Source: Minisyncoccia bacterium
Lineage (GTDB): Bacteria > Patescibacteriota > Minisyncoccia > 2-02-FULL-40-12 > IGHO2-01-FULL-4-A
Length of the DNA stretch: 64,000 nt
Assembly (NCBI GenBank): GCA_050015375.1
Contig: JBEKBN010000006.1
Coordinates: 454-64,453, forward strand
Reading direction: 5' to 3'
Positions 1 to 64,000 of the stretch are shown here, one piece after another. A program made the translations under genes and the position numbers. Under the pieces are notes generated by a model that saw only the letters and a list, made by a program, of their open reading frames with translations, had not been told where the DNA came from and did no database searches. Every line of letters starts with the position of its first letter. Within the stretch, counting starts at the first letter, position 1.

Positions 1-208
1 GGTCAAGGTCATTGCGCCGGCCGGAGTCAGTTTCTCGGTTGAGAAGAACGTCATCAAAGTCACGGGCATAGACAAGGAAGCCGTCGGCCATGTGGCCGCC
101 GAGATCCGGGCAGCCAAACCGACCGAACCCTACAAAGGCACGGGCATTAAATACAAAGATGAGGTCGTGATCAGAAAAGCCGGAAAGAAAGCGGTTACGG
201 GAGCATAA
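1..208 (+). CDS. rplF: 50S ribosomal protein L6, C-terminal part (partial, runs off window start)
   Basis: Frame-2 translation [61 protein letters not shown] ends at TAA 206-208. It sits directly upstream of rplR and rpsE. Confidence 0.85.
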
Positions 209-292
209 TGGCAAAAATTTTTCCCGATTTCGTTTCACGAAATCGAGGATCCTCGATTTTTCAAAGAAAAATCGGGACAATTTTCAAAAAAA

Positions 293-649
293 ATGAAACG
301 GGATAAAAATCAAAAAAGGACGAGTCGGCATAAAAGAGTGAGAGCCAAGATCTTTGGGACAAAAAATGTTCCCAGGGTTTCCGTGTTCAAAAGCAATAAA
401 AATATCTTCGTTCAATTTATTGACGACGAAAAAGGAAGGACCCTTTTGAGCGGCAAAGGGACAGTTGTTTCAAAGGACGCCGCCCAAAAAACAAAAACAG
501 AAAGATCGGCGGCCATTGGTGAGACATTGGCCAAAGAAGCCGTGAAAGCGGGAATCAAAAAGATCGTTTTTGACCGCGGCGGCTTCAAATATCAAGGTCG
601 GATAAAAGCTTTAGCCGACGGATTAAGAAAAGGCGGACTTCAGTTTTAA
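293..649 (+). CDS. rplR: 50S ribosomal protein L18
   Basis: 118-aa basic protein with L18 signatures (RVSVFKSNKNIFVQ...GFKYQGRIKALADG). Canonical position between L6 and S5. Confidence 0.9.
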   Translation: MKRDKNQKRTSRHKRVRAKIFGTKNVPRVSVFKSNKNIFVQFIDDEKGRTLLSGKGTVVSKDAAQKTKTERSAAIGETLAKEAVKAGIKKIVFDRGGFKYQGRIKALADGLRKGGLQF

Positions 650-653
650 TTTT

Positions 654-1214
654 ATGGATAATATCACACCACAACCCCAGACCCAACACAGAAATAGTTT
701 CGGCGGAAATCGCGGCGGATTTGGCGACCGCGGACCAAGACGCGACAATCGCCCGCCTCGGGAAAAATCCGAATTCGAGACGGCGGTTCTTGATATTGCC
801 CGCGTAACCCGCGTTACCAAAGGCGGTAAACGATTCAGTTTTCGGGCGACGGTGGCGCTTGGCGACGGCAAAGGCCGAGTTGGCGTCGGCGTAGCCCAGG
901 GCATCGATGTCGCCCAGTCAATGGCCAAGGCGTCTCATCAGGCCAAAAAGAACATGATCACGGTCAACATCGTCAAAGAGACCATTTCCCATGAAATAAC
1001 CTGCAAATACAACAGCGCCGTGGTCATGCTCAAACCGGCCCGTCTGGGAAATGGCGTCAAAGCCGGCGGTCCGGTCAGGGTCATTGCCAAACTTGCCGGC
1101 ATCGCCAACATCACCGCCAAATTAATTGAACGAACCGGCAACAAGATCAATATTGCCCGGGCGACGATCGAGGCCCTAAAAAATTTAAAAATCAAAAATC
1201 AAAATGCAAAATGA
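654..1214 (+). CDS. rpsE: 30S ribosomal protein S5, with a roughly 40-aa Gly/Arg-rich N-terminal extension
   Basis: Core VTKGGKRFSFRATVALGDGKGRVGVG...MLKPARLGNGVKAGGPVR is typical S5. The N-terminus carries GGNRGGFGDRGPRRDNRPPRE. Confidence 0.9.
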   Translation: MDNITPQPQTQHRNSFGGNRGGFGDRGPRRDNRPPREKSEFETAVLDIARVTRVTKGGKRFSFRATVALGDGKGRVGVGVAQGIDVAQSMAKASHQAKKNMITVNIVKETISHEITCKYNSAVVMLKPARLGNGVKAGGPVRVIAKLAGIANITAKLIERTGNKINIARATIEALKNLKIKNQNAK

Positions 1215-1237
1215 CAATGTAAAATTCAAATTCTAAT

Positions 1238-1699
1238 ATGCAAATTCATGATCTAAAGCCAACAATTAAATCGAAAAGCAGAAAAAGAGTCGGACGCGGA
1301 GGCAAGCGGGGAACTTTTTCCGGCCGTGGTTCGAAAGGCCAGAAATCGCGGGCCGGTCATCGGATCCGTCCCGGTTTTCGGGGTGGCGACAATCCGGCTT
1401 GGAAACTTTTCCCGAAACAACGCGGCGCCAGCAAAAAAGTCGGGATCAAACACGCTTTATTCCAAACCCGGAGCGTCAAACCGGCAATCTTGAATTTGGA
1501 TGTTTTGAGTGAGAATTTTAAAGACGGCGATAAAATAACCGCCAGAATTTTAGTCAAAAAAGGTTTGGTCAAGACCGCCAAAAAAGGCGTGAAGATCTTG
1601 GGCGGCGGAGTTATCAATAAAAAATTATCTTTTTCTCGCATTACCATTTCCGAACCGGCTCGGGAAAAAATATTGAAAGCCGGCGGAACGGTAGAATAA
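1238..1699 (+). CDS. rplO: 50S ribosomal protein L15
   Basis: MQIHDLKP...KRVGRGGKRGTFSGRGSKGQKSRAG is the L15 N-terminal signature. It follows rpsE directly; there is no L30 gene between them. Confidence 0.9.
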   Translation: MQIHDLKPTIKSKSRKRVGRGGKRGTFSGRGSKGQKSRAGHRIRPGFRGGDNPAWKLFPKQRGASKKVGIKHALFQTRSVKPAILNLDVLSENFKDGDKITARILVKKGLVKTAKKGVKILGGGVINKKLSFSRITISEPAREKILKAGGTVE

Positions 1700-1700
1700 T

Positions 1701-2960
1701 ATGAACCGAATCTGGAAAGTTTTCAAGATAAAAGACCTTCGCAACAAGATATTTTTCATCTTGGCGCTTTTAGTCGTCTTCCGGGTGGCGGCGGCGATCC
1801 CGATCCCGGGCGTAGACGCCGTGGCTTTGAGGAATTTTTTCCAAAACAACCAGCTTTTCGGTTTGATCTCGAGTTTCACCGGCGGCGGTTTGAATAATTT
1901 TTCGGTGGTCATGCTCGGCCTCGGTCCTTACATCACCGCATCGATCATCATGCAATTATTGACCATGATCTTTCCGTCACTGGAGCAAATGTACAAATAT
2001 GAGGGCGAAGCCGGCCGCCAGAAATTCAATCAATACTCCCGCATTTTGACTGTGCCTTTGGCGATCGTTCAAGGTTACGCTTTCATCACTCTTTTTGCCC
2101 GCCAAGGCATCATCGGCAATTTGTCCCTGACCGCCTGGGCAAGTTCGCTCATCACTATTGCCGCCGGCTCGGTGTTTTTGATGTGGCTTGGCGAACTCAT
2201 CACCGAAAAAAATATTGGCAATGGCGTTTCACTTTTGATCTTTGCCGGCATTGTCGCCCGTTTCCCGACCGAACTTGGCCAAGCGCTGGCCACCCGGACC
2301 TCGGGCGATATCATCACCGGTATTGTTTTCATTTTGATCGCCTTGGTGGTCATTGCCGGTGTCGTTTATCTGACCGAAGCTCAGCGAAATATTCCCATCA
2401 ATTACGCTCGGCGGGTCCGCGGTTCGCGGGTCTATGGCGGCGTCTCGACCTATCTGCCGATGCGGGTCAATAACGCCGGCGTCATGCCGATAATCTTCGC
2501 TTTGTCTTTGCTTTTGTTTCCAAGTATGATCGCCACTTTTTTCAGCGCATCAAGAATCGCTTTCATCGCCTCGGCCGCCAAAGCCGTGGCGGCGTTCATC
2601 CAAAACCAAACCATCTATGCCGTTCTGTATTTCATTCTGGTCGTGGCTTTCACGTATTTTTACACGGCCGTTACTTTTGACCCGAAATCAATTTCCGAAA
2701 ATGTCCAAAAACAAGGCGGCTATGTTCCGGGCATCCGGCCGGGCGAGCAGACCGCTCAATTTCTGACCCATCTTTTGAATAGAGTTACTTTGGTCGGCGC
2801 GGTTTTTCTGGGGCTCATTGCCATTCTTCCTCAAATCGTTCGTGGCGTCACCGGTGTGACGGCCTTCACCGTTGGCGGCACTTCGGTGCTGATCGTAGTG
2901 TCGGTTGTTCTTGAAGTCATCAAGGCATTGGATGCTCAATTATCCATGTATGAGTACTAG
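1701..2960 (+). CDS. secY: preprotein translocase subunit SecY
   Basis: 419-aa polytopic membrane protein with SecY motifs (GLGPYITASIIMQLL, GGVSTYLPMRVN). Canonical position after rplO. Confidence 0.92.
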   Translation: MNRIWKVFKIKDLRNKIFFILALLVVFRVAAAIPIPGVDAVALRNFFQNNQLFGLISSFTGGGLNNFSVVMLGLGPYITASIIMQLLTMIFPSLEQMYKYEGEAGRQKFNQYSRILTVPLAIVQGYAFITLFARQGIIGNLSLTAWASSLITIAAGSVFLMWLGELITEKNIGNGVSLLIFAGIVARFPTELGQALATRTSGDIITGIVFILIALVVIAGVVYLTEAQRNIPINYARRVRGSRVYGGVSTYLPMRVNNAGVMPIIFALSLLLFPSMIATFFSASRIAFIASAAKAVAAFIQNQTIYAVLYFILVVAFTYFYTAVTFDPKSISENVQKQGGYVPGIRPGEQTAQFLTHLLNRVTLVGAVFLGLIAILPQIVRGVTGVTAFTVGGTSVLIVVSVVLEVIKALDAQLSMYEY

Positions 2961-2981
2961 CTTCTAGTTAAGGGGGAGGAT

Positions 2982-3269
2982 ATGGGCAGTGTTGCGGTTT
3001 TAGCGAAAATAGCGGTAGAAATCGAGCAAACGATAAAAAGCAAAGAGTCGTTTGAACAAATTTTCGGACCTGTTTTGGGAAGCGAGGAGATGATCGTCGT
3101 TGTTGGTCGGCAGGGATTGTTTGGAAGCGAACAGCTTACAAATGAAGAGATTGCTTGCGAACTCGGTCCGGGAAGACAGAGCACGGAAGTAATTCGTATT
3201 TATTTTGGTGCTCTTGAGAAAATCAAAGCGCATATGGCGTCAACTGGGCGAGTGAGGTTGTTAGAATAA
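2982..3269 (+). CDS. small protein with a sigma-70 region-4-like helix-turn-helix
   Basis: Strong SD AGGGGGAGG precedes the ATG. The C-terminus LTNEEIACELGPGRQSTEVIRIYFGALEKIK resembles the sigma-70 region 4 HTH. The location between secY and adk is unusual. Confidence 0.45.
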   Translation: MGSVAVLAKIAVEIEQTIKSKESFEQIFGPVLGSEEMIVVVGRQGLFGSEQLTNEEIACELGPGRQSTEVIRIYFGALEKIKAHMASTGRVRLLE

Positions 3270-3360
3270 ACTGTTCTTTATCGGCGGTTCCACGGAGCCG
3301 CTTTTTCTTTTTCTCCGGGATTGGAAAAGGAAACGGCGAAATGGTATGATTTAGGCAAAT

Positions 3361-4029
3361 ATGACGAAGAAACTGGTGATTTTAATTGCCCCGCCCGGAG
3401 CCGGCAAAGGAACTCAAGCCAATCTGTTGGCCAAAAAATTTGGCTTATTTCATCTTGAAACCGCGAAAATAATAGAGGACAAATTCAAAAATGCCATACC
3501 CGAAGATCCAGTGATAAAAGCGGCTAAAGAAAAATGGCTGGACGGTGGTTTGGTCGAGCCCAAGGTCGTTGCCCAATGGTTTTTGGAAAAGATCACTAAA
3601 TTGGCCGACGAAAATAACAGCGTTATTTTGTCAGGTTCTCCCCGGACTTTGTATGAAGCCAAATTTGATATGCCGATATTAAGCCGGTTGTTCGGCAAAG
3701 AAAATATTAAAATATTCCATATCAAATTAAGCGAAACAGAATCGATAAAGAGAAATTCTGGCCGAAGAATATGCAAAGCCCATCGCCACCCAATACCGAA
3801 TTTTCCGGAATATAAAGGTCTTACCATGTGCCCCGAAGATGGCTCTGAGCTGATGAGACGCGAACTTGATAAACCTGAAGTGATCAGACAGCGTTATCTG
3901 GTCTATCTTGAAGAAACCGCGCCGATACTAAACTATTTTCACGAAAATAATTATCCGGTAACGGAGATCAACGGCGAACAACCGATAGAGAAAGTTTTTG
4001 AAGATATTCGGAAAAACTTCAATGATTAA
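3361..4029 (+). CDS. adk: adenylate kinase
   Basis: P-loop IAPPGAGKGTQA and a Cys/His lid (CKAHRH...CPEDG). Canonical secY-adk-map order. Confidence 0.9.
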   Translation: MTKKLVILIAPPGAGKGTQANLLAKKFGLFHLETAKIIEDKFKNAIPEDPVIKAAKEKWLDGGLVEPKVVAQWFLEKITKLADENNSVILSGSPRTLYEAKFDMPILSRLFGKENIKIFHIKLSETESIKRNSGRRICKAHRHPIPNFPEYKGLTMCPEDGSELMRRELDKPEVIRQRYLVYLEETAPILNYFHENNYPVTEINGEQPIEKVFEDIRKNFND

Positions 4030-4792
4030 TATCAAGTCCCCGGATGAAATTGAAATAATGGCCGAAGGCGGGAAAATCTTGGCCGAGATTTTGCAAAAAT
4101 TATCTGCCGCCGTCAAACCCGGCATCGCTACAATTGAACTTGATAAGCTCGCTCGCGAGCTTTGCTTGTCATATAAAGTCAAACCGGCGTTTTTGGGTTA
4201 CAATGATTTTCCGGCGGCGCTTTGCGTTTCGGTGAATGAGGAAGTTGTCCATGGCGTGCCCTCGGAACGGTCACTTAAGGAGGGCGACATTGTCGGACTT
4301 GATATGGGCGTTATCAATGGCGGTTTCAATACCGACAGCGCCATCACCGTGCCGGTTCTCGGAAATTTAAAATATGAAGATTGGGCGAAAAAAGATCCGA
4401 AACACGCGAAATTAATTGAGGTCACAAAACACGCACTCAATGCCGGAATAAAAAAAGCCGTTGTCGGCAATCGTATCGGCGCAATCGGTCATGAGATCCA
4501 AAAAATTGCCGAAAAGGAAAACTTTGGCGTTGTCCGAGATCTCTCCGGCCACGGCATTGGCCGGGTTTTGCACGAAGAACCGGATGTGCCTAATTTCGGC
4601 AAAACCAGCGACGGCCCTGAGCTCGCCGAGGGAATGGTCATCGCCATTGAGCCGATGATCACCACTGGTGACTGGAAAATTAAACTTGCCTCCGACCACC
4701 AGGCCTACGTCACCCAAGACGGCTCATTCTCGGCCCATTTCGAGCACACCGTGGCGGTTACTTGTAATGGTCCATGGGTATTGACAGAATAG
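4022..4792 (+). CDS. map: methionine aminopeptidase type I
   Basis: MINIKSPDEIEIM...HGIGRVLHEEP...IEPMITTG aligns with bacterial MAP. I chose the ATG at 4022; the ORF track extends to a TTG at 3998. The gene overlaps the adk stop. Confidence 0.85.
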   Translation: MINIKSPDEIEIMAEGGKILAEILQKLSAAVKPGIATIELDKLARELCLSYKVKPAFLGYNDFPAALCVSVNEEVVHGVPSERSLKEGDIVGLDMGVINGGFNTDSAITVPVLGNLKYEDWAKKDPKHAKLIEVTKHALNAGIKKAVVGNRIGAIGHEIQKIAEKENFGVVRDLSGHGIGRVLHEEPDVPNFGKTSDGPELAEGMVIAIEPMITTGDWKIKLASDHQAYVTQDGSFSAHFEHTVAVTCNGPWVLTE

Positions 4793-4872
4793 CCCAAAAA
4801 GAGTAGAAATAAAATTGTTGAAAGGGCTCACTCTCGAGCTAAAACAAGCTTTTTAACAAAGGAGAACTGACT

Positions 4873-5742
4873 ATGACTGATAATCTAGTCGGGGCGGTGC
4901 CGGATGACAATCTTGGCATCGTGGAAGATGTAGCTCGCCGTTTGCGGAAGGAGAAAGGTTTTCCAGAACGGATCAAGTTATTCTTGGCTGGAAAACTTCA
5001 GCCAGCAGAAGGTGTTAAGATCATCCCGCGTCCTTTTGCCAAACTTGATCGGATGCTCTCGCGCCGTTTCGGCGAGAGGATTTATGTGAATCCTTATCCG
5101 AAAGAATTCACGCCGGAATTTCTGGCCAATGCTGTGAAATACAATATGCGGCCGGTATTTTGGCCAGGCAAAGATATGATCCCGGACCTCCGGCTGAAAA
5201 AGTGGATTATGCCGAATGCCTGGTTTTACAACCAAGTGTTTGCCGGTAAAATCAAATCCCATGGCGATTTATCGCCAACGAAACTCCAACGCGGTTGGTA
5301 TCTCGCCGATTTCACGATTGGCGCGGACTACACCGACGGCACCCAGGTCTTTATTGACGACCCGTTCGCGCCGATAATCGCGAAACTGCGGGAGCAGAAG
5401 CTCGTTGGCAAATATGACAACACGCCGGTAGGTTCACGCTTCTCAATCGCCCGGAACGAATGGCAAGATTGCGTTTTAGCTCACATTGCCTCCGCTCTAA
5501 ATGTTACCCGATCTCAAATCCGTCTGGAGCGGGCGATTGAATTTAATGCGATTGGAAATCTCTATGATCCTAATCGTGGGAAATTCAAGATGTGGGAATG
5601 GTTTGCCGATCATTTCGGGGGCTCCGGCCGGCTTGTCGGCGGTAGCCGTGGCGTTGGCGGGCTCGCGGGTGTCTGCTGCGTTTGGTTCTGCGATTGGAAC
5701 GATGACATCGCCGCTCGTCCTCTGGTGAGTTTCGTTTCCTAG
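4873..5742 (+). CDS. hypothetical protein with a GC-rich Gly-rich C-terminal tail
   Basis: 289-aa ORF with strong SD AAAGGAGAA. No motif recognised. The last roughly 45 codons are markedly GC-rich. Confidence 0.5.
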   Translation: MTDNLVGAVPDDNLGIVEDVARRLRKEKGFPERIKLFLAGKLQPAEGVKIIPRPFAKLDRMLSRRFGERIYVNPYPKEFTPEFLANAVKYNMRPVFWPGKDMIPDLRLKKWIMPNAWFYNQVFAGKIKSHGDLSPTKLQRGWYLADFTIGADYTDGTQVFIDDPFAPIIAKLREQKLVGKYDNTPVGSRFSIARNEWQDCVLAHIASALNVTRSQIRLERAIEFNAIGNLYDPNRGKFKMWEWFADHFGGSGRLVGGSRGVGGLAGVCCVWFCDWNDDIAARPLVSFVS

Positions 5743-5778
5743 TCCCTTGGACTCTTGGTCCCTTGACCCTTGATGCCC

Positions 5779-5816
5779 CGAGGGCGTTCGCTTTGCGAAC
5801 GCCCTCGTTTTATTTT
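5779..5816 (+). terminator. Rho-independent terminator
   Basis: Perfect stem CGAGGGCGTTCGC / GCGAACGCCCTCG with loop TTTG, followed by TTTTATTTT. Confidence 0.75.
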
Positions 5817-5848
5817 GAATTTATCAGTTTTCTGATATAATAATTATT

Positions 5849-6574
5849 ATGTATTTATCCGTCATTATTCCCGCCTACAACGAAGAAAAAAGGATCGGCA
5901 AGACGCTTTTGGCGGTGGATGAATATCTATCGGGACAAAAATACGATTCTGAGATTATCGTGGTGGATAATAATTCAAAGGACAAAACGGCCGATATTGT
6001 CAATAATTTAAAATTTAAAATTTATAATTTAAAATTAATTTCCCAGCCAATTCAAGGCAAAGGCAATGCCGTAGCCAAAGGAATGCTTGAAGCATGGGGC
6101 GATTATCGGGTTTTCATGGATGCCGACAATTCCACCTCCATAGATCATATTGAAAAAATGTGGCCGTTCATTTCGACCGGTTACGATGTTGTCATAGGAT
6201 CGCTCGCGGTCAAAGGCGCAAAGATTCTCCAAGGCGGAGCCGAACCGTGGTGGCGAGTGCTTTTGGGGAAACTCGGCAACAAATGGATCCAGATCTTCGC
6301 GGTCTGGGGAATAAACGATACCCAAAGAGGTTTCAAAATGTTCACGGCCAGAGCGACGGAAAAAATATTTCCGAAATTGACAATATTTGGCTGGGGATTT
6401 GATGTCGAAGTTTTGGCTTTAGCAAAAAAATACGGATACAAAATAAAAGAAATTCCGATAATCTGGGATAACGACCCAAATTCAACGGTGAATTTCTGGG
6501 CCTATCCACAAGTTTTAATGCAAACCGTAAAAGTCAGATGGAATCTATTGATCGGGAAGTATAATAGCCATTAG
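5849..6574 (+). CDS. family 2 glycosyltransferase (dolichyl/polyprenyl-phosphate sugar transferase-like)
   Basis: N-terminus SVIIPAYNEEKRIGKTL...IVVDNNSKDKT...DADNS carries GT2 DxD-type motifs. Confidence 0.8.
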   Translation: MYLSVIIPAYNEEKRIGKTLLAVDEYLSGQKYDSEIIVVDNNSKDKTADIVNNLKFKIYNLKLISQPIQGKGNAVAKGMLEAWGDYRVFMDADNSTSIDHIEKMWPFISTGYDVVIGSLAVKGAKILQGGAEPWWRVLLGKLGNKWIQIFAVWGINDTQRGFKMFTARATEKIFPKLTIFGWGFDVEVLALAKKYGYKIKEIPIIWDNDPNSTVNFWAYPQVLMQTVKVRWNLLIGKYNSH

Positions 6575-6638
6575 TTATTAGCCATTAGTTTTTAGAAAAA
6601 TCCTAAGTTCTAATGGTTAAGTCCTAATTACTAACTTG
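6568..6638. repeat. tract of ten heptanucleotide units (CCATTAG/TTATTAG...CTAATGG/CTAATTA/CTAACTT) filling the GT2-galT intergenic region
   Basis: Strict 7-nt periodicity with TAG/TAA anchors, running from the GT2 stop to the galT TTG start. The same CTAACTTG junction occurs at ftsE. Confidence 0.6.
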
Positions 6639-7646
6639 ATAAACGAATTTAGGCAAGATCTGGTTTCGGGCGAATGGGTGCTTTTCGCGACCGGAAGAGC
6701 GAAGAGGCCGGGCGAACCAACGGCGAACGGCAACGGCATCCGCATCGGCAAAAATTTTGAGGATTGTCCTTTCGATGACCCGGAAGCGAAGGGCAATGAG
6801 GTCTTGATGACCTATAAAAACGCCGACGGCTCGGATTGGTTCGCTAAGATCATCAAAAACAAATTTCCGGCGGTTTCCGAAGGCGAAATGGCGCCCCGCC
6901 AGAAAGTTGGCCCTTTCGAGGTGACCGATGCCAAGGGTTTGCACGAAATTTTGATCTTCAAAGATCATAATAAATCTCCATATCATTTGTCGCCAAAAGA
7001 ATTTTCAGAAATTATCAGGATCTACCGCGACCGTTATTTGACTTTGGCCGGCTACAGCGGCAGCAAATATATTTTGATATTTCACAATCACGGCTTAGCC
7101 GCCGGCGCCAGCATCCCTCATCCCCATTCCCAGATAATCACCATTCCGATCTTGCCACCCGACATCAAGCGGAGCATTTTGGGTTCGGAACGCTTTTACC
7201 GCGAGAACGGAAAACGGGTCTATGACCTGATGCTTGACTGGGAAATGAACGACAAAAAGAGGATCGTGGCTGAAAATGACGATTTTGTGGCATTTTGCCC
7301 GTTCGTTTCCAAAACCCCTTATGAAGTCAGGATATTCGGCAAAGAAAGCCACGCCCATTTTGAAAGAATTCCCGACCCCAAACTTCAGACATTGGGGGAA
7401 ATTATGAGCAAAGTTATGCGGAAGGTCAGCAAGGCCTTGAATGCTCCGGATTTCAATTATTTCATCCACACCGCGCCGACCGACGGCATGAGCCAAGATG
7501 TCCATGATTTTTACGCTTGGCATATTGAAATTTTACCCAAAATGAAAATTGAAGGCGCGTTCGAACTTGGCAGTGGCGTGGAGGTGAATGTAGTTGATCC
7601 CGACGAAGCGGCGAAACTTTTACGCGAAGCTGAAGTTGAAAATTAG
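6636..7646 (+). CDS. galT: galactose-1-phosphate uridylyltransferase (HIT family)
   Basis: TTG start. N-terminus GEWVLFATGRAKRP, a CPF zinc motif and the HIT-like active site PHPHSQI. Confidence 0.8.
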   Translation: MINEFRQDLVSGEWVLFATGRAKRPGEPTANGNGIRIGKNFEDCPFDDPEAKGNEVLMTYKNADGSDWFAKIIKNKFPAVSEGEMAPRQKVGPFEVTDAKGLHEILIFKDHNKSPYHLSPKEFSEIIRIYRDRYLTLAGYSGSKYILIFHNHGLAAGASIPHPHSQIITIPILPPDIKRSILGSERFYRENGKRVYDLMLDWEMNDKKRIVAENDDFVAFCPFVSKTPYEVRIFGKESHAHFERIPDPKLQTLGEIMSKVMRKVSKALNAPDFNYFIHTAPTDGMSQDVHDFYAWHIEILPKMKIEGAFELGSGVEVNVVDPDEAAKLLREAEVEN

Positions 7647-7648
7647 AG

Positions 7649-8260
7649 ATGTCAATATTTACCGCGATCATTAACTGGGCTTTGGCGATCATCGGCGCGA
7701 CTGGATATTTGGGCTTGTTTTTGGCGATGATGTTGGAAAGCGCCGGCGTTCCGATCCCCTCAGAAGTCGTTTTGCCATTCGCCGGTTTTTTGGCGGCTTC
7801 GGGGAAATTCAGTTTGATATTGGTGATCGTAGTGGCCACTACCGCCAACTTGACCGGCGCGCTCATTTTTTTCACTATTGGATATTTTGGCGGCACGAGA
7901 TTTTTACGAAAATATGGACACTTTTTATTTATACGCGAAAAAGAAATTTCGAGAATGGAGCGTTGGCTTGACCGCCACGGCGGCAAGGTCGCTTTTTTCT
8001 CAAGGATGTTGCCCGGCGTCAGGACCTACAGCTCATTGGTGATAGGTTCGGGCAAGTCAAGATTGCGGACGTTTATCGGTTATACGCTTCTGGGCTCGGT
8101 CATCTGGAATTCCATCTGGGCCTATCTCGGATATTACACCGGAAACCGCTGGGAAATATTCGGACCCTACGTCAGAAAATTTGATTATTTAATTCTGGCA
8201 GCGATAATCATTTATATCATTGCTTTTTTTGCCAGACATTTCGGTAGAAAAAATAAATGA
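7649..8260 (+). CDS. DedA/SNARE-associated family membrane protein
   Basis: Multi-TM protein with a DedA-type motif (GLFLAMMLESAGVPIPSEVVLPFAGFLAASG). Confidence 0.75.
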   Translation: MSIFTAIINWALAIIGATGYLGLFLAMMLESAGVPIPSEVVLPFAGFLAASGKFSLILVIVVATTANLTGALIFFTIGYFGGTRFLRKYGHFLFIREKEISRMERWLDRHGGKVAFFSRMLPGVRTYSSLVIGSGKSRLRTFIGYTLLGSVIWNSIWAYLGYYTGNRWEIFGPYVRKFDYLILAAIIIYIIAFFARHFGRKNK

Positions 8261-9015
8261 AGACATTAGTAGCAAACTGGAAAATGAATCCCCAAAAATT
8301 GGCTGAAGCCGAGGAACTTTTTGAATACACCATCGCCGAATCGGCCAAATATCCGAACGTCAAAACGATAATTTGTCCGCCGTTCGTCTTTATTGAGGAA
8401 TTGTCCAAATTTCTACAAACTACAAACTACAAACTACAAACTAGCATCGGTTCCCAAAATATTTTTTGGGAATCCAAAGGAGCATATACCGGTGAGATTT
8501 CCACCGAGATGCTGAAAAATTTCGGCGTTAGCCATGTTTTGGTCGGCCATTCCGACCGGCGATATGTCATCGGCGAAACGGACGAGGAAATTAATAAAAA
8601 AATAAAAGCCGCGCTTTTGACCGATATAACCCCGGTGCTTCTAGTTGGCGAGAGAGAAGGCGAGAACCGCGAAGAAATTTTGAGGAAACAATTATCCGCT
8701 GACCTGGCCGGCGTTTCGGCGCCCCATTTGGGGAAGATCCTTTTTGCCTACGAACCGGTCTGGGCAATAAGCACAAATCCGAATGCAAAACCCGATACGC
8801 CCGAAAACACTTTGAAGGCGATCACATTTATAAATAATCTTCTTGCTATCAGCTATAAACTACCAGCCATAAGCTGTCTCTATGGCGGTTCGGTCAATGA
8901 AAAAAATATCGTTGATTTTCTCAAACATCCGGAAATCTCCGGCGCCGTCGTCGGCGGAGCCAGTTTGCGAAAAGAAGAATTTGGAAAAATGTTAAACTTA
9001 GTTTCAACAATTTAA
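8257..9015 (+). CDS. tpiA: triosephosphate isomerase
   Basis: ANWKMNP...VGHSDRRYVIGETDEEI...GGAS motifs. Overlaps the dedA stop (ATGA). Contains an in-frame heptamer-repeat insertion. Confidence 0.9.
   Translation: MKTLVANWKMNPQKLAEAEELFEYTIAESAKYPNVKTIICPPFVFIEELSKFLQTTNYKLQTSIGSQNIFWESKGAYTGEISTEMLKNFGVSHVLVGHSDRRYVIGETDEEINKKIKAALLTDITPVLLVGEREGENREEILRKQLSADLAGVSAPHLGKILFAYEPVWAISTNPNAKPDTPENTLKAITFINNLLAISYKLPAISCLYGGSVNEKNIVDFLKHPEISGAVVGGASLRKEEFGKMLNLVSTI
8413..8447. repeat. (CTACAAA)x4 heptamer tract inside tpiA, in frame, encoding LQTTNYKLQT
   Basis: Four perfect CTACAAA units plus a degenerate fifth (CTAGCAT). They map to a loop that is shorter in B. subtilis TPI. Confidence 0.7.
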
Positions 9016-9078
9016 TCCAATTTTATCATATAGATATATTTCCACGATCGTGGGAATAGGTCTATATCCAAATTTCAA

Positions 9079-10248
9079 ATGATTCGTTACATTTCCGAAT
9101 TGAATAGAGAACAGTTGAACGGCAAAAAAGTTTTATTGCGGGTTGATTTTAATGTGGCGCTATCGCAACTTCCGGCTGTCAACAACCAGCCGCCGACTTT
9201 CAAAATTGCCGAGGGTTTCAGGATAAAGTCGCACAAAGAAACAATTGATTATCTGACCGGCAATGACGCGAAAGTGATGCTGGTGGCGCACATTTCGCAG
9301 ATAAACAGTTTTTTGCCGATCGTGGAAAATATCGGAGAAATTCTCGGCCAGACGCTGACCCTAGTGCCGTTGGAGCATATTTCAGATTCTGGAAAACTTT
9401 TTAGTGCCAGTTCAGTTCTTTTACTGGACAATATCCGCCAAGATTCGGGCGAAGAAAAGAATAGCGACGAATTGGCGAATAAACTGGTTCAGGGCTTTGA
9501 CTTGTATGTCAACGACGCTTTTTCGGTCAGTCATCGCAAGCACGCTTCGGTGTCGGCGGTGGCCGGAAAACTCCCGGCTTATGGCGGATTGCTGATAAAA
9601 AAAGAGATCGAGGGATTATCAAAAGCGCTCAACGCGCCGGTTCAAGGGAAAACCGTGATTTTGGGTGGCGCCAAAATCGCCACTAAGTTGCCGGTCATTG
9701 AGAATTTTTTGGACAAAGCGGAGAAAATACTAGTCGGCGGAGCGATTGCCAACAATTTTTTCAAGGCAAATGGAATTAATGTCGGCGCGTCCTTGGTTGA
9801 CGATGGCACTTTGAGTATAAAAAACCTGGATATGAATAAAATTGTTTTGCCGGTTGACGCGTTGGTTTCCGACGATAGAACCGGAAATGGTAATGTCAGA
9901 TTTGTTGACCTGAAAAAACCCGACATCGCGGCTCAAGAATCGATACTCGACATCGGCAAAGAAAGTATAGCTAACTTCACTGAGATCATCGGCCTTTCAA
10001 AAATGGTGGTTTGGAATGGACCGATGGGTTTGAACGAGGTTGAACGATTTAAAAACGGAACCAACGCTGTGGGCGTTGCGGTTTCAAAAGTCGGCTATTC
10101 TGTCATTGGCGGCGGCGACACGGTGGCGGCGCTTTCTGAAGAGATAAGATCAAAATTCACTTTTGTTTCCACCGGCGGGGGAGCAATGCTTGATTTTCTT
10201 GCCGGCAAACCCATGCCCGGACTTGTTGCTTTGGGCTATCAGGAGTAA
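9079..10248 (+). CDS. pgk: phosphoglycerate kinase
   Basis: LLRVDFNV near the N-terminus and GGGDTVAA / STGGGA near the C-terminus. Confidence 0.9.
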   Translation: MIRYISELNREQLNGKKVLLRVDFNVALSQLPAVNNQPPTFKIAEGFRIKSHKETIDYLTGNDAKVMLVAHISQINSFLPIVENIGEILGQTLTLVPLEHISDSGKLFSASSVLLLDNIRQDSGEEKNSDELANKLVQGFDLYVNDAFSVSHRKHASVSAVAGKLPAYGGLLIKKEIEGLSKALNAPVQGKTVILGGAKIATKLPVIENFLDKAEKILVGGAIANNFFKANGINVGASLVDDGTLSIKNLDMNKIVLPVDALVSDDRTGNGNVRFVDLKKPDIAAQESILDIGKESIANFTEIIGLSKMVVWNGPMGLNEVERFKNGTNAVGVAVSKVGYSVIGGGDTVAALSEEIRSKFTFVSTGGGAMLDFLAGKPMPGLVALGYQE

Positions 10249-10259
10249 GCTGAATTACC

Positions 10260-10694
10260 ATGAAGAAACTCATTATTCATTCTGACGGCGGGTCAAGGGG
10301 AAATCCTGGAGACGCAGCGATCGGCGTGGTCATTGAAGAAATCGGCGGCACGCTCAAGAAACAATACGGCGAATATATCGGCCGGGCGACGAACAACGAA
10401 GCCGAATATCAGGCGGCGATATTCGGTTTAAAAAAATTAAAACAACTTATCGGCAAAGAAGCCATCGAAACGGCGAAAGTCGAGGTCTGGGTGGACAGCG
10501 AACTCTTAGAACGCCAGATCAACGGATTTTTCAAAATTGAAGATACCAATATCCAACCGTTATTTTTGCAATTGTGGAATCTGAGAATTGATTATGGCGA
10601 CATTAAGTTCAAACACGTTCCGCGCGAGCGAAACCGCGAAGCCGATAAGATGGTCAATGCGACACTTGACAAGGAATTAAATAAGCTGATATGA
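10260..10694 (+). CDS. rnhA: ribonuclease HI
   Basis: SDGGSRGNPG...NNEAEYQAAI...VDSELL...HVPRERNREADK are RNase H catalytic motifs. Confidence 0.8.
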   Translation: MKKLIIHSDGGSRGNPGDAAIGVVIEEIGGTLKKQYGEYIGRATNNEAEYQAAIFGLKKLKQLIGKEAIETAKVEVWVDSELLERQINGFFKIEDTNIQPLFLQLWNLRIDYGDIKFKHVPRERNREADKMVNATLDKELNKLI

Positions 10695-10739
10695 TGCGAG
10701 CGGAGTTGGATTGCGAACGTTAAAAAAAAGGAGGACCCC

Positions 10740-10994
10740 ATGAGCATTTCTGACTGGCTTGTGCTTGTCGAAATTGTTGTCTTTGTGTTGACGATCCATT
10801 TTCTTTTGTATCGAAGCAGCAAGGTTTTTAAGTATAGAGGTCGGCTGTTGGATAAGATCCTCAAAATTATTCCCGAGGATCCGGATAGAGCGCTTAGATC
10901 CGTTAAAAAATTAAACTCTACGTCCTATAGTAAAATGGTTTTCGTTTTTTGGAAACCGCTGACCAGTTTTGTGAAAGAAGAAGATTTTGTCTAG
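10740..10994 (+). CDS. small hypothetical membrane protein
   Basis: Strong SD AAGGAGGA 6 nt before the ATG. One predicted TM helix. Confidence 0.45.
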   Translation: MSISDWLVLVEIVVFVLTIHFLLYRSSKVFKYRGRLLDKILKIIPEDPDRALRSVKKLNSTSYSKMVFVFWKPLTSFVKEEDFV

Positions 10995-11102
10995 ATGGCC
11001 ATTGCGCCGTCTTTTTTTATTTCAATGAAAAAATCTTGCCGAAGTTTTTGTTTTATGCTTTCATGGCTTGAGCATCATTAACAATCTTTTATGGGGTAAA
11101 AC

Positions 11103-12254
11103 ATGAAATATCGCGATCCATTGTATGGGGAATGGGAATTACCACCGGTTATTAAAGAATTGGTCCAATCTCGAGCGATGGACAGATACCGGAAGATCAC
11201 CATGTCTTTGTTGCCAAATTCCATGGAACCGCTGGGGACAATTCCAAGCCGATTTCATCATGGAATGGGCGTCTGTTTTTTGGCCCAGGTGGTCGTTGGA
11301 AATAGCATCTCATGGCCCGAAGCAGTTTTCGATCCTTTGGTACTGTTGGTTGCTTCACTGCTTCACGATATCGGCAATCCGTCTTTTCCGCATTTGTCTG
11401 AACCATTTTTAATAGAATTTTGGGGTAAAAATGGTGAAACATTCGCCGCGGACATTATCGCCGGTACGGATATTCCGGAAATTCTCGAGAAATATGATAT
11501 TCCAATCGAAAATGTTCTTGATTTCATTGCCGGAACATTAAGGCCGTATTCAGATGTTCTGAACGGTTCGCTCGATCTCGATAATCTGGACACTCTCCGC
11601 TATGATTATTTCGCGAAATTGGGTGGAATTGACTACGACCCGGTCAAGATCGCCGGAAGTTTCCGGTTTAAAAATAACCGCTGGGTTTTGGATAAAAAAT
11701 GCCAAAGCAATGTTGCCGCATGGAAAATGAATCGGGGAATGGTCTACCGTAAGATTTACAGTTCTCAACATTTGTCTGTGGTTTCAATGGTGCATCGGGC
11801 GCTTGAACTCGCGTTTTTAAAAGGCGAGCTGAACCACGATTTTTTCTTCCTGAATGACGAAGAGGCGGTCAATTTCCTTCGAACCAAATGCAATCCAAAA
11901 ACGGCTAAACTGATGGATATGGCGACGAGATGGCAGTGGTATGATCTGGCTTACGATTATCAGACGACAAATCCCAACCAATGGTTGATTAAAGCATCAA
12001 CTGGCTGGCGAAGCAGGAGGGCCTTGGCTGATGCGATCTGTTTGGACCTGCATTTGTTGCGTGAAAACGTCTGTGTTTATATCGACCGAGGGAGAGACAC
12101 GAGAAGGATCAAAATCCCATTTAGCGACGGGAAAAACCTTGTATTCGATGATGAAGTCGAGATTCCGATTTATCGAATAAAAGTATTTATGGATCCATCC
12201 ATTGGTTACACGAGAAACGATATTAAAGAAATTATTGATGACCTCATCAACTAG
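11103..12254 (+). CDS. HD-domain phosphohydrolase-like protein
   Basis: H...LLHDIGNPSFPH...D pattern typical of the HD superfamily. Confidence 0.6.
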   Translation: MKYRDPLYGEWELPPVIKELVQSRAMDRYRKITMSLLPNSMEPLGTIPSRFHHGMGVCFLAQVVVGNSISWPEAVFDPLVLLVASLLHDIGNPSFPHLSEPFLIEFWGKNGETFAADIIAGTDIPEILEKYDIPIENVLDFIAGTLRPYSDVLNGSLDLDNLDTLRYDYFAKLGGIDYDPVKIAGSFRFKNNRWVLDKKCQSNVAAWKMNRGMVYRKIYSSQHLSVVSMVHRALELAFLKGELNHDFFFLNDEEAVNFLRTKCNPKTAKLMDMATRWQWYDLAYDYQTTNPNQWLIKASTGWRSRRALADAICLDLHLLRENVCVYIDRGRDTRRIKIPFSDGKNLVFDDEVEIPIYRIKVFMDPSIGYTRNDIKEIIDDLIN

Positions 12255-12279
12255 CGGTCTTAAACAGCCGCTTTTTTTA
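12253..12279 (+). terminator. Rho-independent terminator of the HD-domain gene
   Basis: AGCGG-TCTTAAACAG-CCGCT hairpin followed by T7. Confidence 0.6.
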
Positions 12280-12281
12280 TG

Positions 12282-12311
12282 CAAAAAATCCGCTTGAAAG
12301 CGGATTTTTTG
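12282..12311 (-). terminator. Rho-independent terminator for rnpB (minus strand)
   Basis: ATCCGC-TTGAAA-GCGGAT hairpin flanked by A6 and T6. On the minus strand it is followed by a U-run. Confidence 0.55.
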
Positions 12312-12875
12312 ATGTCTTGGCAAATCTGTAAGCCGAATTCTGTTCCCCCACTTTTTGAGTTGCCCCAAAAGTGGGGGAGGCGATCATTTATCTGGTCCCT
12401 CGGTTACCCTCGGGATCTAGCGTCTCTTCCCCCACTTTTTAAGTTGCCCTAAAAGTGGGGGACACGGACTTGCACCGGGCAGGGTTTAGCGCGCATCCAT
12501 GTCGCCATGGAGCGGTCCCGTTCGGGGCCTTTTCACCCGTGATCCGCTTGCGCGGACTCGGAATAGTTTCTGTGCCACTTTCCCTGAATTTTGATAAATA
12601 ACTTTTGTCTTAAGAACAAAAACTATCCATCTTATATTCGGTGGCCATTAGCCACTGCCCTGCTTACGCAATCACCAACTGCTAATCTCTAATCTCAAAT
12701 AAAACCATTGGCGATCTTAGTTAACAATTAATGATTGCGTAAGCGGTGTTCGGACTTTCCTCCCTAAAACATTTTGCTTTCGCAAAATGTTCGGGCGATC
12801 AATTCGCAAAGCGAATTGATTTAGCCCCAAATCCAATAAGAATTCGTAGAGTAATCACCCGATTTACCAGGACTT
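12312..12875 (-). ncRNA. rnpB: RNase P RNA (bacterial type A-like) with an extended helix and twin hairpin insertions
   Basis: Reverse complement carries GGGAGGAAAGUCCGAAC (P4 5'), CAGGGCAG, AGUGGCACAGAAAC, CGCGCAAGCGGAUCACGGGUGAAAAGG, CUAAACCCUGCCCGGUGCAAG and ACAGAAUUCGGCUUACAG (J/P4 3'). These align with E. coli M1 RNA. The 5' and 3' ends are approximate. Confidence 0.8.
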
Positions 12876-12879
12876 TACA

Positions 12880-12908
12880 ATTATACCAGTATTGTGCTAT
12901 CTTTGCAA
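12880..12908 (-). promoter_or_regulatory. sigma-70-like promoter for rnpB (TTGCAA-17 nt-TATAAT on the minus strand)
   Basis: Forward-strand ATTATA at 12880-12885 and TTGCAA at 12903-12908 with a 17-nt spacer. It lies just upstream of the RNase P RNA 5' region. Confidence 0.55.
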
Positions 12909-12947
12909 TGGTTTTTTGAAATTTGAAAAATGTAAGGAGAATTCACT

Positions 12948-13151
12948 ATGGCCACTAGGAAAACAGGAAAAGAAAGAAAGATTAGGGTAACCTTAGACCT
13001 TGGGCAGAAACATTACGAGATGCTTAACGAGTTGGAAAAGATGACAGAGGGATGCAAAGCAGACGTAGTACGAAGGGCCCTGAAAGATTATTTCATGAAA
13101 TTAGCAAGTGATAAACCAGATCTGATTTCCAGATTTCACGAGATTCTTTAG
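12948..13151 (+). CDS. ribbon-helix-helix (CopG/Arc/MetJ-like) DNA-binding protein
   Basis: KIRVTLDLGQKHYEMLNELEK...KADVVRRALKDY is an RHH beta-strand plus two helices. SD AAGGAGAA. Confidence 0.6.
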   Translation: MATRKTGKERKIRVTLDLGQKHYEMLNELEKMTEGCKADVVRRALKDYFMKLASDKPDLISRFHEIL

Positions 13152-13167
13152 TGAAACTTAAGAATCC

Positions 13168-13196
13168 GCCCGTCCCCCGCGAGGAGGGCTTTTTTC
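13168..13196 (+). terminator. putative Rho-independent terminator
   Basis: GC-rich bulged hairpin GCCCGTCCCCCGCGAGGAGGGC followed by T6. Confidence 0.5.
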
Positions 13197-13267
13197 TTGC
13201 CATTGAAATTAAATTAACCCCGGTGTATATTGTACTAGCGATATTCACTTGTTCCTTGGAGGAAAAG

Positions 13268-13465
13268 ATGGCGACAGACACAATTGAGGCAACCGAGTGT
13301 ACCTGTCCAAAAACCTGCATTTGCGAGGACCCGCCCTTGACAATTGAGGTTAATGGTAGGTTAGATTTCGTTTTTGAAGGTGGCGCGTATCAGATTGGTG
13401 ATGAGTGCCCAATTCACAATAAATCTCCACAGCCAAATCCCAAGTGTCCGGTTCACGGCGGTTAG
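13268..13465 (+). CDS. small cysteine-rich protein (65 aa; motifs CTCPKTCIC and CPIH...CPVHGG)
   Basis: SD GGAGGAAAAG before the ATG at 13268. Eight Cys/His in CxC and CxxH arrangement. A strong terminator follows. Confidence 0.5.
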   Translation: MATDTIEATECTCPKTCICEDPPLTIEVNGRLDFVFEGGAYQIGDECPIHNKSPQPNPKCPVHGG

Positions 13466-13497
13466 ATGAAAAAGTTTGCTCGTTGAATATGCGCTTT

Positions 13498-13535
13498 GCC
13501 CATCCTATCTTAAAGTGATGGGCTTTTTGTTTTTG
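13498..13535 (+). terminator. Rho-independent terminator
   Basis: GCCCATC-12 nt loop-GATGGGC followed by TTTTTGTTTTTG. Confidence 0.7.
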
Positions 13536-13589
13536 TTGAATTATATGCGGTTTTGGGGTATAGTAAACCCGACCTAAAATGACTAGATC

Positions 13590-14975
13590 ATGAAAAAATC
13601 CGAACTATTTTTCAGCGCGTTGCTTTTGCCGGTGGATTTCCTGATGCTTTTGGTGGCGGGAGTCGCGACCTATTTTTTGCGTACCCGGATACTGAACGCT
13701 TTCCGGCCGGTTTTGTTCGAGTTCAATCTGCCTTTTGAAAAATATTTTCTGTTGGTCGTTTTCGTTTCCCTGATTTTCCTAGCCGCTTACGCCCTCTCCG
13801 GCTTATACAGTTTGCAGAGCACCCGCAAAACCATTGCCGAGTTTTTCCGCGTGGTCATCGCTTCTTCGGCGGCGATAATGGTGGTCATCATTTATATCTT
13901 CTTGAGTCAATCATTGTTCAATTCCAGGTTTTTGGTTCTGGGCGCTTGGTTTTTGGCAATAGTTTTCGTGTCGTTTGGCCGTCTTGTCATGCGGTATCTT
14001 CAAAGATTTTTGGTCTCAAGATATGATTTTGGGATCCACAAGGTTATGGTCATCGGCGATGACGAACTTTCCCAAAAGATCGTTGATGACATCAGAACAA
14101 ATCCCGCCTACGGTTATCGGATCGTTAAGCATTTGGCTAACCCCGAGGTCATTGAAGTTAAATTGGCCATCGGTAATCCGGGAATTGACGAGGTCATTCT
14201 CGCCAACCCGAATTATCCCGCCGACAAAGTTACCGAGATCGTGGATTTTTGTCACGAGAATCATCTGGTTTTTAAATTTGTGCCCAATCTATTTCAAACA
14301 TTGACCGCGAATTTCGCCGTTGACACTTTTTCGGGCGCGCCGTTGATAGAATTAAAACGAACCGCTCTCGATGGCTGGGGAAGGATTATAAAAAGGATAG
14401 TTGATATCTTTGGTTCGGGTATCGGACTTGTGATATTATCACCCTTTTTTCTAATCATCGCTTTCGCCATCAAATGGGAAACCGAAGGACCGGTTTTCGT
14501 TCATCTTGAACGAATCAGCCGGAACAAGCATTTCAAATTATTGAAATTCAGATCAATGATAAAAGATGCCGAGAAATACAAAGACCAGCTCTGGCAATTC
14601 AACGAGCGAAGCGACAGTCCGCTTTTCAAAATGAAAAATGATCCGCGCATCACCGGCGTCGGCAGATTCTTGCGCCGGCTCCGGTTGGATGAATTGCCCC
14701 AGCTTTATAATGTCTGGACAGGTGATATTTCGCTCGTCGGCCCGCGACCGCATCAGCCGGACGAAATCGAAAAATATCAGAAGCATCACCGACGGCTTCT
14801 GGCCATCAAAGCCGGCGTAACCGGCATGGCCCAGATATCGGGCAGTTCCGATCTGCCGTTCGAAAAAGAAGTTGCCATTGACACGCTCTACATCGAGAAC
14901 TGGTCTTTCGGGCAGGATGTTAAAATCCTGATCCTGACAATCCTCAAACTCTTCCGAGACAAATCGGCGGTTTGA
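13590..14975 (+). CDS. polyprenyl-phosphate glycosyl-1-phosphate transferase (WbaP/bacterial sugar transferase family)
   Basis: N-terminal TM helices plus the C-terminal sugar-transferase domain (IKRIVDIFGSGIGL...KFRSM...DELPQLYNVWTGDISLVGPRP). Confidence 0.85.
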   Translation: MKKSELFFSALLLPVDFLMLLVAGVATYFLRTRILNAFRPVLFEFNLPFEKYFLLVVFVSLIFLAAYALSGLYSLQSTRKTIAEFFRVVIASSAAIMVVIIYIFLSQSLFNSRFLVLGAWFLAIVFVSFGRLVMRYLQRFLVSRYDFGIHKVMVIGDDELSQKIVDDIRTNPAYGYRIVKHLANPEVIEVKLAIGNPGIDEVILANPNYPADKVTEIVDFCHENHLVFKFVPNLFQTLTANFAVDTFSGAPLIELKRTALDGWGRIIKRIVDIFGSGIGLVILSPFFLIIAFAIKWETEGPVFVHLERISRNKHFKLLKFRSMIKDAEKYKDQLWQFNERSDSPLFKMKNDPRITGVGRFLRRLRLDELPQLYNVWTGDISLVGPRPHQPDEIEKYQKHHRRLLAIKAGVTGMAQISGSSDLPFEKEVAIDTLYIENWSFGQDVKILILTILKLFRDKSAV

Positions 14976-15036
14976 CAATGGTTTCGGGTAGTAGTAACCT
15001 CTAACTAGCAATTTCACATTTTGGGAGGGGAAAGCC

Positions 15037-15546
15037 ATGGCATGGGCAACTGTCAAATCGGTCATTAAGGGTGTTTTTCTTATGTTGTTCTTTGTCGCAA
15101 CCTTGAGCTTAGCAATATTATCGGTATGTTTGTTTGTTTTGAATCCGAAACCGGCCCTGTTTTTTAATGTCGAAATTCCTGCCGGAGAGGTTTACTTGAA
15201 CGATCCAACAATACCCGGTTTCAAAGCTGATATGGCGCTTCAGAACTTTATGAAAATGAATCCCAATTCTGCGCCAATAACTTCGATTTATGGAAAGAAC
15301 GAACCTGCCAATCCTGAAGTAATTGTTGACTATTGGCTTCGACGAGACAGCGAATCGTTTTATCATGCCAGCCAGCGATTACCGGTGAAATGGTTATTCG
15401 GATTCATCATTGACCGAGTTGACCGGAATGGCCAAGTGATCATCGCCTATCCCAAACGCGATCCCGAACTTTGTATTCTTTTCCCGGGGTTGTTTCTGAT
15501 CTGTCTGGTATGCTGGATACCTATATTATTTTATAACTATCTTTGA
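15037..15546 (+). CDS. hypothetical membrane protein
   Basis: SD GGGAGGG. N- and C-terminal TM helices. No recognised domain. Confidence 0.5.
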   Translation: MAWATVKSVIKGVFLMLFFVATLSLAILSVCLFVLNPKPALFFNVEIPAGEVYLNDPTIPGFKADMALQNFMKMNPNSAPITSIYGKNEPANPEVIVDYWLRRDSESFYHASQRLPVKWLFGFIIDRVDRNGQVIIAYPKRDPELCILFPGLFLICLVCWIPILFYNYL

Positions 15547-15551
15547 TTTAA

Positions 15552-15588
15552 AAAATACAAACCGCTACGATCAAACGCGGTTTTTTTA
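15552..15588. terminator. bidirectional Rho-independent terminator between convergent genes
   Basis: AAACCGC-loop-GCGGTTT hairpin flanked by an A-run and a T-run. Confidence 0.7.
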
Positions 15589-15591
15589 TTG

Positions 15592-16833
15592 TTATTCGTA
15601 TCGCAGCGCCTCGATCGGGCTTTTCCTTGCCGCTGTCCGGGCGGGGATGATGCCGAAGGCGAAACCGATGGCCGTTGAAACCGTCACCCCCAAGATCGCG
15701 CCGGTGTAAGAAAAAATGAACGGGAAATTGATGCCCAGAAAATTATTAACAATGAAAACGGTCGCAATATTGAAAAGCGTTCCCAAGATTATACCCACCA
15801 AACCGCCGGTGAAGGTCAGCATCACCGCCTCGATCAAAAATTGAAGAAGAATGTCGTTGTTAGTAGCGCCGACGGCTTTCCGAAGGCCGATCTCTCGCGT
15901 CCGTTCGGTCACTGAGACGAACATGATGTTCATGATGCCGACTCCGCCGACGATAAGTGAAATAGCGGCGATGGACGACAAAAGCAAAGTCAAAACGGTG
16001 GTAATCGTGCCGATAGTGTTGACCAGATCAGCTTGGGTTTGGATGTAGAAATCATCTTTAACCGGGTCGGTGATGTTGTGGTCGGCCCGAAGCACGGCCG
16101 TGGCGTCGGAGATGACATTACTGATGGTGTCGGTCGAACTGGCCTGGATCATGACCCGCTGGAAATAATTGATGCCCAAAATATATTCCTGGGCCGTGGA
16201 ATATGGCGTCAAAATGGCCTCGTCAAAATTTATAATGGATGACGAACCCTTGGGCGCGACGACACCGATGATTCGCAATGACTTGTCCTTTATTTTTATT
16301 TTCTCGCCGATGGGACTTGACAGGCCAAATAATTTTTGGGCGACGGTTTGACCGATAACGGCTACAGCATTTTTGTCGGCGACATCTTCCGCCGTGAACA
16401 TCGCTCCCTCGCCGATACTGATATTAAAAAGGGCGGCCATATTTTCATCACCGCCAAGAAGCGTTGCGCTGTAAACCTCCGGGCCGTAGCTGGCGACGCC
16501 GGGGCCGGTAACCATAGCTTCAACCATGACGGCATCGGGAACATTGCTGGTTTTTTTCAAAGCGTCGATATCCCTTTGTTTTATCGAATCGGTCAGCAAA
16601 CTTCCGGCAAAACCGGACGGGCCGCTGGGCTGGCGGCCGGGCAGAATGTAAATATTGTTCGGACCCAAGCCCTGGATCTGGCCGACGATAAGTTGCTGGG
16701 CGCTTTGGCCGATGGACATTACTAAAATTATCGAAGTGATGCCGATGACAATACCCAAAATCGTCAACGCCGAACGCGACTTGTGGCTTGAAAGCCCGAT
16801 GAAAGACATTTTGACGGTATCTCTTAGTTGCAT
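15592..16833 (-). CDS. ABC transporter permease, MacB/FtsX-type
   Basis: 413 aa with an N-terminal TM, a large periplasmic domain and a C-terminal FtsX-like 3-TM bundle. Sits in an operon with an ATPase and an HlyD adaptor. Confidence 0.85.
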   Translation of the reverse strand: MQLRDTVKMSFIGLSSHKSRSALTILGIVIGITSIILVMSIGQSAQQLIVGQIQGLGPNNIYILPGRQPSGPSGFAGSLLTDSIKQRDIDALKKTSNVPDAVMVEAMVTGPGVASYGPEVYSATLLGGDENMAALFNISIGEGAMFTAEDVADKNAVAVIGQTVAQKLFGLSSPIGEKIKIKDKSLRIIGVVAPKGSSSIINFDEAILTPYSTAQEYILGINYFQRVMIQASSTDTISNVISDATAVLRADHNITDPVKDDFYIQTQADLVNTIGTITTVLTLLLSSIAAISLIVGGVGIMNIMFVSVTERTREIGLRKAVGATNNDILLQFLIEAVMLTFTGGLVGIILGTLFNIATVFIVNNFLGINFPFIFSYTGAILGVTVSTAIGFAFGIIPARTAARKSPIEALRYE

Positions 16834-16856
16834 AATTATATTTTACGGGTCAAAGA

Positions 16857-17579
16857 TTATTTCACAAATCCGTCTTTGGAAATTATTCTTCTCTCGGTGT
16901 TTATTTCTTCTCTTTGGATGGTGCCGTCATGGATATGGATGATACGCTCGGCGCAGCCGGCGACATAAGATTCGTGAGTCACCAAAACTATGGTGTGGCC
17001 ATCGTTGTGCAATTTTTCAAAAAATTCCAGAATAACTTCGCCGGATCTTGAATCTAAACTTCCCGTCGGCTCGTCGGCGAAAATAACTTTCGGATTATTG
17101 ACCAAAGCCCGAGCGATGGCCACCCGCTGTTTCTGACCGCCGGATAATTTCGTGACTTGGAAGTCCTCGCGATCATGAAGGCCGACCAGGTCCACCAGTT
17201 TTTTGGCAATCCGAGTTCTTTCCGGCTCATCAATTCCTCCGTAGACGAGCGGAAGTTTCACGTTTTCCATGACCGATAATTTCGGCATCAAGTTGAACGA
17301 CTGAAAAACGAAGCCGATTTTTTTGTTCCTGACATCGGCCAATTCATTGTCGGAGAATTTGCTCAATTCCTTGCCGTCGAGATAATATTGGCCGCCCGAC
17401 GGCCGGTCAAGGCAACCTAAAACCTGGAGCAAAGTGGATTTGCCCGAGCCGGACGGTCCGACAATGGCCACGAATTCCCCGGAGTTTATCGTCAGGTTGG
17501 CTTTGACTATGCCGGGAGTGGCTTGGCCGTCGTCATAATATATTTTTTCGAGATTTTTGGTTTCAATTAGGATTGACAT
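16857..17579 (-). CDS. ABC transporter ATP-binding protein (MacB/LolD-like)
   Basis: Walker A GPSGSGKST, signature LSGGQKQRVAIARAL, and Walker B IFADEPT. Confidence 0.9.
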   Translation of the reverse strand: MSILIETKNLEKIYYDDGQATPGIVKANLTINSGEFVAIVGPSGSGKSTLLQVLGCLDRPSGGQYYLDGKELSKFSDNELADVRNKKIGFVFQSFNLMPKLSVMENVKLPLVYGGIDEPERTRIAKKLVDLVGLHDREDFQVTKLSGGQKQRVAIARALVNNPKVIFADEPTGSLDSRSGEVILEFFEKLHNDGHTIVLVTHESYVAGCAERIIHIHDGTIQREEINTERRIISKDGFVK

Positions 17580-19174
17580 CAGTCGGTTATTATTTTGTCG
17601 CCTTCCCGAACACCGCTAAGGATCTCCACTTTGCCATCGGAACCGTAAAGGCCGGTCTGGATCTGGACTTGAGTTGAGTGGACGCCGTCCGCCGAAAGCA
17701 ATTGGACATATTTATTCCCATTTTCACGGATGATCGTTCTTTGGGGCAAAAACAAAACATTTTGGCGGTTGTCGTTCGAGATATCAAGATTGGCGGTCAT
17801 GCCGGGTTTGATCCGGTCGTCGTTTTGGCTGAGAGTGAAAATAGTTTTGTATGTCGGCACGCCCTCGATAACCGATTCTGAAGGATAGATCTGAGAAACG
17901 ACAGCGTTCCAAGTCACATCCGGACCGTAGGCGTCGAGGGTAACCGTTGCCGGGTCGCCGACTTTGATCTTTGAAACATCAGCTTCTGGAACATTGGATT
18001 CGATCTGGTATTTGTTCATGCCGATGACAGAAACAACCGTGGCCTCGGGAGCAACAATCTCGCCGACCTGGAGATCGAAAGTAGCAATAGTGCCGGCAAT
18101 GGGCGAGCGCAAAGTATTCTTGTCGAGCTGGCTTTGGATCTGAGCCTGACTGGCTTGGGCCTGTGTCAAAGCCGCTTTGGCAATGTCGATGTCATATTGG
18201 GTCGGCGGAGCGATCTTCAAAGCCAGTTGCGACTCCAAGCTGGCGACATTATTTTGAGCGGTGATGATGGCTTGGCCTTGATCGGTAACAGCGGTGATTT
18301 GGGCTAGGACACCGGCTTTGGCCGAAACAATGACCGCTTTGTCAGCATCGGTTGCCGTGATGCCGTTTAAGCCAGTGTAGATATCATCGAGCGCGGTTTG
18401 GGTCAGGACCAAAACATTTTTTACATCCTTGATAAGCTGATTGCCATCCACCAGTGACGGATTAGTTTCATAACCGGAAATTTCAGCCACTAGCCCGCTT
18501 TGCAATACCAAGAATGCCGATGAGTTGTAGTTTCCCAAATTAGGTTTGTCATAAATAGCGAACAGAGCGTCGGCTTTATCGCCAATGATCTTTTGAAATT
18601 GGTCAAAATCAATGTTGGGATATTTTTGGGCGGAGTCGGAAACGGAAACCATTGCATTTATTGCCGTGTTCAAAGCTGTTTTTGCCACTGCCAGCGAGTC
18701 CTTGGTCAAGGTGTCGTTAAGAATGTTTTTAGCGCTGTCCAAACTTGTCTGCAAAACACTGACATCTTCCGGCCGCGGACCCTGGAGAAGCTGATCGTAT
18801 TTGGCCTGTGCCGACTGGACATTGGCCGTGGCGCCAAGAAGCTGGGCTTCCAGGTCGGACGAATCCAATTTGGCGAGAACTTGGCCGGCAGTGACTTTGT
18901 CGCCGACGGCGCCGGAGATGCTGACGACCTTTCCGCTGTGGTCGAACGACAAATTGACCTGGTCATTGGCGGAAATTTGGCCGGTCTCAGAAATAACCTG
19001 CTCAATATTTCCCTTTTGAACAGCGACGGTTTTCAGCGTTGACGGTTTAGCCCGGAACAAAAAAGCTCCGCCGGCCAAGACCAAAACGATAATTCCCGCC
19101 CAAACATATGTCCGGGGGCGTTTGAAAAAGGTCGGCTTCATAATCGGTTGATTTTCATCCATAATGTTATCCAT
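17579..19174 (-). CDS. HlyD-family periplasmic adaptor subunit (MacA-like)
   Basis: N-terminal TM, a long coiled-coil, and beta-barrel/MP domains. I placed the start at MDNIMDENQ (19174) rather than the track's 19207, which reads into the IR element. Confidence 0.75.
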   Translation of the reverse strand: MDNIMDENQPIMKPTFFKRPRTYVWAGIIVLVLAGGAFLFRAKPSTLKTVAVQKGNIEQVISETGQISANDQVNLSFDHSGKVVSISGAVGDKVTAGQVLAKLDSSDLEAQLLGATANVQSAQAKYDQLLQGPRPEDVSVLQTSLDSAKNILNDTLTKDSLAVAKTALNTAINAMVSVSDSAQKYPNIDFDQFQKIIGDKADALFAIYDKPNLGNYNSSAFLVLQSGLVAEISGYETNPSLVDGNQLIKDVKNVLVLTQTALDDIYTGLNGITATDADKAVIVSAKAGVLAQITAVTDQGQAIITAQNNVASLESQLALKIAPPTQYDIDIAKAALTQAQASQAQIQSQLDKNTLRSPIAGTIATFDLQVGEIVAPEATVVSVIGMNKYQIESNVPEADVSKIKVGDPATVTLDAYGPDVTWNAVVSQIYPSESVIEGVPTYKTIFTLSQNDDRIKPGMTANLDISNDNRQNVLFLPQRTIIRENGNKYVQLLSADGVHSTQVQIQTGLYGSDGKVEILSGVREGDKIITD

Positions 19175-19286
19175 CCCGTTAGAAGTCACTGTTGCACAGT
19201 TAATCACATAAGTTATAAAACCTGCTACAGAATGACTTTATAATTGATTCCAATTCGCGAACCCGTTAGGGTGACTTCTAACGGGA
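19174..19286. repeat. 113-bp inverted-repeat element (TCCCGTTAGAAGTCAC ... GTGACTTCTAACGGGA) abutting the macA start codon; copy A of three
   Basis: 16-bp perfect terminal IRs. The element ends exactly at the ATG of the downstream minus-strand gene. Related copies are at 52085-52197 and 58608-58685. Confidence 0.75.
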
Positions 19287-19334
19287 TCCATGATTTTGTC
19301 GTAATTCAGTAATTTTATTATAAATTATAAGAAA

Positions 19335-19766
19335 TTATCGGTCAATATTTTCGGTGATTTTTTTATTAAGAGCGGCGAACTGGGTCAGCTCGTCATCAGT
19401 TAGCGCGTCGAAAAGTTTCATCATTTTCCGCAATCCTTGTTCTTTGAACTCGTTGAACATCTTTTTCGCTTTTTCAGATAATGACAAGGCAATGACTCGG
19501 CGGTCATCGGGAGCGCCTTTGCGGATCAAATACCCGTTGTCCACTAGGCCGTCTATCAATTGTGTCGCCGCGCTACTGGAAATGTGGAGCGTTTCAGCAA
19601 TGGTCTTTACATTCGTGGAATTATTTTTAGCCACGAAAAGCAGCACAAAACCTTGAGACGGGGTAATACCCAGCTCATTTTTAGCGGTATAGCCCACCAT
19701 CAGCTTATGCTTCATGGCATGCAAATTTTGCAGGAGGTCTTCAATGATATTTTTACGATTTATCAT
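19335..19766 (-). CDS. MarR-family transcriptional regulator
   Basis: Winged-helix region GITPSQGFVLLFVAKNNSTNVKTIAETLHISSSAATQLIDGLVDNGYLIR. Confidence 0.85.
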   Translation of the reverse strand: MINRKNIIEDLLQNLHAMKHKLMVGYTAKNELGITPSQGFVLLFVAKNNSTNVKTIAETLHISSSAATQLIDGLVDNGYLIRKGAPDDRRVIALSLSEKAKKMFNEFKEQGLRKMMKLFDALTDDELTQFAALNKKITENIDR

Positions 19767-19891
19767 GAATAAACGGTTAAATTATTGAGATACTTAATAT
19801 ATTAGTACCTTACATATCCGCAGTCAATAAGCCGACAAAATATGGCCGATAAATTCTTGCTATTAATTGCTTTGATTGTTATCTTGTTAGG

Positions 19892-20983
19892 GTGAAAATC
19901 GCATTGGTTCAGGACTATCTTGTCGAATACGGCGGGGCCGAGAGGGTTCTTCAGGCGCTTTGCGAAATTTTTCCGGAGGCGCCGATCTACACTTTACTTT
20001 ATGATGAGAAAGCCAGCGGCCGGGTTTTTCGCGACCGCGAGATCCACACCTCCTTTATCCAAAAGATTCCTTTCGCCCGGCGACACCACCGATTATTCGC
20101 GGCTTTGATGCCTTTGGCCATCGAACAATTCGATCTGTCGGAATTTGATTTTGTTTTATCGAACTCGGCTTCCTTCGGCAAGGGCGTCATCACCAAACCC
20201 AAAACCACCCACATCAACTACTGCATGACCCCGACAAGATTTCTTTGGGACGACAGTCATCGTTTTATTGATGAGTTCAAATTGCCTTGGCTGATCAGAA
20301 AAATGACACCAGCCGTCATCGCTTATCTTCGGATCTGGGACAAAGAGGCCGCCTTGCGGGTGGACGAATTCGTCGCTATTTCCAACCATGTAAAAACCCG
20401 GATCGCCAAATATTATCAGCGCGACGCGAAAGTCATCACTCCGCCGATAGATGTCAGCAAATATCATATAAGCCCCGAAGTTGACGAATATTTTTTAATG
20501 GTCGGCCGCTTAGTTGCCTACAAACGCTTTGACCTGGCGATCCAGGTTTTCAACGCCATCGGCAAACCATTGAAGATCGTCGGCGATGGGCCGGAGCGAT
20601 ATCGGCTTGAAAAAATGGCCAAAAAAAATATCGAATTTCTCGGTCTTGTCTCCGATGATAAATTGCCCGGACTCTACAGCCGCGCTCAAGCGGTGATTTT
20701 CCCCCAGGAAGAGGATTTCGGTTTGGTGCCGCTGGAAGCGATGGCTTCGGGCCGGCCGGTCATCGCGTATCGCGCCGGCGGGGCGCTGGAAACGGTCATT
20801 GATGGCCGGACTGGAATATTTTTTGACGAGCAAACGGAAATCTCGATGGCTTTGGCCATCAGCAGATATTACGAAACCAAATTCAATCCCAACGTTATCC
20901 GGGCCCACGCTTTGGATTTCGACAAATCCATCTTCAAGGAGAAAATTCTCAAATTGCTTGCCCCCACACTCAATCGCGATTGA
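19892..20983 (+). CDS. family 4 (group 1) glycosyltransferase
   Basis: GTG start. GT-B fold with C-terminal motif FPQEEDFGLVPLEAMASGRPVIAYRAGG. The stop codon is supplied by a palindromic element. Confidence 0.85.
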   Translation: MKIALVQDYLVEYGGAERVLQALCEIFPEAPIYTLLYDEKASGRVFRDREIHTSFIQKIPFARRHHRLFAALMPLAIEQFDLSEFDFVLSNSASFGKGVITKPKTTHINYCMTPTRFLWDDSHRFIDEFKLPWLIRKMTPAVIAYLRIWDKEAALRVDEFVAISNHVKTRIAKYYQRDAKVITPPIDVSKYHISPEVDEYFLMVGRLVAYKRFDLAIQVFNAIGKPLKIVGDGPERYRLEKMAKKNIEFLGLVSDDKLPGLYSRAQAVIFPQEEDFGLVPLEAMASGRPVIAYRAGGALETVIDGRTGIFFDEQTEISMALAISRYYETKFNPNVIRAHALDFDKSIFKEKILKLLAPTLNRD

Positions 20984-20992
20984 GTGTGGGGG
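20961..20992. repeat. palindromic element CCCCCACACTCA-ATCGCGAT-TGAGTGTGGGGG (copy 1 of 5) at the GT4 gene 3' end
   Basis: Perfect 12-bp arms. The TGA of the right arm serves as the gene's stop codon. Family copies are at 25056, 55616, 58240 and 60021. Confidence 0.75.
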
Positions 20993-21048
20993 TTGATATG
21001 GGGATAAGCTCTTTTTTTCGCCCATCGTTTTGATGATATAATTAAAGC

Positions 21049-23559
21049 ATGCCTCCATCGCGGAATATTCTTGAGGCATTATTTGACATTCGACCGATAA
21101 CCAGATCGGGGTCTCTTGATTTTGAAAAAATCGGCAAGGTCAAAGGCCGCATTAACCTCAAGAAGAAAAAAATTGTTGAGATCGAGACAGTTTCGATCGT
21201 TAAAAAACCGCCATTAAAAAAAACATTGAGCCGCGAGGGTATTTCCAGAGAATTCGAAAGAACAATTGCCGAACCGGTGAATGTGGCCGTAGAGTTGGCC
21301 AGATTCGGCGGCAAGCTTCACGATTACGTCCGAAAAGAAAGACCGGTTGAGATCGAACCGCAGCCGGAGGAAAAGATCGTCGTCGAGAGTCGGGATCTGG
21401 AGAATTTCTGGAAAAGGGAAGACCTATTCGAACAAAGCGAAGCTGAGAGAGAAATTGAAACAGAAGCAGAACCCAAGATCGAACCCGAGATCGCTCTCGC
21501 CGTCGCCGAAAGTTACCACAGCCCAGCCGAAAGAGAGATCGAAGCCGTCCTGGATCTTTATAGAAGAAATAAAATTTCTGTCGTTTCATCGCCAAAGCCG
21601 GAAGAGGAAACTTTTCATCAAAAAAAACCGAAAACGATTCGCTACGCGATGATAGCCCTGGGATTTTTAGTGCTTTTGGGCGCGTCTTTCGCTTATCGGG
21701 GCGGAGAAGATCTGAAGAACAATGTCATGGTCAATGGCGGCAAAGCCGTCGCCAATTTGGAACAAGCCAAGGCGAATCTGGCTAATTTTAATTTTGCCAA
21801 CGCCGCCGACAATTTCGCTTCGGCCTATGACGATTTCGGCAGCGCTTCCGACAATCTCAACAGCATGGGCGCGTCGTTCTTGTCGAATTTCAGCGATCTG
21901 CCCGGACTCTCGAAGGTCAAATCAGCGAACAATTTGGTTTTGGCCGGCCAGCACATTTCCAAAGCCGGCGAGAACTTGGCTTTGGCGTTCAGCACTTTGT
22001 CGAAAACGAATTTTTTGGGCAACAACCCGCTTTCAAAATTGGTTTCCGAATTCAAACAAGTTTTGGTCAACGCCAACGCCAACATCACCGATGCTCAAAA
22101 TTTGGTCGCCGATATTGACGCCTCGGCCCTGCCGACCGACAAACAGCAGTTGTTCATTGATTTCAAAGCAAAAATTCCGGAATTTCAGCAATACATCGGC
22201 AATGCCATTGATTACTCCGATTTCCTGTCGGGCGTCATCGGGGGCGCGGGCAAGACCGAGAAAAAATATCTGATGCTTCTCCAAAACACCAGCGAGCTTC
22301 GGGCGACCGGCGGTTTTCCCGGTTCATATGCCCTGGTAACTTTTGAGAACGGTTCACTGAAAAGCGTCAGTGTTGACGATGTCTATAATATTGACGGCCA
22401 GTTAAAAGTTAATATCATTCCGCCGATCCCGCTTCAGGCGATAACGCCCAACTGGGGCATGCGGGACGCCAATTGGTTCGCTGATTTTCCGGCTTCGGCC
22501 AAAAAAGTGGAGGAATTTTACAAAATGGACACAGCCGGCGCCACCGGCACCGCCGGCGACGACGTTGATGGTGTGTTCTCCATTACGCCCCAGGTCATCG
22601 GCCAAATTCTGGATGTCATCGGCGGACTCGATATGCCCGCGTACGGAATAAAATTGGATTCAAAAAATTTCATCACCCAGATCCAGAGTCAGGTCGAATA
22701 CGGCGCCAACCGCTCCCAGCCCAAAACCATCGTCAAAGACCTTCAGCCGCTGTTATTCGCTAAACTTGCCGCCCAGGATTCCTCGAAGTGGGCCGACATT
22801 TTTAAAATTTTGGTTCAAGCCGTCGGCCAAAAACAAATTCTGGCGTATTTTAACGATGCCAAATTGGAGAACATGGCTCTTCAGAACGGTCTGGGCGGGG
22901 AGGTCAGAACAACGGCTGATGATTATTTGCAAATTGTTTTTTCGAATGTCAAAGGTTCAAAAACAGACGCCGTCATTGATAATAAATTTGATCTCAAGAC
23001 CGATTTGACGGGTGGCACGATAGCGAACACATTGACCATCACCCGGACCCACAACGGCGGCGACAGCCAGTATGGATTTTACAACAAGGTCAGTCCGACA
23101 TATGTCCGTGTCTACGCGCCGTTGGGCTCGGTTCTGGGAAGCGTGACTGGCGATTCCATCACCGATTATCGTCCTTTGATCGGCTACGCGGATTACAATT
23201 TTAAAACCGACCCGAATCTGGGCGCGGTTGAAGATACCACCATTCACCCGTTCAAAGGCGTGGATGTTTTTCAGGAATCGGGTAAAACGGTTTTTGGTTT
23301 TTGGCTGGTCTTGGATCCGAAACAAACCAAATCGGTCACTGTCAGCTACGTCTCGCCGGTTCCCGTGAATACCGGCGGTTATAGCTTGCTTTGGCAAAAA
23401 CAATCAGGCACCGGTAGTGACCCGATATCATTTCAACTGACCTTGCCCGAGGGCGAAAAGATCGCGAGCGCGTCCGACAATTCAACGATTGCCGGAAACA
23501 AATTGAATATAAATTCCGACCTCTCGGTTGACAGGGAAATAAATCTGCAAATCAAATAG
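21049..23559 (+). CDS. large membrane-anchored protein (DUF4012-like) with an acidic EPEIE-repeat N-terminal region
   Basis: 836 aa with a cytoplasmic E/P-rich repeat region, one TM (IALGFLVLLGASF) and a large extracytoplasmic domain containing the ELRATGGFPGSY motif. The family assignment is tentative. Confidence 0.6.
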   Translation: MPPSRNILEALFDIRPITRSGSLDFEKIGKVKGRINLKKKKIVEIETVSIVKKPPLKKTLSREGISREFERTIAEPVNVAVELARFGGKLHDYVRKERPVEIEPQPEEKIVVESRDLENFWKREDLFEQSEAEREIETEAEPKIEPEIALAVAESYHSPAEREIEAVLDLYRRNKISVVSSPKPEEETFHQKKPKTIRYAMIALGFLVLLGASFAYRGGEDLKNNVMVNGGKAVANLEQAKANLANFNFANAADNFASAYDDFGSASDNLNSMGASFLSNFSDLPGLSKVKSANNLVLAGQHISKAGENLALAFSTLSKTNFLGNNPLSKLVSEFKQVLVNANANITDAQNLVADIDASALPTDKQQLFIDFKAKIPEFQQYIGNAIDYSDFLSGVIGGAGKTEKKYLMLLQNTSELRATGGFPGSYALVTFENGSLKSVSVDDVYNIDGQLKVNIIPPIPLQAITPNWGMRDANWFADFPASAKKVEEFYKMDTAGATGTAGDDVDGVFSITPQVIGQILDVIGGLDMPAYGIKLDSKNFITQIQSQVEYGANRSQPKTIVKDLQPLLFAKLAAQDSSKWADIFKILVQAVGQKQILAYFNDAKLENMALQNGLGGEVRTTADDYLQIVFSNVKGSKTDAVIDNKFDLKTDLTGGTIANTLTITRTHNGGDSQYGFYNKVSPTYVRVYAPLGSVLGSVTGDSITDYRPLIGYADYNFKTDPNLGAVEDTTIHPFKGVDVFQESGKTVFGFWLVLDPKQTKSVTVSYVSPVPVNTGGYSLLWQKQSGTGSDPISFQLTLPEGEKIASASDNSTIAGNKLNINSDLSVDREINLQIK

Positions 23560-23577
23560 GCGACCCTCGGTATTTTA

Positions 23578-23603
23578 GGCGGATCTGGCAACCGCTTTTT
23601 TTA
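23578..23603 (+). terminator. putative Rho-independent terminator
   Basis: GGCGG-ATCTGGCAA-CCGC followed by T8. Confidence 0.5.
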
Positions 23604-23630
23604 TCGTTCTTATCGTGGTAGTTTTATCTC

Positions 23631-25460
23631 ATGCAAAACATCCGCAATTTTTGTATAATTGCTCACATAGACCATGGCAAAAGCACCTTAGCCGACCGGC
23701 TTTTAGAATTGACGGGCACAATTGAAAAGCGCAAAATGCACGAACAATTTCTGGACCAGATGGAATTGGAGCGTGAAAGAGGGATTACCATAAAACTCCA
23801 ACCCGTCCGCATGCAATACGGCGAATATATTTTGAATTTAATAGATACGCCGGGCCATGTGGATTTCACCTACGAAGTTTCTCGTTCGCTGGCGGCGGTG
23901 GAGGGTGCGATTTTACTTGTGGATGCCGCCAAAGGCGTTCAAGCCCAGACACTGGCCAATTTGCATTTGGCGCAAAGACAGAATTTGGTCATTATTCCGG
24001 TCATCAACAAAATTGATCTACCCAATGCCAGAGTGGCCGAAGCCGAAGAAGAAATTTCCAATTTGCTTGCCGTTGAACCGGACGAAATTATCAAGATTTC
24101 CGCCAAGACCGGTGAAGGCGTGGAGAAAGTTCTTGAAGCGGTTGTCGAAAAAATTCCCCCGCCATCTACTCACTACTCACTACCAACTACCAACTATCCT
24201 CGCGCCCTGATTTTTGATTCCGCTTTTGACGCTTACAAAGGCGTTGTCGCTTATGTCAGGATTTTTGACGGCAACTTCCGGGCCGGAGACAAAATTAAAC
24301 TTTTCGCTTCCAAAGCCGAAGCCGAGATAATCGAAGTTGGTCAGTTTAAACCCGCCTTGAGCAAAACCGATTCTATCGGCGAAGGTGAGATCGGCTATAT
24401 CGCCACCGGTTTGAAAAATCCCGGCGATGTCCGCGTTGGTGATACGGTTTTCTCTACAAACTATAAACCACAAACTACAAACTTTTCACCCCTTCCCGGC
24501 TACAAAGAACCGATGCCGGTGGTTTTCGCCAGTTTTTTTCCGGAAAAAGGGGAAGATTATGATCTGCTGAAAGACGCGCTGGGAAAACTGAAATTGACCG
24601 ATGCCTCGCTGACTTATGAACCGGAATCTTCACCAGCCCTCGGCCGGGGTTTTCGCCTTGGCTTTCTGGGTATGCTCCACACCGAGATCATCAGTGAGCG
24701 GTTGCGCCGGGAATTCAAATTGTCGCTGATAATTTCCTCGCCGTCGGTGGAATATCACATTTTGAAAAAGAACGGCCAAGAAATTCCCATCCGTTCGGCA
24801 TCAGAGATGCCCAATCCGAGTTATATTGATAAAATTTTCGAACCGACGGTTGTGCTGGAATTGTTGAGCCCATCTGAATATCTCGGTTCATTGATGAAAC
24901 TTCTTTCCGAAATGCGAAGCTCTTATCTAGCCACTGATTATTTGACCAAGGAAATCGTGATTTTAAAATACAAAGTCCCGCTGACTGAAATTGTGACCGA
25001 TTTTTATGACAAACTGAAAAGCGTCAGTTCCGGTTACGCTTCGATGAGTTATTCACCCCCACACTCATTAGATGAGTGTGGGGGCAAGCAGGATGGCTAT
25101 GAGGAATCTGATCTGGTTCGGCTGGATATTTTGGTGGCCGGGGATTTGGTTGAACCGTTTTCGAGAATGGTTCCGAGATCGCGCGTTCATGACGAAGGCA
25201 AGAGAATTGTCGAGAAGTTGAAGAAAATAATTCCGCGGCAATGGTTCGCGGTGGCGATCCAAGCGGCCATCGGCGGGAAAATAATCGCTCGGGAAACCAT
25301 CAGCGCTTTGCGAAAAGATGTTACCGGTTATCTCTACGGCGGGGATATTACCCGCAAGAAAAAATTATTGGAGAAGCAAAAGAGGGGGAAGGCGAGGATG
25401 AAAGAGGAAGGCAAGGTGAATATTCCGCAGAATGTGTTTCTGGAGATGCTGAAAAAGTAG
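23631..25460 (+). CDS. lepA: elongation factor 4 (LepA)
   Basis: IRNFCIIAHIDHGKSTLADRLL...DTPGHVDF and a C-terminus matching E. coli LepA. Contains three in-frame repeat insertions. Confidence 0.92.
   Translation: MQNIRNFCIIAHIDHGKSTLADRLLELTGTIEKRKMHEQFLDQMELERERGITIKLQPVRMQYGEYILNLIDTPGHVDFTYEVSRSLAAVEGAILLVDAAKGVQAQTLANLHLAQRQNLVIIPVINKIDLPNARVAEAEEEISNLLAVEPDEIIKISAKTGEGVEKVLEAVVEKIPPPSTHYSLPTTNYPRALIFDSAFDAYKGVVAYVRIFDGNFRAGDKIKLFASKAEAEIIEVGQFKPALSKTDSIGEGEIGYIATGLKNPGDVRVGDTVFSTNYKPQTTNFSPLPGYKEPMPVVFASFFPEKGEDYDLLKDALGKLKLTDASLTYEPESSPALGRGFRLGFLGMLHTEIISERLRREFKLSLIISSPSVEYHILKKNGQEIPIRSASEMPNPSYIDKIFEPTVVLELLSPSEYLGSLMKLLSEMRSSYLATDYLTKEIVILKYKVPLTEIVTDFYDKLKSVSSGYASMSYSPPHSLDECGGKQDGYEESDLVRLDILVAGDLVEPFSRMVPRSRVHDEGKRIVEKLKKIIPRQWFAVAIQAAIGGKIIARETISALRKDVTGYLYGGDITRKKKLLEKQKRGKARMKEEGKVNIPQNVFLEMLKK
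24166..24200. repeat. heptamer tract (CTACTCA x2, CTACCAA x2, CTATCCT) in frame inside lepA, encoding STHYSLPTTNYP
   Basis: Five 7-nt units with a CTA anchor. Absent from E. coli LepA at the equivalent PAPQGDPDAPLQ position. Confidence 0.65.
24454..24488. repeat. heptamer tract (CTACAAA/CTATAAA/CCACAAA/CTACAAA) in frame inside lepA, encoding TNYKPQTTNF
   Basis: Same unit as the tpiA tract. About 7 extra residues relative to E. coli LepA. Confidence 0.65.
25056..25084. repeat. palindromic element CCCCCACACTCA-TTAGA-TGAGTGTGGGGG (copy 2) inserted in frame in lepA, encoding SPPHSLDECGG
   Basis: Perfect 12-bp arms with a 5-nt loop. Adds about 11 residues relative to E. coli LepA between GYAS and SDLV. 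Confidence 0.75.
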
Positions 25461-25645
25461 CGAGCCCCTCACTTCCCGACCTGGGCTCACCGGATTACTT
25501 TCCGGGGACTTCGCATCGCCCAGCGAGCGATTTGCTCATCCGGTTGTCGGTTGCCGTCGCTGACTTGATCACAAGTCAGACCGTGCCGACGGCACCGACA
25601 ACGGCCCCTGAAAGCAATCCAGTTCGCAGAAAGTGAGGGGCTCGC
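25460..25645. repeat. GC-rich 186-bp element bounded by a perfect 14-bp inverted repeat (GCGAGCCCCTCACT / AGTGAGGGGCTCGC); candidate structured RNA or MITE
   Basis: Starts at the lepA stop codon. The interior has nested hairpins (CTGACTTG-ATCA-CAAGTCAG, GTGCCGACGGCAC). GC content is far above the local average. Confidence 0.5.
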
Positions 25646-25696
25646 TTCTGCTTTACATTCCGCCAATTCTTGCAGGTATTGCATAAATATGTGATT

Positions 25697-25725
25697 CGTG
25701 GTAGTATATGGAAATCGCAATGAAA
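25697..25725 (+). promoter_or_regulatory. sigma-70-like promoter (TTGCAT-17 nt-TGgTAGTAT)
   Basis: Consensus-like -35, 17-nt spacer and extended -10, located 64 nt upstream of the 25789 ORF. Confidence 0.5.
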
Positions 25726-25788
25726 GCATTCGGTTTTGAGCAATAAATGAGCCGAAAAGCTCTTTGAAAAAAGGAAGGAGAAACTCAG

Positions 25789-26322
25789 ATGGTAACATTT
25801 ATTGTCTTGGCCGTAGTTGGTGTTATGGTAGGCGTTGCTTCTCAAAAGGGCTGTGGCCGAGGAGAAAAGGTTTTATTTGGGTTTGTGGGGCTGGTGTTTG
25901 GTTTGCTACTGGCAGTGGTTACCGCTCTTAAGATTGGGGCGTTATTGCCAAATTATCACGAGACCCAAGTCATCGAAAAAACTGAGCTTGTGGCGTTAAA
26001 TAACGGAACAACTATTGAGGGAAGATTTTTTCTCGGGTCCGGCCAAATCGATTCTCAGCCTGCTTACTTTTTCTACTACAAGGTTGCTAATGGTGGAATA
26101 AAACTTGGAACCTTGTCAGCAGAAGGTGTCACAATATTTGAGGAAAAGCGAAGTGATGCCTATATGGAAAAATCGAGCGAAGAGGATTATCCTAAAATAA
26201 CCGGAATTTGGGGATATCTCACATTTCCTGGCGTAACACGTAAGTGGGAGTGCGTAAACTTTCATATCCCAGAAGGCAGTATCCAGAGAAGTTTCGACTT
26301 GGATTTGAAGAACATGAGGTGA
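25789..26322 (+). CDS. hypothetical membrane protein
   Basis: SD AAGGAAGGAG. Two N-terminal TM helices followed by a soluble domain. No known motif. Confidence 0.5.
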   Translation: MVTFIVLAVVGVMVGVASQKGCGRGEKVLFGFVGLVFGLLLAVVTALKIGALLPNYHETQVIEKTELVALNNGTTIEGRFFLGSGQIDSQPAYFFYYKVANGGIKLGTLSAEGVTIFEEKRSDAYMEKSSEEDYPKITGIWGYLTFPGVTRKWECVNFHIPEGSIQRSFDLDLKNMR

Positions 26323-26477
26323 TGTCCAACTCGGCCATCTCAAAAACCCAGCCCGGCGGGAAACCGTCAGGCTTTTTTGTTGCTGGAGTTGACGCTGTGA
26401 TGGTTGTAGTATACGATAAACGGAGTTCCTGTTGGTAGCTAACGATTTCCATTGACCCTTTTGAAAGGAGAAGCACC

Positions 26478-27107
26478 TTGAAATATCAACTGGCAATGTT
26501 TGATTTGGATGGCGTTTTGATGGAAACGAGAGATGTGGCCTATCGGGCGTGCGTCGAGATATTTGAGACATACGGCGTTCCGCCGCCTCCTCGGAATGTT
26601 TTTTTCGCGGAAGTGGACGGCGATTACATGGAGTTCTATTGGAAATACGGAATTCCCAGAACCGCCTCAAAAAAAGATCTAAACGCCATTTTCAATCGCC
26701 GATATCGGGAAGAAAAAGACAAAATTCAGGCGCGGAATGGAACCAGGTCCATGCTTTCACTTTGCCGGCTCAAAAACATGAAGACGGCTATTGTCAGCGG
26801 TTCAACTAGGTATATCTGCGATCTTTTCGCTTCGTCGGAACAATTGGATCATCAATTTGATTTCATTGCCGCCAATGCCGCCAAAGCGATCGCGATACAA
26901 GCCGTAATGGGGAAATTCAAGATTGAACCCCGTCACGCGTTTTTCGTGGATGATGCGGTCAGCGGGATCAAGGCGGCGAAATCGTGCGGAGTCTTTTCCG
27001 TCGGTATCTTCGGCGGTTTCAGCGAACGCGAAGCCATTGCCAACGCAAAGCCAAGTCTGATGATCAACGAGATGGGCGAACTCTGGCAACTCATCCGAAA
27101 GCCATAA
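26478..27107 (+). CDS. HAD-superfamily hydrolase
   Basis: Motif I FDLDGVL at the N-terminus and a C-terminal DD motif (FFVDDAVSG). Confidence 0.75.
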   Translation: MKYQLAMFDLDGVLMETRDVAYRACVEIFETYGVPPPPRNVFFAEVDGDYMEFYWKYGIPRTASKKDLNAIFNRRYREEKDKIQARNGTRSMLSLCRLKNMKTAIVSGSTRYICDLFASSEQLDHQFDFIAANAAKAIAIQAVMGKFKIEPRHAFFVDDAVSGIKAAKSCGVFSVGIFGGFSEREAIANAKPSLMINEMGELWQLIRKP

Positions 27108-27206
27108 GGTTTTGAAAACCACAAGCTCGGTTCAACCCGGGCTTTTTTGTTGCAAAAAAATCCCCCGCAAAGCGAGGGAAGTGACTGGCGATTTTGATTC
27201 GGGAAA

Positions 27207-27419
27207 TTATTGTATGCCATGGATTCGGCGGAAATGGGCGCGGTGGCTGGCTTTGCGGCGGTTGTCTCTTTCTTTTCGCCGTTGAGTCCGAGTGCGCGAT
27301 GAAGGGATTGGGCTCAGCTGGCCTTTTGTTTTTTTCAGGCCCAAGTCGGCATCATCCATATCAATGTCACCCCTTTTTCCTAAACCGAAGACTTCAATAC
27401 CTGGAAACATCGTGTTCAT
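27207..27419 (-). CDS. small hypothetical protein with an acidic N-terminus and an Arg/Lys-rich tail (70 aa)
   Basis: Strong SD AAAAAGGAGAAAT on the minus strand immediately before the ATG. A minus-strand hairpin plus U-run terminator lies downstream at about 27160-27195. Confidence 0.4.
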   Translation of the reverse strand: MNTMFPGIEVFGLGKRGDIDMDDADLGLKKTKGQLSPIPSSRTRTQRRKERDNRRKASHRAHFRRIHGIQ

Positions 27420-27448
27420 GATTTCTCCTTTTTGTGCTCGTTGAACCG

Positions 27449-27799
27449 CTAATCGCCCAAATCAATATGATGGCGTAATTTGGGCTCTGGTAAACCCAAT
27501 CTTCGGAAAATGGGCGGAACTCGTAATTGGATCTCGGTAATTTCTAAAGTTAGATCATCGTCAAAATAGTTCTCGCTGTCCAAATCTGTATTCCAGTGCA
27601 ATTCCTTTACTTCAACTCCGAAGCCAACCGACACACCACTCATAAAAATATCTCGGAAAATGACACCACCATTCTCAAGACCATCCAATTCTTCTCTGAC
27701 AGCATCAATTAATTCAACGGTTGTCTGAGGCAATTTGGAGTTGTCGATCTCGTCATTTTCAACACCAATCCACAGAACCCATCTCGCATATGTACCCAT
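27449..27799 (-). CDS. hypothetical acidic protein (116 aa)
   Basis: RBS GAGGAAAAACC before the ATG. In tandem with the 70-aa gene and divergent from the P-loop gene. Confidence 0.45.
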   Translation of the reverse strand: MGTYARWVLWIGVENDEIDNSKLPQTTVELIDAVREELDGLENGGVIFRDIFMSGVSVGFGVEVKELHWNTDLDSENYFDDDLTLEITEIQLRVPPIFRRLGLPEPKLRHHIDLGD

Positions 27800-27887
27800 G
27801 GTTTTTCCTCTTCAAGTAAGTTAAGGAACTCTTGACACATTGTATGCCATGAATTACCATATGTCAAGCACACATAGGAGGCGTGAA

Positions 27888-28820
27888 ATGCAAAAGGAAG
27901 TGGAATCTTTGACAATTAAACCGTCAGATATTGATCTATCGGTGGGTTTAGAAGGTACTTTTGGAAGTTCTGATTATGACGAAGTTGCGGAAGAGCTGGT
28001 TGAACTTGCCCAATTGCAGGGTAGTTGGAATGATTTCAGTGGAGCCAAAATACCCGAGTTTTCTCTTACCTCTCTTTATCTGGACAATGCGTTGGGGGAA
28101 AAATTTGTCATAGACAACCAAGATGGAACTTACTCATTCACTTGTGACTTCATTCGCGATTGTTACAATAAAGTCATGGAAAATAAATTTGACCGTCTAC
28201 AAAAGGAATTTCTGGATGAATTGAGTAAAACCACTCGTCTCATAACGACTTCAAAACAACCATTTGTTTTGGCTCTTATCGGCATTCCGGGTTCCGGCCG
28301 AACTACGATCGGCAGATATCTTGCTCCAAAATTGCATGCCAAATTGATTCAGGCAAATTCGGCTCGAAAAATTTTAAAAGATGCGAATTTGCCTTGGGGC
28401 GACAATGTCAGGGAGATTCTTCGGAGGGTGGGGAAAGTTGTCCTTTCCGAAGGATACAACCTTATTTTGGATGGCAACGCTCTTGAAGAAAAGGACCGGA
28501 AAAATATTGCCGAAATGGCGGGATTAAAATCCGGCGTCAAAGTTTTCTATATCCGAGTCAGAATTGGTCTGGAGAATGCCTGCCAGCGAGAGAAAGAGAA
28601 GTACAACAATCCGAAATGGATTTCGTCATTCGATGATTTTCGGGTCAGCGACGATACCGAAAAAATGGTCCAAAACGTGCGAGACAGATTTCCCGTCGAG
28701 CAAGCTCTAAAATCCGGAGACATTCCGAACTTGATCGGCGAAGTTGACAACGACGACTCGCTGGATCGGACCTACCGCCAGCTGGATGTTCTTATTTGCA
28801 AGATGAGAAATTTACGCTAG
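27888..28820 (+). CDS. P-loop NTPase/kinase-like protein (zeta-toxin/AAA_33-like) with an atypical Walker A GIPGSGRTT
   Basis: SD AGGAGG before the ATG at 27888. LALIGIPGSGRTTIGRYLA is a P-loop with Arg in place of the usual Lys. An acidic N-terminal domain of about 130 aa precedes it. Confidence 0.55.
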   Translation: MQKEVESLTIKPSDIDLSVGLEGTFGSSDYDEVAEELVELAQLQGSWNDFSGAKIPEFSLTSLYLDNALGEKFVIDNQDGTYSFTCDFIRDCYNKVMENKFDRLQKEFLDELSKTTRLITTSKQPFVLALIGIPGSGRTTIGRYLAPKLHAKLIQANSARKILKDANLPWGDNVREILRRVGKVVLSEGYNLILDGNALEEKDRKNIAEMAGLKSGVKVFYIRVRIGLENACQREKEKYNNPKWISSFDDFRVSDDTEKMVQNVRDRFPVEQALKSGDIPNLIGEVDNDDSLDRTYRQLDVLICKMRNLR

Positions 28821-28828
28821 ATGGCATC

Positions 28829-28859
28829 AGCCGAACGCTCCCGCGTCTCGGCTTTTTTC
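28829..28859 (+). terminator. Rho-independent terminator
   Basis: AGCCGAACGC-TCCC-GCGTCTCGGCT followed by T6. Confidence 0.65.
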
Positions 28860-28922
28860 TTGCAAAAATCAGCTGGCTGTGGTAAAAAAGCATATCTTTT
28901 ACAATCAGAAAAGGAGGCCGAA

Positions 28923-29399
28923 ATGGCTGAGAAAAAACGAATCGCGGAAAACATCGTGATTCCCGAGAATATTAAGTTGAGTCAGATGTGCAAAATTGAG
29001 CCGAAAAACGTGAAACTTACTGGCGTCAAAATGCCTGAAGGTGTTGCCTACTTGATTAGGGTCGGAAGGAACTCGAGATTTAATAATTATATCAATTTGG
29101 AACTGCACATCATCTCAAAAGGAAAAGTAAAAACCATTCGCATTTTAGGAATGCTTACAGTCCAGCAGTTGCCTCAAAATGTTCTCGTGCCCTTCCGATT
29201 GCTTTGCGATTTTAAGAACAGCTCATTCAGGAGCGACATGATGTCGATCGCCGCCTTTGCCATAGCCCGGACCGCCAAAATCGAATTTTGCAAACTGAAA
29301 GAACCGATTGCCTACGAAACCGAATATTACTGCAAGTTCTCGGTCGGGAGTTTCAGCTGGGCGTCTCGGATCGGTCCGTCGTATTTCCTGGAAAGATAA
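28923..29399 (+). CDS. hypothetical protein (158 aa)
   Basis: SD AAAAGGAGG before the ATG at 28923. The track's 28821 start overlaps the terminator. No recognised domain. Confidence 0.5.
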   Translation: MAEKKRIAENIVIPENIKLSQMCKIEPKNVKLTGVKMPEGVAYLIRVGRNSRFNNYINLELHIISKGKVKTIRILGMLTVQQLPQNVLVPFRLLCDFKNSSFRSDMMSIAAFAIARTAKIEFCKLKEPIAYETEYYCKFSVGSFSWASRIGPSYFLER

Positions 29400-29401
29400 C
29401 A

Positions 29402-29422
29402 GCCCCCAACGGGGCTTTTTGA
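29402..29422 (+). terminator. Rho-independent terminator
   Basis: AGCCCC-CAAC-GGGGCT followed by T5. Confidence 0.65.
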
Positions 29423-29638
29423 TTGGTGGCCTAAAATGGGCTATAATAATGAGTCAGCGAAGGAGTGGGATAAGCAAAAACATGATAGAGGAAGCTATTG
29501 TTAAAATGGCAACGGTGATGGCGATGATTCGAATGGTTTTTTTGGACATGGCGGTGAATAGCGAGTAACCAATAGCAAATAGGGAACGACCGACAGTTCA
29601 ATATTATAATATTTTGAAAACTTCGGCAATATTTTAAC

Positions 29639-30022
29639 ATGTTGAAAACTATTTTCCAATCCAAGTGGTTCACACCGGTTCTTCTGGTTTTACTTGTTGT
29701 CATCGGCGTGGGGGTATATAAAATTTTACCGACGGTCATTATTGCCCGGAAAGAAATTTCCACTCTCAACCAAAAGATCGCCGATGCCGAAAATTCCATC
29801 GCCCAACTCGAGCAAAACAAAGATTTAGCTAACACCGAATCGTATCTTGAACGCGAAGCCCGGGCGAAATTGAATTACAAAAAACCGGACGAGAAGGTTG
29901 TGTATATTTATCAAAATCAATATAATGGCGTGGCATCATCAAGCCAGCCGAGCCCGACCCCCTCAACCACGCCGAAAACCGACATCTGGGACAGGATTTT
30001 GGACTGGTTTAAAAAGGAATAA
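29639..30022 (+). CDS. septum formation initiator family protein (FtsB/DivIC-like)
   Basis: N-terminal TM, a coiled-coil, and YLEREARAKLNYKKPDEKVVYI matching the FtsB/DivIC C-terminal motif. Confidence 0.6.
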   Translation: MLKTIFQSKWFTPVLLVLLVVIGVGVYKILPTVIIARKEISTLNQKIADAENSIAQLEQNKDLANTESYLEREARAKLNYKKPDEKVVYIYQNQYNGVASSSQPSPTPSTTPKTDIWDRILDWFKKE

Positions 30023-30038
30023 AAAAATATTTAGAATT

Positions 30039-30109
30039 GCGGGATTAGTACAGTGGCAGTACAATTGCTTCCCAAGCAATGGACGCGAGTTCGATTCTCG
30101 TATCCCGCT
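30039..30109 (+). tRNA. tRNA-Gly (anticodon CCC)
   Basis: Acceptor GCGGGAT/ATCCCGC, D-arm GTACAGTGGCAGTAC, anticodon loop TTCCCAA, T-loop TTCGATT. CCA is not encoded. Confidence 0.85.
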
Positions 30110-30269
30110 CAAAAATCAAAAAATTTTTTGATTTTTGAGCGGGTAAGCGAGCAAATTTATTGCTCGCGTCAAGATGAGAACGCCGGAGCGATGTTTCGCG
30201 AGTGATTGGCGAGCGAAACCGCGAGGCGGTGGCTAGACCGAGCCGCCGGAAGGCGGCGAGAGTCGAAGC

Positions 30270-30292
30270 CGATTCTCGTATCCCGCTCAAAA
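30270..30292 (+). repeat. 23-nt direct repeat of the tRNA-Gly 3' end (CGATTCTCGTATCCCGCTCAAAA), an att-like remnant
   Basis: Identical to 30092-30114. The two copies flank a 155-bp hairpin-rich segment. Confidence 0.6.
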
Positions 30293-30300
30293 TTGACAAC

Positions 30301-30373
30301 GCCGCCTTAGCTCAGTTGGTAGAGCAGCACTTTCGTAAAGTGAAGGTCCCCAGTTCGACTCTGGGAGGCGGCT
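30301..30373 (+). tRNA. tRNA-Thr (anticodon CGT)
   Basis: Acceptor GCCGCCT/AGGCGGC, D-arm TAGCTCAGTTGGTAGAGC, anticodon loop TTCGTAA, T-arm CCCAG-TTCGACT-CTGGG. Confidence 0.8.
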
Positions 30374-30432
30374 CACAGTTTTCAATCAAGTTAAACGGTT
30401 CCGTTGCAGGTTCTTTTACAAGGAGGCGACAA

Positions 30433-30987
30433 ATGTGCGAGCGGATAAAACTTAACATTCACGAAAAGGTCGAATTGATCCGGGCCTTTTTCGAAAAGAT
30501 CGAATTGCTTCCAGTAAGAATCGTACCGGGTTCTCTTCCGGCTCAATGTAAGAATATGATCGTTGATTCCGGCTCCGAAAAAGATGTTTGTTTTAATAGC
30601 CTTTTCCTGGCCAATATTTTGATCAAAACATGGAAAAAAATTGGTCGCACAGAAACCATTAATTTAGGCCTGATCGAGCGGATTTTTTGTGATAATTTGA
30701 TGCGAGACCAAATGGGCGGAAAGTCTCCGGATCTGCTGGAAAGGTTTATTTTTTCTGATCCGAGAGAACCTGAAAGGTATAGTCGGCAATTGATTCTGGC
30801 TTTGTTTATGTTAGTTCGGAATCATTTTATCGAGATTAACGGATGCGGTAACATTAGCCGTGGTTCAAGTCCTTTTTTAGAAGCTTATGCGATATGCCTG
30901 ACGCCTCAATGTCCGCCTGACAAACTTTGGCAAGTGGACATGATGGCCGAAGAAATCGCCCGCGCTACAAGACAGGAATTATCCTAA
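30433..30987 (+). CDS. hypothetical protein (184 aa)
   Basis: SD AAGGAGG before the ATG at 30433. The track's 30202 start would run through tRNA-Thr. Confidence 0.5.
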   Translation: MCERIKLNIHEKVELIRAFFEKIELLPVRIVPGSLPAQCKNMIVDSGSEKDVCFNSLFLANILIKTWKKIGRTETINLGLIERIFCDNLMRDQMGGKSPDLLERFIFSDPREPERYSRQLILALFMLVRNHFIEINGCGNISRGSSPFLEAYAICLTPQCPPDKLWQVDMMAEEIARATRQELS

Positions 30988-31048
30988 TAAAACCAGCCAT
31001 CCCCTGCGAGATGGCTTTTTTGTTGAAATATTGATGATGACTGGTAAG

Positions 31049-31342
31049 TCAGTTCTTTATCTTCTCGATGATCTTGTTGGTTTCGAGGATCTTCGGCTGG
31101 GCCAATCGGTAAAAAACCGTGAGCCCCTGCCGGCGGGGAGCGATAATATTAGCGTGGCGCAGGAGCGACAAATGCTGGGACACATTGGCTTTCCGCAAAT
31201 TCAAACCCTTGATCAGATCGGCGACTGCCGTCTCGCCTTTTTTTAAGATATCCAAAATCTCCAGCCGTATCGGGTTGGCCAGGATCTTGTAGAGTTCGGC
31301 TTTTTGCTCGTATTTCTTTTTGTCTTCTTTCGAAACAGTCAT
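31049..31342 (-). CDS. ArsR/SmtB-family transcriptional regulator
   Basis: LANPIRLEILDILKKGETAVADLIKGLNLRKANVSQHLSLLRHANII is an ArsR HTH. Confidence 0.8.
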   Translation of the reverse strand: MTVSKEDKKKYEQKAELYKILANPIRLEILDILKKGETAVADLIKGLNLRKANVSQHLSLLRHANIIAPRRQGLTVFYRLAQPKILETNKIIEKIKN

Positions 31343-31473
31343 AATATCGGATTATTGAATGTATTTCTGAAGATCGTCTGAATACTATCTATACTATACG
31401 AAAGGTTGGTGATTTTGGTGCAACGGTTGACCGGTGATTTTTTGCTGTCGGTATAAATTACGGGGGTCTCGTC

Positions 31474-31517
31474 ATAACATGTAGATATTGACCATATGGT
31501 CAATATCTACATGTTAT
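31474..31517. promoter_or_regulatory. 44-bp perfect palindrome (ATAACATGTAGATATTGACCAT|ATGGTCAATATCTACATGTTAT), putative operator
   Basis: Perfect dyad 30 bp upstream of the PaaX-like gene, in a divergent region shared with arsR. A near-copy is at 32111-32138. Confidence 0.6.
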
Positions 31518-31546
31518 TGTTTTATAGTTTCTGTTATTATGTATTC

Positions 31547-32113
31547 ATGAAGGCGATAAGAAGAGGAACCCTAGCTTTTAAAATTTTAAAAGGCATTGGT
31601 CTAACGGGTTTGTTTTTAATAAGCATGTCGAACCCGCGTTTTGGGGTTCAGTTATTGACGGGATTTAAAGAATATAACAAAAGGGAGAAACAAAAATTCA
31701 GAGAATCGTTATATTATTTGAAAAAAAGAGGATTGGTAAAAATCATAGAAAACAGTAGCGGCGGCTTTACGGCCAAATTGTCAAAGACCGGAGAAAAAAT
31801 GTTGGAATCTATCGACATTGATTGTCTTGAATTGAAAAATAAGGAATTTGATGGAAAATGGCGCGTGGTTATCTTTGATGTTCCGGTCAGATTGAATATT
31901 AAAAGACACGCTTTTACGGAACGACTGAAAACTCTGGGTTTTATCATGGTTCAAAGAAGTGTATGGATTTGTCCGTTTAGGTGCAGAAAAGAACTGGCGA
32001 TGTTAACCCAATTTTACGAAATTGAGAAATACGTCACATATTTAGAAACATCTTTTGTGGATAACGAAGAAGCGTGGAAAAAAGAGTTTTCACTAATCAA
32101 ACTGGTGGCTTAG
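31547..32113 (+). CDS. PaaX-like regulator: N-terminal winged helix plus a C-terminal Cas2-fold domain
   Basis: SLYYLKKRGLVKIIE (wHTH), then GKWRVVIFDVPVRLNIKRHAFTERLKTLGFIMVQRSVWICPF, which resembles the Cas2/PaaX_C motif (YDV..KRR...L...G.R.Q.SV). Confidence 0.5.
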   Translation: MKAIRRGTLAFKILKGIGLTGLFLISMSNPRFGVQLLTGFKEYNKREKQKFRESLYYLKKRGLVKIIENSSGGFTAKLSKTGEKMLESIDIDCLELKNKEFDGKWRVVIFDVPVRLNIKRHAFTERLKTLGFIMVQRSVWICPFRCRKELAMLTQFYEIEKYVTYLETSFVDNEEAWKKEFSLIKLVA

Positions 32114-32138
32114 ATATTCACCATATGGTCAATATCTA
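32111..32138. promoter_or_regulatory. imperfect 28-bp palindrome (TAGATATTCACCAT|ATGGTCAATATCTA), second copy of the operator-like dyad
   Basis: One central mismatch relative to the 31474 dyad. Overlaps the stop codon of the PaaX-like gene. Confidence 0.5.
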
Positions 32139-32217
32139 CACTTGGGGGTGTTGATATTGTGAGCGGATGACATAACCATGTTTCTATAAAAAGAAACACG
32201 GTTTTATTTTCCACAAG

Positions 32218-32246
32218 TTGACGGTGAAATCCATGAACATTATAAT
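32218..32246 (+). promoter_or_regulatory. sigma-70-like promoter (TTGACG-17 nt-TATAAT) upstream of the tasA-like gene
   Basis: Near-consensus -35/-10 about 80 nt upstream of 32327. Confidence 0.5.
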
Positions 32247-32326
32247 TTCGATATAACTAAACAATTTCCGTCGGAGGCGACTTTGACTTAAAGTAAAAGC
32301 CGAGAAAAACGGGAATTTTTCACGAA

Positions 32327-33637
32327 GTGAAAAAAATAATTTTGAGTTTGGCAGTTATCGGCGCGGTTTCGGTCGGCGTCATCGGAGGGACACGCTCTTT
32401 TTTCAGCAATGTCGAAACCTCGACCGGCAATTCTTTCACCGCCGGCGGAATTGATCTGAAGGTCGGGAATGTTAGTTATTACAACGGCGTCGCTTCGGCC
32501 AGCAGTTCCTGGTCGGCCAAGGATTTGGCGGCGGGAGATTTATTTTTTAATTTTTCTAATTTAATGCCCGGCGATATCGGTGAAAATTTAGTTGACCTGA
32601 ATGTCAAAGGCAATGACGCCTATGCTTGCATGACTGTTGCCATTACCGGAACTTCCAAAAACGGCCAGACCGGCGACAACGCAGGCGAATTGCAAAATGA
32701 ATTACATTTCACTTTTTGGGCCGATAACGGCGACAATGTTCTTGAAAGCGATGAAGTGGGCAAAATTTTTGTGGATAATGAAACTCTGGCGCAAATTGCC
32801 AGCAGTCAGGCGAAGATCATCTTAGCTGATTCGACAAAAAATGTTTGGAATACTGCCATGGTTGCCGGTTCGATGACCAGCGGCCAGACATACCACATCG
32901 GCAAAGTATTTTGTTACGGATCGTTGACCCAAGCCCTGGCCGCGCCCGGCATAAACGATCCGACTAAAGTCAGCGGATTTAATTGTAACGGGACATCGGT
33001 GAGTGATGCTTCCCAAACCGACGGTGTTTTGGGAGATATCAGTTTCACGGCGATCCAGTCGAAGAACAACGGTTCCTTCCGATGCAATCCCGTGGCGACA
33101 GTGACGCCGACCCCGACCCCGATTGCAATCTGGAATGATAATTTCGGAATTGGAGATGATAGCAATATAGTTGACAGCTGGGCCAAAACAAATGGTAACA
33201 CCGCCAGTGTCAGCGCTTATGGTACCTATGCCAAAAAGCCAACCACGGGTGATAATTCGGAAAGCCCCGACAATGGGCGGTTTGCACTTATTGCCGGCAA
33301 AGAATGGATTTGCCATCAGGTTGACGCGACGGGCTTGATGGATTTAACTCTTAGTTATTATTGGCGGGGAGATATTGACGCCGGCGTTTTAGATAATGGA
33401 GTAGTTGAATATCTTATTAACGGCGCCTGTGATTCATTAACTGGCTGGACAACTTTGGCAAATCATCAGCTTATCAAAGATGATTCTGGTAAAACCTCTT
33501 GGAGTGCGCTCCAGACCTTGAACTTGCCGGGCGACTTAAATAATACCCAATTTTTGATTCGCTTTCGCAGCAACTCTTCATCTCAAACGAAAAGCTTTCG
33601 AATTGATAACGTGAGCATGACCGGAATTCCAAATTAA
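32327..33637 (+). CDS. TasA/camelysin-like secreted protein with a SipW-cognate signal peptide
   Basis: N-terminus MKKIILSLAVIGAVSVGVIGGTRSFFSNVETSTGNSFTAGGIDL is the TIGR04088-type SipW-cognate signal. SipW is encoded immediately downstream. Confidence 0.7.
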   Translation: MKKIILSLAVIGAVSVGVIGGTRSFFSNVETSTGNSFTAGGIDLKVGNVSYYNGVASASSSWSAKDLAAGDLFFNFSNLMPGDIGENLVDLNVKGNDAYACMTVAITGTSKNGQTGDNAGELQNELHFTFWADNGDNVLESDEVGKIFVDNETLAQIASSQAKIILADSTKNVWNTAMVAGSMTSGQTYHIGKVFCYGSLTQALAAPGINDPTKVSGFNCNGTSVSDASQTDGVLGDISFTAIQSKNNGSFRCNPVATVTPTPTPIAIWNDNFGIGDDSNIVDSWAKTNGNTASVSAYGTYAKKPTTGDNSESPDNGRFALIAGKEWICHQVDATGLMDLTLSYYWRGDIDAGVLDNGVVEYLINGACDSLTGWTTLANHQLIKDDSGKTSWSALQTLNLPGDLNNTQFLIRFRSNSSSQTKSFRIDNVSMTGIPN

Positions 33638-33666
33638 TTCACGGGTTAACTGATTTACCGGTTCAA

Positions 33667-34536
33667 ATGAAAATAATTTTCAGGATTCTTTATTATTTGT
33701 TTTTCACGGCGGTTATTGTCGTTGTTTTGGCGTTGCTGGTGTCATTATTTCCGATTTTCGGGGGATTGAAGTTTTTCATTGTTCGATCGGGCTCGATGGC
33801 ACCGGCGATCAAAACCGGAAGCGTAGTGATGGTCAAACCCGAAGCCGATTACAAAATCGGGGATATAATATCGTTCAGTTTGGATGAAAAAAATGAAATA
33901 CCCACGACTCACCGCATCAAGGAAATAAAAATCAAAAACGGAATTCAGAAATTTATCACTCAAGGCGACGCCAACAACGCGCCGGACATGGTTGAAATTG
34001 AAAAAGAAAATATTATCGGCAAAGTGATTCTGACCGTTCCTTTAGCCGGATATTTGGTTGCAGTCGCTCAAAAACCGAGCGGTTATCTGGCGCTGATATT
34101 GATTCCGGCGTTCGTGATAATCGGCGACGAAATCTCGAAGATCATCAGGGAAACGAGAAAAAAACGTCAAGAGAAAAGCCAATCAAGCAACAAATCAATC
34201 CCATTCTATATTTTTTGTTTGGGTCTGGGACTTGCCGAGCTTTTACTCCCATCAATTCGCGCAAATTCGTTTTTCACGGCGACTGAAACCGGTGGGTTGA
34301 TGATAGTTGCCGGTTCGTGGTCACACGCCAAGACATCGGGCATCGCTATCGTGGCTCAAGAACCGACTTCTGATTCCGAGATTGACGTTCAAATCGCGAG
34401 TGGCGCTTCGGGAATCGAGTCAAATAAGGATGAACTAGCCCCAGAGCCGGCGGCGCCTCCGGCGCCGCCGGCCCCCGAAATCCCGCCGGCCGAAACCACC
34501 GTGGCGAGTCCTTCCGCCGAAATCATTCATGATTAA
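33667..34536 (+). CDS. sipW: signal peptidase I, SipW/archaeal type (S26B), with a Pro/Ala-rich C-terminal extension
   Basis: FIVRSGSMAPAIKTGSVVMV (SGSMxP), catalytic His in PTTHRI, and a second TM. The C-terminus is PEPAAPPAPPAPEIPPAE. Confidence 0.8.
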   Translation: MKIIFRILYYLFFTAVIVVVLALLVSLFPIFGGLKFFIVRSGSMAPAIKTGSVVMVKPEADYKIGDIISFSLDEKNEIPTTHRIKEIKIKNGIQKFITQGDANNAPDMVEIEKENIIGKVILTVPLAGYLVAVAQKPSGYLALILIPAFVIIGDEISKIIRETRKKRQEKSQSSNKSIPFYIFCLGLGLAELLLPSIRANSFFTATETGGLMIVAGSWSHAKTSGIAIVAQEPTSDSEIDVQIASGASGIESNKDELAPEPAAPPAPPAPEIPPAETTVASPSAEIIHD

Positions 34537-35410
34537 AACAAAAGTAAAACCAATTTTGACGGCAATTATTCTGTTTTTCGTTTTTTCGACCATTTTTTTG
34601 TCCGTCGTCAGTGTTCAAGCCGCCGATTTTCAGGTTACCTTCCAAAATCATCCGCTTTTCAAAAACGCCAATTTCATTCCCGGCGATTCGATCACTCGTT
34701 GGATCAAGGTCGTCAACAACAGCGGCCAAAATCAAACCGTCTTGATAAAAAGCGACAATGCCAGCGACCCCAATCACATGGACGGCGCAATGAATCTGAC
34801 CATCAAACAAGGGACCGCCACGCTTTATCAGAATTCTTTCGCTGATTTTTTGAGCGGGGACTTGATCGCTCTTTCTGAACTTGATAGCGGAAAAAGCGCT
34901 CAATATAATCTGACGGTTACATTCGATTTGTCCGCTGATGATCTTTATCAAAACAAGACGCTTGGTTTTAATATTCTTGTCGGTTTTGAACCGACCGGCT
35001 ACGAACAAAGCGATACCGGCACAACTTTTCTAACTGACAATCCCGATAATAAAGTCGAGGTTGTAACAATGACGCCGACGCCTTCGATAATTTCGTCGTC
35101 GCCGACGCCGACTCCGTCGGCGTCGGCGACCCCATCTCCCCGGCTAAAACCCAGCGTGAGTCCAATTTTACTTCGATCATCGCCAGCGCCCGTAATCGTT
35201 CACAATATTTCTTCCGCTACCACGTTATCCGCCAATTCACTTGCAACCCCGAACCTCCCGCCGTCTCTGACGACCGCCAATCCCGTCCGCCAACCCCAAC
35301 TCGCCCTCATTCTCGGCGTTTCCCCGACCCGCTGGCTGATCTATATTTTCATTTCCCTATTTGTCGGTATCGTTTCTTATGTAATTTCAAAAAAGTGGTT
35401 TAAAAATTAA
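34529..35410 (+). CDS. secreted surface protein with a Pro/Thr/Ser linker and a C-terminal TM anchor
   Basis: Signal peptide, a beta-rich domain, a PTPS-rich linker and the C-terminal anchor IYIFISLFVGIVSYVISKKWFKN. The anchor-coding segment is duplicated at 36193-36262. Confidence 0.5.
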   Translation: MIKTKVKPILTAIILFFVFSTIFLSVVSVQAADFQVTFQNHPLFKNANFIPGDSITRWIKVVNNSGQNQTVLIKSDNASDPNHMDGAMNLTIKQGTATLYQNSFADFLSGDLIALSELDSGKSAQYNLTVTFDLSADDLYQNKTLGFNILVGFEPTGYEQSDTGTTFLTDNPDNKVEVVTMTPTPSIISSSPTPTPSASATPSPRLKPSVSPILLRSSPAPVIVHNISSATTLSANSLATPNLPPSLTTANPVRQPQLALILGVSPTRWLIYIFISLFVGIVSYVISKKWFKN

Positions 35411-35411
35411 A
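35343..35411 (+). repeat. direct repeat copy 1 (about 70 bp, C-terminal anchor-coding segment)
   Basis: About 92% identical to 36193-36262. Together they bracket the PEP-CTERM gene cassette. Confidence 0.7.
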
Positions 35412-35517
35412 GATCGGAAACGGCGCGCGGATTTGCTTTATTATTTATCCTATGCTAGAGTGTTCGTAAGCTCATTAAGTTTGGCATCGAACCTTCACAC
35501 GAGGAGAGGAGAAGTTT

Positions 35518-36135
35518 ATGAAAAGAATGACCGTTTTGGGTTTGTTTCTGGTGGTTTTCCTGACCGTGTTTGCCGTATCGGTGAACGCCGAGACATTGGC
35601 ATTTAACGGCTATCCGTGGGGACTGAACGACGGTTCCTTCTATGTTGGAGACGCCGCCGGCACGCTGGGGACGAATAATATTGTAATGTGGTGCGTGGAT
35701 CCACTTCACGAAATCACGTTGAGTCCCTGGGATGTTACTGTCGTGTCTCTGGCAAATCCAATCGGACTAAACGGATTGCCCTTGACTGTGGCCGACTACG
35801 AGGCAATGTTTCTCCTCGGTCAGCAGTTCACGAATACAAACCAAACGATAGATGTGGCGCTACAGCACGAGATCTGGTCGTTCGCTAACCCGTCGGCATA
35901 TCCTCTTACGGTAGCCGAGCAAGGGCAGAAAAACGACGCCATAGCAGCGATCGGCGGTTATAACTTTTTGGGCGCTGACGTTCTTGTTCCCCAGGGAGAT
36001 CCTAGCGGGTGGACAGGGCAGGTTTTCGAGACCGGCACCGCGACTATGGTCCCTGAGCCCGCGTTCATCTTACTGTTAGGCCTGGGCCTAATGGGTGTCG
36101 TTCTGGCGGCCGGAGGAAGAAAACAGAAAAACTAA
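35518..36135 (+). CDS. secreted protein with a C-terminal PEP-CTERM sorting signal
   Basis: SD GAGGAGAGGAG. Signal peptide. The C-terminus VPEPAFILLLGLGLMGVVLAAGGRKQKN is a canonical PEP motif plus TM plus basic tail. No exosortase gene is in the window. Confidence 0.65.
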   Translation: MKRMTVLGLFLVVFLTVFAVSVNAETLAFNGYPWGLNDGSFYVGDAAGTLGTNNIVMWCVDPLHEITLSPWDVTVVSLANPIGLNGLPLTVADYEAMFLLGQQFTNTNQTIDVALQHEIWSFANPSAYPLTVAEQGQKNDAIAAIGGYNFLGADVLVPQGDPSGWTGQVFETGTATMVPEPAFILLLGLGLMGVVLAAGGRKQKN

Positions 36136-36192
36136 CCACCTTTTCGTATACGGTGGCCATTCCTTGAAGGAACGGCCACCGATTTTTTTTAT

Positions 36193-36262
36193 TATATTTT
36201 TAATTTCCCTGTTTGTCGGTATCGTTTCTTATATAATTTCAAAAAAGTGGTTTAAGGATTAA
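36193..36262 (+). repeat. direct repeat copy 2 (orphan anchor-coding remnant, LFLISLFVGIVSYIISKKWFKD*)
   Basis: Noncoding copy of the 35343-35411 segment that still reads as an in-frame anchor peptide. Confidence 0.7.
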
Positions 36263-36412
36263 ATTGTCAGCAGTGGATAACCTATTGCATTGTTTCGGTA
36301 TCTGATATATAAGGTAGATAGTCACGTTTTTTTCAACTTTCTTAAATCGTCTCACCGGATGGCGCCGACTCCGAACTCTTGTTAGCCGCCAGCACTGCCC
36401 GATGGACCTGTT

Positions 36413-39400
36413 TTGTTTATGAAAATAAACAAACTTGGGGGGGGGCTTAAGTGGTCGATTTTCGCAACTCTTTTAGCAACCGCTCTAGTAGGCGGATTTT
36501 TTGTACACAATGCCAAGGCGACTGTTAGCACCTGTTCTGATATCACCCTTGGTGTGACTCAAATCACTGCTATCCAAACCTATGCCACCGCTGACAATAC
36601 TTTTGCCGACGGCTGGAAATGGGTTTTCAATGTTACCGTTCCGACTTGCCAAACACTTCTTCAAATGAGATTCGGTGACTGGGTTGGAACCGCTGGCACC
36701 ATTCCAGCCGCGACAAATATTCAATTTTATTCTAATCAATCTACAAATGCAGCCGATGAGGCGCACGCAATAATTATCAGTGCCGCTAATACATATAGTG
36801 GTTTGATGATCCTTTCTGGTGCTGATCTTGATGGGTCAACACCCGGCACCCAGATCCAAATAACAGTTGAAGCGAGAGTTCCAATTGATTCAGCTGGTGG
36901 TTCTTACTCGACAAGTTATGGCATACAATCGAATCCTGCACCGACCGTTCTATTCGTTCTCCCTATCGGTAACATCAATGTTGCTAATGGCACCGCTCTT
37001 GATGCTGTAGGTTTGCCGGCTAATGCTACCGTAGGTTTGAGCAACGGAAACACTCAATTAATGGCAGTCGTTTGGGATGGTGGTACGCCAACTTATGACG
37101 GCACAACAGCTGGCACCTATGCTTTTACAGGTGCATTGACTTTACCTGCTGGTGTTACTAATCCGGACGGCAAAACAGCCAACGTAAACGTAATTGTGGA
37201 ACCAATACCTACCCACACCATTACCTCCTCTGTTGTAGGCGCATCTGTCTTTGGTCCGAAACACGGCACGATTTCTCCTCTCGGTGCAACGACCGTGAAT
37301 GATGGCGACAGCCAGACCTACACGATTACGCCCGATACCGGCTACCAGATTCTTGAGCTTAAAGTGGACGGTGTTTCCACAACGCCGGCCGACAGTTATA
37401 CTTTCACCAATGTCACAACTGACCATACCATTGCCGTGAGCTTTGCCCCGATTACTTATACCTTAACCTATTCCGCCGGAGCCCATGGTTCCATTGTTGG
37501 AACTTCGCCCCAGGCAGTAAATTACGGCGCTGATGGAACAGCCGTGACTGCGACGCCAGCCGAGGGTTATCATTTCGTAGGTTGGAGCGATCAGTCAACA
37601 ACTAATCCGAGAACCGACAACGATGTAACCGGCAATATTGATGTCACTGCCAGTTTTGCAGTTAACCAATATACAATTACTTTTGGTTCAAATGGTGGCT
37701 CAGCCGTAGCTTCCATAACTCAGGATTATGGCTCACCGGTTACTCCACCAGACGATCCAACTCGAGCAGGTTATACCTTCGCCGGTTGGGTTCCAACAGT
37801 TCCGGCAACGATGCCATTAGGCGGAGCGAGTTTAGTTGCCCAGTGGACTGCTGTTGTTGCACCAATCACCCACACTCAAAAGGATCTGACGACTTGGGTT
37901 CCGATTCAGGGTGGAATAACTGCCGATGTAACAATTTCAACAGTAAATAATAAATTCCACGCAGACGGAGTTCCAACTGGATATACTTTGGTGTATTACC
38001 CTAATGTTGGAACTTATGATACCTACACTGGAGAAGTTTATCCTGTAGAGGGCACTAATATGGATCTTCCAATGTCAGATGATTTGAATCGCGGTAAAGA
38101 AGATTACTGCAATAATGGATTTAATCCACACGCAATTCACTGTGATGGCGCTAAGTTGTGGCTTGTTCCAACCGAAGACATATCAACAACAATTAATTCT
38201 GATGGAAGCCAGACATTGGTTGGAGATTGGAATACGATCGCTCCGAATATTTTGTTCGAGACAAATCTGATAACTTATCAAGCAACTCCGATCACTCACA
38301 CCCAAAAGGATCTGAACACCTGGGCTCCACTTCCAAATGGAATAACTGCCGATGTTACATATGACCTGACCGGAGATACTTTCCAAGCGACCGGAGTTCC
38401 ACCTGGATATACTTTGGTGTATTATCCTAAACCCGCAACTTGGACCGGATTGGTCTATTCCGTCATTGGTAATAGCATGACCCTTCCAATGCCAGGTGAT
38501 TTGAATGGTAGTCCATCATCAGATTACTGTACCGTTAGAAATAGTGAGGGGAATTTGGAAAATCCGCATGAAATAATTTGCCAAGGAGCCGCGTTGTGGC
38601 TTGTTCCAACGGGTGAATTAACAGATAACCACGATGGGACTTATACAATTAATTGGGGCACTGCTTCTGATATTTTGTTCGAGACAGACCTGATAAATTA
38701 CACAGCTCCGACTTCTACCCCAAGCGCTAATCTTATTCTCACCGCTCCAGATGCCACAACTATTAATCAATCTGCTTTAGTTCCTGAAACGAGCAACGGA
38801 ATACCCACTGGCGGAAACTCAACAGTTGATACTGCCATCAATGGCCTTAGCCCGATTGCGGTGAGGTTGCAGAATACCGGCGATGCCGCTTCTGCTAATG
38901 TTCGCATCAGCCCGATTGGCGACGCTTCTGGGCACATTCAGTTATGGGCAAAAGATACTTTAGGTAATTGGTATGACATCAATGTTACTGGCTGGGGGCC
39001 AGCCGAAGGTTTTCCAGTGCCAGCCCCATACGATGCCACTACTAATGTCTATGCGATTTCCGACGAAGTAGGATCTTATGACATGATAGCTAATTTGATT
39101 TTGGTAAGTAATTCATCACTCGTTGCGCACACAAAGGGAATAATTACCGTTGCCCCTGCCCCGACCCTTTTGTTTGATACCGGCATCACTGATGGTTCCA
39201 CTATCTTACCGGGTACACTTGCAACTCAGTTCACGATTACAACTACGGGTGTCCCGGGTACGATGCACACGCTTGGGTTAACGGGCACCACAGCAACTCC
39301 AGCTCTTGCAGATGGCAATTATGACTTTAAGCTTGTGGCAACCTCAGACGTGCAAGCCGCTTTGACTTCTTATTTTGGAGCTAAGGCAGGATGGACTTCG

Positions 39401-40051
39401 GATATGCAAATGCAAACTCAAATCAATTCTGAAATTGCTGGCAGCTCGCCATTCTTCAAACTAAACGCTGCCAGCGGCGCCTATTCCTTAGTGGATAATT
39501 TCAAACAAACACTTGGCTTGCCAGATACATCCCTGACTATTGATGATGATTATCCAACCGGCACATACGTCTATACCGGCACACTTACTGGAACAAACAG
39601 CGCGACCCTGCCGGTTACTGTAACATTGGTAGTTGAAGGACCAACTCCGCCACCAACTCCTTCTGTAACACAATTGAAAATTATTACTAATCCGCAAACT
39701 ATTCTGGTAGATACCGCTTCAGGTGTGATTAGAGTGGAATCAGAGGACGCGTTAGGGAATCCATTAAAAGTTTCAGTTGCGACAGAAGTAGATTTCACCT
39801 CCAGTCCTGGAACAGGTTTGTTTTCTTCGGCAAATTATGAAAGTAAAACGTGTAATGACGATTGGTTAAGCACGCAAAGTTTAACCATAGAGAAAGGAAC
39901 TGCACATATAAGTTTCTGTTACAAAGACAACGTGGCGGGAACGCCGACACTAACAGCTTCTTCTGATGACTTGACTCCTGGTACTCAAGTAATTACAATA
40001 ACCTCAACTGATACCAGCTCAACTGACACTAGCGACACCACGCAACAATAA
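36413..40051 (+). CDS. giant repeat-rich cell-surface protein (Listeria-Bacteroides/flg_new-type repeats, Ig-like domains)
   Basis: 1212 aa with a signal peptide, repeated modules (ITHTQKDL...GVPTGYTLVYYP twice) and GYTFAGW-type repeats. A G9 tract sits in the signal-peptide coding region. Confidence 0.75.
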   Translation: MFMKINKLGGGLKWSIFATLLATALVGGFFVHNAKATVSTCSDITLGVTQITAIQTYATADNTFADGWKWVFNVTVPTCQTLLQMRFGDWVGTAGTIPAATNIQFYSNQSTNAADEAHAIIISAANTYSGLMILSGADLDGSTPGTQIQITVEARVPIDSAGGSYSTSYGIQSNPAPTVLFVLPIGNINVANGTALDAVGLPANATVGLSNGNTQLMAVVWDGGTPTYDGTTAGTYAFTGALTLPAGVTNPDGKTANVNVIVEPIPTHTITSSVVGASVFGPKHGTISPLGATTVNDGDSQTYTITPDTGYQILELKVDGVSTTPADSYTFTNVTTDHTIAVSFAPITYTLTYSAGAHGSIVGTSPQAVNYGADGTAVTATPAEGYHFVGWSDQSTTNPRTDNDVTGNIDVTASFAVNQYTITFGSNGGSAVASITQDYGSPVTPPDDPTRAGYTFAGWVPTVPATMPLGGASLVAQWTAVVAPITHTQKDLTTWVPIQGGITADVTISTVNNKFHADGVPTGYTLVYYPNVGTYDTYTGEVYPVEGTNMDLPMSDDLNRGKEDYCNNGFNPHAIHCDGAKLWLVPTEDISTTINSDGSQTLVGDWNTIAPNILFETNLITYQATPITHTQKDLNTWAPLPNGITADVTYDLTGDTFQATGVPPGYTLVYYPKPATWTGLVYSVIGNSMTLPMPGDLNGSPSSDYCTVRNSEGNLENPHEIICQGAALWLVPTGELTDNHDGTYTINWGTASDILFETDLINYTAPTSTPSANLILTAPDATTINQSALVPETSNGIPTGGNSTVDTAINGLSPIAVRLQNTGDAASANVRISPIGDASGHIQLWAKDTLGNWYDINVTGWGPAEGFPVPAPYDATTNVYAISDEVGSYDMIANLILVSNSSLVAHTKGIITVAPAPTLLFDTGITDGSTILPGTLATQFTITTTGVPGTMHTLGLTGTTATPALADGNYDFKLVATSDVQAALTSYFGAKAGWTSDMQMQTQINSEIAGSSPFFKLNAASGAYSLVDNFKQTLGLPDTSLTIDDDYPTGTYVYTGTLTGTNSATLPVTVTLVVEGPTPPPTPSVTQLKIITNPQTILVDTASGVIRVESEDALGNPLKVSVATEVDFTSSPGTGLFSSANYESKTCNDDWLSTQSLTIEKGTAHISFCYKDNVAGTPTLTASSDDLTPGTQVITITSTDTSSTDTSDTTQQ
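36437..36445 (+). repeat. homopolymeric G9 tract within codons 9-11 of the giant surface protein gene
   Basis: AAACTTGGGGGGGGGCTTAAG. The only G/C homopolymer of 8 nt or more that I found in the window. Confidence 0.8.
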
Positions 40052-40065
40052 ACAACTAAAACCCT

Positions 40066-40749
40066 ATGAAAAAAAATATATTGATAATTTTAGTGTATGG
40101 ATTGCTGGCGGTGTCGCTGTTTGTGTTTGGTAATCGGGTGTTTGCGGACCAAGTCACCGGAACTCTGACAACAGGAATTAGCGGCAATAACGGCCAAACA
40201 ATGAATGGCGTGGTCATTGCTCCGCCGATACCTAGCCCATTGCCCGGAACCTATCCCTTAACACAGGATAACGTGGCCCTAAAAGTTGGTTTGTCTTCCG
40301 CCGGTTCGATGAGTATTCGCTATGCTACAGATGGGTCTGTACTGACATGCGCTAACGGGAATCTATACAATGCTAATGCTCTGATTCCGGTGAGTGTCAC
40401 AACGACAATTGAGGCAATCTCGTGTTATCCAAATGGAATTTCATCTGCGGTCGCTGGTTTCACTTATACAATTAATCCGGCGACTCCGACTCCAACGCCT
40501 ACCACATCTACTGGTGGCGGCGGGGGAGGCGGGGGCTCATATTATTCCTTTACCCCGACCCCAACTCCGAGTCCAGGTGTGGCCATAGTGGGCGATATAA
40601 ACGGTAATGGTAAGGTGGATATTAGTGACTTCGATATGTTGATGAACAATTGGGGGAAAACCGGAACTGGAATCCAAGGCGATTTGGACCACAACGGCGT
40701 TGTTGATATATTGGATTTTAATTTATTGATGGCTAACTGGAGTAAATAA
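40066..40749 (+). CDS. dockerin-domain secreted protein
   Basis: C-terminus GDINGNGKVDISDFDMLMNNWGK...GDLDHNGVVDILDFNLLMANWSK is two canonical dockerin type I Ca-binding repeats. Also carries a signal peptide and a Gly8 linker. Confidence 0.7.
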   Translation: MKKNILIILVYGLLAVSLFVFGNRVFADQVTGTLTTGISGNNGQTMNGVVIAPPIPSPLPGTYPLTQDNVALKVGLSSAGSMSIRYATDGSVLTCANGNLYNANALIPVSVTTTIEAISCYPNGISSAVAGFTYTINPATPTPTPTTSTGGGGGGGGSYYSFTPTPTPSPGVAIVGDINGNGKVDISDFDMLMNNWGKTGTGIQGDLDHNGVVDILDFNLLMANWSK

Positions 40750-40768
40750 TTACGACAAAATCACAAAC

Positions 40769-41518
40769 ATGAAAAAAATATTGTTCAGTTCAATACTGGT
40801 CACTGGATTCGCGGTTTTTTTTGTCGGAAATGCTCTGGCCGATTCATCAATATCGTTGTCGCCGGTTAGTATTTCTCCGAAAGCGGGAAGCACGGTCAAT
40901 GTTACCGTGACGGTCAATCCAAATAGCGTCAGTAATTCAACCGTAAAGCTTGTACTTAATTATCCCGCCGATCTTCTGCAAGCAACAGGATTCACTTTTG
41001 CCGGTAACTGGATGCCGTTGACTCAAACCGGTTACGATTCCATCGATAACACAGGAGGTACCCTGATTAAAACTGGCGGTTATCCGGGCGGATTCTCGAC
41101 AACCACGACCCTTGGCACGGTAACATTCAAAGCGAAGAGAACCGGCACCGGCGCAATCAGTATCGGAAGCGGTTCAATGGTTCTGGATTTAAGCAGTAAA
41201 AATGTTTTGACCGATATTTCTTCAACTGTGACAATTTCAATTCCGACTTTAACAGCGCCGACTCCGAAACCGTCAACAATTGTAGGCAATATTCCGGCAG
41301 TTTCGCCGGTAACTGGCGTCACTGAATCGGCGACGCCGAGCCCCATTGTCGCCGCCAATGCATTGCCAGCCAATGGCCAGCAATACGGCACTATCGCCAC
41401 GGCCCTCGGAATTCATAACGGCACGTGGTGGATTTGGCTAGTAGTTCTCTTGGTCATCATCTATCTCATCTATCGGATATTCAGGAAAAGATCCGGCCCG
41501 AGCCAGCCGACTCAATAA
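40769..41518 (+). CDS. cohesin-like domain protein with a C-terminal TM anchor
   Basis: Signal peptide and a beta-sandwich region (VKLVLNYPADLLQATGFTFAGNW...GTVTFKAKRTGTGAISIG) resembling cohesin. C-terminal anchor WWIWLVVLLVIIYLIYRIFRKR. Confidence 0.5.
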   Translation: MKKILFSSILVTGFAVFFVGNALADSSISLSPVSISPKAGSTVNVTVTVNPNSVSNSTVKLVLNYPADLLQATGFTFAGNWMPLTQTGYDSIDNTGGTLIKTGGYPGGFSTTTTLGTVTFKAKRTGTGAISIGSGSMVLDLSSKNVLTDISSTVTISIPTLTAPTPKPSTIVGNIPAVSPVTGVTESATPSPIVAANALPANGQQYGTIATALGIHNGTWWIWLVVLLVIIYLIYRIFRKRSGPSQPTQ

Positions 41519-41569
41519 GTTTCGGAGACAGTAAGCAACTCGCCTGCCCGAAGGGGTAGGAGGTGGATA

Positions 41570-41597
41570 TTGACAACAAAAACCAGCTTGATATAAT
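41570..41597 (+). promoter_or_regulatory. strong sigma-70 promoter (TTGACA-16 nt-TGaTATAAT) upstream of the panA-like gene
   Basis: Consensus -35 and an extended -10, about 110 nt upstream of 41707. Confidence 0.6.
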
Positions 41598-41706
41598 GGA
41601 GGTACTAAACGTGAAAAGCATCCTAGATGGGTGCTTTTCGGTCTATGGTGCATAACTTCATAGAGTTTGCCTGTTAAAACTGTCATAATTAATATAAAAA
41701 GAACTT

Positions 41707-42243
41707 ATGAAAATACCGCTACCAAAACTCAAGGCGATTATTAGGTATTTTGGTACCCATACTGATCCCAAATTTCTCGGCAAGGTTAAATTAATGAAAC
41801 TTTTCTACTTTCTTGATTTCATGCATGTCAAAAAATTTGGTGCACCCATAACATATGACTGTTATATCAACTTAGAACATGGTCCAATACCGTCAGCTAT
41901 TAAAAATCTAGTTGACTCGGCCGCAGATGATATTGATAATTCCGTCCTCGCTGACGCAATCAGGATTGAAAGACCGCAAAGTACCGATATGTACAGAGTG
42001 GTGCCTCTTAGGGAATTCAATAAAGCTGATGAAAATTATTTCTCTGAAACCGAGCTCGAAACATTAAAAAAAGTATGCGCAAGGTTTAGCGACAAAAATA
42101 CGAAATTCATTGAAGATGAATCTCACAAAGAAGCTCCGTGGAAAGAAACCAAGTTTTTGGATGTAATACCCTACGAACTCGCCACTAAGGACAAAGATTG
42201 TTTAATATCCGAAGAAGAAATAAAACTACTTCTTTCTATCTGA
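41707..42243 (+). CDS. Panacea-domain (DUF4065, SocA/PanA-like) antitoxin
   Basis: KVKLMKLFYFLDFMHVKKFGAPITYDCYINLEHGPIPS and ESHKEAPWKETKFLDVIPYELA match the DUF4065/Panacea consensus (KLQKLLYF..., SHxExPW). Confidence 0.75.
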   Translation: MKIPLPKLKAIIRYFGTHTDPKFLGKVKLMKLFYFLDFMHVKKFGAPITYDCYINLEHGPIPSAIKNLVDSAADDIDNSVLADAIRIERPQSTDMYRVVPLREFNKADENYFSETELETLKKVCARFSDKNTKFIEDESHKEAPWKETKFLDVIPYELATKDKDCLISEEEIKLLLSI

Positions 42244-42244
42244 A

Positions 42245-42655
42245 GTGCTTAACCTAATAAAATTTGGGGATGTTTTTGTTTATAAAGGTACTGAATGGGT
42301 TTTCTTGGCAAAAACCGAAGAACTCCTTTTCGCAGCCCAAATACTGGATAAAGAGCAAACGGCTCAAATAGATTTATTATTTAATAAGCTAGCCTCAAAG
42401 GGCAGCAAGATTGCCGACCAGATAAAAGATAAACCTCTTTATTGTTATGTTGTCCTCGAGACAGAAAAATTTAAAAGAAGAGCAGCTCATTTCAAAACAG
42501 CCATCAGCGGCAAAAGCGCAAATGATAATGAGCCTTTTTTTGATAAAATACTGGATCCTTTGATAAAAAGCGATTTGGTTAATATTAAAAAACAAATTAT
42601 AAATGGTCCGTTTAGCAAATTACTTAAGGATATAGTAAGGGATATTGATATTTAA
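42245..42655 (+). CDS. candidate PanT-type toxin of unknown family (136 aa), translationally coupled to panA
   Basis: GTG start 1 nt after the panA stop. No recognisable domain. Classified by its position in a two-gene module. Confidence 0.4.
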   Translation: MLNLIKFGDVFVYKGTEWVFLAKTEELLFAAQILDKEQTAQIDLLFNKLASKGSKIADQIKDKPLYCYVVLETEKFKRRAAHFKTAISGKSANDNEPFFDKILDPLIKSDLVNIKKQIINGPFSKLLKDIVRDIDI

Positions 42656-42667
42656 AATGAAACTACT

Positions 42668-43213
42668 ATGAACATACCGACGAAAATATTTTTTACAAAA
42701 GGGGTGGGAGCGCACAAAGACCGGCTGGCTTCTTTTGAGATGGCTTTGAGGAATGCCGGCATTGAAAAATGCAATCTGGTTTATGTCTCAAGTATTTTTC
42801 CTCCCCGGTGCAAGATCGTTACAAAAGAAGAAGGTATGAAATCGCTGGAGGCGGGCCAGATAACTTTTTGCGTCATGGCAAGGAATGAAACCAACGAACC
42901 CAACAGATTGATCTCTTCGGCGATCGGAGTCGCCGTGCCAAGAGACAATAGCACTTACGGTTATTTGTCGGAGCATCATAGTTTTGGAGAGAAAGCGGAA
43001 ATAGCCGGCGAATACGCGGAAGACCTGGCCGCCACCATGCTTGCCACCACTCTTGGAATAGAATTTGATCCGGCCACGGCCTGGGAAGAAAGAGAACAAA
43101 TTTACAAAGCAAGCGGGTACATATTTAAGACATCAAATTTTTGCCAGACGGCCGAAGGAAACAAAAACGGATTATGGACAACAGTCATCGCCGTCGCGGT
43201 AATGCTGGAATAA
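42668..43213 (+). CDS. pdaD: pyruvoyl-dependent arginine decarboxylase
   Basis: [37 protein letters not shown] matches the PdaD family, including the Ser-Ser self-cleavage site. Confidence 0.8.
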
Positions 43214-43265
43214 AACAGACCCTCCCTTTGGCATAATTGTATCAAAATGATACTATTGTGGTCAG

Positions 43266-44390
43266 ATGAAGTATAGAAATCATGAAACTGAAGTTGTTTT
43301 GTTTTTCGCCGTTTTTTTGATGGGAATTTTGGTTTTTGCGGTCGGGGCGGAAAATGCCAGGGCGAGCTATCACTTTGCCAATTATCGGGGACAACCGCCG
43401 ATCCATATTTACGGCGGGACGAGTAAAACACCCAAAGGCATGACACCGGCACAAATCAAAAAAATCTACAATTTGCCGGCAAGCGGGGGCTCGGGCACGA
43501 TCGCTATTGTCGGCGCGTACGATGACGCGACGATCGAGGCCGATCTGGCTGGTTTCGATAAACAATTCAATCTCGTGTCTTGCACGACTAAAAACGGCTG
43601 TTTTGAAAAACATAAAATGAGCTCGGCAATTTCGGCCAACAGCGGCTGGGCGTTGGAGACGACGCTTGACGTGGAATGGTCGCATGCCATTGCGCCGAAC
43701 GCCAAAATACTTCTCGTCGAAGCGACGACGCCAAGTGGAGCCAATCTTCTGAAGGCCATTGATTACGCAACGGGCCGAGCCGACGCAGTGGCAATTTCAA
43801 TGAGTTGGGGCGGAGCTGAATTTCCGGAAGAAACCACATTAGATAGTCATTTCGTCAGCAAATCAGGCGCCGTCTTTTTTGCATCCTCGGGCGATAACGG
43901 CTGGGGCGCGTCTTGGCCGGCATCGAGTCCGAATGTCATCGGCGTCGGCGGGACGACCGTTGTCATGAGCTCGAACGGAACTTTTCAAAAAGAAACTGCC
44001 TGGAGCGGCAGTGGCGGCGGTGTCAGCAAATACGAAAAACAACCCGGCTTTCAGGCGGATTATTCAATAACCAAAAGCAACGGCATGCGGGCGATCCCTG
44101 ATGTCGCTTATGATGCCGATCCGGCTTCGGGTTTCCCGATCTATCGTCTTGGCATTTGGCGAACGGTTGGGGGAACTTCCGCCGGCGCGCCTCAATGGGC
44201 AGGTATCGCCGCTTTGAACCACTCGGTTTCAAACAGCAAGATTTATCAGGACAAAGCGGCCGACAATTTCGCATCATATTTTCGCGACATCGTCAGCGGC
44301 GCGAACGGCGATTGTAAATATTATTGTCAAGCCCGAAAACATTACGACTACATCACCGGCCTGGGCAGTCCTCAGACATCATCATTCTGA
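43266..44390 (+). CDS. secreted subtilase/sedolisin-like serine peptidase (S8/S53 clan)
   Basis: Signal/TM region, then SSGDNGW and GGTSAGAPQWAGIAAL (catalytic Ser motif). The subfamily is not resolved. Confidence 0.65.
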   Translation: MKYRNHETEVVLFFAVFLMGILVFAVGAENARASYHFANYRGQPPIHIYGGTSKTPKGMTPAQIKKIYNLPASGGSGTIAIVGAYDDATIEADLAGFDKQFNLVSCTTKNGCFEKHKMSSAISANSGWALETTLDVEWSHAIAPNAKILLVEATTPSGANLLKAIDYATGRADAVAISMSWGGAEFPEETTLDSHFVSKSGAVFFASSGDNGWGASWPASSPNVIGVGGTTVVMSSNGTFQKETAWSGSGGGVSKYEKQPGFQADYSITKSNGMRAIPDVAYDADPASGFPIYRLGIWRTVGGTSAGAPQWAGIAALNHSVSNSKIYQDKAADNFASYFRDIVSGANGDCKYYCQARKHYDYITGLGSPQTSSF

Positions 44391-44431
44391 TCTTATTTGA
44401 GCCGCAGGGGATTTCAGTGTATTCTTAAACC

Positions 44432-44758
44432 GTGAAATACTCACCACAAAAAATCGGATTTTTTCAGGCGATCGGGGTCGTTTTGTATATTTGTCTTTTC
44501 GCGACGGCAGTTCAGATCGTCCAAAACTGGAGACCGAGTTTTTTCATGCAATCCGGACCGGCCAGCGGAATTATAATTTTTCTTTTGGTTTTCGTGGTTT
44601 CGGCCACGATTTGCGGGGCGATGTTTCTGGGTTATCCGGCGGTTCTGTTGTTTGAAGGCAAAAAATCCGAAGCCGTCAAAACGGTGCTTTGGTCAATTCT
44701 CTGGCTGGTCATCTTTGCTATCGTCATCGGCTCGGCTTTTCTTCTTTTGGTTTATTGA
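44432..44758 (+). CDS. hypothetical membrane protein
   Basis: Three predicted TM helices. No motif. Confidence 0.45.
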   Translation: MKYSPQKIGFFQAIGVVLYICLFATAVQIVQNWRPSFFMQSGPASGIIIFLLVFVVSATICGAMFLGYPAVLLFEGKKSEAVKTVLWSILWLVIFAIVIGSAFLLLVY

Positions 44759-44818
44759 CCGCTGGCAATTTTTCAAGCAGTTTTTTCTTCATTGACGCCA
44801 ATGATTTTTTGAGATATT

Positions 44819-45520
44819 GTGTTTTTGCGTTCTTTTAATAATCCATATCATTTTGAAAGGCGGTGGCAAGTGGAGCCAGGTGCGGTATTGACGGGCCATG
44901 CGGCCGTTCGGATCAGTGGTAGATTAAGTTTAACCGCTCAGGTAGTGAGAGTTTTGCTGGATTCAGGTTTGTTTGTCTTATTATCCGAGGACAAAAATAA
45001 GAATTGTGTTCGCAAGCTGATCTACTCTGAGATTGATGATTTGTGTTTCGTTGTCATTCAGAATTGTGTCAACGGGAATATAGTGACAATTCATGAAGCC
45101 GAACATTGCGCAGAAATTTCAACCGAGGCGATGGCGCAAGCAAAAGAACTGGTCGGGAACATAGAAATCGGGACATACTTTAATCCCGTTTTGATCCAAA
45201 ACGACCAGAAAATCAGGTTTGGAATATATTATCTGGATTCAGCTGCCAACCAAACACGAGTATTGAACATCAAAGTTACCGCGAATAAGTATCTCGGGAT
45301 TCTTGATCCTTTGGAAGCAAACGCGGAACTGGAGGATGAACTTTGCGAGATGATAAAGCGATCACTTCGTCCAAAAGATATAATTATGTCGGCATTTTTT
45401 AAAATCACTGAAAAAGATAAAGCCAGATACTTCCCAGTTAAAAACCTCCTTATCCACCTGGACTCTTTGCGAAGAAGGTCTTTGCGAAAAAAATCCTTGA
45501 CCAAAACCGCCTCTACCTAA
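44819..45520 (+). CDS. hypothetical protein
   Basis: 233-aa ORF. No motif recognised. The start is uncertain. Confidence 0.4.
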   Translation: MFLRSFNNPYHFERRWQVEPGAVLTGHAAVRISGRLSLTAQVVRVLLDSGLFVLLSEDKNKNCVRKLIYSEIDDLCFVVIQNCVNGNIVTIHEAEHCAEISTEAMAQAKELVGNIEIGTYFNPVLIQNDQKIRFGIYYLDSAANQTRVLNIKVTANKYLGILDPLEANAELEDELCEMIKRSLRPKDIIMSAFFKITEKDKARYFPVKNLLIHLDSLRRRSLRKKSLTKTAST

Positions 45521-45635
45521 GTCGGACAACATCCGGCTTTTATGTTTGACATTGTGGATAACTTCTGGTATGATGGGTAAATCAGAGTTGTTCTTTGCCA
45601 TCACGATATTTACCTAAACCTGAAAAGGAGAATCC

Positions 45636-46037
45636 GTGGAAAAAAAGAATGAATTAATTCGGTCTGCTGCTTATTTGATGATCTGCCCGACATGTCTAGT
45701 TCATGGCTGGTTCATCTCCGCTGACGGGAAAAAAAGTCGCGGATTTGCTTCAAAGGAATCCGCCAAAATCGAGCTCGAAAGAGGTTTTTCGGCCGGCGTT
45801 TATTCACTGGAGGAGAGGCAACATCTGAAGGTCGAGATTGAGTCATGTTCATTGGCTGATCTCGAGATTGAAGTTGGGTATTTCAACCATGTGCTCGATG
45901 TCTCCGAGAATTCAAGCGTGGATCTATCAGTTTTCACGCGCATACTCGCCGCCTTGTCAAACGAAGAGGTGAATCCGGCGATTTATACCGACAAAGAACT
46001 CGCCAGTTTGCCGACCGGCAGTAAGTATGCCATGTGA
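45636..46037 (+). CDS. hypothetical protein
   Basis: GTG start with SD AAAAGGAGAA. N-terminal CPTC motif. Confidence 0.45.
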   Translation: MEKKNELIRSAAYLMICPTCLVHGWFISADGKKSRGFASKESAKIELERGFSAGVYSLEERQHLKVEIESCSLADLEIEVGYFNHVLDVSENSSVDLSVFTRILAALSNEEVNPAIYTDKELASLPTGSKYAM

Positions 46038-46048
46038 AAGGAGCCGGT

Positions 46049-46264
46049 ATGAAAGATATCCTTGAATTTTATGTCGCGGTTATCTTGGTATTTTTTGCGA
46101 TTATTTTTTCGGACGATATCGCTGGTATGATTATGTATTCATTTCAGCCGTCGCGTCCGAGAATTGTCGTGAATGATCTGAAGAAGGAATTGAAAACCAT
46201 TCCATTCCTCGTACTTCCGCTATACCTTTCCAGACGCAAATCGCGCCACATCCCGCCAGAGTAA
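46049..46264 (+). CDS. small hypothetical membrane protein (71 aa)
   Basis: SD AAAGGAG before the ATG at 46049. One TM helix and a basic C-terminus. Confidence 0.4.
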   Translation: MKDILEFYVAVILVFFAIIFSDDIAGMIMYSFQPSRPRIVVNDLKKELKTIPFLVLPLYLSRRKSRHIPPE

Positions 46265-46392
46265 TCGGCGGGATTTTTTCTTTTCTTTTTTTCCAATTTT
46301 GATATAATAAAATCAATGCAAGAACTGCGAGAAATGATCGAAGAAATGCAGTTGAAAGTCCCTGTTCACCCCTCACCCAGAAAGCTAAAATT

Positions 46393-46647
46393 ATGTTCTG
46401 CGTTTATTTAATTAAAAGTTTAAAAGATGGCTCGATCTATATCGGATACACGCCTAATTTAAAAAGGAGGTTAGCAGAACATAATTCAAATCAAAGTGTG
46501 TATACAAAAAATAAAGGACCATACGAACCGATTTATTGCGAGTTTTACAAATCGAAACAGGATGCAATAAATCGAGAACAAAATTTGAAAAGATTTGCGC
46601 AAGCATATTCGCAGTTGAAAAAAAGAATTACTTTTTCTCTGGAGTAG
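46393..46647 (+). CDS. GIY-YIG nuclease-domain protein (UPF0213/Slx1-like)
   Basis: VYLIKSLKDGSIYIGYTPNLKRRLAEHN...REQNLKR is the GIY-YIG motif set. Confidence 0.7.
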   Translation: MFCVYLIKSLKDGSIYIGYTPNLKRRLAEHNSNQSVYTKNKGPYEPIYCEFYKSKQDAINREQNLKRFAQAYSQLKKRITFSLE

Positions 46648-46683
46648 CTTTCTGGGTGAGGGGCAAGTCCGGGAGTTTAACAT

Positions 46684-47758
46684 ATGACTACTTTGCGTGA
46701 AGAATTGAATAGTATGCAAGATAAGTGCCGTGCCGTGCGGCACCGTCTTTGACCTAGGCGAATCGCGAGAAAAAATCAAGCAAATTGAAACCGAAATGCA
46801 AGCGCCCGGTTTTTGGAATAACAACGAAAAAGCCGGTAAAGCGTCAAAAGAATTAAATGATCTAAAAACCGAAGTCGAATTCTGGGAAACAACGATGCTG
46901 GAACTGGACGAATTCGGAAAGATGTCCGACGAGGAAATTCAGAAAAAAGAAATCGAAATCCGAGCTTTCAAAAAGAATTTCGACAAAGAATACATAAAAA
47001 TATTTTTGTCAGGAAAATACGACAAAGGCAATGCCCTTTTGTATGTCTATTCCGGCGCCGGCGGCGTGGACGCCCAGGATTGGGCTTCAATGCTTTTGCG
47101 GATGTATCAGAAATACGCCGAGCGCGAGGGTTATGGCTGGACGCTTTTGCAACAGTCCTTTGGCGAGCAGAACGGCACCAAAAGCGCCGTCGCCGAGATC
47201 ACCGGCCGCTGGGCTTACGGAAAATTGCGGGGCGAGGCCGGTGTTCATCGTTTGGTCAGGATTTCACCCTTCTCGGCCAAGTCGTTGCGCCACACATCGT
47301 TCGCTCTCGTGGACGTGCTTCCCGAGATTGAAGATGTTAAAATTAATATTGACCCGAAAGATCTGCGAATTGATACTTTTCGGTCATCGGGACCGGGCGG
47401 ACAGAATGTCAACAAACTGGAAACGGCCGTCAGGATCACCCATATTCCGACGAATCTGACCGTTGCCGTCCAATCGGAGCGTTCTCAAGCCCAGAACAAA
47501 GCCAAAGCCATGACGCTCTTGCAATCCCGTCTGGCGCAATTGATGGAAGAGAAAAAAATTCAGGAAATTTCCGAGCTTCGGCTTGACACCAAAGACAGCG
47601 CCATTGAATGGGGTAGTCAGATCCGTTCCTATGTCATTCATCCTTACAAGATGGTCAAAGACCACCGGACCGAGGTTGAGACGACGCAGGTTGACAAGGT
47701 TCTGGAAGGGGAGTTGGATGAATTCATAGAAAAAGAGTTGGTGGTTGGTAGGTCGTAG
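46684..47758 (+). CDS. prfB: peptide chain release factor 2, with a programmed +1 frameshift: join(46684..46749,46751..47758)
   Basis: Frame 0 reads MTTLREELNSMQDKCRAVRHRL then CTT TGA C (46747-46753). The +1 frame continues DLGESREKIKQ...SGPGGQNVNK...GSQIRSYV. Confidence 0.88.
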
Positions 47759-47780
47759 TTTGTAGATTGGAACGCCAAAA

Positions 47781-47816
47781 CTACTTACTACTCACTACTT
47801 ACTACAAACTAACTTG
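47781..47816. repeat. heptamer tract (CTACTTA/CTACTCA/CTACTTA/CTACAAA/CTAACTT) abutting the ftsE TTG start
   Basis: Five 7-nt CTA-anchored units ending CTAACTTG, the same junction as at the galT TTG start. Confidence 0.6.
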
Positions 47817-48497
47817 ATCGAGTTTAAAAATCTGACAAAAATTTACGAACCAAATATCGTGGTTCTGGACAACATCAACCTTGAAATTAAAAAAGGCGAG
47901 TTTGTTTCTTTGGTCGGACTTTCCGGCGCCGGCAAATCCACGATGATGAAAATGCTGACCAAAGAAGAAAAACCGACCAAAGGCAAAGTTCTAATAGACA
48001 AAATCGATGTTGATTCGATCGAGGGTAAAGAAATTCCATATTTCCGGCGGACCATCGGCACGGTTTATCAGGATTATAAATTATTAACCGCCAAAACCGC
48101 CTACGAAAATGTCGCCTTCGCCATGGAAGTTTCCGATGCCACCAAAGACGACATCGCCAAAGACGTGCCTCAGATCTTATCTATCGTCGGTTTGGCCGAC
48201 AAGAGCGGAAATTTTCCCAGCCAGTTGTCGGGCGGCGAGAAACAGCGACTGGCCATTGCCCGGGCGCTCATCCACCGGCCGAAAATCCTTCTCGCCGACG
48301 AGCCGACCGGCAATCTGGATTTGGTCAACAGTTTTGATGTGGTAAAATTATTATTGAAGATAAACGAGCTGGGCACGACAGTCATTTTGGCCACCCATGA
48401 CACCAATATCGTCAACACCATCGGCCGGCGGGTGGTCAGCATGGACAAAGGCAAGATCGTCAAAGACCAATTAGAGAACGGAAGATACGTAATATGA
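47814..48497 (+). CDS. ftsE: cell division ATP-binding protein FtsE
   Basis: TTG start. Walker A GLSGAGKST, LSGGEKQRLAIARAL and ILLADEPTGNLD. An ftsX-like gene follows immediately. Confidence 0.88.
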   Translation: MIEFKNLTKIYEPNIVVLDNINLEIKKGEFVSLVGLSGAGKSTMMKMLTKEEKPTKGKVLIDKIDVDSIEGKEIPYFRRTIGTVYQDYKLLTAKTAYENVAFAMEVSDATKDDIAKDVPQILSIVGLADKSGNFPSQLSGGEKQRLAIARALIHRPKILLADEPTGNLDLVNSFDVVKLLLKINELGTTVILATHDTNIVNTIGRRVVSMDKGKIVKDQLENGRYVI

Positions 48498-49402
48498 TCC
48501 AAACATTCAAAAACGTTATTGGTCGCGGGTGGACGAATTTCAAGCGCAACAGATATCTTAGCTTGGCCGCCACCGGCGTGATGTCGCTTTCTTTGATATT
48601 GTTTTTGGGTCTTTTGTCTTTGCAATATGTTTCTACCGAATCCATCGCTTCTCTTGAAAACAAAGTTGATGTCAGCGTCTATTTCAAAACCGACGCTCCC
48701 GAAGACCAGATCCTCGGGGTCAAATCCGACCTCTTGGCTCAAGCCGATGTTCTGAGCGTGAATTATGTTTCCCGCGACCAGGCCTTGGCGGATTTCAAAG
48801 CCCGGCATTCCCAAGACGCCATGATCGAAGAGTCGCTGTCGCTTCTGGACGACAATCCGCTGGGCGCATCTCTGGATGTCAAAGCCAAAGAATTTTCCCA
48901 ATACGCTTCCATTGCTGATTTTTTGAATAACGATAAATACAAAAGCATCATTGAACAAGTCAACTTTGAAGAGAACAAAGGCGTCATTGACAGCATCGCC
49001 AACATTTCCAACTCCATCCGAAATTGGGGTTTGACGGCGACATTTTTGCTGGCGCTGATCGCGGTTCTGGTGACATTCAACACCGTCCGGCTGACGATCT
49101 TCAATCAAAAGCAAGAGATCGAGATCATGCGCTTGGTCGGCGCTTCCAACTGGCACATCCGCGGGCCATATCTGATGGAAGGCGGATTTTACGGACTTTT
49201 CGCGGCCATAATTTCGCTGGTCATCTTCTACCCGATCGTCTATTTGGTTTCGGGCAAGGTTTCCAACTTCGTCGAGCAGGTCAATCTCATCCAATATTTC
49301 ACCGACGGCGCCCTTGAGGTCGTTCTTCTGACCGTTTTTCTGGGCGTCGCCCTCGGCGTCATCTCCAGCTTCATCGCCATCAGGAAACATCTCAAGGTAT
49401 AA
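48494..49402 (+). CDS. ftsX: cell division permease-like protein FtsX
   Basis: N-terminal TM, a periplasmic domain and a C-terminal 3-TM FtsX bundle. Overlaps the ftsE stop. Confidence 0.8.
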   Translation: MIQTFKNVIGRGWTNFKRNRYLSLAATGVMSLSLILFLGLLSLQYVSTESIASLENKVDVSVYFKTDAPEDQILGVKSDLLAQADVLSVNYVSRDQALADFKARHSQDAMIEESLSLLDDNPLGASLDVKAKEFSQYASIADFLNNDKYKSIIEQVNFEENKGVIDSIANISNSIRNWGLTATFLLALIAVLVTFNTVRLTIFNQKQEIEIMRLVGASNWHIRGPYLMEGGFYGLFAAIISLVIFYPIVYLVSGKVSNFVEQVNLIQYFTDGALEVVLLTVFLGVALGVISSFIAIRKHLKV

Positions 49403-49443
49403 AAAGAGCTCCATAATTTGGAGCCCCCGATAACAAGTGAAAT

Positions 49444-49830
49444 TTATTTGAAGAACAAAGTGAAATTGCCGATTATATGGCTGATTTTAGAACGGTTGAT
49501 TTTTTTCAATCCTCCGTCAATGATGTTAATTTCAACTTGGGTCGTTCCATCCGCAATTACGCTGCCAATATCTCGAATCATCACTTGGCCATCGTGGCCA
49601 ACCGCAAACCCACCCGGGATATTGCACTCTGTTTTTTGCAGACGCGTGACAGTGTGATGGAAACGAAGAGCGGTCCAGCACCGATTGCCCCTGCCCTCGG
49701 CAAAGTCGAAACACAAATAACCCCCGTCATCTAGTCGGATGCCGGAAACAGTTGATGAACCGTCTGGTCCATCAATTACATCGCCTACCCGAATTTCACT
49801 TGCGCGCACAACTTCACATTTTTTGATCAT
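49444..49830 (-). CDS. hypothetical protein (128 aa)
   Basis: Last ORF of the minus-strand ABC operon. No motif. The plus-strand alternative is shorter and less plausible. Confidence 0.35.
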   Translation of the reverse strand: MIKKCEVVRASEIRVGDVIDGPDGSSTVSGIRLDDGGYLCFDFAEGRGNRCWTALRFHHTVTRLQKTECNIPGGFAVGHDGQVMIRDIGSVIADGTTQVEINIIDGGLKKINRSKISHIIGNFTLFFK

Positions 49831-49927
49831 TTCGCTCTCCTTTTCGGTTGTGACGGGACTTATTATTGTATATCAATATTATCGAATGTTGTCAATTCCT
49901 GATGGATAGCAGGGGAATATTCAGATG

Positions 49928-50674
49928 TTAAATCTGAATCTTGGAGAAGAGATAACTGCCTAGCGCCAGAAAGATGATGACGATGACCGTGAGAACGATG
50001 AGGTCTGTGGAAAGGCCGAAATTGGAAACTTGACCCGAAAGCGTCGTCCGGATGCCGTCAATGCCGTAACTTAACGGATTGAACTTGGCGATGTCGGTCA
50101 GAACGGACGGTGCGCCATTGAGAGGGAACAAAGCGCCCGACAGAAAGAACAACGGCATGACCAGGAAGTTGATGATAAGTTGAAACCCTTGCATATCGTC
50201 GAGGATAGAAGCGATAGCCGTGCCCAAGGCCGTGAAAAGCAAAGCGATAAGCAAACCGAACAGAAGCGCCAGAAGAACCAGATGAAATGCCGGAACATGC
50301 AGACCAATGAACAAAGAAATGATAAAAATGAGAACTCCTTGCATCAAAGCCACCGTCGCTCCACCCAGCGTTCGGCCGATCATTATCTCAAAACGCGAAA
50401 CTGGCGCCACCAACGTCTCTTTCAGAAAACCGAATTGTTTGTCCCAAATGATCTCAATGCCTGAGAAAACCGAAGTGAATAAAATTCCCATGGCGATGAT
50501 GCCCGGCGCCAAGAATTGGATATAATTACCACCTCCGGCTTTGGCAAAAACCGGCCCGAAGCCATAGCCCAAAGCCACCAAAAACAAGATCGGCTGGCCT
50601 AAAGAGCCGACGATTCTCGCTTTTGACCGCAGATATCTTTTTATTTGTCTCAACCAGAGAATGTAGATTACCAT
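49928..50674 (-). CDS. ABC-2 type transporter permease
   Basis: Six TM helices with the ABC-2 pattern. Adjacent to a DrrA-like ATPase. Confidence 0.75.
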   Translation of the reverse strand: MVIYILWLRQIKRYLRSKARIVGSLGQPILFLVALGYGFGPVFAKAGGGNYIQFLAPGIIAMGILFTSVFSGIEIIWDKQFGFLKETLVAPVSRFEIMIGRTLGGATVALMQGVLIFIISLFIGLHVPAFHLVLLALLFGLLIALLFTALGTAIASILDDMQGFQLIINFLVMPLFFLSGALFPLNGAPSVLTDIAKFNPLSYGIDGIRTTLSGQVSNFGLSTDLIVLTVIVIIFLALGSYLFSKIQI

Positions 50675-50730
50675 AAAAATTAAAATTTATTATCGGCGTC
50701 GCGCGAAGCGCGACGCCGATGCCAATTTTT

Positions 50731-51534
50731 TTATCGCCTCCGCCACAGACGCCCGCGCATCCGCATGTGATCCGCTGCGCCGGCTTCTTCATCGCGGATG
50801 CCATGACCCGTCAGATCAATGAAAGCGTCTTCGAGCAAGGTCTTTCCGGTCTTGGCTTTCAGTTCCTCGGCCGTTCCCTGGGCGACTATTTTTCCGTTAT
50901 CAATGACAGCCATGAGTGTCGCGTTACGGTCTGCCTCTTCCATGTAATGGGTTGTGAAAAAAACCGTCACGCCTTCTTCCTTGTTCAGATCCTTGATATA
51001 GGTCCAGATGTGATTGCGGGTTTGAGGGTCAAGGCCCTGGGTCGGCTCGTCCAAGAACAGGACTTTCGGATGATGCAAAAGCGCCCGGCCGATCTCAAGC
51101 CGGCGTTTCATGCCGCCAGAATATTTTTTGACCTGGTCGTTCCTTCTTTCCCAAAGTTCCAGCAATTTCAATAGCTGTTCAATGCGCGTTCTGCGGGTGG
51201 CTCTGGGAATGCCGTATAAAACTCCGTGAAGGTCCATATTCTCCCTTGCCGTGAGCTCGTCATCCAAACTTTGGTCTTGAAAACAGATACCAAAAGAATT
51301 TCTGACATCATTTTGCTGGCTGACCGGATCTTTGCCGTTGATGCGGATATAACCCGAAGTCGGGTGGAGAAGTGTCGTTAACATCTTGATGGTCGTGGTC
51401 TTGCCGGCGCCGTTGGGACCCAAAAAAGCAAAAACCTCGCCGTGTTTGACGTTGAACGTAATGTTATTAACGGCGGTGAAATCCTTGAATTTCTTGGTTA
51501 GATTTTTGACTTCAATGATCTGTTCGATTTCCAT
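50731..51534 (-). CDS. ABC transporter ATP-binding protein (DrrA-like)
   Basis: Walker A GPNGAGKTTTIKML, signature YSGGMKRRLEIGRAL, Walker B LFLDEPTQGLD. Confidence 0.88.
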   Translation of the reverse strand: MEIEQIIEVKNLTKKFKDFTAVNNITFNVKHGEVFAFLGPNGAGKTTTIKMLTTLLHPTSGYIRINGKDPVSQQNDVRNSFGICFQDQSLDDELTARENMDLHGVLYGIPRATRRTRIEQLLKLLELWERRNDQVKKYSGGMKRRLEIGRALLHHPKVLFLDEPTQGLDPQTRNHIWTYIKDLNKEEGVTVFFTTHYMEEADRNATLMAVIDNGKIVAQGTAEELKAKTGKTLLEDAFIDLTGHGIRDEEAGAADHMRMRGRLWRRR

Positions 51535-51569
51535 GTGTGAATATTACCTAAAACATCATGAGGTAAAAA

Positions 51570-52085
51570 TTAAGAATCCTTCGAGATCAAGCTGGCCGTG
51601 AAATATCCGACGATGATCCCGATAAGCGCGCCGCCGAGAATATCAGAAGGATAATGGACGCCGGCCATGACTCTGGCGACGCCCATCACGATACTGCCAA
51701 CAAAGAACGCCGTTCCCCAGCGTTTGTTGTAATAAAATATTATCATTGAAAGCGCGAAGAAGAAACTGGCGTGGCCGGAGGGAAAAGAATTGCCGCTCTC
51801 GGAGACGAGCTGGTGAACCTGATAAATAGCGAATGGCCGGGGATGATGGTAAAAATATCGGATGACCGTGGTCAAAATCCCGCGGGAAATGAAAACCGAA
51901 ATAATTCCGGCCCAAAAAACTTTCCAGCGAGTCGCCAAGAAAGGTTTCAACCATAAAAAGACCAAAAATAAAATTCCCAAAAGATACGCCCAGTAGATGG
52001 CGAAAAAAACCGTGAGCCAACTCAAAAAACCCGGCGAGCCGACGAGATCGTTCAAAGCAAAAAATATTTTTGTATCCAGATTCAT
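51570..52085 (-). CDS. PAP2-family phosphatase (undecaprenyl-diphosphatase-like)
   Basis: PAP2 motifs PSGHASFFFAL and GVHYPSDILGGALIG. I placed the start at MNLDTKIFF (52085), not the track's 52118, which reads into the IR element. Confidence 0.75.
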   Translation of the reverse strand: MNLDTKIFFALNDLVGSPGFLSWLTVFFAIYWAYLLGILFLVFLWLKPFLATRWKVFWAGIISVFISRGILTTVIRYFYHHPRPFAIYQVHQLVSESGNSFPSGHASFFFALSMIIFYYNKRWGTAFFVGSIVMGVARVMAGVHYPSDILGGALIGIIVGYFTASLISKDS

Positions 52086-52197
52086 CCCGTTAGAAGTCAC
52101 TGTTTCACAGCTAATCACCTAATTTATACAACTAACGACAGCTGACTTAATTAAAGTATCTATGGTTGCAAACCCGCTAGGGTGACTTCTAACGGGA
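52085..52197. repeat. 113-bp inverted-repeat element, copy B (TCCCGTTAGAAGTCAC ... GTGACTTCTAACGGGA), abutting the PAP2 start codon
   Basis: Same length and terminal 16-bp IRs as copy A. About 40 bp at each end are conserved and the centre is divergent. Confidence 0.75.
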
Positions 52198-52207
52198 TTC
52201 ATTTTAT

Positions 52208-52663
52208 TTAACGGTTTTCGGCCTTGCTGGCGTAATAGTTCTCGATCAAGCCGGTGATGATTATCGCCAGAATTATCACGCCGACCACGAGCATGAAAAT
52301 ATCAAAAGTGTCGGGAAAAGCATAAACGCATAGGCGATTCAACGTCGTGCAGTTAAGCAAAAGTCCGATCTCATCGGCGAACAAACCGATGCCGGCGCCG
52401 ATAAAAATACTGGCCACCTCCAGCGGTCGTTTGTCCCGGCTAAGCACGCCCAGCACTCCACCGACGGAAAGAAAAAGCATACCGTAGAAAAAATGGTGGA
52501 TATGAAAGCCGTGAATATATATCACGCGGGTGACATACAAGGAATATAACCTTGCTCCAACAAAAAAGATCAAGAACGAAACCAGGATAACATTCAAAAG
52601 CCGTTTTTTTTCGTCCTTAAAATTGAAGATCCATCTGAAGGACCTGATGACCAAATTGGACAT
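52208..52663 (-). CDS. hypothetical membrane protein
   Basis: Four TM helices. No motif. Confidence 0.45.
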   Translation of the reverse strand: MSNLVIRSFRWIFNFKDEKKRLLNVILVSFLIFFVGARLYSLYVTRVIYIHGFHIHHFFYGMLFLSVGGVLGVLSRDKRPLEVASIFIGAGIGLFADEIGLLLNCTTLNRLCVYAFPDTFDIFMLVVGVIILAIIITGLIENYYASKAENR

Positions 52664-52701
52664 TTCTCAATTTTACGACAAAAAATGATTCTGCGCCAGT
52701 A

Positions 52702-52965
52702 TTAATTTTTCTTGTTGACCCAATTCCAAACGGCGGCGAACAACCAGCCCACGATATACCAGGCCACGAAAGCCATGATCATCAATCCCACGAACCGCAG
52801 AATGGTCACGCCTTTGATTACGAAAGGATTGGCCAAATAATGCATCCTAAAAACCAGATCCAAGCCCCATTTTCCCAAACCGATCAAAACCACGATCGTC
52901 CACAAAAAATGAACAATGACCCCGAAAACTCCCAACGCAAGACCAGTTTTATTTTGATTTAACAT
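52702..52965 (-). CDS. small hypothetical membrane protein
   Basis: Two or three TM helices. 87 aa. Confidence 0.4.
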   Translation of the reverse strand: MLNQNKTGLALGVFGVIVHFLWTIVVLIGLGKWGLDLVFRMHYLANPFVIKGVTILRFVGLMIMAFVAWYIVGWLFAAVWNWVNKKN

Positions 52966-52996
52966 TTAACACCCCCTTTCTATATATTTATTCTGC

Positions 52997-53067
52997 TGCG
53001 GGGCCTGGACTCGAACCAGGATCTTCAGATTCAGAGTCTGACGAGACTACCAATTGCTCAACCCCGC
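52997..53067 (-). tRNA. tRNA-Gln (anticodon CTG)
   Basis: Reverse complement has acceptor GCGGGGT/GCCCCGC, anticodon stem TCAGA/TCTGA with loop CTCTGAA, and T-arm CCTGG-TTCGAGT-CCAGG. Confidence 0.8.
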
Positions 53068-53166
53068 AATATTTGCATTATGCCTTAAAATTATTATTTT
53101 TTCAAATAAAATACCCCATGTTGTGCGTGTTAAGCGACAACATGGGGTCGTCTTTTTTCGGGCGTT

Positions 53167-55140
53167 TTATGTTGTTGGAGATTCCGACTTCAGAGCCGGA
53201 ACCTGTTTGGAGAACATTCCCGTCAAGGTAGCAGCCAAGCCGTCAAGAGAACCGCCACCGCCAGCCACAAGGATCTCGGGTACGATCTTGATGCCCTTGT
53301 CGGCCAAAACAGTGGCAATGTTGACAAGCATCGTGCCGGTCTGGCCGATAGCTTCATTTTGAGCCCTGAAGCCCTCGGCCTTGGCCACGCCCTGAGCTTT
53401 AATAACAGCGGCTTGGGCAAGACCAGTTTGTTCGACATACTTGGCCTCGCCTCGCCCTTCCTGTTCCCGAGCGTCGGCATTGTTTTTCTTGATGTCAATA
53501 CCAACCGCGGACTTAGCCAGGTCCTTTTGCATGTCAGCCTTGCCCGTTGCCTGTTCGGTCTCAATTCGCTGGTCCTGGGCGGTTCTTTGCATCTTGAATG
53601 TTGCCACCTGCTGATTGGCGATCTCCCGCTCAGTCAGAACTTTTACCAGTTCTTCGGGAAGCATGACATTCTGAATGTAGACGCCCTTTGTTTCAACCAT
53701 GTACACCTCAAGTTGCCTTGAGATGTGATCAGTTGCTTCCTCCTGAACTTTCTGCCTTGTCTCGATGAAAGTGACGGCTGGCATTCCGCCGAGTTTGTCT
53801 CGGAAGAGATTACCCACGGCTGCCTGAAGAACCTCGTTGACGAGATTCAGCATACTCCCAACCATGGAAATCACATAGGGTGCTTTTGTATCCGGGACAT
53901 GGATCAAAACCTGGAGATCAATGGTGAACACAAACCCCTCACAGCTCTTGGCCACAATAGGACTGAGCTTTTCGTCAAGTTTGTGGGCACCAGTAACACC
54001 TTCCGACCAGTCAAGCTTGAGAATGGCCGTGGGAACTACCTCGGCCTGGTAGATTCGCGGGTTAATGGGATACTTGCCGGTACGAAGCGGCTCTTCCCAA
54101 ATTCCGCGATGGCCGGGCTTGACCAGCGAGCCAAACTTGAATTCGGTGCCAGAAGTGTCTTCGGTGGGCAGGCCGACGTATGCCTTAATCACCGCCACCT
54201 GACCTTGTTCCACGACGAGCATAGGAACTTTCTCGACGCGAACAAGGAACGGGTTGAGGTTGTAGGCGCCATAGAGCAGTGGATCATGCTGGAGTCCGAT
54301 TTTGCCGCCTTTATCCAGGAAGGTCTGGAAATCCTGGTAGCTATTATGCGCGACATTCTTGCTACCAAGGATCGTCTCAATTAATTTGGCGTTTGTCGCG
54401 CCGCTTGATTCGAGCCCTTTGACATCATTGAACCCATCGAGACGACTGGCAATGTCACCTTCCGAGAGTGATTCTCCTTCAAGGGCAATGACAACACCGA
54501 CCATGTCAATGACATGTCCACCTTCCGTGGCTTTTGGTTCAATCCGAGTCACATCGAGACAGTCCACGTTGTCTTTCAGTTGATCCCATGCCTTGAAGGT
54601 GAGTTCTCCGTCCTTTGCAAGACGCCGAAGCTCTTCAGAAACTGGGACGCCGAAAACTTGCAGTTTGGTAATGACCAAAAAGGCCACAGGATGGATCGGA
54701 GCCAGAGTTCCCGGAGAAAGCACTGGCCGCTGGACACCCTTCTGGCCATCTTTAGTGATGAAGATGTCCAGGTCCGTGAAATTACCGAATTCAGATTTGT
54801 AAACCGCGGACTTGACACCCATTGGCGTTGGCTTGCCAACCTGGGCGATCACCACACCGATCTGACCGGCCGGAACTTGAACCCAAGGATGTTTGGTTAC
54901 AGCGTATAGAAAACAAAGCTTGAATCGGAGACCAGGCATCAACAATTCAGCCTGATATCCTGCCTCTTTGTGAAAAGCGATCGGATTGTCACCAGGCAGT
55001 TTTTTGCCGAAACGTTTTCTCACCAATCCGACCTGCGTGGGTCCGATTGAGTAGATTGAGCAGAAAACGACTAGAAGCACAACAAGTCCAAGAAAGGCTA
55101 AAAGCCCTCCAAGAACGAAAGCATCGAGATTAGGTGCCAT
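53167..55140 (-). CDS. flotillin-family (SPFH/band 7) membrane protein
   Basis: N-terminal TM, an SPFH domain and a long Ala/Glu-rich coiled-coil (flotillin EA repeats). 657 aa. Confidence 0.8.
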   Translation of the reverse strand: MAPNLDAFVLGGLLAFLGLVVLLVVFCSIYSIGPTQVGLVRKRFGKKLPGDNPIAFHKEAGYQAELLMPGLRFKLCFLYAVTKHPWVQVPAGQIGVVIAQVGKPTPMGVKSAVYKSEFGNFTDLDIFITKDGQKGVQRPVLSPGTLAPIHPVAFLVITKLQVFGVPVSEELRRLAKDGELTFKAWDQLKDNVDCLDVTRIEPKATEGGHVIDMVGVVIALEGESLSEGDIASRLDGFNDVKGLESSGATNAKLIETILGSKNVAHNSYQDFQTFLDKGGKIGLQHDPLLYGAYNLNPFLVRVEKVPMLVVEQGQVAVIKAYVGLPTEDTSGTEFKFGSLVKPGHRGIWEEPLRTGKYPINPRIYQAEVVPTAILKLDWSEGVTGAHKLDEKLSPIVAKSCEGFVFTIDLQVLIHVPDTKAPYVISMVGSMLNLVNEVLQAAVGNLFRDKLGGMPAVTFIETRQKVQEEATDHISRQLEVYMVETKGVYIQNVMLPEELVKVLTEREIANQQVATFKMQRTAQDQRIETEQATGKADMQKDLAKSAVGIDIKKNNADAREQEGRGEAKYVEQTGLAQAAVIKAQGVAKAEGFRAQNEAIGQTGTMLVNIATVLADKGIKIVPEILVAGGGGSLDGLAATLTGMFSKQVPALKSESPTT

Positions 55141-55256
55141 AATTTTACCTCCTTTTACGTGTTTTTAAACATCAAAAAACACTAGTTAGACCATCCAACC
55201 AGTGTTCATTTATAATATACCAATAAGGTAAAGGATGTCAATAGCCACTAACTTTC

Positions 55257-56543
55257 ATGACCGTTTCTGATATAATTAAACAAATGGAGGAAAAAGAAAA
55301 TGAATTGAAATTCCCCAACGGGTTTTTGTGGGGGACGGCCACGTCAAGCTATCAGATAGAAGGTGGAATAAATAATTGCGACTGGGCCCAAGCGAATCGC
55401 GGTCCCTCGACAAGTTCAGGACATCAGATTCCTGATGCTGGGCGCGCTTGCGATAGTTACAATAAATACGAGGAGGATTTTGATATTGCCAAATCGCTTG
55501 GCCAGAACGCCCACCGTTTCTCTATAGAATGGGCGCGGATCGAGCCGGAAGAGGGAAAATTCGACGAGAAAGAAATCGAGCATTATAAAAAAGTGCTGGA
55601 CGCCTTGCGAACTCGCCCCCACACTCAAGATTTGAGTGTGGGGGGAACGGGATTGGAACCATTCGTGACCCTTTGGCATTTCACGCTTCCGGTTTGGTTC
55701 GCGAAAATGGGCGGTTTCGAAAATCCGAAATCACCGGAAATATTTTCCCGATATTGCGAATTTGTCGTTGGCAAAATGGGGGATAGAGTTCACCCTGTTA
55801 AATCCGGCGAAGCCGGTGCCGCGGAGCGGCAATTTAACAGGGTAAAATTCTGGGTAACTATAAACGAACCGATGGTTTATGCCTCGAATGGTTACCGAAA
55901 AGGTCAATGGCCGCCGTTTGAAAAAAATATTTTCAGGTTCATGAAGGTTATCAAAAATCTAATCATGTCGCACAATCTAGCATATGACAAAATCAAGAAC
56001 ATTGATCCTTCGGCTCAGATCGGCATCGCTAAAAATAATATAAATTTTGAGGCAAATTGGAACCCAATCAATCGCCTCTTGTCAAGCTTTCTGAATTTTT
56101 TCTGGAATCGCAGATTTTTGAATAAAATTTCACAGGATTTCATCGGTTTGAATTATTATTTCCACAAAAAGTTCGGGGATAGGGCGAAGTATCCGAAATC
56201 CGACATGGGTTGGGATATTTATCCGAAAGGAATTTATAATTTGCTGATGGAACTGAAAAAATATGGTAAACCGGTTTACATCACCGAAAACGGATTGGCG
56301 GACAAAGAAGACAAACAACGCGCCGATTTCATCCGTGAACATTTGAAATGGGTTTCGAGAGCGATCCGGGATGGCTCTGACTGCCGCGGATATTTTTATT
56401 GGTCGCTTCTGGATAATTTTGAGTGGGCGGAGGGTTACAAACAAAAATTCGGTTTGGTGGAAATTAATTTTGAAACAATGGAAAGAAAGATCAGGAATTC
56501 AGCGTGGGAATTTGCAAAAATTTGTAAAAATAACGAAATATGA
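55257..56543 (+). CDS. glycoside hydrolase family 1 (beta-glucosidase-like) carrying two in-frame palindromic insertions
   Basis: FLWGTATSSYQIEGG, TINEP (acid/base) and ITENGLA (nucleophile). Carries insertions RTRPHTQDLSVGG and HPVKSGEAGAAERQFNRV relative to canonical GH1. Confidence 0.88.
   Translation: MTVSDIIKQMEEKENELKFPNGFLWGTATSSYQIEGGINNCDWAQANRGPSTSSGHQIPDAGRACDSYNKYEEDFDIAKSLGQNAHRFSIEWARIEPEEGKFDEKEIEHYKKVLDALRTRPHTQDLSVGGTGLEPFVTLWHFTLPVWFAKMGGFENPKSPEIFSRYCEFVVGKMGDRVHPVKSGEAGAAERQFNRVKFWVTINEPMVYASNGYRKGQWPPFEKNIFRFMKVIKNLIMSHNLAYDKIKNIDPSAQIGIAKNNINFEANWNPINRLLSSFLNFFWNRRFLNKISQDFIGLNYYFHKKFGDRAKYPKSDMGWDIYPKGIYNLLMELKKYGKPVYITENGLADKEDKQRADFIREHLKWVSRAIRDGSDCRGYFYWSLLDNFEWAEGYKQKFGLVEINFETMERKIRNSAWEFAKICKNNEI
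55616..55644. repeat. palindromic element CCCCCACACTCA-AGATT-TGAGTGTGGGGG (copy 3), in frame in GH1
   Basis: Perfect 12-bp arms. Encodes RPHTQDLSVGG, inserted before the conserved GxEPFVTLxHxxLP block. Confidence 0.75.
55793..55842. repeat. second, distinct GC-rich palindromic insertion (CCCTGTTAAAT-28 nt-ATTTAACAGGG), in frame in GH1
   Basis: 11-bp perfect arms. The loop itself holds two hairpins (CCGGC-GAA-GCCGG and GCCGC-GGA-GCGGC). Encodes about 16 extra residues between GDRV and KFWVTINEP. Confidence 0.65.
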
Positions 56544-57427
56544 TCTGGATCCTTCTGGCAATTCTGTCCCAATTCATCTCCGCCGGCGTTTACATGGCCG
56601 ACAAGTATCTTGTTGGACCCAAAGCCATCGGCCGGCCGGTGGTTTACGCCATCTATGTCTGCTTGCTTTCGGGTTTCGTTTTGGTTTTATTGCCTTTTGG
56701 CGTGGTTTTGCCGCTGACCTGGCCGCTAATTGCGCTTTGTCTGGGGATCACGGTTGCTTTCACGACTTCCCTATTATTTCTTTATTCCGCTCTTAAAACT
56801 TCTGATGTTTCGGATGTGGCGCCGGTCATGGGCGCGATCTCGGCCGTGGCCACATTGGCTTTCGGACTGTATTTTTTGGATTCAATGCTGCCCAGATTAT
56901 TTTTCATCGGCTTTCCGCTTTTGATATTCGGGACTTTTCTGATGTCGCGTTTTCGGTTTAATAAGAAATCCTCCTTTTATGTTATCGCCGCCGGAATTCT
57001 TTTCGGACTTTCATCGATTTTAATAAAAATATTGTTCGGAGAAACCTCATTTCTTAACGCGTTTTTCTGGTCGCGGATGACGAATGTTTTCGGCGCGATA
57101 ATTTTACTTTTGTGGCCGGCGAATTTCAAAGCCGTGTTCAGCAATGTCAAAAGTTCGACCGGCGGAACGAAAATTTTGGTCGTCGGCAACAAAACGCTGG
57201 CCGGTATCGCCTATCTCTTATCGCTGGTGGCAATAAAACTCGGCAATGTTACCGTCGTCAACTCATTGGCCGGTTTTGAATTCGTTTTTATTTTGCTTCT
57301 GGCTTTTATTTTCACTTATAAATTTCCGAAATATTTTCAAGAGGCCGTTCACAACAAAAACGACCGGCTGAAAAAGATCTGGGCTTCGGGTTTGATAATA
57401 ATCGGGTTCGTGATCATGTTCCTATGA
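56540..57427 (+). CDS. hypothetical polytopic membrane protein (about 10 TM)
   Basis: 295 aa and strongly hydrophobic. No motif. Confidence 0.5.
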   Translation: MIWILLAILSQFISAGVYMADKYLVGPKAIGRPVVYAIYVCLLSGFVLVLLPFGVVLPLTWPLIALCLGITVAFTTSLLFLYSALKTSDVSDVAPVMGAISAVATLAFGLYFLDSMLPRLFFIGFPLLIFGTFLMSRFRFNKKSSFYVIAAGILFGLSSILIKILFGETSFLNAFFWSRMTNVFGAIILLLWPANFKAVFSNVKSSTGGTKILVVGNKTLAGIAYLLSLVAIKLGNVTVVNSLAGFEFVFILLLAFIFTYKFPKYFQEAVHNKNDRLKKIWASGLIIIGFVIMFL

Positions 57428-58509
57428 AGAAGCACAAAAAATATTTTTCAATTCCCATTATCCTTTTCTTGATCCTTTTGGTTTTAACCTTGGCTTGGAA
57501 TTTGCTTTCCATCAGGCCGGTTCCCGAAAAAGTAAATTACGGCGTTTCGTTCAGCGTTTTTCATTCCAACGAACTCAATCTGGATTGGAAAAAAACATAT
57601 TTGGCGATCTTAGACGATCTTAAGGTCAGGAACTTGCGGCTTACCGCTCATTGGCCGCTGACCGAGCCGGCCGACGGCAAATACGATTTCTCAGAATTGG
57701 ATTTTCAGATAAACGAAGCCGATAAACGCGGCGCGACCTATATTCTGGCCGTCGGCCGGCGCCTGCCCGGCTGGCCGGAATGCCATGTGCCGGATTGGGT
57801 TATGAATCAAGAATCACAAATCACGAATCAAGGTGAAAAAACTGATTTTGAGAACCAAAAGTTATTGGAATATATTCAGACGACCGTTGAGCGTTACAAA
57901 AATTCCCCCGGTCTGAAATATTGGCAAGTCGAGAATGAACCGTTCCTAGGATTTTTCGGCCGTTCGAGCTGCCAATTGACCGACGAGAATTTTTTCAAAC
58001 AGGAGATCGCTCTTGTCCATAAACTCGATCCGACCCATCCGGTTCTGGCGACCGACAGCGGCGAGTTCGGCTATTGGTATCAGGCCTACCGCGACGGTGA
58101 TGTTTTCGGCACCTCCTTGTATCTGTATGTTTGGTGGCGGGCGCTTGGCATCGGCCCCTTGCGTTATCCCATCGGGCCGTCGTTTTTCCGAGTGAAGCAA
58201 AATGTGGTTGATTTTATCGGTTGTGTCTTGGGCGATTCACCCTCACACTCAATTTTTGAGTGTGAGGGCAAGCCGACAATTCTCATTGAACTGGAAGCCG
58301 AGCCCTGGCTTTTAACACCGATCGTTGACGCGCCGATGGCGACTCTCCTTGACCGGATGGGGATTGATAAATTCGAAACCATGATCCAAACCGCCAAAGA
58401 AGCCGGTTTTGGCGACCAATATCTCTGGGGCGCCGAGTGGTGGTATTGGATGGAACAAAATGGCCATCCGGAATTTTGGCAGGCGGCGAAGCAACTTTTT
58501 AACCAATAA
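57424..58509 (+). CDS. glycoside hydrolase, clan GH-A (GH5/GH113-like)
   Basis: Signal/TM N-terminus, then YWQVENEPF (acid/base NEP) and LIELEAEPW (nucleophile Glu). The family is not resolved. Confidence 0.55.
   Translation: MKKHKKYFSIPIILFLILLVLTLAWNLLSIRPVPEKVNYGVSFSVFHSNELNLDWKKTYLAILDDLKVRNLRLTAHWPLTEPADGKYDFSELDFQINEADKRGATYILAVGRRLPGWPECHVPDWVMNQESQITNQGEKTDFENQKLLEYIQTTVERYKNSPGLKYWQVENEPFLGFFGRSSCQLTDENFFKQEIALVHKLDPTHPVLATDSGEFGYWYQAYRDGDVFGTSLYLYVWWRALGIGPLRYPIGPSFFRVKQNVVDFIGCVLGDSPSHSIFECEGKPTILIELEAEPWLLTPIVDAPMATLLDRMGIDKFETMIQTAKEAGFGDQYLWGAEWWYWMEQNGHPEFWQAAKQLFNQ
58240..58268. repeat. palindromic element variant CCCTCACACTCA-ATTTT-TGAGTGTGAGGG (copy 4), in frame in the GH-A hydrolase gene
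   Basis: Both arms carry a compensatory change (C to T paired with G to A), so pairing is preserved. Encodes SPSHSIFECEGKP. Confidence 0.75.
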
Positions 58510-58607
58510 TCCGTAATGTATATTAGGGGTCTTTAAACTTGCAAAAACATTTAAATATTTTCCGCTAAAGGTAGATTTGCCCGCGGCGGAAAAAATATAA
58601 ACATGAA

Positions 58608-58685
58608 TCCCGTTAGAGAGCGTGATTTAATTCAACATTTTAGACCGGTTGAATTACACGATTTTAACGGGACTCTCTAACGGGA
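58608..58685. repeat. 78-bp inverted-repeat element, copy C (TCCCGTTAGAGAG ... CTCTCTAACGGGA), abutting the htrA ATG
   Basis: 13-bp terminal IRs related to copies A and B, with an internal TTTTAACGGG half-site. Ends ...TCTAACGGG ATG. Confidence 0.7.
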
Positions 58686-59956
58686 TGAATAAAAAAGAAA
58701 TTTCCAGGTTTTTCAGAAGACATTTTATGCTGACCACGATCGTGGCTTGTCTGATCGTCTCGGCACTGGCCGGCGGAATCGTCGGCTATTACAGCGTCGA
58801 GGGCGCGCTTGGCCAGAAACCGGCTTTGCCGAATTTTGTCAAGCAACTGATCAATCCTCAAGCCGGCAATTCAACACCCGCTTTTACCAACGAACAATCT
58901 CAGGTCATCAGCGTCGTCAAAAGCGCCTCACCGGCGGTGGTCAGTATCGTGGCTTCAAAAGATCTGACCACGGTTGAGCAGAACGGCTACAATCCGTTCC
59001 AGGATTTTTGCAGCGATCCGTTCTTCAAACAATTTTTCGGCGACCAGTGCGATTCGGCAACGCCGGCGCCGAAATCCACGACCCAGAAACAACAAGTCGC
59101 GGCCGGCACCGGATTTTTGATAACTTCCGACGGTTTGATCCTGACCAACAAGCATGTCGTTGACATTTCGGGCGCCGATTTCACGGCCATCACCAGCGAC
59201 GGCAAAAGTTATCCGGCCAAGATCTTGGCCACCGATCCGGTTTTGGATGTGGCCTTGGTCAAAATTTCCGGGACTAATTTCCCAACCTTGCCTTTGGCCG
59301 ATTCGAGCCAAATTCAGATCGGTCAGACGGTCATCGCCATCGGCAACGCTTTGGGCCAATTCTCGAACACGGTTTCAAAAGGCGTAATTTCCGGCCTTTC
59401 CCGTTCGATTACCGCCGGAGACAATGCCGGTTCTTCGGAAACGCTAAACTCCGTTATCCAAACCGATGCCGCCATCAACCCGGGTAATTCCGGCGGACCG
59501 CTTTTGGATCTGAGCGGCAATGTCATTGGCATCAACACCGCCATTGCCCAAGGCGCCCAAAATATCGGTTTTGCCATTCCTATCAATCAAGCCAAAAAGG
59601 ATATCGGCCAGGTTAAAACCAGTGGCAAGATCAGCACCGCATACCTTGGCATTCGCTACATCGCCATTGACGACACGGTCAAACAGGAAAATAATCTGAC
59701 GGTGAATTACGGCGCGCTGGTAGTCAGAGGCGACACTCAGGATCAGGTGGCGGTCATGCCCGGCTCGCCGGCCGATATCGCCGGCATCAAAGAGAACGAC
59801 ATTATTCTCGAGGTTAACGGAACCAAAATAGACCAGAACAACGACCTGGCGACATTGCTTCAAAAATACAATGTCGGCCAAACGATCCAGCTGAAAGTTT
59901 TAAGCCAAGGAAAAGAAAAAACCGTTTCGGTGAAACTGGTGGAGAGACCTCAATGA
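58685..59956 (+). CDS. htrA: HtrA/DegP-family serine protease with a PDZ domain
   Basis: Trypsin-like core (TNKHVV...D...GNSGGPLLDLSGNVIGINTA) plus a C-terminal PDZ. I placed the start at the ATG at 58685, not the track's 58649, which is inside the IR element. Confidence 0.85.
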   Translation: MNKKEISRFFRRHFMLTTIVACLIVSALAGGIVGYYSVEGALGQKPALPNFVKQLINPQAGNSTPAFTNEQSQVISVVKSASPAVVSIVASKDLTTVEQNGYNPFQDFCSDPFFKQFFGDQCDSATPAPKSTTQKQQVAAGTGFLITSDGLILTNKHVVDISGADFTAITSDGKSYPAKILATDPVLDVALVKISGTNFPTLPLADSSQIQIGQTVIAIGNALGQFSNTVSKGVISGLSRSITAGDNAGSSETLNSVIQTDAAINPGNSGGPLLDLSGNVIGINTAIAQGAQNIGFAIPINQAKKDIGQVKTSGKISTAYLGIRYIAIDDTVKQENNLTVNYGALVVRGDTQDQVAVMPGSPADIAGIKENDIILEVNGTKIDQNNDLATLLQKYNVGQTIQLKVLSQGKEKTVSVKLVERPQ

Positions 59957-59963
59957 TCCATCG

Positions 59964-60001
59964 AAGAGCGGCCCGCTCGCGAGCGAGCGGGCCGCTCTTC
60001 A
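59964..60001 (+). terminator. GC-rich 17-bp perfect stem-loop after htrA (no U-tract)
   Basis: GAAGAGCGGCCCGCTCG-CGAG-CGAGCGGGCCGCTCTTC. Probably a transcript-end or processing structure. Confidence 0.4.
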
Positions 60002-60020
60002 TAACAGTATGTTGCTTTAA

Positions 60021-60049
60021 CCCCCACACTCATGCATGAGAACGGGGGC
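60021..60049. repeat. degenerate intergenic copy (copy 5) of the CCCCCACACTCA palindromic element
   Basis: CCCCCACACTCATGCATGAGAACGGGGG has a left arm identical to the family and a decayed right arm. Confidence 0.5.
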
Positions 60050-60098
60050 CAACAATTTTTTTGTTGAATAAATACTTTATTTGTTGTAGAAATGGGGA

Positions 60099-60527
60099 AT
60101 GACGGAAGGTGAGAAAAAATATTTACTGGCGCGGCTGGATGACCTGTCGGGATCGCTCGAAAAAAATATTGGCGGCGCCGATCTGAAAAATATTTTGGAA
60201 TCCGAAAAAATGGTCTTGAAAATGAAACTGGATATTTTGTCGTTGCCGGTTTCGGAAAATGTTAACATGGATTTGCTGAAAAAACCTCGAACTTCGAGTA
60301 TCGGATTTATCCACAGGTTGGGAAATAAAAAAAATCGAGAGGAGATCGAAAAAAAGATTTTGGATCTGATCGGCGATAGGTTAGAAGTTGATAGCCAAGA
60401 AATTTACGCTTTCCTTCCCGAAATTAACAAACGAAACGTCCGGAGAGTGCTAAGCCAGCTTGTCGCGTCAGGAAGGATCAGAAGAGCGGTAAAGGGTAAT
60501 TTGGCGTTCATCAGCCGAATTGAATAA
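60099..60527 (+). CDS. hypothetical protein (142 aa)
   Basis: Charged coiled-coil-like protein. No motif. Confidence 0.45.
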   Translation: MTEGEKKYLLARLDDLSGSLEKNIGGADLKNILESEKMVLKMKLDILSLPVSENVNMDLLKKPRTSSIGFIHRLGNKKNREEIEKKILDLIGDRLEVDSQEIYAFLPEINKRNVRRVLSQLVASGRIRRAVKGNLAFISRIE

Positions 60528-61278
60528 AAGTGAGGAAAATCAGTTGTGCCGCCTCGGTTGCCGCCTCTAGGTTTAGAGGCAAAAAACGGGGGCTGGCCGT
60601 CTTCCCGGCCCGGCCGAGAAGATGGCCAGCCGACCCGCCGGCAGACCTTATCCACAGCCATTTGCTTGTGGACGGCGCGCGCGGGTTCTACAATGTATTC
60701 ATAACCGTTTAATTATCCACACTTTCGGGCTTGTATGATGTGTGGCTGATAGCATAAAATAAGGTAACGGTTAGTTTCGATGACGATGGTTGACGCAGGG
60801 AAAGGGTTTTGCTAGTATTGAGTGCGAGCCGCAAACAGACGGAGTTCATTGTTTGTTGACGGATATAAACAAGGAAAATCAATGCTTTTAAGAGATCGGA
60901 AAACTGCTGTCAGAAAGTAACCGTTTTGGTTGTTTTTTGCGTTATGCGGATCAATGTCAGTGCGAACTCTAATTACTAATGGCTATTCTTCGCTCCGACA
61001 TTGGTCTACATGGAATGGACATTGAAAACCGAATATATTGTTGCTCTTGATTGAAATTCTATGTAAGTTTTCTATTGATATTGTTGAGTCTTAAATCGGT
61101 CGAGCAAACGTGTTGGCGATAAGGGTCCGTGGTCGAACCCGGATCCGAAATAGCCAGACATGGTAAATCAAGACTCTAGTTTAAGACAAGGAATTATTTC
61201 TCTATTGTTCCCGGGTCAATTGACAAGGGAGCGATAAAGATATGACCGAATAAAAAAGGTCAAAAAATAAAATTAATT

Positions 61279-64000
61279 ATGAGTATTAACTTATCCAACC
61301 GCGGTTCCTTGAAAAAGGTTCTTCCGGTTGTAGTCATTGCGGCAGCGATGCTGGCAGTGGCGGGGTATGTCTGCTTCTCGGCGATTCAAGCCAGCGCAGC
61401 CACGCCTGCACAATACGGATTAAAGGAAGGCATGACCATCAGCGCGGTCGGTTCCAACGATCCGGATGTCTATATCATCAATGACGCGGGTTACAAGAGA
61501 TTGTTCATCAACCCGATCATTTTCAATATGTATGGTCAGTTGGGTGGATTCGCTGACGTACATTCCGTCTCGGCGGCAGTCCGGGACGCTTTCCCGACAT
61601 CGGGATTGTTCCGAAACTGCGAAGCCAACACCCAAGCAGTTTACGGCCTTGAAGTTACCGGCGAAGACACCGGTGTCCTTCACTGGGTGAATGTTACCGG
61701 CGATCAGGCGGTAGCCCAGGACCCGAACTTCTTCCAGAAAGTTTTCTGCATCAACAACAATGAGTTTAATTGGTACACGAATAATGGAACGAATTTCGGA
61801 GCCAATTATTCCTCAATCAGCCAGATCCCGAATTATTCCAGAACACCGGGAGTAACTCCGACATACACTCCAATTCCCAGCGGCCCGATTTCAGTAAGCT
61901 TAGCTTACGACAATCCGCCGTCTGGCACATTAGTCAAATCACAGGCAGCCGCTGATCTCGCCCATTTCCAATTCACCGGAAATAGCGTGGTCACCAATAT
62001 CCAATTTAACAGAATTGGCATCTCGGCTGACACCGACTTGGCTAATGTCTATCTGTACGATGGCGTGAAGCGTTTGACCGATGCCGCGAGCGTCACAAAT
62101 GGCCAGATCACTTTCAACGACACAAGCCCAACCGGCTTATTCACGGTCAATGGCTCACGGGTCATTTCCGTGCGTTCAGACCTGTCATCGAGCACCGGAG
62201 AAACTGTTGGAATTCAGCTCGTCCGCGTTAATGGCAATGCCGTTAACATTTCGGGCAACTTATTTACTGTTGCCAATGCTACATTGGCTACGGTTGTCCT
62301 TTCCAATGGAACAACTCCGGCCGCGAATGATTCTCTTGATCCGGCGAGCGATGTCGTGGTTTGGCAGGATACTGCCACTATCGGCACCCGTTATGTTTGG
62401 ATGAAGAGCTTGCAGATTCGAGTTATCGGTTCTGTCTATGTCGGCGACCTTCAGAACTTCCGTCTCTTAGTTGACGGCGTTCAACAGGGCCAGGCAATTT
62501 CGCAGTCCGATGCCAACGGTTATGTCGTGTTTGATTTGTCCGGTGCTCCGGTAAAACTTGAAACCGGCGGACGCGTCTTGAAAGTTTTGGCTGATGTCAT
62601 CAATGGCTCCAGCAGGAATTTCACGGCGTCATTGCGTCAAGCTCCAGACATATTCGTAGTTGATAACCAGTATGGTCAGAATGTGTTAGCCACGGTCCTT
62701 ACCGGTTCGTTCCCGGACAGCGCCGGCGAACAGACCATCAGCTCCGGCACTTTGACCTTCACCAGAACGCAAGATTCTCCATCGGGAGATGTAGTTAAAG
62801 GCGCCTCTGGCGTGACCTTGGCCAGGTTTGAATTAAAGGCCAATGGTGAAAAGATGAAAGCCGAAAGCTTACGGGCCAATGTTACTTATGCTCCGTTAGG
62901 AGTTACCGGCGCGAAAGCCGCATTTACCCTTCGTAACGGCGCACTGTTCGTCTATGATGAAGCGGCTGGAGTTTCTACGGCTACCCAGATCGGCAGTACC
63001 GCCGCTCTCTGCGGTTCCGGCAATCACACTTGCTCGGGCTATTCAGCTGCCGCCTCGCTTTCCTACACATCATACAGCCTGGGTTCTTCTTTGATCGTTG
63101 AACCGGGCCATCCGAAGATCATTGAAATTCGTGCTGACGCGTATGATGACGGCGATGCTACCGCGTTAACTTCAACCGATACCCTTGTTGCCAACTTTGC
63201 TATCGGCTCGACCAATGTTCAGAGCTTAACCTCTCTGGCATACACAAATGGTCCTACGGCCGCTAAAGCAGGCAATATATTGACCGTAAAAACCGGTTCA
63301 TTCTCCGTTGCAAAATACACGGGTTATGCCAACCAATCAGCGGTAACGCCGTCAAATGGCGTTAAGATCGGACACTTCACATTAATCGATACATCTACCG
63401 AAGATATCAACGTCAATACGATTACCTTCGATGTTGATCAATCCGGCAATATCGGTGCTACTTCGATTACAGACGCTTATATCAAGGTCTATAATGATAC
63501 CGGCTCTGTGATTTACACTTCGCCTTCTAAGGCCAGCATTTCAGTTTCTGCGTCAAACAGCTATTCGGTAAACTTTGTCATACCGAAGAATAAGACCTAT
63601 CAGGTTGAAGTTTGGGGTAATATCGCCGCCGGCCTTACAGCTACGACTGATTACTTCGACTTGAACTTAGACGCTTCTGGAATAACCACAAGTTCTTCCA
63701 CTACCGCGACGGCCACGCAGGCCACCGGACAGGTTATTACAATCCGGTCAGGTTCGTTGAATACCGCTAATGGTGCGGTTCCAGCAGCTCGATTGATCAA
63801 CGGAGGCCAGAGAGCGAATGTCTATAGCTTCACCATTACGCCGACTTATGACGACTACACGCTTGATGAAGTTTATGTGGATATCGCAAGCGGAACCGTT
63901 GCTTCAAACAGCGGTGCGGTTGCCAACTTGTACTTAACGGACGGTTCAACAACCTTGGGTACGGCCACATTAAACAGTTTGACTGGTTCGGCCTCATTCA
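61279..64000 (+). CDS. giant repeat-rich surface (S-layer/adhesin-like) protein, 5' part (partial, runs off window end)
   Basis: ATG at 61279. Signal peptide VLPVVVIAAAMLAVAGYVCFSAIQASAA, then more than 900 codons of open frame rich in T/S/N/G beta-repeat sequence to the window end. Not listed in the ORF track because it is open-ended. Confidence 0.7.
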   Translation, partial: MSINLSNRGSLKKVLPVVVIAAAMLAVAGYVCFSAIQASAATPAQYGLKEGMTISAVGSNDPDVYIINDAGYKRLFINPIIFNMYGQLGGFADVHSVSAAVRDAFPTSGLFRNCEANTQAVYGLEVTGEDTGVLHWVNVTGDQAVAQDPNFFQKVFCINNNEFNWYTNNGTNFGANYSSISQIPNYSRTPGVTPTYTPIPSGPISVSLAYDNPPSGTLVKSQAAADLAHFQFTGNSVVTNIQFNRIGISADTDLANVYLYDGVKRLTDAASVTNGQITFNDTSPTGLFTVNGSRVISVRSDLSSSTGETVGIQLVRVNGNAVNISGNLFTVANATLATVVLSNGTTPAANDSLDPASDVVVWQDTATIGTRYVWMKSLQIRVIGSVYVGDLQNFRLLVDGVQQGQAISQSDANGYVVFDLSGAPVKLETGGRVLKVLADVINGSSRNFTASLRQAPDIFVVDNQYGQNVLATVLTGSFPDSAGEQTISSGTLTFTRTQDSPSGDVVKGASGVTLARFELKANGEKMKAESLRANVTYAPLGVTGAKAAFTLRNGALFVYDEAAGVSTATQIGSTAALCGSGNHTCSGYSAAASLSYTSYSLGSSLIVEPGHPKIIEIRADAYDDGDATALTSTDTLVANFAIGSTNVQSLTSLAYTNGPTAAKAGNILTVKTGSFSVAKYTGYANQSAVTPSNGVKIGHFTLIDTSTEDINVNTITFDVDQSGNIGATSITDAYIKVYNDTGSVIYTSPSKASISVSASNSYSVNFVIPKNKTYQVEVWGNIAAGLTATTDYFDLNLDASGITTSSSTTATATQATGQVITIRSGSLNTANGAVPAARLINGGQRANVYSFTITPTYDDYTLDEVYVDIASGTVASNSGAVANLYLTDGSTTLGTATLNSLTGSASF

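Follow-up and report, generated by a model that had tools for sequence, protein, structure and literature searches.

A gene for a GH1 β-glucosidase carries an in-frame palindromic insertion at positions 55616–55644 of the window, by which we mean the whole 64-kb stretch of DNA that was analysed. The palindrome belongs to a very small MITE-like element family. We consider it probable that it is a copy of a non-autonomous, selfish mini-element widespread in Patescibacteria, and that the in-frame copy is tolerated by the GH1 protein.

The palindromic insertion in the GH1 gene

The following features were assigned to the GH1 locus.

55257–56543, plus strand: GH1 β-glucosidase host gene, intact ORF of 428 aa (Pfam PF00232, PDB matches, AlphaFold (AF2) model)
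55616–55644, no strand assigned: 29-nt palindromic core (P29) with arms CCCCCACACTCA and TGAGTGTGGGGG and loop AGATT; translation in the GH1 frame (R)PHTQDLSVG(G)
55612–55644, plus strand: likeliest extent of the net 33-nt (11-codon) insertion, CTCG followed by P29; equivalent placement 55613–55645
55789–55846, no strand assigned: second in-frame palindromic insertion, of a different family; net 54 nt, 18 aa (RVHPVKSGEAGAAERQFN)
GH1 residue stretch spanning the 11-residue insertion: LRTRPHTQDLSVGGTGLEPF

The initial annotation had described a perfect-arm palindrome with an AGATT loop, in frame and covering the codons R-P-H-T-Q-D-L-S-V-G-G, and our analysis confirmed this description. The two 12-nt arms are perfectly complementary, and an A–T pair lengthens the stem to 13 bp and thereby reduces the loop to 3 nt. 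Folding of P29 as RNA gave −27.3 kcal/mol (z = −5.9 compared with shuffled sequences). The 29-mer was not found in any of 100 shuffles, and for the 10-nt arm core the window contains 10 occurrences compared with 1.9 expected.

As had been proposed, the insertion is located between two conserved GH1 blocks, here LDAL and GLEPFVTLWH. Alignment to GH1 sequences and structures showed that it is a true insertion. HMMER opened an 11-residue gap exactly at this site when the protein was aligned to PDB 1vff, and residues in the inserted columns were present in 0/119 non-identical homologues and in none of the solved GH1 structures. The presence of the loop throughout the clade without a nucleotide palindrome, which the initial annotation had named as the finding that would speak against an insertion, was therefore not observed. 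An ancestral loop was likewise rejected for the related copies described below, since the insert is present in 0/119 GH42-like homologues and in none of the closest lepA homologues. The DNA of the GH1 site was recovered without mismatch from two further assemblies (Logan SRR7028199 and JGI 3300038424).

The net gain in GH1 is 33 nt or 11 codons, corresponding to the 29-nt core plus 4 nt. This extent rests on the 11-residue alignment gap, on the empty sites of L186 and L185 and on comparison with the GH42-like and lepA copies, where the extent is unambiguous. L186 and L185 provide the nearest homologue DNA and are too divergent for an exact boundary; because the nearest homologue is just 67% identical, the boundary is not fixable to the base. 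GAAC at 55608–55611 is repeated at 55645–55648. The insert would be transcribed and translated as PHTQDLSVGGT, forming a presumably disordered loop between helix α2 and strand β3.

A second palindromic insertion had been noted near 55793. It proved to be real and to represent another palindrome family, with arms CACCCTGTTAAAT and ATTTAACAGGGTA around two small hairpins. L185 contains a homologous insertion at this site with two compensated arm changes, and inserts at the same site are also found in many other CPR GH1 proteins.

A family of short palindromes in Patescibacteria

Besides the GH1 copy, four further copies of the P29 element were identified, which makes five in the window.

25056–25084, no strand assigned: copy in lepA (ORF 23631–25460), loop TTAGA; translated PPHSLDECGG; 11 residues net gained after SMSY
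58240–58268, no strand assigned: copy in a GH42-like glycosidase gene (ORF 57424–58509), arms CCCTCACACTCA and TGAGTGTGAGGG, loop ATTTT; 11 residues net gained
20961–20992, no strand assigned: copy at the 3′ end of a GT4 glycosyltransferase gene (ORF 19892–20983), 8-nt loop (ATCGCGAT)
60021–60048, no strand assigned: degenerate intergenic copy downstream of an HtrA-like gene, canonical TGCA centre, three right-arm mismatches

The 12-nt arms of the GH1 and lepA copies are identical, in agreement with the earlier suggestion that both genes carry the same element. In the GH42-like copy, the arms differ by a compensated C>T/G>A change, and the conserved G-D-K-P of the protein is regained once TCA-P29-C is taken out. 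At the GT4 glycosyltransferase gene, the palindrome provides the C-terminal residues and the stop codon.

In its canonical form, the element is a perfect palindrome of 28 bp, CCCCCACACTCATGCATGAGTGTGGGGG, i.e. CCCCCACACTCA-TGCA-TGAGTGTGGGGG. From CPR genomes and metagenomes, a further 141 non-redundant copies were obtained, most of them of patescibacterial origin. Patescibacteria MAGs account for 52 of the 66 genome loci carrying the element, many CPR MAGs contain several copies per genome, and the family is common to Yanofsky-, Falkow-, Azam- and Saccharibacteria-type genomes. Exact direct repeats of 4 bp border 64/141 copies, compared with 0–3 at control offsets. The repeat varies in sequence (TTTA, TTGA, CAAG, CTCG and others) and reaches 5 bp in only three cases. 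Longer members of 130–150 bp (L085 and L140, with direct repeats TTCA and CTCA) share the termini CCCCCACAC...GTGTGGGGG with the short ones. The family combines two features of MITEs, terminal inverted repeats and multiple dispersed copies without coding capacity. Empty versions of insertion sites were seen only in different species (L183, L185 and L186).

Intergenic copies tend to lie near gene 3′ ends: between tandem genes, their median distance from the end of the upstream gene is 25 nt, and they occupy 23 convergent versus 13 divergent spacers. Many copies are situated at contig ends, as the repeats break assemblies. A search of Rfam returned no family at the gathering threshold, which excludes a known RNA family at that level; at E ≤ 1, the only match was a meaningless miRNA hairpin on the second GH1 insertion. 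The searchable literature contained no description of the family and nothing relevant on palindromic elements or MITEs in CPR. A phage origin was rejected, as the palindrome occurs in only three viral contigs. A CRISPR repeat, a Xer/dif-like site (11-6-11) and a telomere-resolvase site (suggested by the 28-bp size) were set aside, as the element occurs in numerous solitary copies with 4-bp flanking repeats, some of them in ORFs.

ORF copies represent a filtered part of the family, in which the 29-nt core (33 nt net, 11 codons) is over-represented. Loops of 5 nt are present in 7/9 ORF copies and in 17/133 other copies (p = 5e-5), and a direct repeat is found at 0/9 independent ORF copies, including GH1, versus 64/133 others (p = 0.004). 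Instead, the ORF copies carry an element-borne YTYR tetranucleotide on one flank only. The genes concerned (GH1, lepA, GH42-like, KsgA, BipA, TGT and HolA) are unrelated, as are the positions within them, and four of them (GH1, lepA, GH42-like and TGT) independently show a net gain of 11 residues. In a gene-dense CPR genome, some copies would be expected to fall in ORFs, and those that survive there would have to span a multiple of three bases, contain no stop codon and hit a site tolerated by the protein. The occurrence of ORF copies with the 29-nt core (33 nt net) in surface loops can be explained in this way, because only frame-keeping, tolerated insertions survive.

Other descriptions of the inserted unit were tried and discarded. 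Offsets and repeat lengths of 4–7 revealed no consistent alternative duplication geometry for the ORF copies. An inverted target duplication fits TGT (CTCG/CGAG) and not the recurrent TTCA...CAAG pairs, and P29 plus CAAG was ruled out as the unit, as AAG (Lys) is native in the GH42-like gene.

Proposed mobilisation, alternative readings and integrity of the GH1 protein

With its conserved termini, variable 4-bp flanking repeat, many copies and longer 130–150 bp relatives, the element may be regarded as a minimal MITE, whose mobilising enzyme would have to be encoded elsewhere. A Pfam scan of 58 ORFs detected no transposase, integrase or Y1/HUH gene in the window. To find a parent insertion sequence, the window and 1.39 Mb of related loci were searched for lone half-sites and for termini 60–4000 nt apart with a 4-bp repeat. 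This yielded just two MITE-sized members and no autonomous element with the family termini.

A transposase of the DDE type that works on the termini is a plausible mobiliser, to which we would give slightly less than an even chance. The YTYR on one flank and the lack of a direct repeat in ORF copies count against a plain cut-and-paste model, which does not predict YTYR. In addition, the arms are compensated on both sides, and this counts against recognition of terminal repeats by a protein, which needs no compensation. At 28 bp, a duplex would presumably also have to fold before a single transposase synapse could hold its two ends.

Alternatively, and more tentatively, the element might move as a folded hairpin or as single-stranded DNA through a structure-specific enzyme, of HUH/Y1 type or other. 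One arm would then template or constrain the other, and the unit entering ORFs would be the 33-nt YTYR plus P29 without target duplication. This would agree with the variation of the arms, which is fully compensated in 63 copies and leaves an unpaired position in 22 (compensated examples are CTTA/TAAG, the GH42-like copy at 58240 and CCTA/TAGG, the last in four copies), and with the covariation of terminal positions 1 and 2 (CC/GG 76, TC/GA 28, AC/GT 8 and GC/GC 5). The one-sided tetranucleotide of ORF copies and their lack of a direct repeat point in the same direction. Targets of IS200/IS605 are T-rich, and so are the flanking tetranucleotides TTCA, TTTA and CTTG. However, the variety of flanking repeats is more readily explained by a staggered cut at the target than by a fixed tetranucleotide, no candidate Y1/HUH gene was found in the window, and the GTAG motif of REP type is absent. 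We regard a route that recognises such a hairpin or single-stranded DNA as possible and less likely than a DDE-type transposase; the rest of our estimate falls to some other mobilising route.

A broader version of this idea would be that hairpins of 28–29 bp form a superfamily in Patescibacteria that has so far not been described and includes the smallest mobile DNA known. Ordinary duplex cut-and-paste would not be their route; an intermediate, folded or single-stranded, would keep the arms identical. A sub-lineage with the 33-nt unit of YTYR and 29-nt core would have adapted to land in frame and to add 11-residue loops to essential and metabolic proteins, and hairpins would be a general source of lineage-specific CPR protein insertions. 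We put this forward as a speculative proposal, doubtful in its full extent.

The hairpin could also have been retained for a task in GH1 mRNA or DNA, such as pausing, an RNase site or protein binding, which would make it a recruited motif and not a passenger. Its high stability (−25 to −27 kcal/mol), the perfect arms of three ORF copies next to the decayed intergenic copy of the window, and the proximity of intergenic copies to gene 3′ ends, which would suit a terminator, are consistent with such a role. On the other hand, host genes and positions have nothing in common, the insert is missing from all orthologues, no U-tract follows the GH1 palindrome and no Rfam family corresponds to it. The preserved reading frame speaks for plain read-through of the insert. 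A functional hairpin is improbable.

Two insertions in one gene, adding 29 residues in total, might suggest that GH1 is a decaying pseudogene, particularly since both are predicted to be disordered (pLDDT 55–57). The sequence argues otherwise. The ORF contains neither a frameshift nor a stop and matches PF00232 with E = 1.2e-85 (288 bits). The acid/base Glu204 (TINEP; NEP at 203–205) and the nucleophile Glu344 (ITENG at 342–346) are present, and all 41 of 41 invariant family residues are retained, including the NEP and TENG glutamates, together with the nearly invariant positions. The AF2 model reaches a pLDDT of 91.6 and is of low confidence solely in the two insertions (residues 121–130 and 181–190); it superimposes on 1vff with a TM score of 0.83 (Foldseek). 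Motifs, invariant columns and model together show the catalytic Glu pair and the (β/α)8 fold of GH1 enzymes. In the model, both insertions connect a helix to the next strand. Such α-to-β loops of a TIM barrel face away from the catalytic face, and by this general geometry the two insertions are predicted to lie on the barrel face opposite the active site. Moreover, the second site is filled in many CPR GH1 proteins. The genes neighbouring GH1 are intact as well. Inactivation by the two insertions is accordingly very improbable; GH1 looks functional, and judged from its invariant residues and the confident model, the enzyme most probably still works with the insert.

An assembly artefact, or an ordinary loop of the clade with a chance palindrome, can practically be dismissed: repeats of this family do break assemblies and many copies lie at contig ends, but the DNA is identical in three assemblies, the loop occurs in 0/119 homologues, and the same 12-nt arms are found at four other places in the window and at more than 140 other loci.

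Relation to known repeat elements

Rickettsia palindromic elements (RPEs) are palindromic repeats that lie in frame in Rickettsia genes and are translated as an extra peptide (review PMC10969869). The Patescibacteria element resembles them in that it lies in frame in genes of unrelated housekeeping or metabolic function, is probably tolerated by the protein fold, also occurs in spacers and is found in a reduced genome (PMC10969869). It differs in size (28–29 bp, 33 nt net and 11 residues, compared with about 100–150 bp and 30–50 residues for RPEs), in the phylum of its hosts and in the clear 4-bp repeat flanking intergenic copies; no obvious relationship to RPEs in sequence was noted.

With bacterial MITEs such as Correia, ERIC, RUP and Nezha, the family shares terminal inverted repeats, a short duplication, many non-coding copies, long and short members and occasional in-frame fusion to ORFs. 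Unlike these, it consists of the two termini only, shows hairpin-like covariation of the arms, lacks the duplication in ORF copies and has no parent insertion sequence in the loci searched. To our knowledge, every MITE described is several-fold larger.

REP sequences, which are associated with RAYT (IS200/IS605-like), are likewise GC-rich hairpins of 20–40 nt that are highly repeated, have compensated stems and often lie just after genes. In contrast to the Patescibacteria element, which is single, flanked by YTYR, commonly accompanied by a 4-bp repeat and present in ORFs, they are extragenic, carry a 5′ tetranucleotide of GTAG type, form REPIN doublets and cause no target duplication. No RAYT gene was detected in the window, and the element does not show the features of REP/RAYT membership.

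The mitochondrial GC-rich clusters of yeast and other fungi are mobile palindromes of about 30–50 bp with short duplicated targets, some of them optional in-frame inserts, for example in var1. The resemblance, namely palindromes that spread in a compact AT-biased genome, are flanked by short target duplications and enter protein genes in frame, is one of kind only, since the clusters are organellar and have other sequences. Insertion sequences of the IS1380 type have CC termini and a 4–5 bp duplication (ISfinder tables). The CC...GG ends and the 4-bp duplication of the element are similar, and we take this as a lead and not as a result, as neither a transposase nor a full-length element was found in the sequences searched.

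Proteins and RNAs of CPR/Patescibacteria contain lineage-specific insertions that are so far unexplained. Among the GH1, lepA and GH42-like proteins, 4/4 lineage-specific insertions of at least 8 aa are DNA palindromes. If this pattern holds more widely, it would provide a concrete molecular source of such insertions, a marker showing where CPR MAGs have changed recently or where their assemblies break, and a tiny model for the minimum length of mobile DNA and for the copying of hairpin structure versus protein-read sequence. For genome annotation, 11-residue loops of this type should not be taken as evidence of pseudogenes.

The palindromic insertion in the GH1 gene

The copy of the 29-nt palindromic core (P29) in the GH1 glycosidase gene has arms of 12 nt each with perfect complementarity; an A-T pair lengthens the stem to 13 bp, the loop then being 3 nt. 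As RNA, both strands fold with -26 to -27 kcal/mol (z about -6 versus shuffles), and none of 100 shuffles gave a match to the GH1 29-mer. Translation of P29 in the GH1 frame yields (R)PHTQDLSVG(G), the peptide named in the initial annotation.

55257-56543, + strand: host gene, GH1 glycosidase ORF, 428 aa (Pfam PF00232, E = 1.2e-85)
55616-55644: P29 copy in GH1, arms CCCCCACACTCA / TGAGTGTGGGGG, loop AGATT
55789-55846: second in-frame palindromic insertion in GH1, of a family that differs from P29; 54 nt, 18 residues

HMMER alignments of the query with solved GH1 structures showed an 11-residue gap at exactly the P29 position, with LLTR-----------GITPLVTLHH of Pyrococcus 1vff opposite LRTRPHTQDLSVGGTGLEPFVTLWH in the query. 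The protein search returned 120 entries, including one identical protein from a Minisyncoccia (CPR/Patescibacteria) MAG; the closest non-identical homologue was 67% identical. Residues in the 11 insert columns were found in none of the 119 non-identical homologues. The segment is thus not universal in the clade. The palindrome insertion is real and had been recognized correctly from the sequence. The insert DNA is also present without mismatch in the Logan assembly of SRR7028199 and in the JGI metagenome 3300038424, and is therefore no artefact of a single assembler. The copy is flanked by CTCG and GAAC, and GAAC occurs on both sides of the insert (55608-55611 and 55645-55648). By analogy with other copies, the inserted 33 nt would be 55612-55644 (CTCG plus P29); the nearest homologue DNA (related locus L186: TTG CGG GAA CGC GGA TTG) differs too much for the boundary to be placed to the base.

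Whether a gene with two insertions is active or decaying had been left as a question. The ORF contains no stop and no frameshift. The alignment of 95 sequences has 41 invariant and many near-invariant columns, and the invariant residues are kept in the query, among them N203-E204-P205 and E344-G346 of ITENG. An AlphaFold2 model built on this alignment had a mean pLDDT of 91.6 and a pTM of 0.90 and superposed on GH1 structures with a TM of 0.83. Its only low-confidence blocks, residues 121-130 (pLDDT 55) and 181-190 (57), are the two insertions, both modelled as coil. Helix 104-118 precedes the first and strand 134-138 follows it; the second is framed by helix 159-174 and strand 198-203. The helix-to-strand loops of a (beta/alpha)8 barrel are located on the side away from the catalytic face. 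Both inserts are in such loops and thus at the barrel sites most tolerant of extra residues. The intact ORF, the invariant residues and the model place the gene on the active side of the question, as a prediction: P29 most probably forms, once translated, a surface loop of 11 residues on a functional enzyme.

In the second insertion, two small hairpins lie between the arms CACCCTGTTAAAT / ATTTAACAGGGTA, giving a three-way fold (-36 kcal/mol). This site is occupied in many CPR GH1 homologues by inserts of varied sequence; the homologous insert of the related locus L185 has two arm changes, both compensated.

Other copies and palindromes in the window

25056-25084: copy in lepA, same arms as GH1 P29, loop TTAGA
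58240-58268: copy in the GH42-like glycosidase gene, arms CCCTCACACTCA / TGAGTGTGAGGG
20961-20992: copy in the GT4 glycosyltransferase gene, 8-nt loop, overlapping the stop codon
60021-60048: decayed copy in a spacer

The lepA insert corresponds to an 11-residue gap in the alignment with Thermus EF4 and is missing from the closest CPR LepA homologues (80-83% identical). The position after SMSY is an insertion hot spot in CPR LepA (25047-25091 in the window; homologous proteins P0143, P0162, P0128, P0135, P0163 and P0154). In P0143 (locus L184, 4376-4445), exactly this position is occupied by a member of the P29 family with a nested loop of 38 nt; other homologues have unrelated or shortened inserts. 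Such hot spots may reflect protein tolerance of extra residues, target preference, or both. The GH42-like insert, again opposite an 11-residue gap, is found in 0/119 homologues; one of its arms has changed C>T and the partner base G>A, a compensated pair. GH1, LepA and the GH42-like protein together have four lineage-specific insertions of at least 8 residues, and each is a strong DNA palindrome; the other query-specific segments are only 6-7 residues long and non-palindromic.

Several further structures were observed. The GT4 ORF (19892-20983) ends within its element copy, so that its last residues and TGA stop are palindrome-derived. At 59963-60000, just 3' of an HtrA-like gene and directly before the degenerate spacer copy, the 18-nt arms GAAGAGCGGCCCGCTCGC / GCGAGCGGGCCGCTCTTC form a perfect hairpin. 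A perfect 44-bp palindrome (31474-31517) shares ATGGTCAATATCTA with the palindrome at 32111-32138; the two flank an ORF with a PaaX_M (Cas2-like) domain (31496-32113) and may be operator sites. A PaaX_M gene also occurs in L186, where it adjoins GH1. GC-rich inverted repeats occur in the GH42-like gene (57666-57760, 13-nt arms 69 nt apart; according to the homologue alignment not a lineage-specific insertion) and in ORF 34529-35410 (35098-35130, 15-nt arms). The RNase P RNA (12313-12810, - strand; Rfam RF00010, 126 bits) measures 498 nt versus 367 nt in the model. Its P12 region is expanded by 132 nt, and it has two near-identical hairpins CCCCCACUUUU...AAAAGUGGGGG (12344-12376 and 12430-12460). 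One of them aligns to a native helix, and the other is additional sequence close to the 3' end; the first seven bases of both equal the terminus of the element family.

A family of very small palindromic elements in CPR

The GH1 palindrome belongs to a family of very small palindromic elements that is spread across CPR. Scanning one genome per species with the pattern CCCACACTCA-N3-8-TGAGTGTGGG gave 66 loci, 52 of them in Patescibacteria MAGs by record titles (Yanofsky-, Falkow-, Azam-, Saccharibacteria, Parcubacteria and Paceibacteria), often several per genome. The other 14, near a rough chance estimate of about 6, mostly have different closing pairs, longer loops and A/T-run flanks. At least 114 loci were found in metagenomes; only three viral contigs carry the element.

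Among the matches listed, the centre is TGCA in 67 of 141 non-redundant copies, giving the 28-bp perfect palindrome CCCCCACACTCATGCATGAGTGTGGGGG. Immediately outside the palindrome, 64/141 have an exact 4-bp direct repeat (other offsets, 0-3), and only three such repeats reach 5 bp. The repeats vary in sequence (TTTA/TAAA 31, TTGA/TCAA 10, CAAG/CTTG 10; also TTCA, CTCG, TTAA and CTCA), as is characteristic of target-site duplications. Longer members with the same termini measure 131 bp (L085, repeat TTCA), 142 bp (L140, repeat CTCA) and 148 bp (L023), and 58-59 nt forms with family termini occur in L131 and L184. Copies among the matches listed are mostly intergenic and near gene 3' ends, in 23 convergent versus 13 divergent spacers and, between tandem genes, a median of 25 nt past the upstream gene.

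When copies were re-detected with mismatches tolerated, 63 of the matches listed were changed on both arms with pairing kept, and 22 had an unpaired position. Compensated variants outside the selection by the search pattern include CCTA/TAGG (4 copies), CCAA/TTGG, CTTA/TAAG, CCCA/TGGG and CCCT../..AGGG. The outermost pair covaries as well (CC/GG 76, TC/GA 28, AC/GT 8, GC/GC 5; mismatched 9, among the matches listed). Such covariation, unnecessary for a protein that reads two terminal repeats, suggests that the hairpin fold is important or that one arm serves as template for its partner.

In behaviour, the nearest counterparts of the CPR element are the Rickettsia palindromic elements. They likewise lie in frame within unrelated genes (PMC10969869), but are 100-150 bp long and belong to another phylum; the CPR element is far shorter (28-29 nt). 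Its anatomy of termini, frequent 4-bp duplication and longer relatives is that of a minimal MITE, although it is several-fold smaller than described MITEs, shows hairpin-like covariation and has no parent that we could find in the window or in 1.39 Mb of related loci. Size and covariation are REP-like; REPs, however, are extragenic, carry GTAG and make no target duplication, unlike the CPR element, which is not confined to extragenic sites, lacks GTAG and often has the 4-bp duplication. Searches of the open literature returned nothing on palindromic elements or MITEs in CPR, which does not by itself prove novelty.

Copies inside reading frames

Copies within ORFs are a filtered, odd subset of the family. 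Nine independent events were compared: GH1, lepA, GH42-like, KsgA, BipA, TGT, a glycosyltransferase and two in HolA. The 5-nt loop is commoner here (7/9 versus 17/133 among the matches listed, p = 5e-5) and leaves two of three frames open, PPHSxxECGG and PHTQxLSVG, the two observed. GH1, lepA, GH42-like and TGT show a net gain of 33 nt with a 29-nt core, as does BipA by eye.

The 4-bp direct repeat flanks 0/9 of these copies, versus 64/133 among the matches listed (p = 0.004). At sites whose empty form can be read unambiguously, the additional 4 nt do not duplicate target sequence. Removing the insert restores the conserved G-D-K-P in GH42-like (GGC GAT [TCA-P29-C] AAG CCG) and SMSY-EP in L184 lepA (TAT [TCA-P-C] GAG CCT). 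On one side the flanking tetranucleotide comes with the element and has the form YTYR (TTCA five times, CTCG, TTTA, CTTG); the opposite flank is native, usually (C)RAG. We cannot reconcile the two flank classes, 4-bp direct repeat and one-sided YTYR, with one simple mechanism.

In the metagenome contig L165 (about 700-12350), a stretch of 12 kb has five family copies. A single 431-aa HolA-like ORF contains three of them in frame, and several of the five have variant but compensated arms. In KsgA/RsmA of three CPR genomes (L031, L060, L169), a 28-nt form lies at the same position with TTCA...CAAG flanks, a net addition of about 9-10 residues compared with Bacillus KsgA.

Follow-up and report, generated by a model that had tools for sequence, protein, structure and literature searches.

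The Rickettsia palindromic elements RPE-1 to RPE-10 (Ogata et al. 2000, 2002) are sequences of ~100–150 bp that lie in-frame within housekeeping genes, and a later account of them (PMC10969869) describes one preferred frame per family, encoded peptides placed at the protein surface, no known transposase, and a standing as selfish elements. Classical bacterial MITEs are likewise sometimes found in-frame within ORFs (PMC10969869). REPs are extragenic by definition and consist of single hairpins of 20–40 nt with a conserved GTAG or CGTC head (PMC3733652), and coding palindromes have been described in the mitochondria of Nematomorpha (PMC6649704). A literature search, itself incomplete, returned no paper tying Patescibacteria/CPR to intragenic palindromic elements or MITEs.

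Classical MITEs such as Correia/CREE, ERIC and RUP are bordered by target-site duplications and usually have an identifiable parent IS. Members of the IS200/IS605 family, for which IS608 is the paradigm, and the PATEs move as single strands by 'peel and paste' at a 4–5-nt target, strand-specifically and leaving no duplication, the ends of IS200/IS605 being formed by two different subterminal hairpins which are the recognition features. Yeast mitochondria carry GC clusters, and those of Magnusiomyces carry byps, which are skipped by the ribosome.

The GH1 gene and the anatomy of its palindrome

The stretch of DNA analysed here, 64 kb of a Minisyncoccia bacterium and referred to as the window, encodes on its forward strand (55257..56543) a GH1 beta-glucosidase of 428 aa with the catalytic residues N203-E204-P205, identified from the ORF list, Pfam and PDB. 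The product matches PF00232 with E = 1e-85, the match being split into three stretches, has 1vff as its top PDB match (E = 7e-80), and is 100% identical to an NCBI protein of a Minisyncoccia MAG. Within this gene an earlier note had described a GC-rich nested palindrome at 55793–55842, made up of the perfect 11-nt arms CCCTGTTAAAT (55793–55803) and ATTTAACAGGG (55832–55842) with 28 nt between them. The letters are exactly as it gave them, the 28-nt loop does hold two GC hairpins, and the whole folds as a three-way structure, but the arms are longer than 11 nt. They reach 15 nt with one mismatch (55789–55803 and 55832–55846), so the conserved unit comprises 58 nt at 55789..55846 (+), delimited by an inverted repeat search, the covariance model R1 and an alignment with 21 other copies.

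In the order of the forward strand, the unit consists of the left arm TTCACCCTGTTAAAT (55789..55803, from the inverted repeat and the alignment), which includes the perfect 11-nt core, inner hairpin 1 (CCGGC-GAA-GCCGG, 55804..55816, from sequence and folding), inner hairpin 2 (TGCCGC-GGA-GCGGCA, 55817..55831, from folding and the alignment of copies) and the right arm ATTTAACAGGGTAAA (55832..55846, again from the inverted repeat and the alignment). Hairpin 2 is a long variant here, most copies having the 9-nt form TGC-GRA-GCA. The final 2–4 nt of the right arm (TAAA) are probably host sequence from Val-Lys codons, as judged from the empty-site comparisons and the reconstruction test described below. 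The window copy folds as a three-way junction with zero unpaired bases at the junction. As RNA it reaches −32.9 kcal/mol (z = −6.3), a value equalled by none of 200 shuffles, and as single-stranded DNA −23.5 kcal/mol for each of the two strands (z = −7.5 and −8.2). Model R1 scores 72.3 bits (E = 2e-17) at 55789..55846 as its sole strong match in the window, and the 64 kb hold no second copy of the arm sequence. Inverted repeats of 11 nt with at most 40 nt between the arms are expected to occur by chance ~0.6 times per 64 kb, and what makes the palindrome significant is therefore the nesting of its hairpins and the existence of a family outside the window.

Aligned by codons with P0003/L140, the nearest orthologue for which DNA is available and one with an empty site, the gene shows a net in-frame insertion of 18 codons (54 nt) at 55791..55844 (+), corresponding to H179-V196 (HPVKSGEAGAAERQFNRV) or equally to V178-R195. 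The insertion lies immediately upstream of the catalytic NEP motif, where the earlier note had put it, although its count of about 16 extra residues before TINEP has to be raised to 18. The GH1 homologues in the PDB and the closest relatives (P0002, P0003, P0005 and P0013) are without the segment. In an AF2 model with a pTM of 0.84 the barrel is confident, whereas the insert, placed between helix 159–174 (alpha3) and strand 198–203 (beta4), has a pLDDT of ~54. For GH1, the one protein modelled, the encoded peptide thus appears at the surface and compatible with the fold. From TIM-barrel topology the alpha3-beta4 loop would lie on the barrel face opposite the active site, and the best reading is that the insert is tolerated as a disordered surface loop. 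The element has a GC content of 62% and its inner 28 nt one of 82%, against 42–43% for the GH1 gene and 46% for the window, so that the sharp contrast previously remarked upon is real, while the flanks, then called AT-rich, are only moderately so.

The window holds further palindromes. One in the same GH1 gene (CCCCCACACTCA, residues 120–130) differs in sequence and forms a class of its own, and the GH1 element is, as had been proposed, a second class of palindrome in this stretch. At 58604..58689 (+) lies a likely superfamily relative of the GH1 element with similar arms (TGAA-TCCCGTTAGAGAG...CTCTCTAACGGGA-TGAA), recognised from its sequence, from its single-stranded DNA fold (−21.9 kcal/mol, z = −7.6) and from a weak R1 match, the second-best in the window (15.8 bits, E = 0.08), which covers the arms only. 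This relative is intergenic, adjoins the start codon of an HtrA-like gene, and has stops in all six frames with no ORF spanning it. Palindromes of other families also occur within an RNA gene of the window.

A dispersed family, its fold and its reading frame

A single metagenome scan with a degenerate 40-bit pattern finds the nested palindrome on ~30 contigs as 25 distinct sequences of 48–58 nt, in ~19 unrelated host genes. These include RpoC, PolA, LeuRS, an Ile/Val-type tRNA synthetase, TGT, TatD, RuvA and ATP synthase subunit a, and further a pseudouridine synthase, a TPP oxidoreductase, glycosyltransferases, a Wzy-like protein and a pilin-like protein. Model R1 adds further copies on contigs already found (L117, L130, L124 and L138). 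Host taxon was assigned for the GH1 and TGT contigs, which belong to Patescibacteria. The palindrome is thus a dispersed repeat, represented within this window by one copy, and the search for other copies which the earlier note had called for is answered in the metagenomes rather than in the 64 kb. That note would have given up a mobile palindrome had there been no copies anywhere and had orthologues carried an equivalent loop of ordinary sequence; instead, copies exist and orthologues are without the segment.

Several searches gave other outcomes. About 26 of the 56 metagenome matches are false positives, most of them a conserved PlsX motif (LVKSGEADACVSAGNTG) without a palindrome, and the single match among viral contigs falls on the contig that also holds L129, a false positive without a palindrome. 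In 1.26 Mb of other genomes, obtained by a GH1-anchored scan of species representatives and mostly surrounding distant GH1 genes (≤56% identity), neither the regular expression nor the covariance model found a copy. A concatenated query of 76 aa of encoded peptide, run against a large protein database, shared words with five candidates, none of which scored.

The metagenome copies also bear on whether the segment might be an ordinary lineage-specific loop of GH1, palindromic through coincidental codon choice. Such a loop would suit the chance expectation for the arms and their uniqueness in the window, but the spacer is filled exactly by the nested hairpins, none of the shuffles equals the fold, the same sequence of 52–58 nt recurs in ~19 unrelated genes, and its fold is supported by covariation; this explanation was already refuted by the metagenome copies and keeps practically no probability.

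Conservation of the Y-shaped fold is evident in the alignment of 22 copies, in which 94.9% of the paired cells are complementary as against 27–47% with the partners slid. Pair 11-51 covaries perfectly, being U-A in 13 copies, C-G in nine and mismatched in none, and pairs 5–15 with 47–57 are formed in 93–100% of the copies. The 15-nt arms constitute terminal inverted repeats, 93% paired across copies, with the consensus TTYACCCYGTYAAAT...ATTTRACRGGGTRAA and the ends TTYA...TRAA. Helix 2 is 99% paired and includes one double change from C-G to U-A, and in the extension helix of hairpin 2 all three pairs have changed on both sides. Among relatives with the same arms and unrelated cargo, six of eight fold as the same gap-free three-way junction.

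Most copies of the GH1-type subfamily lie inside ORFs, and all intragenic copies have a length that is a multiple of three and are free of stops. One sense frame (...PVKSGEAGA..QFNGV...) is used by 19 of the 21, representing 17 of the 19 distinct host genes, and the remaining two, in the +1 frame, have right ends altered so as to avoid TGA. Variants with a stop in each of the six frames are exclusively intergenic. The antisense frame of the element is likewise open, and intergenic relatives are found in both orientations; the orientation bias within genes could come from selection on the peptide and not from a strand-specific mechanism.

These constraints weigh on the idea that the insert is left untranslated, being excised from the transcript or passed over by the ribosome in the manner of the Magnusiomyces mitochondrial byp or the bypass in T4 gene 60. 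The hairpin is stable enough to invite the comparison, and GC-rich coding palindromes in an AT-leaning genome do resemble byps and the GC clusters of yeast mitochondria. Yet intragenic copies keep to multiples of three, to one frame and to stop-free sequence, copies in another frame have ends that avoid stops, and stop-bearing variants are absent from genes. Since a skipped segment would be under no such constraint of frame or stops, we regard bypassing as highly improbable.

A functional cis-acting mRNA structure, spread or retained for ribosome pausing, RNase processing or transcript stabilisation with the peptide as a by-product, would also account for part of the pattern. Copies in genes are strictly in the sense orientation despite the open antisense frame, the fold is kept where the inner sequence has been replaced, and third codon positions are far more conserved in the insert than in the host gene. 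Among mismatches in the core stems, G-U outnumbers A-C by 14 to 6, a faint sign of selection acting on the sense RNA, the excess being small and the copies not independent. Against such a role, no function or pathway unites the host genes, the closest orthologues work without the element, both DNA strands fold equally well, and intergenic relatives lie in either orientation. Rfam gave no match at the gathering score, a permissive search returned chance matches to miRNA hairpins far below threshold, and the element has no terminator-like T-tract and no promoter match. An RNA function is on this balance quite improbable.

Insertion sites and mobility

Two empty sites allow the insertion to be reconstructed. 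In GH1, P0003/L140 reads GGG GAT AAA GCG AAA TTT TGG where the window has 54 nt more, and in TGT, 39 of the 40 closest homologues read FGKSG/VKLTEEG, the slash marking the point at which L126 has 48 nt more. Both correspond to clean insertion between Val and Lys codons without target duplication. The net insertion equals the length of the palindrome minus 4 nt at either site, and there are therefore no duplicated bases beyond the palindrome. When the left tetranucleotide is kept as host sequence in the reconstruction test, stop codons arise in four of 19 copies. The boundaries of the copies are invariably R-TT...AA-N, with the host-derived bases on the right or split.

This configuration separates the element from a conventional MITE, which would have arisen by deletion from a DDE-type IS and would move by cut-and-paste via its terminal inverted repeats, leaving a short duplication of the target (TA, TTAA or TNNA). 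The small size and 15-nt terminal inverted repeats would fit such an origin, and the boundaries RTT...AAN would suit a TTAA-like target. In five copies (L110, L087, L113, the second copy on L117 and the window element at 58604) the left and right tetranucleotides are the same, and for these, which are ambiguous, a 4-nt duplication of a TNNA target is possible. In most copies, however, the flanking tetranucleotides are non-identical (TTCA...TGAA and similar), no consistent direct repeat was found that would represent a target-site duplication, and alignment positions 3 and 59 vary independently. The palindrome-minus-4 relation at both empty sites leaves nothing duplicated, the internal Y fold is conserved and not the ends alone, and Pfam recognises no transposase, of the DDE type or otherwise, in 50 of the 63 ORFs of the window, the 13 unscanned ORFs lying mostly in the first 9 kb. 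A conventional MITE is accordingly improbable.

The history of the GH1 copy itself could be of another kind, namely one ancestral insertion that was inherited vertically and became patchy (present in the window, P0006 and P0021 but not in clade-mates) through repeated precise deletion. All three copies do sit at the identical junction, L001 and L002 share a GCCGAT change, and the window and L002 share the long hairpin 2. Palindromes are prone to deletion, and relatives of P0006 with GQGSG[AV]PKFW have an extra Pro which may be a deletion footprint. The three carriers nevertheless belong to three separate clades, and in the clade-mates of the window the site is empty and clean, without a footprint; the deletion scenario would thus require some eight or more precise losses. 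The same junctions are occupied by different subfamilies, in P0053 and P0015 for GH1 and in L126 as against P0123 for TGT, and have therefore been re-used independently. The insert, moreover, is 83% identical between GH1 lineages, far more similar than the synonymous sites of the gene, the third codon positions there being 43.5% identical. A single gain is in this light unlikely.

The 58-nt unit is best explained as one copy of a mobile DNA element that is non-autonomous and dispersed in Patescibacteria. Nested insertions are found in L084 and L096, and two copies on L117 have in common the rare end GGGGTTAA. That the element is mobile, selfish and translated in-frame as a hairpin insert is in our view very probable. 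The earlier note had spoken of recent acquisition; mobility is borne out by ~19 unrelated host genes and by relatives without the segment, but 'recent' is not, the copy being intact while the nearest empty orthologue has only ~74–77% protein identity.

As regards the mechanism, the 15-nt inverted arms close a stem on which the two small hairpins sit, so that each strand can fold as a three-way junction in the shape of a Y. This structure may be handled as a single-stranded intermediate by a Y1 HUH transposase acting in trans, similar to RAYT or IS200/IS605 enzymes, which would perform 'peel and paste' beside a short target; we put this forward as a plausible, still tentative route. In the GH1 gene the element entered between the Val and Lys codons, adding 54 nt without duplicating the target, with ~4 nt of the palindrome supplied by the host (RTRAA in the sense strand). 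Thanks to the open hydrophilic frame (HPVKSGEAGA..QFNRV) of this subfamily, copies that lie in-frame in a surface loop able to accommodate them persist and are translated, while stop-containing relatives persist between genes only. The element is therefore best taken as selfish DNA and not as an adaptation of GH1. The inserted loop would then be functionless, we infer.

A candidate for this type of enzyme is found in a related CPR genome, L146, where a RAYT-like Y1_Tnp gene lies between two of its own palindromes and a third copy lies in-frame inside that gene, the cognate palindrome being unrelated in sequence to the GH1 element. Across the window and ~0.4 Mb of element-bearing loci (genome fragments), tblastn and a two-sequence profile found no Y1/HUH homologue at E ≤ 10. 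A bolder and more doubtful proposal is that Patescibacteria harbour a previously undescribed superfamily of Y-shaped hairpin elements with TTYACCC...GGGTRAA arms and interchangeable two-hairpin cargo, moved as single-stranded DNA by a RAYT/IS200-like HUH enzyme in one orientation beside TTYAY, whose coding-compatible members settle in essential genes (RpoC, PolA, aminoacyl-tRNA synthetases).

Relation to known elements and significance

Measured against the RPE account, the GH1 element shares with RPEs a dispersal of palindromes in-frame in many unrelated functional genes, with a preferred frame, a surface peptide and intergenic copies as well. Like them it has no known transposase and is regarded as selfish DNA. 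It is a member of that kind by its residence in unrelated genes in one frame (19 of 21 copies), whereas in size and lineage it falls outside the RPE sequence families, from which it is set apart by description and not by alignment. By that account RPEs measure ~100–150 bp and occur in Alphaproteobacteria, while the GH1 element adds 48–54 nt and occurs in Patescibacteria, has a Y-shaped two-hairpin core kept across subfamilies with unrelated cargo, and has a recognisable insertion context of Val/Lys codons and RTRAA. The best reading on comparison is an element of RPE-like kind that is smaller, of another phylum and of different structure.

With REP/BIME sequences and their RAYTs the element has in common short GC-rich hairpins thought to be handled single-stranded in trans by a Y1 HUH enzyme, the lack of target duplication and an orientation bias, as well as the RAYT-like gene flanked by its own palindromes in L146. 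Unlike REPs, it is mostly intragenic, forms a three-way junction of 52–58 nt, and has TTYA/TRAA ends in place of the GTAG or CGTC head; a cognate RAYT was not found in the loci searched. IS200/IS605 elements and PATEs resemble it in their hairpin features, strand-specific insertion and short specific target without duplication, the target here being deduced from flanks and from two empty sites, but the GH1 element is one closed palindrome with terminal inverted repeats and has no linked TnpA. Like classical MITEs it is small and non-autonomous with terminal inverted repeats, and unlike them it has neither a target-site duplication nor a parent IS that could be found. Mitochondrial coding palindromes and GC clusters are also GC-rich hairpin inserts in protein genes of a lower-GC genome, yet these and the byps are organellar and unrelated in sequence, and the frame constraints of the GH1 element indicate translation.

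Selfish palindromes in working protein genes have so far been a textbook oddity of Rickettsia. A smaller, structurally sharper version in the ultra-small, reduced-genome Patescibacteria, present even in RNA polymerase beta-prime and DNA polymerase I, suggests that intragenic palindromes recur in reduced genomes. In this GH1 enzyme, the extra loop is best regarded as a passenger rather than a determinant of specificity. More widely, such elements offer a source for some of the unexplained insertions in CPR proteins and RNAs, which complicate annotation, phylogeny and structure prediction, and if the superfamily proposed above were real, it and the other palindrome families would be a major source of lineage-specific protein loops and RNA expansions in CPR. 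The 48-nt Y hairpin, with its defined junction and strict orientation, is a compact substrate, open to testing, with which the mobilising enzyme could be sought.

Fold and position of the palindrome within the GH1 gene

The GH1 (beta-glucosidase) gene occupies 55257-56543 on the forward strand. Its protein has 100% identity with one recorded at NCBI on a 64.6-kb contig of a Minisyncoccia (Patescibacteria/CPR) MAG, which places the window in that MAG. The description of 55793-55842 in the earlier note is exact: two perfect 11-nt arms, the terminal inverted repeats, enclose two GC hairpins, CCGGC-GAA-GCCGG and (T)GCCGC-GGA-GCGGC(A). With one mismatch, the arms reach 15 nt and define a 58-nt unit at 55789-55846. 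The GC content of this element is 62%, rising to 82% in the inner 28 nt, against 42-43% for the GH1 gene and 46% for the window. This sequence is predicted to fold into a three-way junction that leaves no junction base unpaired, its energy being -32.9 kcal/mol as RNA (z = -6.3) and -23.5 kcal/mol as single-stranded DNA on both strands (z = -7.5 and -8.2). The arm sequence has no further occurrence within the window, and the element matches no Rfam family.

Codon alignment with the homologue P0003 identifies 18 additional codons in the window gene (H179-V196, nt 55791-55844), and the nearest relatives of the window gene, in an alignment that covered 40 close homologues, run through the site as an uninterrupted GD[RK][VA]K[FY]W. 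The segment is absent from solved GH1 structures. An AlphaFold2 model (pTM 0.84) places the insert, with a pLDDT of about 54, between helix 159-174 and strand 198-203, the latter bearing N203-E204-P205; as modelled, the insert is the alpha3-beta4 loop of GH1. By barrel topology, this loop of a TIM barrel is expected to lie on the face opposite the catalytic strand ends.

Structure, host genes and reading frame of a dispersed family

A homologous insert occupies the identical GH1 junction in two distant homologues, P0006 and P0021. A degenerate DNA pattern derived from these two copies and that of the window, blind to strand and frame, returned 56 loci in one scan of public metagenomes. About 26 of these were rejected as matching by chance, most of them at a motif of the PlsX protein that lacks a palindrome; the remaining loci carry the same nested palindrome, and the further copies that the earlier note had proposed to look for were thus found, as 25 distinct sequences. 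The host open reading frames encode RNA polymerase beta-prime, DNA polymerase I, LeuRS and one Ile/Val-type tRNA synthetase, tRNA-guanine transglycosylase (TGT), TatD, a pseudouridine synthase, a TPP-dependent oxidoreductase subunit, ATP synthase subunit a, RuvA, glycosyltransferases, a Wzy-like protein, an SLT-domain protein, and a pilin-like protein. Since the closest TGT homologues come from Candidatus Moranbacteria, the family extends to at least two CPR lineages. With the covariance model R1, the window yielded a single copy (72 bits), contigs recovered via another copy yielded additional ones, and GH1-anchored loci of other genomes, 1.26 Mb in all, yielded none; the element family is therefore confined to certain lineages.

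The conserved feature of the element is its structure. Across 22 distinct copies, standard pairs fill 94.9% of cells, and a shift of the 3' partner by 1-3 columns lowers this to 27-47%. At pair 11-51, 13 copies have U-A, 9 have C-G and none has a mismatch, and the length of hairpin 2 varies symmetrically between copies. Element-bearing contigs also contain identical arms around a wholly different inner sequence, and six of eight such variants with different cargo (the sequence between the arms) fold into the same gap-free three-way junction. Two loci, L084 and L096, carry a second related palindrome nested within the hairpin 2 loop.

Of the 21 copies within genes, 19 (in 17 of 19 different host genes) use a single sense frame, [HYN]PVKSG[EK]AGA..QF[ND][GR]V, and in the two +1-frame copies a right end of TCAA or TTTA replaces TGAA or TAAA, removing the stop codon. 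No intragenic copy lies antisense in a long open reading frame, though the antisense frame is also open. The arm-sharing variants with stops in all six frames are all intergenic, those found in genes being the open-frame variants. These constraints on frame, orientation and stop codons disfavour splicing or ribosomal bypass; as patterns in sequence, they argue that intragenic copies are probably translated and filtered by selection, and they fit insertion anywhere followed by the survival of coding-compatible copies in tolerant loops.

Insertion junctions and proposed mobilisation

TGT provides a second independent empty site. The TGT of locus L126 alone among the 40 closest homologues has 16 extra residues, 39 of the 40 reading FGKSG|VKLTEEG; the empty site is AGC GGG GTC AAA TTG in DNA, to which L126 adds 48 nt. 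GH1 and TGT have each gained 4 nt less than the length of the conserved palindrome, between a Val and a Lys codon. All frame-0 copies are bounded by R-TT[...]AA-N, with a purine before TT in 19 of 19. Reconstructions in which the host keeps the left tetranucleotide leave in-frame stops in 4 of 19 empty sites and yield V-Q against the V-K of orthologues, whereas keeping the right tetranucleotide, or splitting TT|AA, leaves zero stops and restores V-K. Because position 3 varies independently of position 59, a regular target duplication is absent; five copies flanked by the same tetranucleotide left and right are ambiguous in this respect.

The same junctions have been used more than once. A tree from a masked alignment assigns each of the three GH1 genes with the element to a different clade, and the clade-mates of the window GH1 are cleanly empty at the insertion junction. 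At this GH1 junction P0053 has a CCCGTTAGAG-type palindrome, P0015 a palindrome of a different family, and P0024 a further insert, while P0123 has a GAAT-arm subfamily at the TGT junction. The window and locus L001 share 83% identity over the insert, also when third codon positions are taken alone, and 66% over the rest of the GH1 gene, where third positions agree at 43.5%. The favoured reading is that insertion recurred at a conserved Val-Lys target within a tolerant loop, rather than that one old insertion into GH1 was followed by many precise losses.

The lack of a target duplication, the short conserved flanking target, the conserved fold and the strict orientation would fit mobilisation as a single-stranded hairpin by a RAYT-like Y1 enzyme. 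No transposase domain was found in the 50 of 63 window ORFs examined, and searches of the window and the element-bearing loci detected no Y1 gene. L146, a related Yanofskybacteria locus (GCA_016185525.1), encodes a 228-aa Y1_Tnp protein near the syntenic GH1-EamA-GH42-HtrA block. The best NCBIfam match of this protein is the REP-associated tyrosine transposase model, below its curated cut-off. At L146 15820-16587, the RAYT-like Y1 transposase gene has the palindrome ACTTTCTGACACC-G-GGTGTCAGAAAGT on both flanks, with a third copy in-frame within the gene itself. Read at the level of sequence, this locus shows that this clade has putative RAYT/REP-type systems whose palindromes also occur in-frame within genes. 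The L146 palindrome is unrelated in sequence to the element, and that a Y1 HUH enzyme moves the element is a tentative proposal, somewhat short of an even chance.

Further along the L146 locus, another palindrome (CGTCATCGGATGTCCC/GGGACATCCGATGACG) occurs three times. The gene order of GH1, EamA-like transporter, GH42-like hydrolase and HtrA-like protease is shared by the window (55257-59956), L002, L146, L147 and L148; its retention on several Patescibacteria contigs that are distant from one another points to a conserved cluster for sugar utilisation.

Other palindromes and relation to known elements

Another palindrome class, CCCCCACACTCA-loop-TGAGTGTGGGGG, recurs 4-5 times in the window, its arms matching at 10 places where 0.14 would be expected. 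The copies lie in LepA (25056-25084), GH1 (55616-55644), the GH42-like gene (58240-58268) and the 3' end of a glycosyltransferase gene (20961-20992), the remaining position being 60021-60048. The LepA and GH42-like copies encode similar peptides (SPPHS..ECGGK and SPSHS..ECEGK), and ATTCA, the left flank of the element, precedes two copies of this class. An 86-nt palindromic element (58604-58689; arms TCCCGTTAGAGAG/CTCTCTAACGGGA) lies between the GH42-like and HtrA-like protease genes. A direct repeat, ATGAAT, borders it on both sides, and the right-hand one contains the likely protease start codon (ATG 58685). The arm type of the 86-nt element encodes PVRSLAH..GEA.SNG at two different positions in GH1 homologues, near the N-terminus in P0038, P0052 and P0081 and near the C-terminus in P0019. 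The TGT gene of L126 (4479-5747) has, besides the element, another large insert (..SKSETRNSKQIPNSKSQIPNDTCHSERSEESRTIEVGAEKNEIPRQARNDSNPDRP..) that typical TGTs lack, possibly a further repeat-derived segment.

The RNase P RNA (12313-12810, reverse strand) measures 498 nt against a 367-position model. In it, 10 nt of the model are expanded to 132 nt, and the palindrome TCCCCCACTTTTT..AAAAGTGGGGGA occurs twice (12344-12378 and 12428-12462); palindromic insertions are therefore also present in a gene for a structural RNA. A perfect 44-nt palindrome (ATAACATGTAGATATTGACCAT|ATGGTCAATATCTACATGTTAT, 31474-31517) and a shorter related one (32111-32138) flank a PaaX-like domain gene (31496-32113) and look like candidate operator sites for this regulator. 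Also present are a perfect 40-nt AT-rich palindrome (CCCGCTCAAAAATCAAAAAATTTTTTGATTTTTGAGCGGG, 30104-30143) starting within the 3' end of a tRNA gene (30039-30109), a nested hairpin directly downstream of LepA (GTTGTCGGTTGCCGTCGCTGACTTGATCACAAGTCAGAC...CGACGGCACCGACAAC, 25541-25603; -38.7 kcal/mol over 70 nt), and a perfect 15-bp palindrome (GTCGCCGACGCCGAC-TCC-GTCGGCGTCGGCGAC, 35098-35130) within an ORF without a Pfam match (34529-35410).

REPs are defined by an extragenic location and a GTAG or CGTC head (PMC3733652); the element has neither defining feature and was rejected as a REP. It was likewise rejected as a DDE-type MITE, a class that has a target-site duplication. The nearest known parallel is the Rickettsia palindromic elements, palindromes of about 150 bp that lie in-frame in dozens of unrelated genes, in a single reading frame, and encode surface-exposed peptides (PMC10969869). 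The element family behaves in the same way, but the element is three times smaller, belongs to another phylum, and, unlike the Rickettsia elements, has a defined Y-shaped core with interchangeable cargo and a recognisable target. Such elements are not described for Patescibacteria in the literature searched, the coverage of which was incomplete, and an earlier description elsewhere is possible. The mobile palindrome proposed in the earlier note is supported, while its word "recent" is unproven; the element is probably a copy of a mobile, selfish hairpin element that is translated in frame.

Follow-up and report, generated by a model that had tools for sequence, protein, structure and literature searches.

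The palindromic elements of Rickettsia are about 100–150 bp long and specify a conserved peptide of 30–50 amino acids. REPs are found outside genes and near a RAYT gene; they bear a fixed tag (GTAG or CGTC) and generate no target duplication, and elements of the IS200/IS605 type insert 3′ of a fixed tetra- or pentanucleotide, likewise without duplication, with distinct left and right subterminal hairpins and a TnpA-Y1. To our knowledge, CPR bacteria, with their tiny genomes, are not known for mobile repeats, and a literature search found no paper linking MITEs to these bacteria.

The size of prokaryotic MITEs is usually given as 50–800 bp (PMC11602168). The Rickettsia elements are palindromic selfish DNA inserted in-frame in unrelated conserved protein-coding genes of a reduced genome, where the resulting peptide lies at tolerated sites (PMC10969869, citing Ogata et al. 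2000). Compensatory stem changes are common in REP elements (PMC3116915), and a tetranucleotide lies beside the hairpin (PMC3733652). The terminal inverted repeats of piggyBac begin with CCC, its target-site duplication is 4 bp, and IS1380 represents its prokaryotic relatives (PMC5861402, PMC10813416, PMC8151067); a TTAA hairpin is formed on the transposon end, and 4 nt of donor flank are thus retained (PMC5861402, PMC10813416).

Results

The window (the whole stretch of DNA analysed, 64,000 nt of Minisyncoccia sequence) contains five copies, A to E, of a palindromic element whose arm has the consensus CCCCCACACTCA. In groundwater and sediment CPR contigs, the non-redundant copies number at least 73. 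The first-pass annotation was right in assigning copy D to an element family. The window copies, their flanks and the host gene of copy D are the following:

20961–20992, no strand: copy A, a 32-nt perfect palindrome with the loop ATCGCGAT, at the 3′ end of a GT4 glycosyltransferase gene
25052–25084, plus strand: copy B with its TTCA, a 33-nt in-frame lepA insertion, peptide SPPHSLDECGG
25056–25084: copy B palindrome, arm position 4 is C with G opposite
55616–55648, plus strand: copy C with four foreign nucleotides (GAAC), a 33-nt in-frame insertion in a GH1 beta-glucosidase gene, peptide PHTQDLSVGGT
55616–55644: copy C palindrome, arm position 4 is C with G opposite
57424–58509, plus strand: (beta/alpha)8 glycoside-hydrolase-like host gene of copy D, 361 aa against ~337 aa in homologues
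58236–58268, equivalently 58237–58269, plus strand: inserted block of copy D, 33 nt, 11 codons, SPSHSIFECEG
58236–58239, plus strand: TTCA, four non-host nucleotides that arrived with copy D, from homologue comparison
58240–58268, no strand: copy D, a 29-nt palindrome of the T4/A variant inside the hydrolase gene
58269–58272, plus strand: CAAG, host tetranucleotide adjoining copy D, single and unduplicated, including a conserved Lys codon (AAG)
60021–60048, no strand: copy E, intergenic, with the canonical TGCA centre and a decayed right arm TGAGAACGGGGG (3 unpaired positions)

Copy D (29 nt) consists of the arm CCCTCACACTCA (58240–58251), the loop ATTTT (58252–58256) and the arm TGAGTGTGAGGG (58257–58268), and the arms are fully complementary, giving a stem of 12 bp, or of 13 bp with a 3-nt loop if the next A-T pair is counted. 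This 29-mer was absent from all 100 dinucleotide-preserving shuffles, and the stability of its hairpin was calculated as −22.4 kcal/mol for RNA (z = −7.9) and −14.7 for DNA. Direct reading of the window bears out the intact 12-bp stem that had been reported at 58240–58268, as well as the complementary changes at arm position 4, where copy D has T with A as its partner and the other four window copies have C with G opposite; copy D departs from the window consensus on both arms. As far as the assemblies show, the variant is not a sequencing error, since two other assemblies agree: the Logan assembly of SRR7028199 is identical across 9,176 bp at this locus, and the ENA contig differs from the window at 6 of 16,577 positions, none of them inside any palindrome. 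Both variant bases are non-synonymous, and the Logan and ENA records specify a 100% identical protein.

Pfam matched the hydrolase ORF weakly to GH42 and GH10, and in the PDB a GH5 mannanase came out best (E = 1e-3), so the earlier designation "GH5-like" stands only in the broader form "clan GH-A-like". Copy D falls within a coil (pLDDT below 50) that is preceded by a helix (252–267) and followed by a strand (285–291), at a site where homologues read G-(D/K)-K-P and K283 and P284 are invariant. The 11-codon insert was absent from all 16 aligned homologues of the hydrolase, and the same was true of the inserts in LepA (0/120 aligned homologues) and GH1 (0/119); each of these window inserts is exactly 33 nt, i.e., 11 codons, and the site of copy B in LepA is the linker joining domain V and the C-terminal domain. 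The intragenic copies add 11 residues in a loop or linker and are thus read as translated, not removed. Copy A replaces the last codons of the GT4 glycosyltransferase gene and supplies its TGA stop (20981–20983).

In copies B, C and D, the host tetranucleotide occurs once, and the other flank is made up of four foreign nucleotides. The TTCA-plus-element layout of copy B matches that of copy D, whose flanks differ (TTCA on the left, CAAG on the right) and show no target-site duplication, and the single host CTCG of copy C is on its left side. Models with a 2-bp (CA) duplication or with a 36-nt element plus an outer target-site duplication were rejected for the TTCA..CAAG copies, since they led to insert lengths that are not multiples of three or to inconsistent outer repeats. 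The arms of copies A–C are consensus-perfect despite differing centres entirely unlike TGCA, and this could mean real purifying selection on arm sequence, a point against the reading preferred below. Arm-like 12-mers (up to 2 mismatches) numbered 11 in the window against 2.5 expected; those at 37867 and 38293 were rejected as elements, being a repeat within a surface protein. No transposase, RAYT, recombinase or Y1_Tnp was found by Pfam or precomputed annotation among nearly all window ORFs, no window copy had an Rfam match to a structured RNA, and no terminator-type T-run follows copies B–E.

Across the family, the arms are conserved and the centre is variable. A perfect palindrome of 28 bp, CCCCCACACTCA-TGCA-TGAGTGTGGGGG, is the canonical unit; its termini can be written as CCCCCACAC...GTGTGGGGG, and the common form is 28–32 nt long with 12-nt perfect arms. 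Longer MITEs of 63–175 nt end in the family termini, with terminal inverted repeats of ~20 bp (CCCCCACACTCAGTTAGC), and carry 4-bp repeats of their own; one of them holds a nested 28-bp copy. The canonical unit lands at YNNR/YTNR tetranucleotides. Identical 4-bp direct repeats flank 46 of 109 copies before removal of redundancy and 30 of the 73 non-redundant copies, against 3.1 expected (0/10,000 permutations reach 30). At least 10 different sequences are duplicated (TTTA 7, CTTG 6, TTGA 5 and TTAA only 2 among the 30), and no constant tag of the GTAG or CGTC kind is present. Duplication of the target was confirmed by comparison of empty and filled alleles at L069 versus L023/L044/L051 (CTTG), at L039 2445–2529 versus L026/L039 4452 (TTCA) and at L065 versus L035 467, the last with a T4-type copy.

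The flanks of the 43 of 73 copies without identical repeats are also non-random: both flanks are inward Y-T-Y-R in 14 loci and both are Y-R-A-R in none, and TTCA pairs with CAAG at seven independent loci. The intragenic copy at L087 has one host tetranucleotide and four extra nucleotides, as in copies B, C and D. Separately, a different palindrome, at L090, displays the same pattern of a single host tetranucleotide plus 4 extra nt. In ~0.7 Mb of related loci, no autonomous element (termini 0.04–4 kb apart with a target-site duplication) was detected, only MITEs of up to 175 nt. Saccharibacteria loci L003 and L006, where the palindrome lies beside a 748-bp repeat, were also rejected, the neighbours being SecY and ribosomal proteins with no transposase among them; acidobacterial matches from a genome scan (CCGCCACACTCA..) adjoin tRNA, have different arms and were treated as unrelated.

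Within long ORFs, 16 of the 73 copies were found. Addition of 28 + 4 = 32 nt disrupts the reading frame, and 5-nt centres give 29 + 4 = 33 nt, the form that persists inside genes: the intragenic share was 10/22 for loop-5 copies versus 5/46 for loop-4 copies (Fisher p = 0.0034), and only 1 of 31 TGCA-centre copies was intragenic. The 29 + 4 rule is not universal, an in-frame copy with a 28-nt body being present at L053. In-frame copies also occur in KsgA-, Nfo-, TypA-, Tgt-, FolD-, HolA- and HolB-like genes of relatives, and the intragenic copies use one of two stop-free frames, PPHS..ECGG or PHT..SVGG. The copy at L059 was considered as an ortholog of the GH1 copy and rejected, since the codon offsets (123 upstream, 298 downstream) agree by coincidence only; the ORF at L059 is HolA-like and itself holds three copies.

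The T4/A state seen in copy D also forms both termini of elements in other genomes, at L004 691–753, L035 467–496, L035 9163–9281 and L065 5675–5849, and for one of these four the insertion is polymorphic, an allele without the element being known. Symmetric arm changes occupy 19 cells across the family against 3.8 ± 1.6 by chance (0/500 shuffles reach the observed value), and double-sided change was seen at 6 of the 12 arm positions. When the tally was restricted to copies not picked by the search pattern, 7 loci had compensated arm changes only, 7 had unpaired changes only and 1 had both. A template-switch event in the flank of an element of this family distinguishes the L023 allele, CTTG-P-CTTG, from the L066 allele, CAAG-P-CTTG; this change of TT to AA between orthologous alleles (L023 versus L066/L028/L068) makes the palindrome grow from 28 to 36 bp.

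Discussion

The reading that we prefer, at a probability of about 0.7, is that the element has the properties described above and that copy D owes its T4/A state to inheritance or templating and not to selection in situ. On this reading, copy D represents a single insertion of a miniature non-autonomous DNA transposon composed of two 12-nt terminal inverted repeats around a 4–5-nt centre. Its T/A pair is best read as an inherited variant of this element, not as proof of stem selection at copy D, and, to judge from the T4/A termini of other genomes, copy D most likely arrived already bearing it. Since the two arms correspond to the terminal inverted repeats of a transposon, their symmetry may come from one enzyme recognising both ends, or from copying, and need not be a matter of hairpin stability.

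A DDE-type transposase acting in trans would mobilise the element through 4-bp staggered target cuts and, like the piggyBac/IS1380 enzymes, would excise it so that 4 nt of donor flank stay attached at both 5′ ends. The strand kept would then decide between a perfect duplication and a single donor-derived flank. The T4/A of copy D would represent an inherited sub-family state of both termini, and the symmetry of the family would be upheld by recognition of both ends together with hairpin-templated (template-switch) copying between the arms, not by stem selection in the hydrolase gene. With no transposase in the window and no autonomous element in ~0.7 Mb of related loci, the class of the enzyme is something we only infer, and piggyBac/IS1380-like chemistry, taken alone, is a tentative proposal. 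Against it, the flanks of the 43 of 73 non-duplicated copies fit a donor-flank model only under the added assumption that excision prefers YTYR flanks, and the seven TTCA/CAAG loci exceed the simple donor-plus-target prediction.

The same flanks would be explained differently, and in our view this is unlikely, if an HUH/Y1 transposase of the IS200/IS605 or REP/REPIN-RAYT style moved a single-stranded hairpin and inserted it 3′ of YTYR without duplication, one tetranucleotide being carried along. Four well-resolved intragenic cases (B, C, D and L087), and L090 likewise, have a single host tetranucleotide with 4 extra nt, non-duplicated copies have both flanks inward YTYR, as expected from alternating-strand insertion, and the palindrome size of 20–40 nt and the compensatory changes recall REP/REPIN (PMC3733652, PMC3116915). 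However, this mechanism makes no direct repeats, and 41% of the copies have perfect 4-bp ones, of at least 10 sequences and confirmed by empty sites. Moreover, there is no fixed GTAG or CGTC tag and no Y1 transposase in the window, and REPs are extragenic.

It is also quite unlikely that a neutral templated event took place at copy D itself, the nascent strand folding back and copying the mutated arm; such an event would be real and local and would say nothing about selection. Template switching yields matched changes without selection (PMC8794818, PMC8604942), and there is documentation that it produces perfect hairpins and keeps them intact, and that it makes inverted-repeat arms uniform or longer (PMC8794818, PMC8604942, PMC13100816, PMC7202029); the extension of a family palindrome from 28 to 36 bp between orthologous alleles is a case of this kind. 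Yet the event is superfluous if copy D inserted as T4/A, the T4/A sub-family being pre-existing, and on the available data it is indistinguishable from inheritance.

The first-pass annotation had taken the T/A pair for a compensatory event at copy D and as evidence that the stem is under selection, i.e., one arm mutated and the second change was fixed because the DNA or RNA stem has a selected function. Both arms of copy D do depart from the window consensus at positions that pair, the family shows a strong excess of symmetric changes, the hairpin is very stable (RNA −22.4 kcal/mol, z = −7.9), and copies A–C hold perfect arms while their centres and flanks differ. We nevertheless regard compensation in situ as improbable, because mobile copies in other genomes have this T/A pair at their termini, and because unpaired decay is about as frequent as compensated change (7 versus 7 loci, 1 with both), nearby copy E having lost 3 pairs; the annotation had itself named uncompensated arm changes at equal frequency as counter-evidence, and the tally comes close to this, and template switching offers a selection-free route. 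No function is indicated (no Rfam match, no T-run, and homologues manage without the insert), the three genes that hold copies are unrelated and two different frames are used, and a stable hairpin within coding sequence is more likely to be harmful than useful. The observation made in that annotation is confirmed, and its interpretation is only partly supported.

A host-functional site (dimeric-protein binding, 11-6-11 dif-like recombination, or a transcription or RNA-stability signal) is highly implausible, since the writing of the 28-bp unit as 11-bp arms around a 6-bp centre (ATGCAT), resembling Xer/dif-type sites, the conserved arms with variable centre and the position of copy A at a gene end are set against insertion polymorphism with target duplication, nesting in MITEs, decay of copies, in-frame insertion in unrelated housekeeping genes, the absence of the gene copies from most related genomes, and the lack of a terminator T-run or Rfam family.

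A single matched pair in a palindromic repeat should not be taken for stem selection when the arms are transposon ends or can copy each other. We would venture, as a possibility and with some doubt, that the perfect 28-bp palindrome is itself mobile and spreads in CPR/Patescibacteria by a piggyBac/IS1380-like reaction with relaxed targets, carrying 4 nt of its old flank, and that the 33-nt versions, with other small same-site palindromes, are a recurrent source of the lineage-specific peptide insertions in CPR housekeeping proteins. If true, the 28-bp mobile unit would be among the smallest transposable elements described. If general, it would explain in concrete terms how some of the lineage-specific insertions in CPR proteins arise, and Rickettsia would no longer be the only case in which selfish palindromes reshape the proteins of a reduced genome, this being the second. 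The flank pattern, with one tetranucleotide from elsewhere, could expose transposition chemistry through sequence alone.

Comparison with known systems

Unlike an intrinsic terminator or a known structured RNA, copies B–E have no T-run, and no copy has an Rfam match. The element differs from IS200/IS605: it has only one hairpin, which is symmetric, its target varies, 41% of its copies have duplications, and no TnpA was found in the window. With REP/REPIN it shares GC-rich, hairpin-forming palindromes of 20–40 nt, compensatory changes and an adjoining tetranucleotide, but, in contrast to the REP/REPIN-RAYT system, its flanks are variable and of the YTNR class, 16/73 copies lie in long ORFs, and duplications are confirmed. 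Among the window ORFs, no match to Y1_Tnp was obtained. As with the Rickettsia palindromic elements, insertion is in-frame in conserved protein-coding genes (LepA, GH1, the hydrolase and genes of relatives), whereas here the element is 29 nt, the insert is 33 nt (11 aa) with two alternative frames, and the host belongs to Minisyncoccia (CPR/Patescibacteria).

The likeness to piggyBac/IS1380 concerns the mode of action, not family membership: the duplication is 4 bp, and the ends start with CCC, as CCCTC or CCCCC (PMC10813416). The family duplications include TTAA, TAAA, TCAA and TATG, also known as piggyBac variants, but the target is relaxed to YTNR/YNNR, with TTAA in only 2/30. The element resembles MITEs in its terminal inverted repeats, target-site duplication and lack of coding capacity, and also in having sub-families, nested copies, a large number of dispersed copies and length variants with common termini. 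The terminal inverted repeats of at least 10–15 bp expected of a MITE are represented by 12-nt perfect arms, and by ~20 bp in the longer members; target-site duplication with an empty site was found for the family (L069, L039, L065) but not for copy D (TTCA/CAAG), and ~60% of the family copies have no clean duplication. The commonest unit, of 28 bp, is only two repeats and a 4-nt centre and falls under the 50–800 bp range, into which the relatives of 63–175 nt fit.

Palindrome family of the window

The palindrome in the hydrolase gene, copy D (58240-58268), reads CCCTCACACTCA ATTTT TGAGTGTGAGGG with fully complementary arms, and ViennaRNA gave a longer stem of 13 bp around 3 unpaired nt. The hairpin (-22.4 kcal/mol as RNA, -14.7 as DNA) was equalled by no shuffle, and the 29-mer occurred 0 times in 100 shuffles. 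The host, ORF 57424-58509 (+), has weak Pfam matches to GH42 and GH10 and a GH5 mannanase as its PDB match, and is named beta-galactosidase of a 'Minisyncoccia bacterium' MAG at NCBI. The T at left-arm position 4 is matched by A in the right arm (T4/A), so that the stem is perfect, as the first-pass annotation had stated. Because the same DNA is carried by the Logan assembly of SRR7028199 (identity over 9,176 bp) and by an ENA contig that departs from it at 6 positions over 16.6 kb, all outside the palindromes, the T/A pair is not an assembly accident, and its reading as a sequencing error was not borne out. Five of the six differences from the ENA contig cluster in a 16-bp stretch (51046-51061) of an ABC-transporter gene; the strains may differ here by a multinucleotide variant, possibly a templated one.

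The arm CCCCCACACTCA and its complement build four further palindromes in the window.

Members of the palindrome family in the window
Copy A, 20961-20992, loop ATCGCGAT, 3' end of the GT4 gene
Copy B, 25056-25084, loop TTAGA, lepA
Copy C, 55616-55644, loop AGATT, GH1 gene
Copy D, 58240-58268, loop ATTTT, hydrolase gene
Copy E, 60021-60048, loop TGCA, intergenic, right arm TGAGAACGGGGG

The same stem was found in Saccharibacteria and Yanofskybacteria MAGs by a genome scan with arm positions 3 and 4 left free, and a metagenome scan yielded 77 loci, chiefly groundwater and sediment contigs. TGCA forms the centre of 45 of the 85 copies, which makes a perfect 28-bp palindrome the canonical unit; the loop was 4 nt long in 63 copies, 5 nt in 19, 7 nt in one and 8 nt in two. 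The scanned loci were pulled out by perfect arms, and arm conservation among them is thus ascertained; only the window copies and bystander copies, few in number, are unbiased for arm changes. No Rfam family matched at any copy. In Acidobacterial MAGs (L001 4423-4451, L002 7562-7590, L005 6893-6921), a look-alike hairpin, CCGCCACACTCA-N5-TGAGTGTGGCGG, directly adjoins a tRNA gene; it is probably unrelated and terminator-like.

Other repeats were also present in the window. The RNase P RNA gene (12313-12810, minus strand; RF00010, 126 bits, ~498 nt against the 367-nt model) contains two near-identical 35-nt hairpins (12344-12378 and 12428-12462, TCCCCCACTTTT-11 nt-AAAAGTGGGGGA), the arms of which begin as those of the palindrome family (CCCCCAC); insertion into a structural RNA gene could account for both hairpins. 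A repeat of ~123 nt occupies 19169-19291 and 52080-52202 and occurs once in an unrelated metagenome locus (L058 3242-3364, 79-86% identity). A PaaX-like regulator gene (31496-32113) has a perfect 44-bp palindrome (31474-31517) overlapping its start and a related one of 28 bp (32111-32138) at its end; both look like operator sites. Additionally, GC-rich perfect hairpins with a TCC loop at 34446-34472 (12-bp stem) and 35098-35130 (15-bp stem), within ORFs 33667-34536 and 34529-35410, respectively, may be more palindromic insertions in coding sequence.

Mobility of the element

Of 109 copies, orthologues included, 46 had the same 4 nt on both sides as a direct repeat, and so did 30 of the 73 left once orthologous duplicates had been removed, against 3.1 expected with permuted flanks; none of 10,000 permutations reached 30. 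The repeats varied (TTTA 7, CTTG 6, TTGA 5, CTCG 3, TTAA 2, TTCA 2, CTGG 2, plus others), which is the look of target duplication at YTNR/YNNR sites, with no fixed tag. An empty allele was found in L069 (..CCCTCG-CTTG-CCTCC..), where L023, L044 and L051 have CTTG-[28 bp]-CTTG, and a paralogous stretch of L039 (G-CTCA-TCG) represents the empty site for TTCA-[28 bp]-TTCA in L026 and at L039 4452; L065 is without the copy borne by L035 and L075 between TATG and CATG. Longer elements of 63-175 nt have the same termini (TIRs of ~20 bp, CCCCCACACTCAGTTAGC..) and their own 4-bp repeats, and nested within one of them is a 28-bp copy flanked by duplicated TAAG. The palindrome family is mobile DNA.

Insertions in genes

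In LepA, GH1 and the hydrolase, the insert is exactly 11 codons (33 nt, made up of the 29-nt palindrome and 4 further nt), and homologues are without it. The LepA alignment with T. thermophilus EF4 has a gap of 11 residues at SPPHSLDECGG(K), between Pfam EFG_C (end residue 476) and LepA_C (start 503), and its closest relatives have SY-EQGD-Y or SY-EQAD-Y where the window has SY-[SPPHSLDECGG]-KQDGY. The GH1 insert (ALRTR-[PHTQDLSVGGT]-GLEP) occurred in 0 of 119 homologues, and that of the hydrolase (G-D-[SPSHSIFECEG]-K-P against G-(D/K)-K-P, where K and P never vary) appears in the AlphaFold model (pLDDT 79, pTM 0.81) as a low-confidence coil from helix 252-267 to strand 285-291. The GH1 gene has a second lineage-specific insert of ~15 aa (55789-55846, VHPVKSGEAGAAERQF), a different inverted repeat (TTCACCCTGTTAAAT / ATTTAACAGGGTAAA) that is absent from 107 of 119 homologues, with a similar one in the homologous proteins P0246 and P0261.

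Since the inserted peptide depends on the reading frame, what is conserved is the DNA; a TGA in the right arm closes the third frame, and copy A terminates the GT4 gene in that way. Among non-redundant loci, long read-through ORFs contained 10 of the 22 copies with 5-nt loops and 5 of the 46 with 4-nt loops (Fisher p = 0.0034), and canonical TGCA-centre copies were intragenic in 1 of 31. This constraint on the length of intragenic copies means that the element in genes is translated and not removed. In related genomes, copies lie in-frame within KsgA-, endonuclease IV-, TypA-, Tgt-, FolD-, HolB- and HolA-like genes, as named from their translations. One HolA-like ORF (L059 11268-12563) contains three (SPHSKFECGG, LPPHSCMSVG and PTPMNGCGG), including a symmetric arm variant (CCCCCACACCCA / TGGGTGTGGGGG).

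Flanks and a possible transposition mechanism

No duplication was found at copies B and D (both TTCA / CAAG) or C (CTCG / GAAC). Compared with homologues, one flanking tetranucleotide of these copies is host sequence, present singly (CAAG includes a conserved Lys codon, CTCG an Arg codon), and the other 4 nt are foreign. The same LepA position is occupied in L087 (4367-4432) by a 62-nt relative (TTCA / CGAG) and in L090 (4007-4041) by an unrelated perfect 35-nt palindrome, CCCTCCCAAATTTCGCC-A-GGCGAAATTTGGGAGGG (CTCG / TAAA), each adjoining a host tetranucleotide that reads YTYR toward the element. L092 has TCCGCC-GGCT-GGCGGA there, in the lepA codons after ASMSY, so that this linker position bears differing palindromic inserts across CPR lineages; in many LepA homologues (587-653 aa), other inserts occur elsewhere. 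Where identical repeats were lacking (43 copies), the inward-read flanks were mostly Y-T-Y-R, both flanks being YTYR in 14 loci and YRAR in none. Identical repeats flanked 19 of 31 canonical-centre copies and were rare in genes (2/16).

In piggyBac transposition, the 4-nt flank is attacked at its far side by the 3'OH of the transposon; the transposon end thereby closes into a hairpin, which is later opened, and the excised element retains 4 donor-flank nucleotides at each of its 5' ends (PMC5861402). The piggyBac family has a 4-bp TSD and TIRs beginning with CCC, and its prokaryotic relatives are IS1380 (PMC10813416, PMC8151067). We favor a piggyBac-like excision in which the 4-nt donor flank would be kept and target choice relaxed. 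The donor tetranucleotide would then be mismatched to the new target, and replication or repair would end in a perfect duplication or in a single donor-derived flank, with a gain of 4 nt either way. This does not fully explain the YTYR bias and the recurrent TTCA-CAAG pairing. Movement by a single-strand HUH mechanism is a live rival, although it would not make the confirmed duplications. Annotation of nearly all window ORFs showed no transposase, and about 0.7 Mb of related loci contained no autonomous element with these termini.

Origin of the matched arm change

The first-pass annotation took the T/A pair of copy D as a compensatory change and hence as evidence of selection on the stem. Arm symmetry was assessed on an alignment of the termini of copies outside the perfect-arm selection (window copies, extra locus-flank copies and longer MITEs). 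Two-sided changes affected 6 of 12 arm positions and 19 cells, against 3.8 +/- 1.6 in shuffles (0/500 as high), with almost none in slid registers; so, the symmetry in the family is real and beyond chance. At the same time, T4/A termini recur at L004 691-753, L035 467-496, L035 9163-9281 and L065 5675-5849, the L035 467 copy being an insertion polymorphism, and further symmetric sub-families (e.g., ..ACCTA/TAGGT..) occur at independent loci. Copy D was probably inserted already as T4/A. Both arms are transposon ends that the same enzyme must recognise, which weakens the reading of stem selection.

Template switching between inverted-repeat arms can likewise produce matched changes and homogenised, extended arms without selection (PMC8794818, PMC8604942, PMC13100816). 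Between the orthologous alleles L023 10386-10413 and L066 2528-2555 (also L028 and L068), the left flank differs by TT to AA (CTTG to CAAG), so that L066 has a perfect palindrome of 36 bp in place of 28 bp, a change characteristic of template-switch mutation.

Unpaired changes were as frequent as compensated ones after orthology collapse (seven loci with each alone, one with both), and copy E, 1.7 kb from copy D, has three unpaired positions and folds with only -13.4 kcal/mol. In favor of constraint, copies A-C keep consensus-perfect arms around centres unlike TGCA; this may reflect selection for transposability, self-correction or distinct 5-nt-centre source elements. The complementarity of copy D stands, and with T4/A recurrence, shared end recognition, unpaired decay and template switching taken together, its value as evidence for stem selection is weak. 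For REPINs, too, compensatory changes have been described as common (PMC3116915).

Comparison with known systems

In the literature searched, this sequence did not occur, and MITEs were nowhere tied to CPR/Patescibacteria. Large MITE surveys give 50-800 bp, a range that the 28-bp unit falls outside. The element lacks a defining feature of each family named below, or its membership would turn on the transposase. The element behaves like MITEs and Rickettsia RPEs, is similar in size to REP/REPINs, and resembles piggyBac/IS1380 in its ends and duplication.
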